A stretch of 64,000 nt of DNA from the NCBI GenBank assembly GCA_051294375.1, contig JBJCIZ010000239.1, positions 1,568,581 through 1,632,580 of the forward strand, given 5' to 3'. Each line of letters opens with the position of its first letter. Position 1 is the first letter of the stretch. Position numbers and translations under genes: made by a program. Source of the stretch: Paraspadella gotoi (taxonomy: Eukaryota; Animalia; Chaetognatha). The notes beneath the pieces are model-generated. The model saw only the letters and a list, made by a program, of their open reading frames with translations, was not told the origin of the DNA and ran no database searches. Positions 1-64,000 of the stretch are shown piece after piece.

Positions 1-1040
1 AATCCGAATCCGGCATCTGGAAGGCCAGAGGGGGGGGGGAATCGTGCAATTCCGGAGCTATCGCTATTATTTATAATTACAAATAGCTAGATGATACTGG
101 TTAAATTCAACGCAAGTTCTTCGGCCGACCTTCAGGCCGAGTCCTTCCTTCGAGTGAAACACGAGAGGCCGATTGAAGTCTCCGCGTTGGAAAAACTCGA
201 CGTCGAAGTCGTCGCCTTTCATCGGACGGACGAGGTTCGAGTCGTAGGCGTCTTGGCAACTCACTTTTTCTGAGGGATGGAAAGAAGGGCTTTGAAAGAA
301 GGGCTTTGAAAGAAGGTTGTTTAGGAATCGAAAAAAGGTCGTTGAAGGGCATTTAATAAATTGTTAAAAAGAACAGTGTAGTAAAATCCACTAAAATCCA
401 TCCTGTAACATCGATTCGAAGCTCAGGGACTGCTTATTGAGCAGTGCATAAATAATAAAAAATAATAAATAAACGGTATTATCACTTTCTCATAACAATT
501 ACTCTGAAAAGGTACCCTAACCAGAAGTAAAGTCACGAGAATGCGGGAAAATAATATATTAACATCAGGAAAATCTATACGGCGACAAAATCATGAGGGT
601 AAAAAAGGGGAGAAAACTAGTAGGAGAAGAGATAGAAGGTAGACTAAACCTCGTGAACGCGGCCCTGAATCCCTGGGAGGAGGATGAATGAGAAGGAGAG
701 GGGTAAATAGACCCGCGTCTGTCTATCACCTTTTATACTGAATTAAACTGTCTCTTCAAGGATTTCAAAAAAAAAAATAAATAAAATCAAAGGTGAAACA
801 ATCCTCACCGTTAAGATCGAAGCTTCGTTGTCCGTCAATGTAACTCTTCGCCTCGTCGTCCTCGAGATCTTCACTGTAAAATCTCCGCTCTCCTTTCCCT
901 CGTCGCAGCTTCATCGGGGACACGTCCTCCGCCACGACGGGTAAGTTTCGCTTCCGCGCGGCTTTCGTCGCCGCCGCAGCATCCGCGACCGCCGCCGCAG
1001 CATCCGCCGCTACCGACGCCGCCGTCGCCTTCGTCGTCAT
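1..1040 (-). CDS. KDM2: JmjC histone demethylase KDM2-like, 5' part (continues beyond left edge)
   Basis: Exons ~1040-810, 269-130 and 16-1 join by GT-AG to ...GQRSFDLN-EKVSCQDAYDSNLVRPMKGDDFDVEFFQRGDFNRPLVFHSKEGLGLK-MPDSD, resembling the KDM2A/B N-terminus before the JmjC domain. Start codon uncertain. Confidence 0.85.
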
Positions 1041-1431
1041 CGGCTCACCCTCGCTCCAAACCGTCGAATCATATTGGGCTTTCATGCAGATTGCAGAGTT
1101 CGGAGTGAGGGCCAATTTGATAATAACGATTTAAGATCCGATAGTCACGGCTCGGGAGAAGAAAAGTCAAATGTCACGTCGGACCGGACGATCGGGCATC
1201 GTTCAAAAAAGCCACGGAATTTAACATCCTTTTTCGAAACTATTAAATTTTTTCAACATTTTTTTAAATTAGCGATGAAAAAAAAGGTAGTAAATATAAA
1301 TTTGGAGGATATATAATGAGGGTAACGGCAACGTAAACGTGAATGGATGTCCTTGGCTTTTCTCTATTATTTTTGACTGTATTCTTGTCCGAAGGGAAGA
1401 AAAAAAAAGAACAACACAACCTTTTCATATT

Positions 1432-3605
1432 TCATCGTTTCTTGGATCGCGCAGAGGAAACGCGGAAGGCGAGGAGAAACTCGGGACGTGACTCGCACCT
1501 TTGACACCAACTGGAACGAAATAAGTAAACAAACGTAGATTAAAGGTTTTAAACAAACTATATATTCCCAAATTATCACCTCTCGACGTTCGCCGGGAGC
1601 GCCGCGGCGCCGAATGAGCCCGACCGCACGAGCGCCCAATTGAGGACGTCGGCGAGAGAGAGATCGTCGCCGACGAGCCACTTGCGCGACGCCGTTAATC
1701 GACCCGACAAAGATTTGAGGAGGGACGAGTATTCCTTTTCGCTGGGATGAGAAGGAGAGAGTTGTCGTTATTAATAGATTAGGATGGGGAGAAAGGATTG
1801 CTTAAAAGTTCTTCTGGGTTATATTTAACCCTCATTGACAATTACAAGTTAAATTAGGCAAGAACGACAATCACATCTAATCCGTTTTGAATTTTCCTAA
1901 CGTCATTTGCATATTGTAATATACTATTATTAAAAATTCAATGGTTTTTGTTGTTTCAACATTTGGTTTATATTTCCGCTTCACTCCAGTGTTTAATAGT
2001 CTAAATGAATCATGGATAATTTCGCTATAATTTATCAACTAAGCCTCGCTCCTATATTCCTTCCAGTTTAACCTCCTTTCTGTAACCCTTCATCATGCAC
2101 CTGGTGCATCTGGCGGCGTCCGTCCAGGCGTCGATCTCGGTGACTCGCAACGCGTCCTCCGACTCGTAGGTGGCGCCAAAGACTCGGGCTAAGTAGCGGC
2201 AGATTGCCGCTTCTCCTCGGACCATCGCTTGTCTAAATGTAATAAATATAATAGAATATAGTTAACAACTTAACATATTTAAATATTTAAATTCCTCACC
2301 TGTGTGGCGAGATCATCATTTCCGCTCCGCCGGCGACGTCTTTCCAGATGAGCGTGAAGGCGATCTGAAAAGCGGCGCGTGAGGCGACGCCGCCCGCGAT
2401 TCCGGCGTCGGAGATGGCGCCGCCGTTGAGGCCGAAAGCGTCGGTGAGAGATCGAGTCACTTTGGAGACGGAGGAGTGAATGTGAACAGACCCTGGAAAT
2501 CGGGGTTGGATTTTTTACTTCTGGGGCAGCAAGTCGACGAACGATTTTTCAGCTTGTTCTTGAAATATTTTTATAGCTTTAAAAATCTGAAACATTACTA
2601 GTTTTTAATTACCTAAAATCGTTATAATTTAGTGCGAAAAAAGTCCATCAGACAAATCTCCATTGGGAATTTTTCAACGCAAGAGCTTTAAATAAATTCG
2701 ACCTCTTATGGTTTTTTTTTTTATCGAATTAATCATTTTTCTACCCCCAAAGCGAAAATCGGCAACCCTCACCGCGATATGCAAATGTCATTTACGAATT
2801 TTTTTTCCCCCCGTAAATATTGAAGGTTCCGGCTCGTCAAAACAGTTTCCCCCTAATTTAAAAGGAAATGCGTCACCTGTGAGACGAAACTTCCGACGGA
2901 GCATCTCGACGTAAACGAGAACGGCGAGCGGCGGACGATCAGGATGCGCGGAGACGACGATGTCGCGGACGACGGCGTCGTCCAACGTCGTCGACGATGA
3001 AGACGACGACGTCGCTGGAGCCAACGACGCCACGATCGCCTTCAAGACTTCCTGGGGAAGTTTGTCCGCTCCCATTTCCTTCTTGAGAATCTCCACTTCG
3101 ATTTTCAAATCCTCCAGAGTCTTGAGCAACTGAAGTTGATTGTTCCTGGATCGGATGGAAGGGATTATGGGGTCAGAGAAAAAAAAGATAAATAATTCTG
3201 AAGCAGCAGAAGTGTAAATGGGTGTCAGGATTATAGATGGAAGAAAAGCTTTCCAACTTTCAATATAATGTTATACATATTCCTGAACAACTTTAAAAAC
3301 GACGTAGATAAATTTTCGTCTTTAGCCTTTTTTCTTGCGCGCGCTCTCTCTCTCTCTCTCTCCACCTTTCAACACCTAAAACTGTTGACGGCCTCCCTCT
3401 CCTCCGCGGAGAGATTCCTGATCATCTCATCCTCGTTGGCCAACTCCTCCGTCGACGGAAGAGTCGACTCCCGCCGATCAAGGCTCGACGTCTTGACGTC
3501 GCCGACGATCCGCTTCATGCGATACATCGGCGACGTCGAGGATGCGGGAGGCGGGATGTCGACGACCGGACGAAGACGGTACATCACGTCGTCGGCGCGA
3601 ACCAT
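1432..3605 (-). CDS. AIMP2: Aminoacyl-tRNA synthetase complex-interacting protein 2 (p38/JTV-1)
   Basis: Six exons. Motifs MYRLRP/MYRMKRI, DIVVSAHPDRPP, VHIHSSV, GEAAICRYLAR, KWLVGDDLSLADV and PANVESWCQRCE (GST-C-like). Stop at 1432-1434. Confidence 0.9.
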
Positions 3606-5132
3606 TTTTTTTGTATTGCACTCGATTTATTTACTTCTTTCGGTAAGTTCGTTGCTCTTTAAGTTTTTTTTTTCGAACTGACGTTCGGAAGGAGGCAGAA
3701 AATATTAAGCATCAATTTATCTTTAATGGTACATTTAATTTCGATTTCACGCAGACAACAATTTTTTTTTTTTTGAGGGGAGGGAAAGGAAAAAAGGAAC
3801 GAACGAACGACAGGGTTAGGGAAAGGGGAACGTACACGAAGTAGGGCTGACTTAGCTATATTATGAATTGCTATGATACCCCTTCGCACAGAAATTCTTT
3901 CCGCTCGAGTGAAGATGGACTTGACGAGTTGGGGAGCGTAAGAGGAAGATGAATGAGCAAAATGGCGGAATGACGCGAGACGTTTTGGGGATCGGGGAAA
4001 ATGACTACATCCGGGGGGGAAAACGAAATCCGGGTTTCGTGAGGCGGAAAACGACATCCGGGATTCGTGAGGCGGAAAAGGCCGACGAACGCTTTTTGCA
4101 AATTTTCGGGGACGCGAAAAAAATGTAACCGTTTAAAATGAAACCCCCCTTAAAAAGCGACTACAGTTGTCCCGACCCTGGCAATTGGCCCACCCTGGAT
4201 GCACATGTACAAAGTCCCTGATTTAGAAACGAGACTAAAACCCTATATAACAACCACAAACTAGGAAACAACATTTTTCCTTCAAAAAACTTGCTATTTT
4301 AACGTTTCTAGACGCGAAAAAAAAAACGGCGAGTAAGAATAAAGACAATTGGTAGCCTAACTGGTTTGACAGTTTGTTTGACTCGTTGTAAAACTTGTGA
4401 ATGATGGTATTAATTAACTATTGAAGAGGATATAACTGGCAACGACTAAAAAATCGCCTAGTAGTAGTAAATACCGAATGAAAACACAACAGAAAAAAAA
4501 AGAAAACGACTATAAACTATTTTCAAAACATGCCGCACAAATCGTGTAAATGTTTTTTTTTTGTTTTGTTTTGGTAAACGAAAAAAACGGGTTATTATTA
4601 TCACAGGTATGAACAACGGGAACGAATCACTACATCGAAAGGTTGTTGTTGTTGTTGTGAACTAAACAAAAGGATTACGTACTGATGAGTAGAACATACT
4701 TTTTTCAATATTTCGGTGGCATGTTTTCTCATAAATTTGTATTTTCGCCGATTAAAAATTGATATTAATTAATATTCACGAAACAGTCAAATAACGAGAC
4801 CGAGACCATAATAATTAAAACGAACGGACAAAAAATGAACAATATTTCACTGCGGTAATATTAACGTAGGCCTAAAAAAAAAAGGAAGGAAGGATTATCG
4901 GAAAAAAAAAATAATCGGAACGAAACTACACAAGCGAATCCAAAACAGACTCTTTTTCGAGGGGGACAAGAATGGCAAAGGGTGTTTAAAAAAAAAGAGA
5001 GAAATGTTCCTTAGTAAAAAAAAAGGGAAATGATCCTTAGTAAAAATTCGGTGGCATCGGAGGTTTTTATCATCGACGGGGTGGGGGGGGGAGGGGTTAG
5101 AGAGGAAGTGGTGGCGGCGGCTGCTTCTTCGA

Positions 5133-8100
5133 TCAATCTTTGTTCGACGTTTCCGTGACGCTCCAACCCAAGACTTTTCGATCGAACCCGGATGTGACCA
5201 AGTTACAGCCCACGTTGGCGCCGCCCTCTGCCCAAACGGTGGAGGTCACCATGCGCCGATGACCCTGGGGGTTGAAAACGATTTTCTAACAGTTCATTCT
5301 CTTTTCTCTCTTAGTTTTAAACTTACTTTTTAAAAACTTATTTCTTCAAGTTTTAAAGGTTTTTTTTTATAATAATTTTTTTAGCTTTTTTTTAACAATA
5401 TCTAAAAATATATCGATGAAAAGTCTGGACGCGACTAAAGAGAAAAGCATTTCCGAGAAATGCCTTCAAACCTGTCGGTTGGAGCGTCGCAATCTTCCCA
5501 GCCTCTCGCCGTTGAGGTGATAGAGTTTGACGTGACGATTGTCGCACGGGATAGCGATCCAGTTCTTCTTGGAGACGGCGAGGCGGTTGACGGCCGAGTC
5601 CGTACGGATGCTCGACAGCGGCGAACGCATGTTCTTCAAGTCCCAGACGCGTACGGTCCGGTCGTCAGAACCGGACACGACCTTGTCGGAGCCGGCAAAG
5701 ACGGCCGTGGCCACGGGTTGGGAGTGACCCTTTGGGAATCGTGAGCTTTGAATCTCGGCTTTGTGACTTCGGGGGGGGGGGGAAACGAACCTGGAAGATG
5801 TTGACCGAATGAAGACTCCGGAAATCCCAGAGTCGAAACGTGGTGTCCTTTGACGAAGTCACTATGAGCCTCTGATCCGGATGACACGTGACGTTCGTCA
5901 ATTCCAGATCGTGACCTGAGGAAGGGATTGTCGTTGTTGTTTTGCGACGATCTTGTGATTGGTGAGACTTCAAAAACGCTTACCTGTCAAAGACTGAATC
6001 AGAGATTGGCTTTCGGCGTCGTAGAGATTCGCTGTTCGGTCCCACGAGGCCGTAACCAACTGAGGAAACGAGATTTGAACAATATTTCATACGACTTGGA
6101 TTTAAACTTACACTTATTTATGCGAGTTGATGATCCCTTCGATCACCTGTGACCCTCCGTGAATCCAATCGGCGGCGGAGACGACGTCCGTGTGACCCGA
6201 AATCACCGTCACCGGATGACGCACGACCGGGAACGCGTTGTCCGAGGGGGCGTGGCTTAAGGACGTCCCGCCGGGAACGGACGTTTGAGACAATGAGACG
6301 GCGACGCTCGTCAACTGAGATGGAATAAGAAATGAAATTTAAAAACAAAAGGACATCGCGGGATTTCTTTAGTAATAATAATTAAACAAATCGATCGATA
6401 CTTGATAATTGTTGGAGGAGTTGGAAAGAACGGTGGCGGAATTGGGCGGAGTGGCGGAATGATTGGTTTGAGAAGCGCTGATTGGATCTGAGGTTGTTTT
6501 TTTTAAAAAAAAAGAAAAAATAACTTGGAAAGCAATAATTATATAAATAATAAATGTAGCAACGAATACATATTCACGTTATCAAGTTTTTTTAATCACG
6601 TCACCAAATTATTATCAAATTTAGTATGAGGCAAAAAAAAAAAAAACTTGTTGTACCCGCGTTCGCCCCGGCCGCGACCGAGTTGGCGGAGGGCGCGGCC
6701 GACGTGGGGACGGAGTCATTGAAGCTCTCCTTGTCGTAGAGGTTGTCGTCCTCCGACCCATCGAGCTCCTCCTCCCCCGACGACTGGCACTTGGCGAGCA
6801 TTTCCAGGTTGGAGGGCAGCGAGACCGCCGCCCGCCAAATGTGGGCGGTCCCGTCGCCCGAGGCCGTCAGAACCAAGTCTTAAGAGAAAAGGGGGGCGCG
6901 GCGAATCACGTTTTGTTCACATATTTCACTGGTAGTTAACGAATGGCGAATTAGACACCACGGCTCACCTTGCACTGGATGGAACCGAATTGAGTTGACG
7001 GAACCAGAGTGACCCACGTACTGAAGCAAGCACGCTTCGTTTTGCAAGCACCAAATTCTAACGGGGGATTAAAGCGGCGAAGAAAAGGTCCGGAGAATCA
7101 TTAATTTGGAAAGATGCGAATTTAATTAACGATTGACAATAAAAATGTAAGAGATGATTATTTAATATGATCTTAAATGAGATTGAATCTCATTTGCATG
7201 TTGCAGTATTGAATCTAAATGTGTCTAATTTTATTTTGGATTTTGATATTAGTTCTGTTTCATGGTTTTGAACCTGAACCTTTTGGTACCTAGTTATATG
7301 CCTATCTTATCTCAGGCAAACACATACCCCCCCTTATAAAAACCTTGCGGTGAAGTCGGCGGATGCGGTTCCGAGGACGATGGGAGTTTGTTTGGAAAGA
7401 GCGAGGTCCCAGACGCCGTCGCGATGCCCTTTGAACATTCGCATCTGTGGAAGAACAGACATTGGGAGTAAAATAGAAATGACAATAACGAAAGTTTATA
7501 TACATATAATAAAAATATTCCTAAAAACAAGTAAAATAAAACTTTTACAAAAATCGAATCGCATGATACGTAAAATAATTTAAACTACTACAAGATGTAA
7601 ATGAGATTAAAAGACTACTGACAAAAATGGAAATGACGATGACAAAAAAAAGATAATGACAAAAAAAACTGACGATCCCGCAACGCACGGTCCCGAACAA
7701 CCTGCGAACCTGATTATTTCCCCCGGCCGACATGGGGTTGGTGATTCCACCCTTGAACGAAGAGAGGATCTTAGACTGCGACGCCTTGTAAGTCGTTTTG
7801 ATTTTCTGAGAAATCTGAATTGGCCGGTTGGTTTTGCCGGAGGAGGAGGGTCCGCCGCCGGACGACGTCGGAATCGGCGCCACGATCGTCGGCAACTTGG
7901 TCGCCGACGACGGAGCGGTGGGTAGAACCGCGGAGGGCGCTGATAACGGGGGGGGGGATAATAATTCAATTCATATTAATAATATTATCAATAACGCATT
8001 TGCAACATACCCTCGGTAGAATACGGCGAGGCCGAGGTCGGTGGCGACGACGTGGTCAATGAAGGAAGACGACCTAGAAAAAATGGAGAGGGTGAAAGGG

Positions 8101-9478
8101 AACAAAATTTAGTTAAAGAAGGATAAGAGTTACATTTTTTCCGTACATTTACATTCAAAAATCTGAGAAATTTGAACAACAGAGTGATAGGGCTCATCCT
8201 ACTACTAAAAATACCAACCTGTCGTCGTCGAGTCGGCGACGCCCTGAAGTCGGTCGGACTGAGCCCCCAGTTGCTGATGAAGAGCCTCGTTTTCCGCGTG
8301 GAGAACCTCGAACTCTTGGATGATCTGAGAGAAGAGATCCGCGAGACGAGTCCGAGTCGCCGGCGGAAGAGAGTTGCCCGTTCCGCCGCCCTCAACGAAG
8401 CCTATGGGAAAATAAAGGGGAGGGAAGAATGCCCTCGTATAAATAATAAATGTGTGATGGGTTAATAGTTGGATTCGGTATTCAAAGAAGCGAACCTAAC
8501 AACGGAAAGGCGAGCGGGTTGTCGCCGCTCGATACCGAGTGCTGCTGCGGTAACTTCCGCCCGCCGTTGGAGGGGCCGTGGCGTTTTTGTCCGACGATTT
8601 GCTTCCGCCGCGGGATTTGATTTTTCCGCCGAGGAGCGATCCGACCGGGGCTGGTGGAGAGGGGGTAGAGGGGGTAGAGGAGAGAGGGGGAGAAGGGGTA
8701 GAGGAGAGAGGGGTAGAGGAGAGAGGGGTTAGGGGAGAGGGAGACGGTTTATATGAAATTGGTACAACCAAAATATAAAAATTATCCATTCATTTGACTT
8801 TGGACAGGATTTGGTTGTTTAAGACCTCCATCACTCTTACAAGATGACATAATGACATAACAGGTCCCTGTAAGCTTTCAATCAAGACTCTCACAGTATC
8901 GTTTATTCACTCCCAGAGTACCTGGCTTCCCTATCAATGAAGTGGAAAATATATATTATAAGTTCTGTTGGATGATTTTACAAAAATATTTAATTTTTAT
9001 CATTGTAATTAAACTAATTATACAATTTTTATGCCAAAGGTACGAAACCGAATCGCGTGGGTTGAATCACGTGGAAGGCGGATGGCCTCTTTTCGTAGTT
9101 TTTCTGACCCCATAACCCCATTATCATTTTACTTCTTGTTACTAAATGCGAGGGAAAAAAAAGCAAAGAAAAAATGCAAAACGCTAAAAATCACAAGTAC
9201 GTATTTACATTGGCTTCAAAAGTCAGCCATAACAAGGTCATTCATGGTTTGTTATAATCAGGTCGTTCTTTCTGACCACGACGGGTCGCAAAGTACAAAG
9301 ACTTCGTCGTTGTATTCGTCGTCGTTGTTCAAATCACTTGAGTTCCCACATGAGCCTCGTTTAATCCCTTCGCTTCATTTTTCCCCCCTCATTTTCGTCT
9401 CTTCCACTCGGAACATAATCCCTCACCTTGAGAATTGGAGCTCGGGACCGGATTGACGGCGTCCGATGCGCGAGACAT
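5133..9478 (-). CDS. WDR37: WD repeat-containing protein 37
   Basis: About 13 exons. Coiled coil [19 protein letters not shown]; WD repeats [43 protein letters not shown]; C-terminal GHRRMV...[10 protein letters not shown]. First exon (ATG 9478) is inferred. Confidence 0.9.
7146..7270. mobile_element. Repeat family B, partial copy (left TIR plus ATTTGCAT core) in a WDR37 intron
   Basis: Begins TGTAAGAGATGATTATTTAATATGATCTTAA, matching 58386 and closely matching 32269. Confidence 0.7.
8661..8741. repeat. Purine minisatellite, about (GGGGTAGAGGAGAGAG)n, at the 3' end of WDR37 intron 1
   Basis: About four imperfect copies. It reads as a pyrimidine tract on the transcribed strand next to the acceptor at 8651. 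Confidence 0.8.
8748..8952. repeat. Repeat family A, diverged single copy in WDR37 intron 1
   Basis: Aligns by eye, with small deletions, to the 31197-32169 unit and to 36968-37198. Confidence 0.9.
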
Positions 9479-9900
9479 TTTTTTCTCTTTCGGCGTCGAA
9501 CGAATTCCGACTGAAGAGTATTGATTCAGATAGGGAGGGGGGGCGTGGCCGTCGCCGAGTCACGTGTGAAACGCGAATCGACGTCCGGGACGACGATGGG
9601 TCATGGGGGAGTAAAATTAGGCGAGGTTCGAAAGAGATTAAGTCTTTTCGAGGTTTGCATTCTGACGATTCAGGAAGTTAAAAATTTGAAGAATAAAAAA
9701 AAAGTACAATTTTTTCAGTTCACACAAAAGATCTCGACTCATAACCATGGAACAGATAAGTATGTATATAGATTATAGAAACAATTGAATAAACAGCCCT
9801 AGTTTTTTTTTTGTTTTTTTTGACGACTGTTATTGTCATCGTTGCTGATGATTTCAACGGTTTGACGGTATTAACTAATTTTTTTTCTCATATCACCATA

Positions 9901-10020
9901 TTAGATGCATAGTAAAACGACTGTGGGATAGTGAAACTGCTGACGCGTTCTGAGGCATACGAGCAAGGCTGAGAAAATCTGAGCTGCCAATTTGGTCTGC
10001 AGCCACCCCATGATCTTCAT
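9901..10020 (-). CDS. Candidate 39-aa microprotein MKIMGWLQTKLAAQIFSALLVCLRTRQQFHYPTVVLLCI
   Basis: ATG in aaaATG context to TAA. The ORF coincides with a GC-richer island in AT-rich DNA, and a candidate acceptor (ttttttag) lies at ~10089. It is below the ORF-track size cutoff. Confidence 0.5.
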   Translation of the reverse strand: MKIMGWLQTKLAAQIFSALLVCLRTRQQFHYPTVVLLCI

Positions 10021-10397
10021 TTTGATAACAACAATAACAACAATATCAATAATTGTTGAAAATTGTGATCAATGCATGAGGCTTCTTTCAGATTCTAACT
10101 AAAAAAACGCCGGATTCTATTTAAACAATTTAAAACTGTCAAAACCCCATAAAAATAGGCGGGCGTATTAAAATAATGAAAAAGGAAAAAAATCTTCAAA
10201 AATGTTTTAAAATATAAAATTTTAAAGTCTTAGTCTAACCAAAACTGGATAAAGAGCTGGATTCAAGGTTTGGATGCACGAGCATTACTACATTATTAAT
10301 ATTATATAGAGTTTTGGACCAAAATCAGTATCACAGATCGATGATCGCTTTATTCTAATTTTTTCTCTCAATCACTCAATTTTATAGTTTCCGTATT

Positions 10398-12055
10398 TCA
10401 TTGTTTGAAATTTTTCAAGATTTTTTCAGCGGCTCTGAGGGTCTTTTCATCTTTGATGAAGCAGAATCGAATAATTCTTTCGCCCAAGTGACGATGTTGC
10501 TCCGAATAGAAGGCCGTCGATGGGATCGTGCCCAGCTTGTAGTTTCGGATGAGCCACTTGGCGAACCGGAAGTCAAAAGCGTCGTCCTTGTCAAGACCCT
10601 CGGCTTCGATGGCTTCGGCCACCCTGGGCAGGAGTTTGGACACGTCGGCCATCATGAAATATCTGAGAGAGAGAGAGGCGAAAAAGAAAAAGAAAGAAAA
10701 GAGAGAGAGAAGAGAGAGAGAGAGAGCAAAATCAATTTTTGGTAAACCAAACTTGGTAAAAAGAATTTGGTAAAGTTTGTCCAACAGTTTTGTGATTTTG
10801 TTCTCAACAAACAAAACTCTTGGTAGAATTGAATTGTATTTTATATTTGTGAAAAAAATCGCATTTTTTTAGAATACAAAAGACTGACTCACCCTCCCTC
10901 CGGCAGATAAGGAACAAAGCCTGCATCGGCCAGCGTCACTGCCAGGGCGTCTCGCTTCGGCTCCAATTCAGCTGGCAACGACTCAAAGTAGCAATCGGGA
11001 CTCCCAAGCCTCTCTGTCTCCTTTTCAAACCCAACTGCCACAGCCTCTTGAATCGGAGTGGGGCAAGTGTAGATGGTGTTCTGGTGCACAGTTTGCATGG
11101 CCTTCATTAGCCTTGGTGGGGCCAGGCTCCAGCCTAGCTTCCACCCAGTGCAGCTAAAGGTCTTCCCCGCGCTGCCGATGGTCACGGTCCGGTCCCACAT
11201 GTTTGGCAGGGTAGCGGCCCGGAAGTGCTGGCTGCCTTTGTAAACCAAGTGCTCGTAGACCTCATCAGATATGTAGATCGCGTCGTGTTTGATGCATAGG
11301 TCGGCGATCATTTGGATCTCTTGGCGCGAAAAGATCTTGCCCACGGGATTGTGTGGCGTGTTGACAATGATGGCACGGGTCTTGGCGTTAAACTTGGACG
11401 CCAACTCCTCGGGGTCAAGCCTCCAGTCGGCAGAAGATAAGTGTCCGTTTCCAACTGACTTTTGCGGCCGAAGTGGCACAAAGACGGGGACCCCTCCCGC
11501 GATGGAGACCATGGGATGATAGCAGTCGAAAAAGGGCTCAATGATGATAACTTCATCTCCTGGATGAACGAGCCCTGTGATAGCGGCGTGGAGACTGCCA
11601 TAGGCTCCAACGGTAATCAGCACATCCTTCAAGGGGTCTAATTGACGGCCCAGCAAAGAAGAATACAGTTTGGCGATGGCCTTGACTAGACGTGGGTGTC
11701 CATAGCTACGGGTGTACTGGTGCAAGGCAAAGTTGTCGCTGGAGACTGCCTCTATGATGGCATCCTTGACGGCAGCGGGCGGGGAGTGATGCTTCATATC
11801 GGCGAAGCCCTGACCCAAGTTGCAGGTCCCATGCTCAACATTAAGGGCCCCAAATTCAACCCATACGTTGCGGTCAAAGCCGGCATAGCGAGGGGAGAGT
11901 TCATCAGCTCGTGTTGGCATGGCGGGTGCGGGATTTAGACGGCTCGAGAGGAAGGGAATTGAAGTAAAACGAAACCCACGGGTGACGTGTCTAAGAAACG
12001 ATGGGCGAAATGTCAAGGATGAATAACATTTCAAGCAAGAGTTTAAAACAGACAT
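10398..12055 (-). CDS. KYAT3: Kynurenine aminotransferase (class I PLP aminotransferase) with mitochondrial-type presequence
   Basis: NLGQGF, QYTRSYGHPRL, NTPHNPVGK, SDEVYE, GSAGKTFSCTGWKLGW (PLP lysine) and IRFCFIK. Two exons with intron ~10663-10892. KYAT1 versus KYAT3 orthology cannot be resolved here. Confidence 0.92.
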
Positions 12056-12210
12056 CTGCGACAATGAAAAGTCGTAAAAAGGGAATTCGAAATGTATAAA
12101 AGTACATGGACCAAACGGATTGTTTTAAATAGTTTGTCATTTTCTTTTCAATTCCTCATAGGAAAATCACGGCGGGCAATAATCACAGCAAACGTTTGAT
12201 AATTCCATTT

Positions 12211-14053
12211 TTAAGGCTGCTTTTTCCTCCAAAATAATTTGATGTTGAGAAAGAACTTCTTCCAGTAGTTAGTTTCATCTTCAGACATTCCTATCTCTCT
12301 CGGCGGTTCCTCCGGTTGAGGTTCGTCCGACAACTCCTGGCCCGGCGCCGACTGTTCGTCCGACAACTCCTGGCCCGGCGCCGACTGTTCGCTCGGCACC
12401 GCCTCCTCACTCGTCGCCTCCTCCGGTAATTCCGCTATCGACGTCAACGTCTTCTCCGCAGCCTCAACTGTTTCCTCCACTTCCTTAACTTCCGCCACCG
12501 GCAAAGGCTCAGGAAAAGAAGGCCTCTCCCTCCTATTGGCTAAAACCAAATTTTGCCAGGTGTCCTTCATGGAAGGCGGCGTCCAAAAGTCTTGAAACTT
12601 GGGAGTAGCGAGATCCGATCGGTGCGTGGGATCGTCGCGATCTTCATCGTCAGCGTTCTCTTCTTTAATCTCGTCGGCGATCGCCTCGGCCGAACGGCCC
12701 CTCGTCTTCGCGTCCTCCTGCTTCTCGTTAGAAGTAACAGCGTGGACCATCTTTTCGGCTTTCCTCTCAAAGGCCTCGGTGACCATCCCTCCGTGATCGG
12801 CGACCTCCCCGATATGTTCGGAGATGACTTTGGCGGTTTCTACGAAGTCTTTGATGAGGGCGTCGGCTCCTTGTCTCCTCCGTTTCTCGGCCGCGTCGGA
12901 GCGAGTCACTTCCTCCGGAGCGGCGACGATGAGAGGTTTTCCGGCGTCGAGGTCTCGCTCGATAGGATGCCTGCTGGAGGCGGTGATGGCGCCGACGATG
13001 ATCGAAGCCACGTAGTCGTTTCTAAAATGAACACTCTCCTCCTTTGACATGATCGATTGATCGAAACGCGGCGGCTCCGGCTTTGGACCCAAGTGACGGA
13101 CGAAGGAACAACGTTGGTTTAAAACGCCGAGAAAAACTTTGGTCACGTTCATGGTTTGACGCGAAGGCTCCGGCTTGATCTTGTGCGTATAGTCGAGTTT
13201 GAAAGAAAATTGCCTCTTGTCGCGGTCGGGCTCCAATGTCGGCCTCAAAGCGCGAGATAAAGTTTCTACGACGACCAAGCTAGGACTGCCCGTCTCACCA
13301 GAGGCCAGGGGCAGAGGCACCGCGGGAAGAATCTTCTTCTTCAGCGCCAGAGTCAAGTCTCTGTCGATCGTCGGACGGCGGGAGGCGTCGAGGGCGGCGG
13401 TCAAAACGGCGGCGACGCCGGTTCGTGTCGACGTTTCCACGAGAGATTCATTCGAAGAGTTGGAGAGGGATTCTTCATTCCTTTCAGGCCTTTCTCGTCC
13501 GACGGGATCGGGATCGATCCGTGACGGCGGCGCGGAATCGCTCGCCAAATCCTTGAGCATGACGTCGGCGACGCGGTGAAGCTCTCGCTTTCGCTTCGGA
13601 TCGATGCTCGAAGTCGGGAGAGTCGTCCGCGTCGGGGTTTTCCTCGGCTTCGGCGACGAGACTTTCTTCGGCGCCTGCGACTTCTTCAACGGCGCCTTGG
13701 ACGAACTTTGATTGAGATTCGCCGACACCTTCTTCTTCATTTCTCTCAACTCGGCATCTTGGTACAACGAGATAGCCGGTCTCTTCTCCTCCTTCGCCTT
13801 TCGCTTCGACGTCAGCGGCGTATGGAACTCGACCTTCAACGCGTCCCTCAAAGACTTCACATTGTACATCTCCGCCACGGAGATGCGCTTCAGCGAAGCC
13901 TTAGGCCCGAGCGAGGGTCGATCCTCTCGGCGGATCTTCGTTTCCGGGGGATCTTTCCGGTCGACGGCCGATTCCGTCGTCGCCGGTTTCTGACGAGATT
14001 TCAAGCGAGTGGCGTCGATGTAGGATTTACGCTTCCCGGCGCCTTCTGGGGGG

Positions 14054-14087
<34 letters not shown>

Positions 14088-14178
14088 TCTTCAGTCTAAC
14101 GCTCACGCAGACGTTCGTTCGCAAGAGTCTTCCGGTCTCCACTATCGTTCTCACTCGCGTTGCCCTCAGCGACGTCAT
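12211..14178 (-). CDS. Uncharacterised 655-aa single-exon protein, possibly mitochondrial
   Basis: Long ORF with exon-like composition. Arg-rich N-terminus, poly-Gly, duplicated EQSAPGQELSD near the C-terminus. No family recognised. Confidence 0.75.
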
Positions 14179-14300
14179 TTTTTCACTCCCGCCCAGTTAA
14201 AAATCAAAAGCCTGTTCCGGCCCCTGAGACGAGAAGACGCATCCAATTGTATAACAGCCAAAAAAAAATAAATGAAAAAGAAAAAAAAGAATGCAAAGAA

Positions 14301-15401
14301 TCAAAGAGGAGGACGCTTCTCTTCTTCCTCCGGGAGTCCCAGTTCCTTTCTGATTCTCCTTTCCGCGAGTCTCTCGAGTCTCGCCTCCAGCTCTGGAACG
14401 CCGCCGCTTCCCGCGTTGATGGCCGCGTTCAACTCCAGGCGCGTCGCCTCTTCCTCGAACTCGGGCGGCACCTTGACGAACGGGGGGGGAACGGAGGATT
14501 TTTTTTAAAGTTTCATTTGCATATAGTAGCAAAGTAGCCCGTTAAGAAGGAAAATATTTCGCACCAACTTAACTTGGTTTTACAAGAATAAATATGTAAT
14601 AATAAATGAATTATAAATATAGCCTCAGCAACTAAATGCATCTTAATCATTTTCTCATGTCGTGTCCCCGTACAAAAACTCGGTGCTCACTGCTCACCGA
14701 TTCTATGAATGACTTTCCCAAATGTTTGTCGATGTCGTTCTCCTCTCTAAGGACGAAGAAATAGAGAGCGAAAATACCCATGGACGCGCTGACGATAAAG
14801 GACTGGCTTCGCGGGTAAGCGGAATCTGGGTCAGAAGGGTTGAAGGATTGTTTCATCTTCATAGTTCATATTATATAAACGTCATCGTGGCCGTAAAAAT
14901 ACTTATAATTATGATGAGGAAAAACAATTTTGTCAAAAGTTTACTATTTTCTAAGTTTTTACTTGTTGAATTTTTTTTAATAAATATAAATTTGGAATTT
15001 TGGTTTCGTAATTTTTCCGTCTTTGTTCAAATCAATCCACAAGATTAACACGCATTATATCTAATTAATATATATATTATATATTTATGCGGGTGAATTC
15101 GTTACTCACGGTTAACAAAAGTCTCGTGTGGTCGATGCTTATCCGCGCCGCTGCCCCGGAATTTCAGAGGGGCTTCGAAGTCGGGTTCCACCCTCATACT
15201 ACAAAAAGAAAGAGGTTCTTTTCGTATTCCTAAAATTAAATCGTTTGTACATATTTTGTAATATCTTTAAACTAATTACTCTTTTCCGAAGGCAGAGCCG
15301 GGGCGTGGCGCCGAAGTTCCCAATTTCCGCGCCCACCGCGAGAGCGTCTCCGTCGTCGGTCTTAATCGCGACCAACGCGCGAGATTCGGAAGGAGAGACA
15401 T
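14301..15401 (-). CDS. UQCC4: CCSMST1/C16orf91-family complex III assembly factor
   Basis: Four exons splice in frame to MSLLPNLARWSRLRP...APLKFRGSGA...ETF...IVSASMGIFALYFFVLREENDIDKHL...VPPEFEE...KRPPL*. PLKF, a TM helix and LREENDID fit the family. Confidence 0.75.
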
Positions 15402-16434
15402 AGCGTCATTCACGATTGTTTTTTGTAGTAATGTTAATAAGTTAAAAGCCGAACTTCCATCGCTTAATCAAAAATAAAATGTGAAGACAAGAAAATACGA
15501 GAAGATAAAAGAAAATATAGAATGTATGTATGTATTTCGGAGGCATATGTAACAATAGCGGTAGCCGACCAAATTCAAATTTTAATGGGAACAGCATTAA
15601 ACTAATCCATTATTGGTATTAATTATTGTGTTAAAATATTTTTTTGCAAAAATGTTCCGAACCATGAGTAATTCGCTAATTAATATTATTATATTGCTAT
15701 ATAATGTTAAAAATTTTTTTTTGATATTTTAAGTTTTTTTAATTGATTCTGATAGAGCTTAAAAAGTTAAGCAAAAAATATAATTACAACTTTTTAAAAT
15801 TTTGATGTTTTATTACTAAAAATTAGGAAAAACTGCTAAAATCATCGGATGATGATGATGATGATGATTTTTTAAGGTTTTTCTCAATTTTAACCCACTT
15901 ATCATCAAAATATTGAAAAAAGAATTATACTTTGTGTAAATAACTTTTCATAAGCTATTTGAATCTGCTTTTAAAAATAAAAAATTCAAAAAAAAAATTT
16001 TGACATTTCCTATCTATAAATAAATATTAAAAAATTAATTACTAATGCTTCTTGCCATTTTAGAAAATTTTGCTCCATTGAAAGTTTTCTCAGAAATGTG
16101 TGAAGTTTCATTTAGAAAGGTTCCCAAATCAAACTTCTGACCCACCCCATTGACGAAGTTTGGCTCTAGTAACAAACGGAAAAAATATTACGACGCAACA
16201 CTTATTTCAAGTATAGCCTATCCTCTGAGCAACCACGCAGTTCATTCGAACAGCGATCAAGTGCCATGCCACGATATGTAACGACGATTCCGGTCGCTTT
16301 TCTGATTAATGTCCTTAACCGCTATTAGTGAGACTATGTAAGTAAATTAAAAAAAGACTTTAAAAAAAGAGATTTTCGCCAAGGAAGCCCACAAACGTTT
16401 CCAGTTCTAAAAAATTCAAAACGTGTTTTTTTTT

Positions 16435-17607
16435 TCATTCCTCTTCGTCATTCTCGTTTTTCTCTTTCTCTTTCTCGATCCAATCCACGGCCCGATCGAA
16501 CACCTTCTTCGCCGCGTATTCGTTGGCTACGAACCCTTCGATCGTCGTCTCGTAGGTGTCCACGTAATACTTCCCCGTCACTCCTTTGAGGGCCTCGGCG
16601 ACGGCGCAGAAGATGACCGTTTGCGCGCCGTGCCACGGGGTCTTGGTGAAGAGCCAAAAAAAAGGGTAGAAGGATAGTTTGAATAAAGAATTGGCGAAGA
16701 GCGGAAGGTGGCGTCCATGGTTGGAATTAACGACGCCGGGATGCGCTAGAATAACATTGACGCCGTCGTCTTTCCAACGCCGCGCCGCCTCCAGAGCCGC
16801 CATGGTAAGCGCGACTTTCGATCTCGTGTAAGATCCGGAGCGGTTATCCTGTTCGCTCAGGATCTCCTCGCCCCTCACGGTGGAGAGATCGAGTTTCTCC
16901 GCGAGGGTAAAGACGCGGCAGGTGACGAATATCACGCGGGCCTCCTTGTCCGCCGAGGCGGCGGCGGCGGCGCGAAGGCGCGGCAGCAGAGAATGGGCCA
17001 GAAAGAACTGACCCAGGAAATTGATTTGAAACTGAGATTCGAATCCCTGCTCCGAATAGCTGAAGGGAGGCATGAAGGTGCCGGCGCAACAGACGAGCAC
17101 GTCAACTTTGTCGTGGGTGATGTTATCGACGAAAGCAGAGATCGAATCGAAAGACAACAAATCGATGGGCGAACAACGGACCGTCTCGCTGGCGGCATGT
17201 TTGCGGATCGACTGGGCCAGACGGGCGCCCTTTTCCGGACATAAGGAGCCGATGATGACTTTGGCGCCGCGCTGAGCCAAATCGATGGCGACCTGGCCGA
17301 ACAGGAAAAATGTAAAACGCCAACCAATGGAGGCGTGATTCAAACCCACCGAAGTTAGAAGAAATACTGTGTGTCTATTTGTCTGTCTGTCTCTGTCCGT
17401 CAGTCACTCTCACACCTGCTCCCCGATGGATCCCGAGCTGGCCCCAACGACGACGGCGATCTTTCCCTTCATCGAGCGCCGGCTCCGACACTCGGGTCCG
17501 CCGAAGTAAGATCGGATTCCGTAGACGACGCCGACGCAGAGAGCGAGGATCCAGATGCCCCAAGAGTCTAGGGGGTTGGAGAGGGGAAAGTCGCCCGGCA
17601 TTTGCAT
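16435..17607 (-). CDS. Retinol dehydrogenase 11-14-like short-chain dehydrogenase/reductase
   Basis: N-terminal TM helix, GKIAVVVGASSGSIG Rossmann motif, catalytic YTRSK, HPGVV and KTPWHGAQT. Intron ~17293-17415. Confidence 0.9.
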
Positions 17608-17758
17608 GATGATAATTCTTTTTTTGATTTTTTTTCAATTAATAACTAAAATTGAATTGAATAAAAATCCATAGTTTAAATACATTGTAACAAAACTAGT
17701 GACTAAACTTCAACAATAAAATAACTAACAACTAAACTTGAAAAATATAAAAATAACG

Positions 17759-19075
17759 TCAAACAAAATCCCCGAATATTTCGTCAATTTCGTCCAAATC
17801 GCATCGCGGTTTCGATCCTCCGCCGAGTTTTCTAGACTTCGACTTCGCAACGACGACGACGTCTTCCTCCATCATCCTCTTCCTCTTCCTTTCATCTCGA
17901 ATTTCTTCCTGTCTCTTTTTCAACTCTCCAGGTTTTGACCCCGAAGTTTTAATCGATTCCAAGTCACGTGTCGATTCGTCCTCGACACGAACGATAAACG
18001 GTTTTTTCTTTTCCTCATTTTCTTTTTTCCCCTTTCCTCTCTCGGCCGCGGCGTCGGAGTCTTTTCCCTTCTTCTTTTTCTTTGTTTTTGTCTTGTTTTT
18101 GATCGAGGGATCGACTTTTGTTTTTTCCTCCGTTTTTGTCAGTTCCTTTCTTTTCTTCTTTTCCTTGGTTTTTCTTTTTTTCTCTTTGTTTTGTTTTTCT
18201 TCGGGCGGAACGACTTCGCCGTAATCGGTTTCGTCCTCGACCCTAGTTTTCTTCGTTCTTGTTGTTGTTGTTATCGTCGTCGATTCGGAATCTCCCGTTA
18301 AGAGAGTCCTCAGATCTCCATTTGGCCCACTACTCGATTCGTCTTCTTCAGCTTCCCTTCCCACTTTTCCCCAAACCCCCGTCCGATTCACCTCCGCCAT
18401 CTTCGCCGCGAAAATTTGAAAAACGTCGTCGTCAGCGGCCTCCGGCGCGCGATCTGCCAACGCCGATATTCCGTACTCGCTCAGATCGGCGTCGCGTCCT
18501 TCGAGGACGTCCGCGTGAGGGCGCAACGCGTCGTAACACGCGGCGACGGCGAGACGAAGACCGCGGACGAGAAGGGCGACTCGAGCGACTGAGGCGGCGA
18601 AAGGAAGAAACGCCGGAATGGAATGACCGATGGAGAGAAGAAGCGTCAAGTAAGAAAAGGCGTCTCGGCAGCGCGAAACTGCTGCGTCGAAAAGCGGCAG
18701 CGACCGCGCCGTCGCCGCCAAAAAATGCTGCAGGGTTTGACGAGAAGGAAGGGAAGAAACGTTGAGCCCCGTCGCGTCGCGAGTTAAGATTTCCGCATTG
18801 CCGATCACGTTGGCCTCGGGACGGTGCAGAATTCGATCCAGGCATTGCGCCACGCGTTTCACCAGACGGAGGCCCTTCTCGTGACGCAGGGCGGCTTTGT
18901 GACGTAGAAAGAAGCGTTGGAGAATCTCTCTTTCGGTGCGGAGAGGTTTGAGGTGGGACTCGGCCAAAGGCGCCACCTTTGCGCGGCAATCGCACAATGT
19001 CAGCCAAGCGTCTCGTATTTCAGGGGAAACTGATTTCTCGTCGTAGGAAATCGAAGAGAAAGGAATAAGCGACAT
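17759..19075 (-). CDS. NEPRO: Nucleolus and neural progenitor protein-like
   Basis: Single exon. RHEKGLRLVKRVAQCLDR, LPSRQ and FAASVARV resemble the Nepro N-terminal domain; Lys-rich tail ending DEIDEIF. Confidence 0.7.
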   Translation of the reverse strand: MSLIPFSSISYDEKSVSPEIRDAWLTLCDCRAKVAPLAESHLKPLRTEREILQRFFLRHKAALRHEKGLRLVKRVAQCLDRILHRPEANVIGNAEILTRDATGLNVSSLPSRQTLQHFLAATARSLPLFDAAVSRCRDAFSYLTLLLSIGHSIPAFLPFAASVARVALLVRGLRLAVAACYDALRPHADVLEGRDADLSEYGISALADRAPEAADDDVFQIFAAKMAEVNRTGVWGKVGREAEEDESSSGPNGDLRTLLTGDSESTTITTTTRTKKTRVEDETDYGEVVPPEEKQNKEKKRKTKEKKKRKELTKTEEKTKVDPSIKNKTKTKKKKKGKDSDAAAERGKGKKENEEKKKPFIVRVEDESTRDLESIKTSGSKPGELKKRQEEIRDERKRKRMMEEDVVVVAKSKSRKLGGGSKPRCDLDEIDEIFGDFV

Positions 19076-19158
19076 TCTGGGACGAAAGAGCAACAACAAC
19101 AAAAACAACATTTAGAGCGATTTGACCGAATAAAAACTGAAAAATATTGTTTTAAACG

Positions 19159-20441
19159 TCACCGTCGATAAGTAACTTTAATCGGTTTGGAACAATAAGG
19201 ACAATCCCCGTAAACAGTATTGAAACTTTGCTGACAGTCCGGCAGGGCCTTGAGCCATTCGAAGAGACAGGCCTTGTGAAAGGCTTGGGAACAATTGGGT
19301 CGATCGCAGACCAGCGAGGGAGATTCTTCGAGATCGAAAGAGTACGAATAACAAACGCCGCAAATTAGAGTTTCGTTGGGCGGGGCGCGGCCGATGGCGC
19401 CGTCGGTGGACCGTGACGGCGCGGGCAAGTGTAGTTCGAGGACGTTGGAAAGGTTGGCAAGGATCGAGATCGAGGAGTCCCATTCCGAGGCGCGACTCTG
19501 CAGTTTTAGTCGCAAATTTTGGACGATATGATCGGGACCTAAGAGATCGAGAGTGTGAGTCAGACCAGGGAAGCGGACAAACGAAGATGAAAAGAAAAAA
19601 AAGACAATATCAGAATTAGGGTTCCCAAGAGTTCTAAATCGAATTAACGACATCAATTTCCGCCCTGACCTAAAAATCTGCACTCCGGAAGATGGCGCGG
19701 TCTTTTTGGATCGAATTCTAAAAGGAGGCTAGTGACGCCGGTTTGATCCAAGGCGACACGACGAAAACCGGCGCCGGGCGAAAACGACGCCGGTTCAAGA
19801 ACAATCGCCTCGGCGTCCAACTCGCGCATCGCCTCCCAAAATCCTTCGAATTCGGCGACGGCGTCTTTAAAAGCTCCGAAGATCTTGGAGAGATCCGCCC
19901 GCGGGGTCCATTCGAACTCGAAAGGTGCCGGAAGTTCGGCGTCGATTTCCGGCGCCTCGTGAGGATAATTCGGGGAAAACGTCGCGGTTAGTCGACGGAG
20001 TTCGCCGAAATCGGCTTCGGCGACGAGCGTTACCCTTTTCAGATCGACGGAGACGTCCTCGACGCGACGCCAACCGACTGCTTCCAGTTCGCGGAAGACG
20101 CGCGTGGCTGATGTTATCGCCGCGGCGTCGATCTCTCTGCGGGCGCGAAGGGCGGAGCGTTTGAGGCTGTGAGACGCCAGTTGCTTCAAGTCATTAAGAA
20201 AGGAAGTCAAGTCGTCGCATTGACGCAGCCGATCCTCGATCACATCCCTGTATTCGGCGCCGCCCAACGCCGCCTCCAATCGCCCGTCCAGTCGCACCTC
20301 GGCGCCGTCGAGTCGATGGGCGGATTTGAGGTCGATGGAGATTTGATAATCTTCGTCGTCGACGGTCAAGTAACCAACGAAGCGAGTTCGAGTCTCGTTC
20401 AGAGGGAAGAGGAGGGGGAAGAGGCTTCCAAAGTCTGACAT
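19159..20441 (-). CDS. FANCL: E3 ubiquitin ligase FANCL
   Basis: FPLLFPLN...FVGYLTV, FWEAMRELD...VLEP, PRHLPECRFLG and RING CGVCYS...CSQAFHKACLFEWL...YGDCPYCSKPI. One intron ~19539-19669. Confidence 0.95.
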
Positions 20442-21237
20442 CTTTTTTTCTTTCTTTCTTTCTTTCTCTCGCTCTCTCTATCTCTCTCCCTCCCTGTCGC
20501 GAGGATGAGGAGTAGACTAGCTAAAACTAAGAGATTGTGGATGACTGACTGAATATTTCGCTGGCCGATCTCCAATACTATCCGCAGGGTTGGGACGAAA
20601 ATATTTATTAACTTTTTATAGCCATTGAAAAACATAGGTTAATAAATCATTAAATCTAAATTTGTATGATTTAAAAGTTGAATCTAATAAGAACAGAGGC
20701 TCAAATTATAAGGAAATAATTTTTTCGTCATGACATACTAGTCGTAGAGGTTGTTGTTATTAAATTCGGATAGGTTTGAACTGATGATATTCATCTTGAA
20801 TTGCGTAAAAATTAGTATGAATAAAGTTTGTTATCCTGAAAACAGCTTTTGATAACGTTTTGTGAAAACCATTCAAATATTCGCTTAGAATGATATTTTA
20901 AATTGTCAACCGTTAATCGAGGATGAAATTTGGTTAAAGAAAAAAAACTTTTATTTCGTAAGTTTTATTTCAAAATTAAATTTTGTAAATTTTGAGCCTC
21001 TTATTCGTTCTTAAGCAAAATAAAAATTATAATTCAACTCATTCTATGTCTAAAAATTTACAAGCAGCCTGGAAGAAATATTTAAGAAAATAATAGAAAT
21101 ACATCATTAGATAGTTGTACAAAAACAAAAGTTTCATACCCCCGAAAACCCTGCAAAAAAAAAAGACGCCCCAGTTTTGAATCCAAATAAGAAAAAGAGA
21201 AAAAAAGTTGCGCAGTTTAAGATCGGAGAAGAGGAGT

Positions 21238-24200
21238 TCAAAGACTAGAAGGGACGGGCAGTGACGGGCCGAGACGGGGCTGTGACGGGCCGAGACGGGG
21301 CGGTGACGGGCGCGCGTCGTGACAAGGACACGCCTCCGCGACGTGGACGCGTCTAAAGAGCTCGTCGCGATGAGTGGAGAGAAGGACGGGTCTGAGAATC
21401 GTCTCGATGTCGTTGATTCGGTTGCGGAATCGAACTCGATCGCGGGCGACTTCTTCCCAAATTCCTTTGCGCTGGAAAAAGATAAAAGTTTAATACTAAA
21501 TGCATATAAAGTGGAATGAAATGAAATGAATTAAATGAGGAGATGCTTCCCTCTATTTCCAGAAGGCGAGACTTACTTTCCCATCCCAATAATTGATATG
21601 TAAATGATTGTACAAAAGAAAAGAAAATTAGGGGGGAAAAAAATCATAAAAAAAAAACAAAAATCTTAAAAACTATAGATAGTGAAACAAGTAATTTTGC
21701 CATTTTTATAATAAACGTTCTTTAATGATTGAATAATGAATTGATTTGTAAGGCTTGCTTAGCTACTATTCGCTACTGACGAAGATGAAGAACAAGTTTG
21801 AGCAAACAATGTCGGATCTGCCCACGATCATTATCGGTAATTCATTAATTAATAATTCAAGTTAATTAATAAATTAATTAATTAATTAGGCAATTAATTA
21901 ATTAATTTGATCCAAAACGTTTGTTTGAATTGATTGACTGATTAATTAATTAATGATTAATTAATTGACTAATTGATTAATTAACTGATTAATTATTTGA
22001 TTAATTAATACATCTTGCATTTACATTTAATATAAAAAGAAGAAAAAGCATAATCAATTAGTAAAACAGGTTTTTTGTTTTTTCCCATTTAAACTCATTT
22101 CTCATTCCATCAAAATATGATTTTCAGCTTAATCACACACTTTCCTACCCACATACAAAATTTCAGGTGAATCACCCCATCCACTAATGAGTAATTGGTG
22201 TTCAAATAGTAAAATAATTTTTTTGGTTTTTTTCCATTTAAACTCATTTCCACTCGGACGATTCCATCGAAACTTCATATCCAGCTCAATCACACACTTC
22301 CCTACCCACACACAAAATTTCATTCCAATCCATCCATCCAATCACGAGTAATTGGAGTTTTTTGCTAAGGTTGGACCGAAGGACAGAGACAGACAGACAG
22401 ACGGACATCATTTTTCTTGCATAATTTATCATAATTCAATGTTCTGACATAATATAAGTGAATGCCCGACAAGATTGAGGGGGTAGACCGATGGACCGAC
22501 AAAGTGAATTATAGAGTCGGGATACTGCTGACAAGCAGATCCGACTAAAAATTTCTAATAAATAACTTTTGTTCCTTACCTCTTCCTCCTCCAAGACGTG
22601 CACGCTGATCAAATCTTCTTCGGATGCAAAGTGAACGTTCGTATTTTTCTTATTTTTCTTGGGCTTTTCTTTGGGCGACTCCGTGGGCGCTTCGGCTTCG
22701 ACGTCCTGCGCGACGGGGCCCGGGGTTGATGGGGATGGGGATGGGGAGGGCGAGGGCGGCGGCGAGGAACGCGGCGACGGAGGCGGTAGAGGGACTGGCG
22801 TGCGGGACGCGCGGTGCGTCGGCAACGTCGACACCGTGGGTCGTGCGGTGGCGAAAGGATTCGCTTGAGGTTGAAAACTTTGCCAAAGATTCTGGAGATC
22901 GCAGTCGAGGCCGGAGAATGACTGAGGAAGAAGGGGGGTGGATAAATAATTAAATATTAAATAAAAAATTGAGCAAACTTTTAATTAAAGACGTTAAAAC
23001 TCAAATAATTATTATTCAACTCGAATAAAATATTGTTTTCAGTTTTTTTCTCATGCCGAAATTAAAGATAAAACCCAAAATAGAGACTTTAGAGTGTCGG
23101 CCTACTTTTTACAGGAATTAAAATATTTTTTTAGGTTCAATGTCGTAATTTTAATTTGTAATTTTTTTTTATAAACAACTATATACATGCACATTGTACA
23201 ATGTACAATTGTACATATATTCGTGACTAACCCGATTCTCGTCGCTGTCGCAGTCGGACCAGTCGACCGAATCGAAGGATTGCTCCGAACTGTGACGTTG
23301 GCGCGAGTTGACGATGTCTTTGACGCACAAAAATCCGGGGAGCGAGTCTTCGTCGTCGTCATCTTCCACTTCGTCGTCGTCCATTTCCGACGGCGCGTCT
23401 TCCGTCGCCGAGGCGTCGCTTTGACCGGAGAAGGAAATTTCAAAGTCTGGCGCGTTTTCGACGGAGAGATTGAGTGGATCCTTCGAAACGCCATCGACGT
23501 AGAGTTCATCTTTAGCCTCTTCATCTTTTGCTTCCTCTTCCTCCATATCCTCTTCCTCATCGAGCGACACGTCGTCGTCCGCGCACGATCCCTCTCTCCT
23601 CGCGGGTGAGATTCTCACCGCGTCTAAATTAATCTCGAACGAACGAACGGGCGAAGGAGAATTAAAGGATCGATTCGGCGTCGCGACGGACAACAGGACG
23701 ACGTCGTCGACGGGGTCTTCCCCCACAAGCCGGTCGTCGGGGAGAGGCGGGCAATCTTCCTCCAGGGACTGGATCGCCGAATCGTCCTTTAGGCTTTCGT
23801 CGCGGAGATAATCCGTCTCGCCGCCGTCGGCGACGACCGCGGCCGAGGGGCCTTCGAGGGAGGCCATCCTCTCGCTCTCGTAGTCGGACTCGATGGAATC
23901 CGAAGAGTCACGAGACGGAGACGGTTCCGTTTCCGAGAATATAGTCTCTTCGGTTTTGAGAGAGGAAATTTTGGTTTCGGCGACCGTTGAGGGCTTTCCG
24001 AAACAGTTGGTTAAGAAGTTGGTATCGAAGTTGGATCCAGGAGGCTCTTCGGTCGATTGAAAAAATAATTTGTAAGAATTTTGGAAAGGATCCGAGCAGC
24101 TAATCCGCGAGTTACTGGAGGGAAGCTGCACGACCTCAGTGACTCGAAAAGCAGCGAAGGAAGAGAAGACCGAGGGCGGGCTGGCGTCGTCGTCGTCTTT

Positions 24201-24419
24201 TCCTTCGATGTCCGGCGACGATAAACGACCCAAACCAGAGTTTTCTTCTCCGAGAAATTGGGGTAGCACCTTGGAAGTCGTCGTGTTTTGAGGACCGAAA
24301 GAGTTTCCGAAGCGAAGGCCGTTTTTGGTCGGGCACTGTCGGGCGGCGAGAGTGGTCGAGGAACTGGCGGACAAATCGGGAGACCCGAGGCCGAGAAACT
24401 TTTCGAAAAGATGATCCAT
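21238..24419 (-). CDS. PPP1R15: eIF2alpha phosphatase regulatory subunit (GADD34/CReP family)
   Basis: Three exons (24419-23232, 22891-22580, 21471-21238) join in phase 0: acidic region, NLWQSFQPQANPF, NVHF...VHVL, then RKGIWEEVARDRVRFRNRINDIETILRPVL...HR, the conserved PPP1R15 core. Confidence 0.9.
21845..22430. mobile_element. Helitron/HINE (DINE-1-like) remnant in PPP1R15 intron 2
   Basis: TTAAT/ATTAA-rich block at 21845-22010, ~155-bp tandem duplication at 22075-22350 containing CAAAATTTCA, then a (GACA)n GACGGAC microsatellite. This layout is typical of such elements. Confidence 0.5.
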
Positions 24420-24514
24420 GGTTAAGGTAGGATTCGTACCCGGGAAGTTTTTAAAGAGTCGTAAGAAAGTTGGGGGGGGAAGGGGAAGAGTTATAAGGGC
24501 GAATAATTTTCGGT

Positions 24515-24670
24515 TTACGCGCCCATATTTTTAGCCGGGAAAGACGGGATTTTTTGCCAGGGAGGAAATTCGCCTTTCGCGTAGTCCTTGTCTTTTCTAT
24601 CGTTTTGGTTCCACGATTCGGGATGGAGTTCGAACAAACGAGAGATTTTGAACATCGGGTCAGCGAGCAT
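24515..24670 (-). promoter_or_regulatory. 51-aa upstream ORF in the PPP1R15 leader
   Basis: accATG start; MLADPMFKISRLFELHPESWNQNDRKDKDYAKGEFPPWQKIPSFPAKNMGA*. It lies between a ttttcag acceptor (24711-24712) and the main ATG at 24419. Confidence 0.7.
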
Positions 24671-24929
24671 GGTAAGTTATGTCGTAATTGAAACGCGAAG
24701 AATTGAAATTCTGAAAACGCATTTGAGAAAAAAAAAATAATAAGAACTGGAAAAAAGATAAAACGTCATCGAAAAATAAAGATATAAAGATATTGCATCT
24801 TTGGAAGAATCAAAGAATCAAACGACGGCATAAAATCGATTTAGCACCGAGAAAAATAAGCAATGTTTTTTTTGTTTTTTTTGGCAACGCATTGTACAAT
24901 GTACAGTGGTAATTGTAGAGATGTAAAGG

Positions 24930-29022
<4,093 letters not shown>

Positions 29023-29880
29023 TGTGCGAAAGGACAAAGGCCATGACTGTAACGGTGAAATATAACAAGGTGAATTCGGTCGGGAACCACTAGTTGAATC
29101 TATTACTCTAGAAATAATAATAACAAAGAACCAACGAAGTAAGAATCGAGAAAGAAAGACGAACGATTCGAAGATGAGTGAATAACTTCATTTAGGTGCC
29201 ATTTCATTTATTTAATTTATGATCAAATCAAAATTTGGGGATTATTTAATTCGTGTCTAATATGATGATGTATAATGGTGGAATAAATCTAAATTAAATC
29301 GAATCGTTCATGAAATAACATTTGCACAGTAGTCCAATGTACATTCAGAAAATTCCCTGGCGGCGATGTTCTTGGTGAATGGGAGAAAAAGATTTACCGG
29401 TCAAAAACGACCCTAGATAGGAGAAATGTAATGACTAGTAACGATTTAACAACTCCCGAGCTATTTCAAAAATTAATTTAAATGGATCAACGAAGATCCG
29501 AAAATTGTATGTATATAATTCGCGCAGTGGAAAAAAATGAAATAAATGCATAAATTAGTTACATCGCCGAGGTCAAAGGCAAAAAGACACTTTAGCGACC
29601 GGTCTTAGTTTGTGCACGGTTAGCTTGAATTTAAAAAGAAAAAAACGAAAAAACAACATACTTCGTGAAAAATATAAAGTATTTTTCTAAAAATTTTACA
29701 ATTTAGAATTCAAGATTTTAATTTTAGAATATATTCCATTGAAGAGGGCACTTGTTAAATACGTAAAAATACAAGACAAACTAACCGCGTTGTCTGCCAA
29801 CAAAAAAACCCCCAACTCAATCGGTAAACAACAATCGATAAAATTCAATGTATAAAAGAAAGGTTTCCGCATTGATGCTA

Positions 29881-32800
29881 TTAGATTCCGTTAGAAGTAG
29901 CCGAATTTTCCGAATTAAGGGTAAGGTCGATGGCGCCGCATTCCACGTCGGCGCTGTCCGGAGTACGGCGCGGCGCCGACGCGGAGAGACTGAGAAGCGA
30001 CTCCACCATCTGACGTTCCTGAGTCGAAATGCTGCGCTTGTCGGTCAAGGCTGCCGCACCGACGGGCACTGCAGCCGCCGCTGCCGTCGAGCGGACGCTA
30101 AATCGGGAGGAGACCTCGAAAGGCGAAGATGAGGAACGAGGAGATGAAACTGGGAGCGGAAAAGAAGCGGACGGGGCCGCCATGAGACGACGCGCCGCGA
30201 CCTCGCCCGTCTTGGCGTCAGCGGGAAGGATTTTCCGCTTCCGCCGATTCGAGGATTTGATGGAGTCGGTCGTCGTCAACGCGGACTCGGCGCCGCGAAG
30301 AGAGAGAAGCGTCTCCACGACCTGATGCTCCGACGGCGTCATCCCGTCCTTGGAAGGCGTTGAAGTCTGAAACAACCCGTGGGCGGCCGACGACATCGTC
30401 GTCGGAGTACGCGGTTGCGAGGAAGGCGAGGGATAATCTTCCGTTCGTCCCGACGCGGGCTGCGGAAGGCTCAAGCTCCGATTGAAGAGCAACGTCCTCA
30501 GGCGCTTCTTCGCCGGCGTCATGGAGGAGAAATGATGATGCGAGGTCGGGGAAGGCGACGAGGATTCCAGTTTGACGGACGACGAGAGACTTCCGGAAAT
30601 GGAGAGCGGCGTCGGTAGAGAGGCGGGAGGCTTCGGGATGACGAGACGCTGGAGAAGCTCTCGACGAATCACGGAGGAACTGGGAGGAAACTGAGCGATG
30701 GAGACGGAAAGGTCTTGTCTTGTCTTGTCTTCTATCTTGATATCGACGCTAATGGAGTCGAGAGGCGCGACGACGGCGTCGTCGTCGGCCACGCAAATCT
30801 CACTCAGGTCGATCTTGTCGATGATGGAATCGTAGTGACCCACGTAGCCCGGGCGAGGGGCGGCGCTGCCCCGGCCCCGTACGCCGTCAGCCTTCTCCAG
30901 CTTCTCCCAGAGATCTCCCAACGCCTCGTCGATGGGGCGAAAGTCGTTCTCCCCGATGTAGAGCCGGATTAACGGGAGTTGTCGAGTCGTTTTGACGAGG
31001 AACTTGAGGCGGGCGAGGAGAGATTGCTTCCGGAGGTGATCCTTGGACCAGATGATGTTCAGGATTACCGGACCGGCCGATCCGGGCTGTTTCCAAGTGA
31101 CGACGACCGAGCCGAATTCCGACCCTGAAAAAAAGATGAATATTGGAATTTTGCATTAGAGGGCTTTTCGGGAAAGAATAAGTTCTTTCATCTCTCTTTT
31201 ATGAAATTGGTACAACCAATATAAAATTTATCCATTCATTTAATAAATAAGCTATCTTGCCCCTGACTTTGGACAGGCTTTGGCGTTTAAGGCCTCCATC
31301 ACTCTTACAAGATAATGACATAGCAGGTCTCTGCAAGCTTTCAATCAAGACTTTCTCACAGTCTCGTTTATTCACTCCCAGAGTACCTGGCTTCCCTATC
31401 AATGAAGTGGAAAATATTTCAAAGAATGTTTCAATTGTATGAAAAGACCACTCCCTTAAGTATTAGATCGGGATACTTATTGTACTCCGCACTAGCATCA
31501 AAATACAAGGAGCTGATTTTTATGAAATTGGTACAACCAATATAAAATTTATCCATTCATTTAATAAATAAGCTATCTTGCCCTGACTTTGGACAGGCTT
31601 TGGTGGTTTAAGGCCTCCATCACTCTTACAAGATAATGACATAGGCAGGTCTCTGCAAGCTTTCAATCAAGACTTTCTCATAGTCTCGTTTATTCACTCC
31701 CAGAGTACCTGGCTTCCCTATCAATGAAGTGGAAAATATTTCAAAGAATGTTTCAATTGTATGAAAAGACCACTCCCTTAAGTATTAGATCGGGGAATAC
31801 TTATTGTACTCCGCACTAGCATCAAAATACAAGGAGCTGAATTTTATGAAATTGGTACAACCAATATAAAATTTATCCATTCATTTAATAAATAAGCTAT
31901 CTTGCCCCTGACTTTGGACAGGCTTTGGTGGTTTAAGGCCTCCATCACTCTTACAAGATAATGACATAGCAGGTCTCTGCAAGCTTTCAATCAAGACTTT
32001 CTCATAGTCTCGTTTATTACTCCCAGAGTACCTGGCTTCCCTATCAATGAAGTGGAAAATATTCAAAGAATGTTTCAATTGTATGAAAAGACCACTCCCT
32101 TAAGTATTAGATCGGGGAATACTTATTGTACTCCGCACTAGGCATCAAAATACAAGGAGCTGAATTTTATATATTTTTTTGTGTAGTTTTCTTTTTTAGG
32201 AGAGGGTTTATCTACATTATTTTCACGATAACCTGTATTCAAAAATGATCTTCTTTAAAAACTTATATTGTAAGAGATGATTATTTAATATAATATTAAA
32301 TGAGATTGAATTTCTCAATCTCATTTACATATTGTAGTATTAAATCTAAATGTGTCTATTTTCATTGTGGATTTCAATATTAGTTCTGTTTTACGGTTTT
32401 TCAGTAGCTAAATATAGTCTTTAGCAATGTTAATGATTAACATGAGTTATAGTAATACTTTAACTAATTAATTAATTAATAATAATAATTTGGCACTCTT
32501 TTACTTAAAGAGTTAACTTGCTCATGTTTCCTTTATTTGTTCAGAAGTTTAACCATTATTCAGCTTTGTTGAGAGTACATTTCTCCTTACCAGAGCTTTA
32601 TCAACATAAGGTTATCATTCTAAACAGTTAATCACTAATAGTGCTAATGCTAAATTGTGTTCAATAAGGTTTAAGCATAACATAATAGAGATCTATAAAT
32701 AGTGTTTGTTTCCATTTCTCTACTTCAGGCAAAGCTAACTTGCCGATGTCAAGATTATTTAAAGTTAGATACTGATGAAATGCGCATTCCTAGTTAAACT

Positions 32801-35800
32801 GTTTACACTGAACATATGAGAATATACTTTATTACCTCAGGCGAATATGCCCTTCTATAATATTAATAAAGCAATTTAGGCTTACAATTATTCTTCCATG
32901 CCCGAACCTGAGAACCGAATGAGAAACGTCCCGAGCGGAACCCCCTCGGGCAGCAGGAGCCTCTGAGCATCAAGACGGGAGATGAAGCCAAAGACGAGCC
33001 CTTGACGCCAGAGTTGGCGCAACTCGGGTTCGCCCAGCGGCGACATCATGTTGAAGGAAGAGGTGACGACCTTCTGAGTGTGGTGGTCGTGAGACCCAGG
33101 CGCCGCCACTTCCTGGTTCAACAACTGCAAGATGCCGAAGAACCACTTCCAAATGCTGCCGGAACTGGGGAAAGAAGAGATGATTATTATCTTTGGGCCA
33201 GAGATAATTAGATATTGTGGACGCAATATATTATTTTTATGCGTGAAGACGCTTGACGGTATCTGTCTATTTGTTTCACATGAAAAAAAATTAGGCTTAA
33301 ACAAAAAAGTTGAAGGGAAAAAGGTTTTGATGTCTAAATCAGAGCTCGAATTAGAAAAGAAGCTTGGTGAACTGGGAAAGGGAGTAAGAAAATGAGTAAA
33401 AAGGAGTGAGGAGAAAACGAAGACAACATTGGTTTGCGCTTTATGTAAACAAAAAAAAAAAAAAAACAGAAGTCGAAACGACGCGAGTAAACATTGGATT
33501 CAGCCTTCTTATTTTTATTCGTGACCGGCTGTAGTATATTTTCGGATACCCGTCTAGATTTACTAAATCATTATCAAAGTAGCATGAGAAATATCGACGT
33601 GTGGTGACTTATTAAATATTAAATATTTATTTCACACAAAAACAACAAAGCGACCATACTTCAAAAAAAAAAAAAAAAAAAAAAAATCCTTACCCCAATG
33701 CGGCGGACTTGGGATGCCTCGTGATGAGGCGATCGTAGGCCAACACCGGCCCTTCGGTCTCCGTCTCCTGCTTGAGCAGCGCGGCAAAGTAGGATTCCGT
33801 GTCGGGACGGTCGAAGAGCCACCGGCCCGAGCGGGACTCGAAGAAGAGGGAGAGGAACTCGAACCCGCGTTTCCATTCCACGTGGGCCGGAACGTGGAAA
33901 GGCACGCGGCCGGGCTCTTGAAAGGCACGGTCCCAAAAGATGGGCGCCCAAGACTCGGGCTCTTGGTTCGTGTGGGTGGTGATGACGAATGGTTGGGAGG
34001 TGAGGTAAACTGCGGGGACGAAGTCGGAGGGAAGGTGAAGCTTGAAGCCGTCCGCCTGAGGAAGGAAAGGTCGGGAGGGTAAGCTCGGAAAAAGGCGAGA
34101 AGCAGTCTCTACAATTACCTTAAAAAGCAAGCAATACTTCCGACACGGCGCCCCCTGCGCCTTGGACCGATCCACGTGGCTCTTCTCGATGAGGAGTTTG
34201 GAGAGTTCGACGCCGTAGCGCTGCACTGGGGACGCCAGCAGCGGTGCGGGGGCGCCGCCTGGGGACGGAGACGACGGGGCCGGGCCGACGAGGGGCACGA
34301 AGCTCTGGCTCCGCATGACCATCTTGCATTCGGCAGGGATTATCTTGGTGCGGTGAAAACTTGCCGCGTCTTCTTCTGTCAATAGGTAGGCGACCATTTG
34401 CGGGTTGGAGCCTGAAGGGAAGAAGATCATTGTGAACAACATATTTAAAGTTAAAGGCAAATAAATCCCTTGGTTTGATATCAATATTTTCAAACAAAAA
34501 GTTTTAATCTCATTAGAAATGATTCACAAATTAATCTGCTCCAGTGAGTTCGTCAATTTCATTTGCATATTGTCGTGTTTTTATTAATTTTCCATAAATT
34601 TTCATTCTGTTGCCCTGAAGGTAAGGCAAATGATCAATGATCATGTTTGTTAAAGTTATATTTATGCTATATCAACAGAACCCAAAATCCTAACCCGGCG
34701 GAAGATGAGCGGGATTGAGCAAGAGTCGAACCCTGACCGTCGTTCGCCTCTCCTTCTTGACCAAAGGCCCCGGTTGGTTCTCGATGACGAGGCATCGCTC
34801 CATCATCCGCTTCTGCACGGCCATCGCCGTCCGCATCACGGAGACGGGCGTCGAAGGCGCGGTCCGATCCGAGAAGAGATCGGCGGCGAGAGCTTCGGCG
34901 GCGGCGGCGGCGGTGGACGAGACGTTGGAGAGAAGTTGTTTCGACTTTTTTAAAGTATCTTCAACACAATCGAGCAGCGTCGTTACTCGCGGCAGCCGCA
35001 CCGTCACCTGCGACCAGAGCATCGCGTAGAGCAGCTGCAAATTGATGAGGTCTTCTTGCAGCTCATTGGTCGTCAGCTCGATCGGTTCCTCGGAACCTGA
35101 TTGCCGGCGGGGAAGGAAAATGAATCGATAAAGTTAGAAAATCTTCGCGAAATTCAGGAAATTTAAATTTAACGAGTAACAAATTTTAAATTGACTAATT
35201 TATTATATCCTCCAGCTATGACTAACCCGATTTAGAAGGGACGTAAAAGACTTCCCAACATTGTTTCCGCTTCCACCGATCCAGCTGCGTCTGCGTGACG
35301 AAGCGCTCGACGCTGAGCAGCAGCGGGACGAGTTCTGATTTGACGTTGCCGTCGATCGAGCTCCACGCCGCGACTAGGCTGACGAACTGGCCGCAAGGAT
35401 CTTCCTCATTTGGTCCCTGTTGTTGTTGTTGAGGGTTAGGTTGAGATGTTTCGTCGTTTTTGTTCTTCACTGAGCTAGAGTTGTTGTTGTTGCCGGGTCC
35501 TCGTTTGTTCCCGCGCCCGTTTTTCTTCGTCTTCTTCGCCCCGACGGGTCGGGCCCGTTGGTAAGTTCGAAGGACCGTCGGTTCGTCGGATTCGGCTGGG
35601 GAGTCGACGGGGTCATCATCTTCTTCCTTCGCTTCTTCAGAAGATGAAAGATCCCTTCCGTCGAGAGGTTCGGCGACGGCGGCGACATGGTCGACGGCCT
35701 CGAGAGGCGGCCTTTGCAACTTGGCGACGAAACCCTCGACGAGCGAACTGAGCGCCTTCAAGTCGTTAACGGTTCTCGTGATGCAGGCGGCGAGATGCGC

Positions 35801-35851
35801 GACGAGGTCCTCCTTTAATTCAGTAGCGGCGCCGTTGAGAGAGATATTCAT
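29881..35851 (-). CDS. STAT: Divergent STAT transcription factor
   Basis: Coiled coil LDRWKRKQ; DNA-binding domain CLVIENQP...VRVRLLL; SQPFVITTHTNQEPESWAPIFWDRAF; SH2 FGFISR...GTFLIRFSGSEFG; phosphotyrosine motif PGYV; long Ser-rich tail. About six exons. Confidence 0.9.
31197..32169. repeat. Repeat family A, three near-identical tandem units of ~322 bp in a STAT intron
   Basis: Units begin ATGAAATTGGTACAACC at 31201, 31522 and 31846. Confidence 0.95.
32269..32401. mobile_element. Repeat family B, partial copy in a STAT intron
   Basis: Collinear with 7146-7270 over ~125 bp. Confidence 0.7.
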
Positions 35852-36149
35852 GGTGAGTGAGAATCGATGTGGGCGGATTCATGGTGTCCTCGATCGAGGC
35901 GCTTGAGAGACCCGTCTTTCTTTTTCGAGAGGGCGGAGGGGGAAAGTGTAAAAATACATTTCCTAATAAGGCATCGAAACAATGTAGGGAAGATAAGAAA
36001 CGGAAGAAACGGAAGAAACAAAAACGAATTTTATGTTATGAGAAAAAAAAAAAACAACAAACAAACAACGATAACGAACCAAAAATTCAAAAAAGCGAGA
36101 AACGAGAACAAAGCGAAAATGTTTTTTTTTTGTTTTTTTTTTTAAGTTA

Positions 36150-38779
36150 TCACTGCGTCTGACACTGTTCCGCGCCCAACTTCTCCAAGAACGAATTGTC
36201 CTCGATGAATCTGGAGACGACTCCCTCGGCTTCGTGCCTCGCCCGCTCCGCCTTGGCCTCCGCTCGCAGCTCCGCCTTCTCTTCGTCAGTTAGACTCACG
36301 TCCTTCGACTTGAACTGAGCGTGGGCGCACTCGGGACAGATGCCGTCGCAGGTGCGAGAGGCGCGGCCGACGCGGGGACGACGACGACGACGGGAAAAGT
36401 GAAGGTGGCATCGGGCGCAATGGGTGAGGGAAGATTCGTTGCTGCACCTGAGGTAAGTTTAATTTCGTTAAAAGCAATAGATTTAAATGTTTTTTTTTTT
36501 TTTTTTTTATAGACTTACCAGCCGAATCCAGGGCACGAGGTGCAGTGACGTCGGCTGCTTTTAAAGTCGACGAATTTCGGACGACCTTTGCAGGCGTTTA
36601 TTAGGTAGTTGGGTCGTCTGGAAGGAAATATTTGGACAGTTGACAGTGTTGTCAGTTGTCATCTAAAACTACACCATGGAGCGCAATAAATCGATAAATC
36701 TTAATCTATTTTTCTAACGATTAATAATATAAACTTACAAACAATTCTTCATTTTGCAGACGACGGGATAAATGTCGGCGTCGGCGTTGGGCAACAACTC
36801 GTCGTAGTCGAGAAAGAGGCAGCGACCCCAAGTGATCGACAACGGATAGGAACAGACGAAACAAGTCCCAGTGAAAGCAACGCAATTTTGTAGTTCTTTT
36901 CCGAGGCTTAACTGTAAAAAGAAAATGGGCGGAATTGCGCTTTAGAGATACGTACTTGATAAATTTTAAGAAATTGGTACAACCAATATAAAAATTATCC
37001 ATTCATTTAATAAATAAGCTATCTTACCCCTGACTTTGGACAGGCTTTGGTGGTTTAAGGCCTCCATCACTCTTACAAGATAATGACATAGCAGGTCCCT
37101 GCAAGCTTTCAATCAAGACTCTCTCACAGTCTCGTTTATTCACTCCCAGAGTACCTGGCTTCCCTATCAATGAAGTGGTATAATATTTCAAAGAATGTTA
37201 ACAAGTTTATAAAAACCTTCTTGACGTGATCCTCGATGGGCGCGTCCTTGGACAGAATAACGACGTCCCCGCGTTTGAAGATCTTCTTGCGCATCTTTCG
37301 CGCGCGTTTCGTCGGGAGTCGAGGAAACTGGACGAGACGAAACTGGATGGCGGCCAAGACGCAGGGGTTCAATTGATCGGGGCCGCAGAGGCGAAGCTCG
37401 AAGGGATCGAGGTGGCGATCGTCAACGAGGGAGTTGACGAAATCGCAGACTTGTGCCTCGCTGAGAGAACACTTGGAACAGGTCGTTTCTGAAGGGCGGA
37501 GGGGAAGAGGAATGTTTTTATATTGCCACCATTGACCAAAAAAAACAACCGAGTAGACTCACTCGCCAACTGGCCCGGCTCAGCGGCCTGGTCGACCACC
37601 GCGTAAAAGTGTTGACCGCAGACGGAGCAGTGACGGAAGTCCGAGTCGTCGACGCAGCAACCGAGATTCGGGCAATCGACGCAGTGGTGGTGGTCGGCGC
37701 TGACAAGACGGGGATGACCCGTGCACATGTTGGTCACGTATAACGCGGCGCCGCATTCCGGGGAGTCGCAGATTACGGAGGCGCCGGGAGGGTCCAAGGA
37801 AAGATCGTTGGATCGAGCGCCAAATCGACGATTTGATCCGGAGAAATCGCTTTGCCGCAAAACGTCGAGCAGCTGTTGAAGAAAATTCGTTTTATAATAA
37901 ATATAATAAATATAATAAAAATAATAATAATAATAATGTGACATTTTTAAAGTGACAAAAACACCTCACCCTCACTCTGATAAAGTTGCGGCAGTGATTG
38001 GCGACGCATCTTCCGCCGCAAACGACAGCGAGGAGAGACTCGACTCCCTTGAGGACCACGAATCCGTTGAGGACGGCCTTCTTGAGGCAAGCGCTCACTT
38101 CCTCTGGATGCTTGACACCCATTTGGACGAGACGGTCGTCGACATTGGCCGCTGATCGGATCGGAGGCAAGTCGCCGAAGGAGACTCTCGGTTTGTACAG
38201 AATTGTGGGCAGGTTTTTCTTCGAGTCGACTGCTTCGTCGGTCTTCTTTAAAGGTTCTTGTATAATATCCTCGTTCTTTTTTGCGATTATCGCGCCATTA
38301 CATTTTTCATCCGATCCATGAAATATCGTCGGTTGATCTGGATAAACGATTTCTGTATCGGCGTAGGTCGGCAGTGGGGAGACAGCCTCGTCTTCGGATG
38401 AAGAGAGAAATTCCTTCTCTTCATCCGAATCTAAATCGAAGATAGTTTTTTCTCGGTCGTCGTCGTCAACGTCGTCGTCCTCCCGCGAGGGCAAAGATCG
38501 GATCTCGAGTCCTTCTTCGGAGAAGAGGTCGACGACATCGAAGCCATAATCGCTGAGGCAGTGGAAAGAGAACTCGTCATCCTCGCCACGCCGTTCCTTC
38601 ATCTGCTCGGCCAAGAGTTCCAGCATCTCGGGATCCTCGGCCCAAGAGGTCTTTGCTGGGGGCGAAGGAGCCAGGCCCTCTGGCTCCTCTTGGATGCTGG
38701 GGCTTTCGAGGACCGCGGAGCGAACGCGACCGATCGGGCACGAGGCATAGCGAGCGTGTTTCCAAGGTCGGCGAGGCAT
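36150..38779 (-). CDS. Uncharacterised protein with two tandem Cys/His-rich domains
   Basis: Six exons splice in frame. Copy 1: YVTNMCTGHP...HHCVDCPNLGCC...HCSVCGQHF. Copy 2: YLINACKGRP...HCTSCPGFGWC...HCARCHLHF. Acidic N-terminus; stop at 36150-36152. Confidence 0.78.
36968..37198. repeat. Repeat family A, single copy filling most of a ~305-nt intron
   Basis: Nearly identical to the first ~230 bp of the 31197 unit. Intron ~36912-37216. Confidence 0.92.
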
Positions 38780-39268
38780 GTTCCGGTCGAGTCGGACATG
38801 TTAAGAGGAAAGAAACTCTGGAAAAAATGGCAGATATGTACTTAAATCCAAGATTCTCTACGTTTAGAGTCAGCAACAACATAATAATACTTGCTGTGAT
38901 TTTGTACAAAAAAATTCAAGGGTACATATAATACGAGAACTTGTTTAAATAAGCAAAAATTTCATTGATAGGAGGAGAAAAAACTGGACGTATTAAAGAA
39001 TAAACTAAAAAGGTAAAAATATTTAACTAATAAAAAATGTAGGACGTAAGGACACTTGCCGCATGCTATATCCCTTAGCACATTTAGCACTTTTAATGTA
39101 TTAGGATGACGATTAAAGATGGCCCAGGACGCCAAAATAAAAGTTATAAAAAAGCTAAAACATTCTCTAATAGGTTTTTTTTTTTCAACTTGAGCGAGAG
39201 AGGTAAGGCACGATAGTTCACCACGAGTGAAAGACGGGGGGAAAAAGCGGGCGAGCATAAAGACTAAT

Positions 39269-40774
39269 TCACAGCGTGGAGTATCGAGATGGAGTTGCTT
39301 TCATTTTCTGATCGTTGGAGAGACTTCTTCCCTGGAGATCGGGTTCATCGACGACGCGTTGGAAGACCAAGGCCTCTTCCTCCCCCGGTTCGATGTGGAG
39401 ACCGGGGAAGAAGTAAAAGTCCTTCATCAGGTGATTCACCGGCGCCGGCATCTGCTTGAAGGGACGCTCGAGATCGCTCGTCGAACACGTCGCCACCTTG
39501 AAGATAAATAATACAATTCAATTAATTTATAATTCAATAAATGCTATTAGTTAATAGTTATTCAGTTATTTACACAAATTATTCGAAAGTTATTCAAAGG
39601 TGGAGAAGGTGGGTAAGAGACCGACCTTTCGGTTGACCATCGTTAGTAAAGCGTGAATGTCCTTTTCGTGTGCGTGTTGAGAGAAGACGTCTACCATCGC
39701 TTGAACGTACCAAGAGCCAACGGCTTCGTGTCGGAAAGAAACATGGCCTGTGATCGATTCGTGAATAAATTTATCTGTATTGTTTTTTTTCCCCCTTTTA
39801 TAAAAATCCTAAGCACATTCCAATGTTTCCTCACCAGGTATGGTCGAGTAAGAGACGAGCATGTCAGAGTTCTTGGGGATTGTGCGGCGCACCCTCGGAA
39901 CGTCATCGTCCATCGGTTCGTCGAAGGAACCCTCGGAGACGAAGCTCCACGACGTCGTCGGTGGATCAGGTTGGTCTACGTCTCTGAGATAACAATTTGG
40001 ATTTAACTATTAATTTAATACTACGTACATTGGTCTCCCACAACCCCGCTGCTCCACACCTAATCGCGTCGTCGCGCTCAAGAGAAGATAAAGCGTCGCT
40101 ACGATCCGGCGCCAACCCGGAAAAGTTAAACCGGCGCGGACCGACGCCGCCCGACGCCGTCCTCGAGAAGTTGGTCTCCTCGAAGGCGCGGCCCGGCGTT
40201 AAACTACGGCGGCGCTCGCTGGTGTGACTCGCGTGACGCGACCGACCCGATTCCGACTCGGAGATTCGCGGGACTTCGCAGCCGGGCTAAAGGAAATGGG
40301 TAAGAGGGTAAAGGATAGGTATTTAGGTAAGTTATTTCCGTGCTGACACATTCAGCAGCAGCAGCAGCAACGCCTGGAACTCACGTTTCTCAACCTGCCC
40401 CTGCAGGCCTGGATGAAGAAGAGCTTTGGCTTCTTGATGAGAAGAGGGCAGAGTTCTCCGTCCATCATATCCAGGATGGTCTGGCATTTGACCACGAGTC
40501 CGTCCGTCCCGTACACGCCCGACTCTTGTCCGTGCGAGAGGACGACCACGATCGCCGAGTGGGCAAACTGAAGAGGGAAAAAAAAGAGGAAATTTTCGAG
40601 CTGGTCAATATGTCAATATGTCAATATGTCTATTATGTCTGTTCGTTCGTCGCTTACTTCATGATCTGGGTGATTAGCGAAACTCTGGAGAGCGTTCTCC
40701 AAGGCCTCCGCGTCTAAATCTTTTTCCACGATGACTTTGTAGCCGATTCGTTCAAACAGCCAACTGTGTGTGTT

Positions 40775-40817
<43 letters not shown>

Positions 40818-43005
40818 AGAGTATCGAATTCGAGAAAAACCGCGCCTTCGGTCTCACCGAAGCGGAACAAGACAAGTTAAAAGTGGCTAAGACGAGACCA
40901 GTATGGAAAAGCCAGAATGTTCGAACTTTAATAACTACTGTAAATTAAAATTTTCACGTAAAAGTTTAATTACAAAATAAGTGGCCTTTCCGACCAATTT
41001 CAATTCCGCACCTGAGATAAGAGGCGTCTCGGTCCGATCCTTCTCGATATTGCAAACCGATTCCCGACTTGGAGAAATCTCTGTTGTTCACGATGAGACA
41101 GAGTCCTTTGGGTTTGGTCAAGTTTCTGTAGACTCCGGGGCTGACGATCCGTTCGGCGATATGTTGTGGGATCGGACCTGAATTCCATAATACAGTTTGT
41201 TTTTTTTTCTCCCCCGTTTTTTTTTCTCGGAGATCAGTGGCGGGAATTTGCTCGTCAAACGAGAAAATTCGCGGCGAAAATGTAGTCCCAGTTTTATAAA
41301 TTCAAGTTTTGCCGGATTTTCTTTTTTTTTTCAACTTAACTATTAACAAGTTAAAGTGGCTAAGACGAGACCAGTATGGAAAATCCGCCGATCAGTAAGG
41401 AATCTCCATTAGGCCCAACTAATTCCCCTTGACTGCAAATTCCCCTCATCGTTGTTAAATCGTTAAGCGCTGACGAAATTGGTACTAATTTTGTCAAATT
41501 CTCGTTGAGGAGAAAAACATGACTCGAGCGGTTTAACTCTTGTTCAAAAGATAGGGTCGGGAAGCGAAACATGAGTGGCGGTTATACTCGGTTACTCCAA
41601 GATTTGATACGAAAGAAAATTTTGAAACTTCGGGAAAGCAAAGGTGGAGGAGGAGGAGGAAGAAGAGGAGGAGGTGAAGGAGGAAGAGGCTTGACTGTTG
41701 AATCGGCAAACTCGCAATTTTTTACACTTTATTGTAATTTAATAACGTAGAACGAAGTTTGACTCATTGATTGGTCAGTAATCCCAACTTTTTAAAAGAC
41801 CAAAATGTTAAACCTTTACTTAAGTAAGCCATAATTAGTGCCTTCCCTCAATTGCGTGTCTGTTTTCTCAGAAAAACACCTTTTACTTCCTCCATAGTTT
41901 TTTTTTCTGCTTTTTTTATCATGAAAACAATTTCCAATATGCAAATTAGATTTAAGGTTTATTTTTCGCGCTCACTTGGAATGAGCTTGACGTCGATGTC
42001 TATGCAGGTGGGGAAGGTTCTGATAGGGGAGTCGGGTGATCCGGCGATGTCGCCGTAAGAGCAAGAGAGCGACGCTGTGCCGGAGCCAGTCTCGGGGGAG
42101 TCGAGGCCGGAGAAAAAGGCTGTGGACGGAGAGGCGGGGCCGAAGATGCTCCCTGGGTAAAGGGGGGATCGTTTTCATAATTCACGTTGTACACAATGAA
42201 CAAACTTGTTAAAATGTTGATCTTATTTATTAAGTTTAAACCAGTTTAAACTAACCATACAAGGAATTGGGGCGAGAACTTCGCTTGGTCTTTGGACTTG
42301 GCAGCGGACTCGACTCGGTTTGTGCAACGACGTTGCCAAAATTGGAAGTTTTCATCGTCGGGGTTAGGATCTTTCGGGTGAGGAAAAGAAGATGGAACCA
42401 ATTGGAATCGATGGGGGAAAAAAAAGAAGACAATATCTTTTCTCGAATCGAACGAACCAGGGGTTGCAATAGGTGGGCAACAGGGTTCAAGTTGATGTCG
42501 GTTTTATTATCTTTTCCTTTGCGTTGCTCGACGAAACCGGGTTGGATTAAATCGCAGAGATGTTCTTGACTGAAAATGAAATTAAGAATGAATCATCGTC
42601 GGAACGGTGTCTAGGAATGAGTCATTCCAGAATGAATAAAATTCATGATTCAATGAGACTTAAAATGAATGAAATCTCGAAATAAAAAAAAAATAATGAA
42701 GAACTGAAAAGCAAGAAAACCTGAACCGCGCCTTCTTATTTCTCCCTGACTCACTCGGTAGCGAAGAGAGCCTCCAAAAAGGCTGGCAACGCATCTGGTC
42801 CTTTCTGCTGCAATCGTTGAAGGCAAAAGTAATTTCGATCCCTGGTTATTTTTTTGGCGCAAATTTGTTCCAGAGTTGATTGATTGAAGATTTTGGCGGC
42901 GAAGAGATGATGAACGAGGTCGTCCACGATCAGATCCTCGATGAGGCGAACCCAGTGCGTCCGCAACACCTCGCGGATGTCCGGAGAGGGCGGCGGCGTC
43001 GTCAT
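39269..43005 (-). CDS. CARD-containing initiator caspase (caspase-2/9-like)
   Basis: CARD (LRTHWVRLIEDL...KGPDALPAFLEAL), KPKGLCLIVNN, REGSDRD, VVLSHG, KPKLFFIQACRG, SDMLVSYST, GSWYVQ and KQMP. Ten exons. Confidence 0.93.
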
Positions 43006-43924
43006 GGCGATTATTGGTCGTTTTTTGTTTTGTTTTTTTTTTTTAAGAGGGATTTTACAAATTATTTATTTATAAAAATAAATAAATAAAGAGGAAGAGA
43101 CGGATTTTTTTATCGTTATTCTCCTGACATTTCCAAAAGCGTGAGTCTTATTTTCTCTCGCCCCTAGAACGACTCCACCCCGTCTTACTCGACTGAAAAA
43201 AAAGAAGCGATAAAATCAACGACGGCAAACGTTAACGTTTTCTCTTGAAATCAGTTATAGGCGCAGATCATTTCAATTTTGTATTCTTAATCAGGAATCG
43301 TAGAGTCAAAATTGAACCTAAATTTAGTCTAGCGGATAAAGAATAGGGACGAGGTAGAGTTAAAAAGGGACAAAATGGGAAAAGAGTTTGACCGTCTTCT
43401 CCTTCGTGGTTTATAAGTAATCATAAAAAAAAAACGCCTCAAAATCAACGTAATAACTTTCCTTTTTAATTTCAAAAAGTTAAAGCACAATTCTTATTCT
43501 TTTAATTATTATCCGTCAATAACGAGAACGAAGTTATTTAAAATTTAAGTCATAAATTCGGCTGACTGCGCCTTTTACTTCCTAAAATCATGCGGCAATA
43601 AATCGAGATTAAAGTTCGAAGACGAAAGAATAAAAAAAAAAAAAATTCTTCTGCGCGTTTATCAGTCAAAGAGTTAAAAACTCTCGACTCATTTTCCTCC
43701 ACAATCTCTTAACTCTTTAAATAAATCTTGACTCCAATGTCTCGTGTCTCTTACACATGTCGAATCAAGCATTGTCGTGGACATTGAGTTTTGGATAAGT
43801 TGAAAAGAAAGGGCGAAATAAGAAGAATTCGATTCCAAAGCACTTAAAACGAAAGAAAAGCTTTAAAGAGAAACACTACCAAAACAAAAAAAAACAAAAA
43901 AAAAACCCCCAACGTCCATCGGCC

Positions 43925-46369
43925 TCAACTCCCGCTCTTGACCCTAAGAACGACGGGAACCGAGGTGCAAGGAATCGGTCCTAACTCTGTGATGACCAAG
44001 GCGACGAGACTCGCCGGCGTCACGTCGTAAGCGATGTTGAGTAGCGCGAGTTTAGCGCCGGGTTTTTTCCATCGCTCCGTCAACGGAGAGCCGGGGAAGA
44101 GAAGGCGCGAGGGATCGCCGAGTTCGTTGGAGACGATGGCGTCGGTCTGGACGCGCTCGCAAAATTTGTAAGTCTCGCAACAGACGATGACGGGCTTGTT
44201 GGCGGATTTGGCGACGAGGGCGACTTGGGCGGCGCCGACGCGGGACATGACGCCGCCGTTGGCCAAGAGCGCCGCGGCGCCGAGGAAGACTTTGGAGACG
44301 GCGTCGACGACGTAGGCGGCGTGGTTGATGTCGATGTAAGTGAGGGGGATTCCGGCGGCGGAGAGGCGGCGGAGGAGTTCGCGCCCTTCGGATTTCGGGC
44401 GACCGTCGACGACGATGACGTGGAAAGAGGTTCCGCGGGCCTTCGCCTTGGAACAAGAATCGTAATAACCGCTTTAAAAGCTGCACAATTATTACTTAGT
44501 AGATTCTTTTATCAAGACATTTTAACGAGTTAAAGGAGCTTTTTTCATTTTAACCGTTGAAATATTCCTTACGTCCAGCAAGACTCTCGAAATGAGCGAA
44601 GAACAGGCGTAGGTCATAATTACGTCTCCGTCTTTGATTTTCTCTTTGGCGAAACCCGAGATGGCTTCGCTCGCCAGAGTGATCTTCTGGAGATACTCGT
44701 CGACTTTCTGCAGGAGGTGATCCTTGGCATCCTTCTCGGACAGAGCTCCGTCGAGTTGCGTGACGAAATTCCGGATGAATCGGACGAAGCTCGACTGGAA
44801 AATATGTTTTTTTCTTTACAATGCAGTTTAATGTGAGCAGATTAATTTAAGTTTGTCAACTTCATTTGCATATTGTCGAGTTCTGATTAAGTTTTGGATA
44901 ACTTTTCATTCTATAGCCCCGAGTGTTTAATATTGATTTTTTAGGTTCAATTAATAGCTAATAAATTAATTAATTAATAAGAATTATTAATATAAATAAC
45001 TTTATTATACTTTTAATTTATTCTTGCGATTCCAGCTGATTCTCCGAGGATTAAAATACCTTACCTTTCCAAAACCCTCACCTGACTGACGGCGAGCGGT
45101 CGACACCGATCGATAAAGTCGACGTTGGGTTTGAACTCGGAATCGAGATCCCGACTCATCTCCGTGTTTGGCCGCGTCGTGTAGTCGAGGATGAGTTGCC
45201 TCGTCGCCATCATCAGTCCGACGCATCGCGCGTTCGAACCCTGGATCTTGCCTTTTTTTTTTTTAATTTGGTAAATGTAAAAAAAAAATGATCAAAATTG
45301 TATCGCCGATTTCGATCCAGCTCCTCCGTCCTTACCCTCGCGAATCTGAAGGCCGACTTTGACGAAGAGCGGGTGAACCGTGGAGGCGGCGTTGAAGGGT
45401 AAGTCGAGGGTGAGTGAAGCGGCGCCGCCGTCGTAGGAAGGGAGATGATCGAAAATGCCCTTTTTCGATCCCGTCGCCTTTTTGACTTTTTTCACCTCGA
45501 CGGCGACGGATTCCGACTACGAATTTTTTAAAAAGATTATTTATAAAAAAAATTATTAACGATCAGATATTAAATAGCCTTACCGCCTTCGCCACCGTCT
45601 TCTCCTTCTGCTCCACGAATGGCTTTTTCGGTTCGGTTTTCGCCGCGGCGGCGACGACGGCTGCGACAACGGCGGCGCTCGGGGCCTTCTCGGCCTTGGC
45701 GGCGGCTTTGGCGGCCCGTTGGGCCTCCTGCTCTTCCCGTCGCTTCTTTCTCAATTCGGCCTTTGACATCGGGGCCGGCGCCGTGGGCTTAGAGTCGGTC
45801 GTCGAGGCGGCGGCGGAACCGTTCGTCTCGGCCAGGGGCGTCGTCGTCTTTGCAGTCGTCGTCGTTGCCGACTCCGGCGCAGCACCGCCGCCCGATTCCT
45901 TCGTCCTCGGCGGCGACGTGGCGCCGGGGACGAAGGCGACCGCGTTGGGATTAAGAGTCGAGGATTTGGCCAAACGCGAGATTCCGTCCGCGTTCGAACG
46001 CAACTGAAACGCGCGCTCTTTCGTCAACGAGGGAACTGGAGCCGAGGGCGCCGTGGAGGGAGTTTGTAGGGGGAGCTTGGCCGGGGTGCAGAATTCGGCT
46101 TTCGCGTCGGACGCCGTTGCATCTTTTTCCGGGGTCGTCGTCGATGAAGACTGATTCGACGCAGCAGGGGTCGACGCCGCAGGGGGCGCCGAAGCGAGCA
46201 CCGCCGCCTCGCCATTGGTCGTCGTTGTCGCGTTTCCATTGGTCGAAGACTCCGAAGCTCCTTCTCCCTTTCCCGTCTTTTTCTGTTTCTGCATTTGCTT
46301 TTGTTTCTTCTTGGCCTCGCGCTGAGCGCGTTTCTCCTCGGCCGACATCGCGGGGCCGTCGGCCTGCAT
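43925..46369 (-). CDS. EIF2B4: Translation initiation factor eIF2B subunit delta
   Basis: [66 protein letters not shown] and [10 protein letters not shown]. Five exons. Confidence 0.95.
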
Positions 46370-46478
46370 ATTCCTCTTTTAAAAAAGGGGACTGGAAAAA
46401 TAAATTAAGAAAACGGGGAAGGGGGGGGGTCAAAAAACGGGGTCATCGGGTTCAAAAAATAAGAAAAAAAAAAGGGCG

Positions 46479-47363
46479 TCATCGGATCGAATGAAATGTG
46501 GGATCGATTTCTTTCTCCGCATCGAATCCCCAATCTTCTAATCTCCGCCTTAACTCTTCCTTGCTCAGATTAGAATCGCAAAACTCCAACCGCCCGCCAC
46601 CATCTCCACTGACACCACCACACCGGCCCTCATCGTCTCCACGCCTCGAGACCCCCACCGTCATCATTCTCTCCTTACAGGGTCGCCCCCGCGAATCAAC
46701 GTCGACGTTGCGCGACTTCCAAGCGGCGAGGAATCGGTCGACGCCGCGCCGCTCGCCGCTCGCCGCCACGAGACGTTCGGCGCTCGAATCGGAGAGAGGG
46801 AAGACGGCGACGGCGACGGAGGATTCCTCGGCCAATTTTCGGAGCGACTTGGAGTAACGGCGCTCGTCGCGAATGTGGTCGAGTTTGACGAGAAGGAGCC
46901 AAGGAACCTCATCGTCTTTTTGACGTTGCTGTTGTTTCCGTTGTCTTTCGCTCAAAACATCATCCCTCGCCCCACCCCGACCCCCTCTCCCCACGCTTCC
47001 TCCCCATTTTTCCCTCGCTTCATCTTCGAGCGTCGAGATAAGATCGAAGAGGTGCGCCTGTCCCACTCGGTCGTCGGCGATGTGACGAAGCGCCGCCTCC
47101 GTGGAACGGATCGTCGACGGCGTCAGCGGGGGTCTCGTCTCGATCCGCATTTTCGTCGGCGGCGATCGCGGATAATCCGAGGGAAGGTCGACGATAAGAG
47201 TGACGGACACACGACGACCTTCTGAAACGAGGTTCAACTCCACCGTGGAAGAAACTTCGTCGAAAAGGACGTTATCTTCGCCGTATATGGCGCGCAACGA
47301 TGTCAATTCGTCGCAGAGTTCGTCATAAAGTTCGCCATAAATAACATCTTCATTTTTAGTCAT
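46479..47363 (-). CDS. RWDD3: RWD domain-containing protein 3 (RSUME)-like
   Basis: RWD domain (DELTSLRAIYG, LPSDYPRSPP) plus C-terminal LDHIR...VDVDSRGRPCKERMM. Single exon. Confidence 0.8.
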   Translation of the reverse strand: MTKNEDVIYGELYDELCDELTSLRAIYGEDNVLFDEVSSTVELNLVSEGRRVSVTLIVDLPSDYPRSPPTKMRIETRPPLTPSTIRSTEAALRHIADDRVGQAHLFDLISTLEDEAREKWGGSVGRGGRGGARDDVLSERQRKQQQRQKDDEVPWLLLVKLDHIRDERRYSKSLRKLAEESSVAVAVFPLSDSSAERLVAASGERRGVDRFLAAWKSRNVDVDSRGRPCKERMMTVGVSRRGDDEGRCGGVSGDGGGRLEFCDSNLSKEELRRRLEDWGFDAEKEIDPTFHSIR

Positions 47364-47708
47364 ATCGACGAGTTCTTTTAAATTTATTATTACCTTCTCG
47401 GCTGAAACGAGAGGAATGTAAAAATGTCAACTGACAAAAATATGTAATGATTTAACACACTCCTTACAAAAAGGTGGCGTCATTATGAAACACATTTTTT
47501 TAAGAGTCAATCGAATGAAAAAATTTAAGAAGAAGAAAAAAAAATATACAACTGAAGACAAGGAGAAAAGCGAACGGATTCGATGTGTAATCGTAATAGA
47601 TTAAAACGAGCCCCGCTTTTCATTTGACATTTCAACTGGTGACGGGCTTTTGAAGGGATCGAATCCGGGTAAAGCCCGCGTTATGTCCGGAGGCGAGATT
47701 CCCAAAGT

Positions 47709-48190
47709 CTAGCGACGCGGGGGTCCGCCACGTCCGCGACCCCGCGGGCCACGTCCGGGTCCTCTGGGTCCTCCGCGACCGCGTCCGCGTCCCATTCGGC
47801 CGCCCGGACCGCCGCGACCGCCTCCTCGTCCGCCGCGGCCGCCGCCTCGGCTCCTCTTGGGTCCGTCGTCGATGAGGAGCGTGTCGAGAGGCAAGGCGTC
47901 GGGGAGAATGTAATACCTTGGTGGGGGGCGGGAAGAGTTAGGTATAATTATTAATTAATAATATAACCAACGACAATTATTATTCCCTCTCACCTAATGT
48001 TGGATCCTCGGATGGAGAGCGTGTCCAGGCTTTGCGGTTCCTTGTTCTTGATGGTCATCTTGACGGCCTTGAGGTGGGTGTTCATGGCGACGTCGACGCC
48101 GGTGACGGTTCCGTGGACCTGAGTCCCGTTCTTCAACTCGATCGTCACCGTCTCGTGACTCAACTTCATCAGGAATCGGACCAACTTCAT
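47709..48190 (-). CDS. SNRPD1: Small nuclear ribonucleoprotein Sm D1
   Basis: [23 protein letters not shown]...[16 protein letters not shown] plus a GR-rich tail. One intron ~47917-47993. Confidence 0.97.
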
Positions 48191-48562
48191 CTTGGAATTC
48201 TTTTTCGGGTTTCGGTCGAAACGGAGAGAAATAAGGTTTTTATTTTAGTAGTTTATTGTTAATAAACTGGATATCTGGATGGGGAAGGGATTCAACAAAA
48301 AAATAATAAAACCAAAAAAAAAGACGATTGGCATAAATGATTTCGAAACAAATGACTTTGTTCAAGCGAATGCAGACAAGTTTTATGTAATTTTCTGTGA
48401 GTAACAAATACAAATACCCCTATACTTTGATCCTTATAAATATAAACTACGTCTACCAAGTCCGGCTTCTTCACATATTGCAAAGAAAACAAAAGCACTC
48501 ATTGAAAATATAATCATTTCCTTTTTGCTAATGATAAAAATGTTATTATTTTTGTGAAGCTT

Positions 48563-48616
<54 letters not shown>

Positions 48617-48618
48617 AT

Positions 48619-49489
48619 TCACTCGGCCTTCTCCCTAGACCCCAGCGCCTTCCCTCTCTGCGAGAACATGTAGCCATAAAGTCTGGGAAAGACGACGGCG
48701 TAAACGACGGCGACGAGTCCGAGAAAAAAGTCAAATGCGAAGGAAACATTGTTAGGGTTGGGCAAAGGGTAAGACCATTTGCCCGACGCCCGCGACGACA
48801 GCGCCGCGCGGTAGACGCAGAGCAGCTCACCGGACACGCCCAGCGGATAGAGGACGATGAAGGTCGTGTAGCGAAGGTAGGTGAGAGGGAAAGGAGCGGC
48901 TTTGAAGAGGGAGAGGGCGTAGAATCTGCAAGAGGGAAGAAACGTGCATATTGTTTCTTCCCGACAAGTGTTCTGATAAAGTAATGATAGCTCTATTACT
49001 TGGCACTTACGTCACTTAAACTTTAAAACCGCAGTAGTCTCATGCATAAAAATAGACCTAATTGGATATCATACCTCTCAAATATAACAATATGGTTCGT
49101 GTCACAATACAGTTGGTTTTTTCAAATTATTTCATAACTCACAAGTATCGAATAATCTCCGTGATGGTCCAGGCGACCAATAATGCGGCGAATCCCACCG
49201 ACGTCCGCGCCTCGGAAAATCCTTCCAAAATCGGCCAGACGAGAAAGACGCGGGACGCGAGTTGGAACAAAGCGGCGACGGGATTGGAGCGGACGAGGCC
49301 CGTCGCCGCGTGGACCACCTCCAGCAGCGCCAGGGTCTGGAAAATACGCAGCGGTGCCGAAACGGCGTCGTGGAGTCGTTCGGGGTCCTCGCCGAGGTGG
49401 AGGTGACGGGCTCCGAGGAAACCAATGTATGACCAGCCCGTGGCTTGGGCGAGGTTGTAAAAAAAGAGGTAGGCGGTGGCGGAGGCCAT
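48619..49489 (-). CDS. HACD: Very-long-chain 3-hydroxyacyl-CoA dehydratase (PTPLA family)
   Basis: YLFFYN, FQTLALLEVVHAATGLVRS, AWTITEIIRY, LRYTTFIVLYPLGVSGE and LYGYMFSQR. One intron. Confidence 0.93.
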
Positions 49490-49939
49490 GTTGAGAATTA
49501 GCGGCGCTGAAAATATTAACTGTAAAGCCAAGTCTGTACCCTTTTTATCCCTAGAATTGTTTAAAAAAAAAAAACGAAATATAAGCCGAATATAATCACG
49601 GATATCGTGTCGTAATAATTTATTACGTGTAAACTATAACGAAGTTTAAAAGATATATATAGATTTACTTCGATTCTGATTCTTTCCAACGAATAACGTT
49701 TCATAACGGTGTTCCAAAGGTCGTTATTATTTCGATTATTTTCCGCGGTAATGAACGATTTTTACAAATATTTAATGACAGAATTTACTGACTAGTTATC
49801 GATTGCAACTGGGCTTCATAAACGAACCTATAACGAGACAAGAAGGAACACAAATCGCTAGGTAAATACTAAAATAGTAAATATTAGCTAAAGATTTCTT
49901 TTTTGAAAGGGTAAAAGGGTGTAGGAGAGTTAAATCATA

Positions 49940-52900
49940 TCACTGGTGTCCGTCCCAGACGGACAACCGCCCATTGTTGAAGATAAGATTTTGCGTGGGC
50001 AGGTCGACGACGGCCTGGAACCGGTCGGTGCTGGTCGAGGGCCAGTTAGGGTTGGTCAAAACCCGCTGGGTCATCTCGTGACGTGACAGGGGGTCCTGCA
50101 TTGACACGACGAATCGCAGCAAACGCAGACTCAACTTCCGGCTCCACTCGTTCATCCTCTCCAGCGTCTCCTTGTGGAAAAGCTTCTCGGAAACGATACG
50201 CGCGCAGATTTCCGAGTTGAGCGCCGCGTCGAAGAGGGGAACGCCGAAGTGGCAGTCGAGGAGCGCCCAGTCTTCGACGCTGCCCTCCTCCGCCGGCGTC
50301 GACGCCGACTCTGGGCGTAAGGCACTTCCGGTTTGGCCGACTTCCGGCTTCGAGTCGATCCCGAGGACCTGGAGTTCGCGGGCGAGAATTTCGGCGCTCG
50401 TGTCCGAGATGACGCCGTTGAGCGGGTCCCGCGACCCGGCGTCGCCGGCGCCAGCACCGCAACTTACGCCAGCACCGTCGACCTTTCGACTCAACGGTTT
50501 CGTTCTCAAGAAAGTCACGTAGCCGCAGAAAGAGTCGAGACCGAAATCGGCAACGAGCGAACGAAAGGCGACGTGATTCGCCAAGGATCTCTTAGAGTCG
50601 GCGACCGGAGGGAAAGGCACTGTGGCGAGCGATCCGTCGAGGGTTGGGAAACAATGGGCCTGAGGAAATGAGGGGGTTGATTGGACAACCATGGGAAGGA
50701 ATGAGAAAATACTCAACGACTATGTTTCTTTTCACTCTGTCTTTTCTCTCTCTCTCTCTCTCTTTCTTTCCTTCCTCTCTTTTTTTTGTTATTCTATCAA
50801 TCCCAACCTGAAGTAGAACGGCAGAATGCGTGAGCGCGTCGTTGACAGCCAAAAGAGCGTTGGAGGTGGGCAGGACGCCCGTGTCGTGGCCCCACGACGT
50901 GATCAACAGCTGCGCGTATGGAGCGAAGATTTTGGGAAATGTGCGCAGGCGCGTTCCCTTGCAGAGGAGTAGCGAGGGAGGACCAGAGCCGGTCACGTGA
51001 TACAGGAAAAGTTTGAACCAGAGGGAATTGACTTCGGGAATGGCCGGACCCACGTGGTATGGGTCGATCTGGAAGGGAAACGGGGAGAAGGGTTACCGAA
51101 TTTTTGGGGGTTATTATCAATTGGTACTTTGACATTTCATAATGAAAAAAAGACTTCATAAGTAGTTTTTTTCGGTCATGCAGTAGCTCGCGATAAAAAA
51201 GGAGGGACAGAAAAAGGTTAAAAAAAAAAGGTCGTTAAATATTAAACTTTATAAAATTATTACAAAAACCAAGTTATAGTAAATTACAATTTGACTTTCC
51301 CCCCCTTCCATTTTCTCACCGAGGAAACTGGAGTGATCTCGTTGGACAAGGGAGACAAAGAGACGAGAAGCGCGTAATTTCGTCGGAGGATTCGAGCGCA
51401 GGTCGAGCGGTCCAGACTGTAGAGACTCTCGCAGCGGATTAGGTCCAGGCCGAAGCCGTGGCCGACGCCGTCAGGCCGTTCCACCAGATCAGGCGCCAGG
51501 CGAGGGTTGTTGCGGAGAAAGACGACGGTGTCGCGAAGGGTGACGGCGTGGTCGAAGTAGCGTTGAGCCTCGCCCTCCGCCTGGACCCGGGGTTTTTTTT
51601 TTTTTTTTTTAAGAATCATTTTTAAAAAAATAAATTTCAAGTTAGAGGAATAATTACAAAATAGCTAAAACCATATTTCATTATGGGATACGAAATTTTT
51701 TTTGCCTAATTAAAAGGACAACGTAATCAACTTTCAACGCACATTTTAATCTTATTTGCATATTGCAGTGCTTACACCTATTGATCTTAATGAATTTAGG
51801 ACAAACCGTTCCATGTAAAATTTAAAAAGATAATTCGAATTTAAAAATATTAATCTTCATAAGCAAATGCGTAAATTGTTGTCTTTTCCATAGCAAATGG
51901 GAAGTTAATTAGGTTTACTATTGCTGAATGCCTTAATGAAGACAAAAGAGAAATGTTTGGTGACAACAACAACGACAACAACAAATGGTTCTGATGTTCA
52001 CGGCTAAAGAAAGCTGACCTCTGAAAAATTTTCAAATGTAGAAATTGAAGTAGCGTAATTACATATGACGCTCAGATACTTGCGCCCCATTTGCATTAAA
52101 AAGTCTAGCGTCAAACTATTTTAAACGAATGCTTGAATATATTTTTAAAGTTAAAATACTTTTCCTCTGCGGAGTTTAAATCAGTGTATGTACATTCGAA
52201 TAGAATAAAAAACGATTTCCTACCTGCCTCTCCACTTTCTTCAACTCGGCCAAGAGACTGTCCAAGCTTTCGTCAGACAACTTGCCCACCTCGAACATCG
52301 TCACAGCGTGACTCTTCAAACCTGGTTCATTTTTTTAAAACAATATAACGATTAAATTTTTTTTTATAATTTTACTGCTTAAAAAAAGTATATATCCACG
52401 GACCCGGCGACAAATTGCCCATCATGAGAAAGGCAGTGAGGGTGGAATCGTAAAGAACGGCGATCCGTTTGAGAAACGTCGTCGCCGGCGTCGCGGCGTC
52501 TTCCTCCTCCGGCTTGGGCGTGGCCTGGCGCGGCGCCGCCGACAAAGAGGCGTCTTCAGCGGAGTCGGTCATCGCCTCGGGAAGGAGGGAGGGATCGTCC
52601 AAGGCCTGTTGGCGGAGAAAAGGTTAAACAGAGCCGAAAATGAGATGATAACGACGACGACGACGATAANNNNNNNNNNTGGGGTTGTTGTTGTTGTTGT
52701 TGTTGACTACAAAGCTTTCATTTCTCATTTTGTCTATTTTTTCCTTTCTTTTTCTTTCTCCTTTTTTGTACTTTCTGTCGCCTAGATTTCTTTGTCTGCC
52801 ACCATTGATTTCTTTCATTGCGTCTTTTTCTCTCTCTCTAACCTTCAGCGACGTTGTTGTTACAGTTGGCGGCAGAACTCGCGTGCCAGTGCTGCCAGGA

Positions 52901-53936
52901 AGGGTGCTGCTCCTGCGAGGCTGCCGCGGCGGCGTCGTTCTTTTTTCGCGCGAAGCCGAGGCGACAATACATGGAGACGGCGTGCTTGACGAGGTGGAGG
53001 CGAATCTGGAGGACGGAGGCCAACTCCGCCACTGACGTCTGCTCGTCGATGGAGACGAAGATCTTGTAGAGGAGCGTCTCGAAGTAGTCGCCCAAGACGC
53101 GGTTCATCACGAAGCCTTTTCAAGTAATTCATTTTTATCCGTTTATTTTTAGTTTCTTTTGTAAATTATAAATAAATTTAACGGGTTTTTATACAAACTG
53201 GATCCTCTATTAATTTAAATTATAAAAATAAATGACATTATCGAACACTACAATCGAAACCCCCTGAAAATCGACTGAAACCACGGATTTCCAATTCTTT
53301 TACGATAAAATTAAGGCGCGAATCTAAAATTCGTTAGGCTACATCATGCTACATTACGCAAATTTGTCAATTTGTTCATTAATATCGAATACGCACCCTC
53401 TAGCGGCGGCATCGTGATGCAATCGTCGTCGTCGATCGGAACGTCGAGGTAGATGAGTCCGCGGTTGTAGAGTTTGTGCACCACCTGAAAATCCATGTCG
53501 CCGGCTGCGAACATGAGATATTTAACTAGATTAATTTACTTTTAACAAGTTTTTAATTATAACAATATAATTCTAATTACAATATAAGCAACGATTTCCG
53601 TACCAGGCTGCGGACCCGCGTCGATGATTCGATCGATGGCGGCTTTCTCTGGGACAGTGCAACTCCGAACGTCGTCCTCGGTCACATAACCGGCCTAAGT
53701 AGCAAACAAACAAAACCAGAGATTATTAAATAATTAATTATTAATAATACGAACGAGTGCTTATTATCATCATAATACCGACCTGCACGATCCAACCGGG
53801 ATGGATTTCGACGGTAGAAACGGGCTTCAACGGGAGCAACTCGCGAATCGGTTTCGATCGGAACAGACGCCGACCCGACCTGGAAGATAATAAGTTGTCC
53901 TTGTCATTTCGGCATTCCCCATGCCAATTTCTGTCG

Positions 53937-54013
<77 letters not shown>

Positions 54014-54811
54014 GAGAAGAGAGAGAGAGAAAGAAAGAAAAAAAGAGAGATCCAACTGGACCAGTAAATAAAGAAGATTAATTTTTTGTTTGTTTTATTT
54101 TCTGCATTTTACGAGTACGACTAGAAAGGCGACCCACGAAGATGACACAAAAGATGGTAAGTTATTAAAACAGAGACAGAGATCGCCGCGATTGATAAAT
54201 GTCCCAGCAAACCGTCAAACCTGCACTGATTCATGAGGTCGATGTACTGATTCCGTCCGATGCCGAGGAGTCGCAGGCAATCAGCGGCGGTGAAGTTGGG
54301 CAAAGCGTCGTAGCTCTTCTCCGCCCCCATGATATCGCTCATCATCCCGATGTAATAGTTAAAGGGAGTCACACGGAGGCCCTTCACCACCACGTCTGTG
54401 AAATGTGGGATGGGGGGTGGTGAAAACTGAAGAGTGACTTTTTTTTAAACAATAATTTTACCGCTCAGATGGTAAGGGTAAAGCATCAAGTGATTCCGAC
54501 TGTATTCCAACAAATCCTCGTAGTATTTGCGTTCATCTTTGCGAATCGTGCGAACCAAGTTTCCCTGTTGAGAGGAATGAATGCAATTATAACTAATTGC
54601 TCAACATGACAACTCCTATCCTCCCACTCCCCCACACCCCAACGCCCCCACTCAATCCCCTCGCCTTGTATCGCAGCTGATTTCGAATGCTGAAGGCAAC
54701 GACCAACTTTTCGAATTCCCGCTGCGAGTTCCCGATGGATTGCTTCACGGTTTGCGGCAGCCGCGCCCACGGACAGTTGAGCTGAATGTGATGCTCCACG
54801 TCGCTGTTCAT
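49940..54811 (-). CDS. FAM91A1: FAM91A1
   Basis: [82 protein letters not shown] and [10 protein letters not shown]. About 12 exons. Confidence 0.95.
52670..52679. other. Assembly gap (10 N) inside FAM91A1
   Basis: Run of N flanked by (ACG)n and (TTG)n. A small exon could be hidden here. Confidence 0.99.
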
Positions 54812-55222
54812 GGCTATTTTTTTTCGTTTCTATCACAGTTGATCGTTCATCGTTCAAAGATGGGGACTCGAGAAGGCGTCATTGTTTTGGTTTTTGTATT
54901 TATTAATTGAAATTGTTTTTTTTAAATAAATTATAAAAGGTTTCGAGATCGACTGGCGAGCGCGGAGGAGTCGCCCCTCTTTTTTAATGGAATGTATTCA
55001 TTGAAGAGAAAGAGAGAGAGAGAGAGAGAGAGACTGTGGGAAACGGAGGGAGAGGGAAGGAAGCGAACAATAATGGGAACATAGCAACATAAAACAAAAC
55101 GAAACAAAGCGGACATTTTTAACGACGATAACAAAAGGCACCTTAAAACAGTCACCGGATGTCTTTAGTCTAGGTTAATTAACTACATGATCATTGATCA
55201 ATCTACACTTGACAGTTTATCG

Positions 55223-57507
<2,285 letters not shown>

Positions 57508-58385
57508 TTGTTTTTTTTTATTTTAAATTTTGGTTTTTATTACGTTTTATTACTTCGGTTAGTTCTTTCTCTGTTTTTTTTTTTTTTTCTCTCTCTGTTT
57601 CGAGAAAAGAAAGATAAATATGTAGAATTGTAGATTGATTGATCGGCCGAGGATTTGTCGGCGTTGAAAGGCTTTCAAGTATCTTGGAAGTATCTAAAAC
57701 CTATGAACCCTGAATACGACCTGACCTCCCACCTATCATAAACTTGTGTATATTGTATATAAATATTACGACCAAACGACTAATGATTGTAGGCGGCCGG
57801 ATGGGGGGGGGGTTGAAGGCAACTCCAAAAACCAAAAAGAAATAACTTAATCACCGGAGTAAAGAGAAAATTCAGAGAATCGAGTTAGTCAAAAAAAAAA
57901 AAAAAAAAAAAAAAAAGAAGGAAAGTCACCCTCTATGTAAAATAGAAAACGCTAACTGTAAAGGAGTAAAACACATTTCATTTATTGTAAAAAAAATGTA
58001 ACAAATCATCGCTGTTGTCGATAAAAAGAAAGAACTACCGAAAAAATAGTGACGGTTATCACTAGCTAGTCTTGCTACAACCACGGAAGGCACGTTAGGC
58101 ACGTTAGGCACGAAACAAATAATTCGCGGGGGAAAAAAAAAAACAAGGCAACTTCATGAAGAGCGAAAGACACAAATCTGTTCCTCCAGAGCGGAGAAAG
58201 TTTAACAACGATAACATCTAAAAATCAATCAGGAATATTGACCCCCAGCTTTTTTTCCCAAACGATCCACTACCAAACGGGCAAAATACATAACGTTTAA
58301 CGGTAAAACAATTCCATTGTTTAACTAACAGAAAACATTTAAGAAAAATAGATAAATGCGAAGCCTGTTAAGACAAAATAAATTG

Positions 58386-58519
58386 TGTAAGAGATGATTA
58401 TTTAATATGATCTTAAATAAAGATTGAATCTCTCAATCTCGTTTACATATTGCAGTATTGAATCTAAACGTGTCTAATTAAGATCATATTAAGATCATAT
58501 TAAATAGTCATCTCTTACA
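58386..58519. mobile_element. Repeat family B MITE with ~31-bp terminal inverted repeats and a possible 4-bp TSD
   Basis: TGTAAGAGATGATTATTTAATATGATCTTAA ... TTAAGATCATATTAAATAGTCATCTCTTACA, flanked on both sides by ATTG. Confidence 0.7.
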
Positions 58520-58563
58520 ATTGCAGCTTGAAAGAATTTGAAGGAGACACTTGAAACGAGTAA

Positions 58564-59904
58564 TCAAGTCTTCGACGTCCTCTGCTTCTGATTCCTGACG
58601 GTCATTCTCTGCCGATTTCTGGCCCTCAGTTCCTCGTTGGCCTTTTTCAACTTGGCCTCCAGTTTGTCGGTCTCTTGTTTGTTTTTGGTCGAAACGCGTT
58701 TTTCCCCCTCGTTCTCTCGCAAACGGCGGAGGCTGCGTGGAAGCGGAGGGGGTTTGGATAATTAGCATTCAAAGTAATATTTAATATTATTAATAATTTT
58801 CTTTCCCCCTCACCTCTGCGAGAGTTTGTAGATCTCGTTCCTCGAGTCCTGCACGGCGGCGTAGATGGAAGACTCGGCTTCCTCCAGCCGCGGGTTCGTA
58901 ATCTCCACGTGGACCAAGAGGCTCGACAGCTCCAACGGCTCGGAGTATCCGTTTTTCAACGGGACGGAACTTCGCGAGGGAGGGAAGGAGGAGGGGAAGG
59001 TGGAGGGGAAGGCCAGAAAAGATTCAAATCGCGGCTCATAGAACCATAGGTTATCAGGGCATAACATAGCGTATCCTCACCGATAGCCGGGGCGAAGGCA
59101 GGGCACGGGGTAAGTAGCTTGTCCGAGTAAGTACGGATCGCCCAGGAGATCGTCGTCCTGCCAAAAATGGCGCCACTTGTGATCATTTATTGATGAATTT
59201 TTAAAAAAATTTCAAAGTTGACCGACCTGGACGGCGAATCTTATGAGCGCGATATCTGGATTTGCCAAATCGAAGACCAAAGGTTCTTCTTTCGACCAAA
59301 CCGGATGCAAACCCTGGATTGAGAAATCACCAGTAAAACTTTATATATTACTATTATATGTATTATATATTATATTATAAATCTACAGAATATGTTTTCT
59401 GATAACTCGTTTTTTGTATTTTTTTTTCCAGAAAGAAAACAGAGCAAACAAATAATTGCGGAAATGGTTGCAAAAGGTTCTTATGTCAAATAAAAGCGAA
59501 CAAAAAAGAAAAAGAAAAGAAAATAGATCAGGGGACAAAGTCCAGCAACTCCATCCACAACTCGATCTTTTTTTTATTAAGTGAAGATTTCATCTCCCGC
59601 ATTGAGTTAAAAAAAAATCCAGGGCAATTATAAACGGCGCAGGGGGAAATCTACAAATGACAATAGACCCAAGCGATGATCGGTTTCGTTCAATCAAAGA
59701 AGGAAGCAAATAATCAAAAAGTTTTCTCCATTACGATTACTGCAATATGCAAATGATATTTAAAGTCTAAAAAGAAAGCAGGCGCCAAACCTGATCCCGA
59801 GACGTCGTCTTCTGAGTGTTACAGTCGTATTCCGCACCCACGATTTCGATTTGGACGAGAGGTTTGGGGATTTCCTGGAAAGGAGAAGAATCTAACACTT
59901 ACAC

Positions 59905-59950
<46 letters not shown>

Positions 59951-60483
59951 GTTGCCGGGTCTGTGAATGTGTCTCCCACTAAGAACGCGAACGGTGATGG
60001 TCATCGGTTCCACAAGATTGGCGACCGTCGTTTGAACTTTCGGGTGATAACTGGAGAAGAAAAAGAAAAAGATGAATTTTTAAAAAAAAAAAAAGTGGTT
60101 TTTTTTAATCTCTTTATCTTAGTCTTAGTCTTAATCTAAAAAATCTACCGACCCTTTTTCCCGCACGTAGTTGGGGATCAACACGTAACCGCGTCGGCCG
60201 TTTTGCAAAAAGCGACCCTCGTTCAACTGAAAACGAAAGGGACCAAGAAAATAGAAGCGGGGGGGGGGTTGAGAGAGAATTTTCCGCCTCAGCCCATTAA
60301 AAAAAAGTCCAGACCTGCATCGACTTGTCCGGCGTTTGATAGTTGAGGGCGCACATTTGGGTCCCGAGAATCCAGGAGGTCATCGGATCATAATTGGATG
60401 AGTCGACTCGATTGCCTGAAGAGGACGATGAGCAATGAGCGTGTGTCTCTCTCTCTCTCTCAATCTATCTCTCTCTCAATCTA

Positions 60484-60538
<55 letters not shown>

Positions 60539-63500
60539 TCGAGGATAGATTCGCGAAAACTGATTGGCGTTGTATTGCAGAAAGACGAGAGCCATGAGGT
60601 CGTCGTTGATGAACTTATCGATTTTGGATTCGACGAGCGACGACATCTCGTAATAATTCCCATCGATTTTTCCCGCGTTGTTTTGCCATTCTTTTTTCAA
60701 TTCGCTTTCCTTATTAAATCGAATTAAATTAATAATTTAATTCGAATCTTATATCAGCAAATAACATTAGCTTTTTTCGTTCCGCTCCTTAAAAATAGTT
60801 TTGACGTTCCCCCTTTCTCTCACTTTCATTTCGTAGTGAAAGGCATGGAATTCTTTCAAATGAAATTAAAAATCCTTAGATTAAATATCCAACGAGATAA
60901 AGATACAATCAAATCGAAAATCTTTAATTCCTTTATTGAATATTGATTCGATATCGGTCCGCCTCGCCTCGCCTCGCGATCTATCGACTACCGCGAACAA
61001 AAGGGCGTTTCGTGGCGAGGCGTCCTCAAGCTAAATCTTCCGATTCATCTACGTATTAATATCGCGCTTCAAAAAAAAAGAGCAACGTCATTTCTCAAGG
61101 GCAGAAAAAGTTCATCGACGGAGACAAACAAATTTGGTTGTCATCTTCTTCCTTCTCCCACCTTGAAAGGAGCCATTCGACAGTAGACGACCAAATCGGA
61201 CAACTCCTGGGCGATTGTTCCGACCTCGCGATGACTCGGCGTCTTCGCCTCCTGCCTGTTGGAACTCGCCAATCTGGCTTGAGCCTCGCGGATCTTGTTC
61301 AACCACTCCTGCAATCATTAATTAAAGGAAGGTGAGATTTGATTCGACCAAAAAATTTATATACAAATAAATAAATAAATACTCGGGTGCTTCGCAAACT
61401 CGCCTGCTTGTCCGCCTCGCTCTCAGCGGCGACGTAGAAAACTCCAGGATTAGGAATTTGATGGGGATGCTCGAGTCTGAAAGCGAAGGGTCGATCACGA
61501 ACCGTTCCCTCGTCCACGGCGATGAGTCCCTTTTAAGTCAAAGGAACAACAAAGGATTAAGTCGTAATTTATACAATATACATAGTACATACATACACTT
61601 CTCATGGTCAGTCTGTTCTGCCAAGTCTCCCTTCACCTCCAACTCGAAGAATCCCGTCTCCAAGTTCTCCATCGACGACTCATCCTCGGCGTCGGAGATG
61701 AAGCCGTTGACGCCCGCGTCGCCGGCGACAGCGCCGACGAGGCTGCGGCGGGAAGCGACCGAGTTTCGGTCGCACGACGGAGGCGGAGGATCGCGGAGTT
61801 CGACGACGAAATTCTCGGGAAAGTAGAAGCCTTTCTTGTCGTCGAGGTCGCCTTGCCACCAACCGCCTTACAGGGTGAAATTGAGATATTAAAGTCGTTT
61901 TTAAATAAAGTTGAAACATATGATTATTAACCAAAACCTTACCCGACCGTTTGACGACGCTGGTGATGACGTCGCCCTTTCTAAAGGTGAGTTCGTCGTT
62001 GCGCTGCGCCTCGTAAGAGTGAATCGCTTTCACGGCTTTCAGCAATTTGTTGGGCTCCACGTAATCTCCGCCCGCGTCGTCGCCTCCGTTTCTCCTCAAC
62101 TCGTTCGCCAACGAAACCATTTCTAAGAAAAGATACATTTCTCAGAAATTGGAAAAGATGGCCAACAAAAGAGCATTTCAATTGTTTTACCCGAAATGAC
62201 GGGGTACTTGAGCTTCACTTTCTTGTAAAGAGGATGCTTTTGGTAGTACTCGACTAACTCGCAAAGGCTGTCAAAACATGCCGAGCCGATCAGGACATTC
62301 TGTTGCCCCATCGGCCCTAGAAAAGAAGCAAAGGAAGGTAAGCGCAATGAATTAAAAACTAAATGAATTACTAAATCGGCTCCATCACTTACCCCTATCA
62401 CTTACCCTCGCCCTCAGTTACGATTCCGCAATGATGAATCCTCCCTTCCGCCCGGAAAGAGACCGCGAATGAGTACTTGGGATTCTCCGAGGGCCTGACG
62501 AGGAAGGCCCCGTCCCTCCTCACGTTGCCGAGCCAATCCTCTGCGGTGCGACGCATAAGGTCGCGGTGCCACCAGGGACGGTGGTCGGGCGAGACGCGGC
62601 GCGGCACGTACTCGCTCAGGATGATTTCCTCTTGGTTCGGGGTCAATAGCCTTGGATAAAAAGTAAAGGTTAATCCGAATCGAGAATCGGGGTTCGAAAG
62701 AACAAAGAGAAAGCAACGCCCACCTGTGAGCCCGATAATAATTGACAAGATCCTGGACGTGATCGAACATGACTCGATCGACGAGGTAATACTTGGTGGC
62801 GCCGTCTTCGCCCGTCATCGATTTGACGCGCCCGTGTTGCACGCGACCGTTCCACCAGAACGACAACGTATAGTTGCCCACGAATTCGCCTTTTGGATAA
62901 TTAAATAATAAAATAATCTAAATCGATTATATATATCAAGACTTCCAGGTTGCGAAGTTTATTTACAGGAGTGGCGCACGAGAAAGGTTCCGTTTCCGTA
63001 TCCAGGCAACGAACCGTAATGCCTCATCAAATCTTGAGCGTCTCTTCGTCCGTCGGGACCGCGAATGGAATCGTGGAACCAAGGCTCGCGGTAGAGGGCT
63101 TCCGTCTGAAATGAAATTTAACGAATTTACATAATATAAATAATGGAACAAACTTGCGAACAAAAGGAGGAAAGAAACAAAGAAAGAAAGCAAAAGAAAA
63201 ACCTGATCTGCGACGCCGTTGTTGTTGTTGTTATCGGCCTCTTCCTCCTCTTCATCGTCCACATCCTTGAAGCAGAGACCCGAGTTAGTGAGCGCGAACT
63301 CATGCGGATGCCAATGATCGAGCAGGGCCTCGAAGTAATGAAGGGTGCCCGTCTTGAGGTGCTCCGAGTTGCCCGCTTTATCCCCGTACGGGCGGAACAT
63401 CAAGGCCTCGGGATCCTCGGGCAGCTTCTTGTGTTTGATGAGGATTTTGCGACGGAGTTGGTTGGGAGAGGGAAGGCTCGTGGCGCTGTGAAGAAGTTTA

Positions 63501-64000
63501 TAAAAGTATTTTTACATTTTTACAAAATACTAAACCATTCAAGGTTTTTGTTTCCCACCTCCGGTCGATGGGTTTGTCGAGGAGCATGTCTCCGAACTGA
63601 TCTTTCATGATAGAGACGATCGTCTTTTGTTGGGCAATATCACAGTGGTTTTCTGCGGATAAATAATATTTACTCGTAATGTATCAAATAGTAAATATAA
63701 TCGGATAAATCCTATATCCCCAGTCTCCATTTTTCTTTTCCCCGTTTGCTCGACGTACCGATAGATAGGATGAGCGGAAAGTCGGTAGTTTCGAAGGCGT
63801 GGCGTTTGATCGTGGCGATGACGGGGGAGAAGCTCAAACGGGTCGTCAACGTGAACCTAGAGACCGGGGAAAAAAGTTAGGATAGGTTTATAGGATTCTC
63901 TCAGGCGTCAAAGAGACTGACCCGTGATAAATGTGAGGTTCTCCGTTGGGTCCGTTCCAGCAATCTAACTCGATACAGCGACAGCCCATGCGAAGCGCGC
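58564..64000 (-). CDS. PLCG: Phospholipase C gamma, 3' part (5' end beyond right edge)
   Basis: X-box (YHGFTLTT, PLILSIENHC), two SH2 domains, SH3 ([19 protein letters not shown]), split PH, Y-box ([21 protein letters not shown]) and C2 ([21 protein letters not shown]). Confidence 0.95.

Follow-up and report, generated by a model that had tools for sequence, protein, structure and literature searches.

How a run of tightly packed genes with unrelated housekeeping functions, all on one strand, is turned into separate mRNAs is the question raised by this locus of the chaetognath Paraspadella gotoi, which we analysed as a 64-kb window (the whole stretch of DNA considered, 64,000 nucleotides). 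One strand of the window holds 21 of its 22 genes. The original prediction held that a U-rich tract and an unpaired AG just before a start codon probably mark sites that accept a spliced leader (SL). We put at roughly 85% the probability that the cluster is polycistronic and resolved by SL trans-splicing, with leaders joined at two acceptors and the AGs of four short intergenic gaps probably used in the same way. The features concerned, in window coordinates, are as follows.

24930..29022, minus strand: leishmanolysin-like gene (Pfam Peptidase_M8); its 3' part begins an 8711-nt RNA contig (piece 23232-25499)
21238..24419, minus strand: PPP1R15-like gene (Pfam PP1c_bdg); candidate acceptor at 24711; intron 21472-22579 absent from RNA
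19159..20441, minus strand: FANCL (Pfam FANCL_d1-3, FANCL_C); one intron, 19539-19669, its joint seen in RNA
17759..19075, minus strand: NEPRO (Pfam NEPRO_N); single exon
16435..17607, minus strand: short-chain dehydrogenase, RDH-like (Pfam adh_short); one intron; RNA contig extends to 16143
15465..16142, no strand assigned: stretch bearing a multi-copy repeat, from the end of the RDH contig to the UQCC4 acceptor
15463..15464, minus strand: trans-splice acceptor AG of the UQCC4-like gene; SL1 joined, exon start 15462
14301..15401, minus strand: UQCC4-like gene (Pfam CCSMST1); three introns, three CT..AC joints in RNA
12211..14178, minus strand: orphan ORF of 655 aa; single exon, covered by RNA contigs
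9696..12055, minus strand: KYAT gene (Pfam Aminotran_1_2), stop codon at 10398 and roughly 700 nt of 3' sequence beyond it
9662..9663, minus strand: trans-splice acceptor AG of the WD40 gene; second leader joined, exon start 9661
5133..9661, minus strand: WD40 gene, WDR37-like (Pfam WD40 matches); trans-spliced at 9662

We take the WD40 gene (5133..9661) to be WDR37-like from its translation. The names given by the original prediction are borne out by Pfam for FANCL, NEPRO, RDH, UQCC4, KYAT, PPP1R15, EIF2B4 (IF-2B), RWDD3 (RWD) and HACD (PTPLA); for DHPS the match (Pfam DS) covers the first exon only and falls below the cut-off. No Pfam family was found for the orphan ORF or the Cys/His exon. 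In protein searches the best hits reached 71-73% identity and the best named hit 63%; a metagenome scan turned up nothing closely related, its top full-length match being at 59%.

The four minus-strand stop-to-ATG gaps on which the prediction was built all exist, with the endings it had quoted: FANCL-NEPRO (83 nt, 19158-19076; candidate acceptor AG 19077, alternative 19137), NEPRO-RDH (151 nt, 17758-17608; AG 17646, with a weak acceptor score of 0.8 and 8 AGs inside the gap), UQCC4-orphan (122 nt, 14300-14179; AG 14224) and orphan-KYAT (155 nt, 12210-12056; AG 12056, abutting the ATG). Each of the ten AGs it named is also present (19077, 17646, 14224, 12056, 24711, 38818, 46392, 47402, 49507 and 57595). 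In the published definition, a chaetognath operon comprises at least two adjacent genes less than 250 bp apart, at least one of them with a leader, and the longest described has nine genes (PMC12460157). All four gaps are shorter than that distance.

Two acceptors in the cluster carry non-genomic leaders. At AG 15463, ahead of the UQCC4-like gene, an RNA contig bears the last 27 nt of the published chaetognath SL1: 21 nt form a loose end at 15468 and the other 6 are aligned letters, one of which differs; this sole difference is the G of the genomic AG, and the 139 nt before this AG contain no AG. At AG 9662, ahead of the WD40 gene, a 21-nt loose end at 9661 is a second leader, ending TTGTTTAAA, which joins directly behind the AG and has a 9-10 nt 3' end in common with the published SL2, SL3 and SL4. 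The two genes thus carry two different leaders, each resting on one contig from one RNA run. The 27-nt match of the first to published SL1 means that one leader is shared by unrelated mRNAs; the second is seen on one gene only. These leaders by themselves make a chaetognath origin very likely. The middle part of the second leader is absent from Table 3 of PMC2481426 and from the texts covered by a full-text literature search; this leader may be one of three P. gotoi leaders shown only as a figure (PMC12460157), or possibly an unlisted variant. A scan of viral contigs for it had no match, a result that carries no weight. Neither leader is encoded in the 64-kb window (best match 16/21), and the available text of PMC2566580 places the Spadella SL genes in the 5S cluster.

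SL trans-splicing therefore operates in this cluster, its two non-genomic leaders lying precisely at AGs 15463 and 9662. Because leaders encoded elsewhere are found on two of its genes, the cluster likely yields shared transcripts that are cut by leader splicing. We propose that it would be transcribed as polycistronic precursors, that SL trans-splicing would cut these into single mRNAs, and that leaders are probably also added at AGs 19077, 17646, 14224 and 12056. The run UQCC4-orphan-KYAT(-WDR37) has leaders on two members, UQCC4 and WDR37, where the published definition asks for one (PMC12460157); in the RNA contigs no leader was seen on any member of FANCL-NEPRO-RDH.

The RNA evidence consists of the assembled contigs of one run, whose library type is not on record, compared with the window over 9000-25700. 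We treat the run as RNA because five CT..AC joints excise introns exactly. At 98% likeness, the depth in bins within introns is that of the exon letters they include and no more (in one bin 18.3 = 16/207 x 237.2), and gaps of intron-like length sit within contigs with 0 differences. Genomic DNA contamination was considered as a source of the collinear contigs and ruled out, introns of like length being uncovered, although intron paths of low depth could be pruned.

Spliced contigs cross six gene junctions in all, including the four short gaps (depth 125-297), in a five-gene and a three-gene run, a contig spanning several genes not being equivalent to a single molecule. One of 8711 nt is continuous over leishmanolysin (3' part)-PPP1R15-FANCL-NEPRO-RDH and crosses the FANCL-NEPRO and NEPRO-RDH gaps collinearly, an SL1-bearing contig of 838 nt crosses the UQCC4-orphan gap, and one of 2429 nt crosses the orphan-KYAT gap. 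The same collinearity would arise if the genes were trans-spliced but transcribed separately from promoters inside their upstream neighbours, each outron overlapping the upstream 3' end and the assembler fusing the two. The species at large lends this some plausibility, about half of P. gotoi genes being trans-spliced and only 18% lying in operons (PMC12460157). Separate transcription would, however, demand promoters inside coding exons at six consecutive junctions; the upstream 3' ends in the four short gaps lack AATAAA, and operons have already been demonstrated in Chaetognatha (in the available text of PMC2481426 and PMC12460157). We regard separate promoters as highly unlikely.

The collinear contigs over the four short-gap AGs fit polycistronic precursors, yet no leader was seen there. 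Among all contig loose ends at AGs 14224 and 12056 there is none, and the contigs are collinear and intron-free; nor is there one at AGs 19077, 17646 and 24711 among the 6 loose ends listed of 459, with contigs again collinear, in an assembly that can hide leader-bearing 5' ends and so speaks to presence, not absence. Thus the proposed mechanism is borne out at neighbouring acceptors (15463 and 9662), where a non-genomic leader of the kind the original prediction called for is present on the RNA, and was seen at none of the five named AGs examined.

De Bruijn assemblers clip short side branches where a through-path exists. This matters for a second alternative, in which the short gaps are not trans-spliced at all: ribosomes would translate mature polycistronic mRNAs through re-initiation or internal entry, and only unit starts (15463 and 9662) would receive leaders. 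Such mRNAs would account for spliced contigs that cross the gaps at a depth of 125-297 with no displayed loose end, and for the restriction of leaders to places where the genomic path has no cover (at 98% likeness no contig cover lies above 15468). Against this, the general behaviour of assemblers means that leader side branches may have been clipped, and acceptor-like AGs are enriched before ATGs (none of 300 shuffles at 100 nt). To our knowledge, no mature mRNAs with five ORFs occur in animals that have SL machinery, and we give polycistronic translation even less credence than separate promoters.

Returning to polycistronic precursors, the cluster probably comprises two or more units, among them LMLN-PPP1R15-FANCL-NEPRO-RDH and UQCC4-orphan-KYAT-WDR37. 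Alternatively there is perhaps one nine-gene unit, interrupted by the repeat. The repeat-bearing stretch (15465-16142) reaches a depth of 1900-3300 from repeat contigs, and no listed contig crosses it; the missing crossing contig is uninformative either way.

The sequence signature itself was measured against hand-picked splice sites (62 donors and 69 acceptors), used in place of a gene-finder script that over-called introns (112); these sets omit introns that looked false or ambiguous, as well as two GC-donor candidates. The window has 60 curated introns with a median length of 121 nt, 8 of them supported by RNA. The best donor-like scores in the four gaps are 3.0 (FANCL-NEPRO), 1.8 (NEPRO-RDH), 3.8 (UQCC4-orphan) and 2.7 (orphan-KYAT), against a 10th percentile of 5.3 and a minimum of 1.5 among the 62 donors; no gap contains a good splice donor, and the AGs are unpaired there, as had been claimed. 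The RNA contigs likewise hold no cis-splice joint within these gaps.

When the best acceptor score in the 100 nt next to the ATG is taken for each of 20 gene starts, the mean is 5.61, compared with 3.42 +/- 0.81 in dinucleotide shuffles (0/300 reach it; 3/300 at 200 nt and 18/300 at 60 nt), a result drawn from nine window-by-statistic combinations. Pyrimidine count alone is not enriched (182/300 shuffles reach it at 60 nt, 67/300 at 100 nt). Single-site p values are 0.063 for NEPRO, 0.653 for RDH, 0.010 for the orphan and 0.073 for KYAT. The acceptor signature is above chance but modest, and single sites are weak. Not all the named sites are close to the start codon, the PPP1R15 AG (24711) lying 291 nt from the main ATG and the DHPS AG (57595) 87 nt away.

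The weak single-site scores would also suit a third alternative, that the AGs serve 5'-UTR introns as cis acceptors or occur by chance in U-rich 3' UTRs. This may apply to outlying sites such as DHPS, with a strong donor-like GT (10.6) upstream at 57725, and HACD, whose AG 49507 scores -0.8. It fits poorly with four gaps that have neither a cis joint in RNA nor a good donor, and with leaders at two acceptors that the window does not encode, one of them a published SL; for the cluster as a whole we give it next to no weight. At 15463 and 9662 themselves, the leaders joined there refute it.

Where trans-splicing is observed, the AG nearest the ATG, by which the original prediction had chosen its sites, is not a reliable guide. 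Counted from the main ATG, the leader-bearing acceptors are 61 and 183 nt away; one of them is an AAG with a weak score of 1.5, and the WD40 gene bypasses AG 9511, which is closer to its ATG. A signature rule framed post hoc picks out all four short gaps, seven of the 20 gaps in total, and neither leader-bearing site.

AATAAA and ATTAAA are absent from all four short gaps. In the available text of PMC1488885, 16 of 18 Ciona operons likewise lack both, and that of PMC2481426 reports a Spadella poly(A) site and acceptor 3 bases apart. Measured from stop to start codon, 919 nt separate KYAT from the WD40 gene, yet the KYAT contig ends 33 nt before the leader-bearing acceptor, this contig end not being a mapped poly(A) site; stop-to-ATG distance is here a misleading measure of intergenic spacing.

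The high interest attached to the original prediction presumed an unknown system. SL trans-splicing and operons are in fact known in chaetognaths, from Spadella cephaloptera (available text of PMC2481426) and from P. gotoi itself (available text of PMC12460157), and publications on the mechanism date back to 2008; our analysis adds a further operon region from this phylum, in which two leader junctions are mapped. The locus resembles the described system in its SL1 (identical over 27 nt), in a second leader whose 3' end is of the same type, in having several leaders per species, in short gaps between unrelated housekeeping genes and in upstream RNA that stops near the next acceptor. It differs in a same-strand run of 21 genes, against nine in the longest published operon. 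The cluster is not named in the text of PMC12460157, whose operon spreadsheet lay outside the search, and its three supplementary PDFs contain 0 of 6 gene names and neither leader ending.

Among other animals, comparison rests on the available text of PMC1488885 and PMC7986045. Ciona/Oikopleura operons and the SL1-type operons of C. elegans (PMC1488885) similarly have no AAUAAA ahead of downstream acceptors, no evidence of a dedicated downstream leader and upstream RNA near the acceptor, whereas their leaders are unrelated and their intercistronic DNA has zero length, compared with a contig end 33 nt before the AG here. C. elegans SL2-type operons (PMC1488885, PMC7986045) share the U-rich spacing of about 100 nt and, ahead of the downstream gene, an acceptor with no donor. 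They differ in their AAUAAA-directed 3' ends, AAUAAA being missing from 4 of 4 gaps here, and in a dedicated downstream leader, no operon-specific leader having been reported in chaetognaths in the available text of PMC12460157.

Kinetoplastid directional gene clusters have universal trans-splicing, no internal promoters and almost no cis introns. They share with this locus a long co-oriented run of unrelated, leader-resolved genes; here the genes are intron-rich (60 curated introns), and about half of chaetognath genes are reported as not trans-spliced. In a published Spadella BAC of 158 kb, the 14 named cellular genes are likewise all on one strand, and strand uniformity in both regions hints that units may exceed the nine genes of the longest published operon. 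A doubtful but bolder proposal is that chaetognath genomes consist of trypanosome-like directional clusters, the 64-kb run of 21 intron-bearing genes and the 158-kb BAC run being made up of very long polycistronic units, one or a few to each run, in which trans-splicing at the next acceptor defines the 3' ends; the published operon sizes (at most nine genes) would then be far too small. If uniformity were genome-wide and transcription continuous, an animal phylum would have converged on a kinetoplastid-like organisation with introns retained, and if true the growth of operons would become directly testable using existing data.

T-over-A skew did not separate contig-crossed from uncrossed gaps. 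It is positive in all 20 gaps, though the long gaps show little of it (0.04-0.05 for FANCL, UQCC4 and WDR37).

Contigs assembled from a public sequencing run, X1, join spliced leaders (SL) to two acceptors in the minus-strand gene cluster, AG 15463 of a UQCC4-like gene and AG 9662 of a WD40 gene, establishing that SL trans-splicing acts in this cluster with the support of one contig from this one run per leader. X1 contains 0.84 of the region's words. Its record does not label it as RNA, but we take it as such because its contigs remove introns exactly (five CT..AC joints) and because, at 98% likeness, depth in intron bins is that of their exon letters only. On 9330-15520, six X1 contigs fit and leave three loose ends: two of 21 nt, both 5' of minus-strand genes (15468 and 9661), and a third that is the WD40 gene's next exon, outside this stretch. 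The loose end at 15468, together with six aligned letters (one difference), is the final 27 nt of chaetognath SL1 (PMC2481426 Table 3), the single difference falling on the G of the AG that the genome has at 15463. The second leader, at 9661, reads ATTTTCTAGAGCTTGTTTAAA on the RNA strand, differs from the first, and is joined immediately after AG 9663-9662. It has a 3' end of 9-10 nt in common with published SL2, SL3 and SL4 (12-13 of 21 letters overall), and is absent from Table 3 of PMC2481426. A full-text literature search gave no match to it, the three leaders of PMC12460157 lying outside searchable text, and it may correspond to one that this paper presents solely as part of a figure. Neither leader matches the window at more than 16 of 21 letters; PMC2481426 describes chaetognath leaders as unlike those of any other phylum, and with its exact match to SL1 the DNA very likely comes from a chaetognath. 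In protein searches the top matches had 71-73% identity, and the best match with a named source 63%.

The proven acceptors lie 61 nt (15463) and 183 nt (9662) from the main ATG, and follow U-rich tracts, with no other AG in the preceding 139 and 71 nt, respectively. One is an AAG scoring only 1.5, and in the WD40 gene the acceptor used is not the AG that stands 32 nt from the ATG. At both sites (15460 and 9660, minus strand), an ATG 1-2 nt after the AG opens a short ORF ending upstream of the main start; mature mRNAs would therefore start with a leader-uORF. The leader of the PPP1R15-like gene also holds an upstream ORF:

24515-24670, minus strand: upstream ORF of 51 codons in the PPP1R15-like leader

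In other animals, GADD34/PPP1R15A translation is under upstream-ORF control.

An 8711-nt spliced X1 contig, with no differences, begins with the leishmanolysin-like gene's final exon and continues over PPP1R15, FANCL, NEPRO and RDH, ending at 16143 and spanning stop-to-ATG gaps of 510, 796, 83 and 151 nt. The UQCC4-orphan gap is spanned by the SL1-bearing contig, and the orphan-KYAT gap by another that ends at 9696, 33 nt short of the WD40 gene's proven acceptor. Spliced RNA, seen as contigs and not as single molecules, thus covers six gene junctions, a pattern that internal promoters with overlapping outrons, or multi-ORF mRNAs left unresolved, might also produce. No leader was found at 14224 or 12056 in the full loose-end table of X1 contigs, nor at 19077, 17646 or 24711 among the 6 of 459 loose ends listed. 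Tip clipping in assembly would yield leaders only where the upstream genomic path is uncovered, and leaders in X1 are confined to places of this kind.

The four short gaps singled out in the original prediction have the lengths and endings it claimed (FANCL-NEPRO, 83 nt; NEPRO-RDH, 151 nt; UQCC4-orphan, 122 nt; orphan-KYAT, 155 nt), and all ten AGs it named as candidate acceptors are where it placed them. Such AGs could instead be cis acceptors or chance occurrences. Splice weight matrices were made from 62 donors and 69 acceptors, hand-picked because the scripted gene model called too many introns. With them, no good donor was found in the four short gaps: top donor-like scores there (3.0, 1.8, 3.8 and 2.7) fall under the real donors' 10th percentile (5.3), but still exceed the lowest real donor (1.5). 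For 20 gene starts, the top-scoring acceptor in the 100 nt before the ATG averaged 5.61, against 3.42 +/- 0.81 in dinucleotide shuffles. The excess was weaker at 60 nt (18/300 shuffles), and pyrimidine count alone gave no enrichment at 60 nt (182/300) or 100 nt (67/300); nine window/statistic combinations were tried. The proposed U-rich/AG signature before the ATG thus stands in sum (0/300 shuffles reached the observed score at 100 nt) but is weak site by site (p = 0.063 for NEPRO, 0.653 for RDH, 0.010 for the orphan and 0.073 for KYAT). A rule framed post hoc (a YAG at most 50 nt from the ATG, 14/20 pyrimidines, no AG for 29 nt) captures all four short gaps, 7 of 20 gaps overall, and neither proven site. 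Some outlying candidates are doubtful, such as those of DHPS (57595), with a strong donor-like GT upstream, and HACD (49507), which scores -0.8.

We propose that polycistronic precursors are made from the gene cluster, that SL trans-splicing would cut them at donor-less acceptors, and that upstream 3' ends would arise near the next acceptor without a canonical poly(A) signal. AATAAA and ATTAAA are absent from all four short gaps. Such predicted signal-less 3' ends would resemble those of Ciona, a canonical signal being missing from 16 of its 18 operons (PMC1488885), and a 3' end close to the acceptor would resemble Spadella, where poly(A) site and acceptor are three bases apart (PMC2481426). 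Our data support the original interpretation in mechanism, while the AGs it named remain candidate acceptors. Chaetognath SL trans-splicing and operons are already in print (PMC2481426, PMC2566580 and PMC12460157). In the last of these, 10,197 of 21,072 genes are reported to be trans-spliced and 18% to lie in operons, of which the largest has nine genes; the operon list of that paper may already include the present cluster. A term search of a Spadella preprint (10.1101/2025.01.31.635879) found neither operons nor trans-splicing mentioned.

The window consists of animal DNA whose introns are of the GT-AG type. Its ORFs, a scripted gene model and Pfam searches together give 22 genes, one on the plus strand and 21 on the minus (19 modelled start-to-stop and a partial gene at each end). 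A row of 21 co-oriented genes has a probability of ~1e-6 if strands are independent, an assumption that operons and tandem order violate, in a window that was reader-chosen. In Table S5 of PMC2481426, which covers only genes with SwissProt matches, 14/14 named cellular genes with orientation lie on one strand of a 158-kb Spadella BAC, the four minus rows being transposon proteins; its authors note tightly clustered genes in one orientation. The words 'strand', 'orientation' and 'directional' were not found in the text of PMC12460157, and no paper among the matches listed in a literature search concerned directional gene clusters in chaetognaths. That the same-strand run forms one giant transcription unit is unlikely, since the RDH-UQCC4 gap has no crossing contig among those listed, several gaps are longer than 800 nt, and AIMP2 is preceded by a promoter-like stretch:

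3990-4120, minus strand: direct repeats with TTTTCCGCC, in a segment of higher GC content upstream of AIMP2

We take this motif to be E2F-like; the stretch is possibly a promoter, and hence a unit border.

Three other genes stand out by content:

27485-27922, plus strand: sole plus-strand gene, encoding a 145-aa Arg/Lys/Ser/Cys-rich repeat protein, within an intron of the leishmanolysin-like gene
29881-35851, minus strand: long gene with a weak Pfam SH2 match, below cut-off
36150-38799, minus strand: Cys/His-rich multi-exon gene; the exon scanned matched no Pfam family

The plus-strand protein had no Pfam match in the first 131 aa scanned and is, we presume, protamine-like by composition; the layout of the 29881-35851 gene is, in our view, reminiscent of STAT proteins. 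Two likely GC-AG introns were seen by eye on the minus strand, at ~54645 (FAM91A1 first intron) and ~28610 (leishmanolysin-like first intron). A dispersed repeat of ~320 nt (31194-32141, 8795-8952 and 36962-37240) is present in three introns, one with three copies in tandem and the other two with partial copies. Relatives of KYAT at 71-73% identity are frequent in environmental sequence sets, where they form clusters of 3-21 members, and are perhaps from other members of the phylum.
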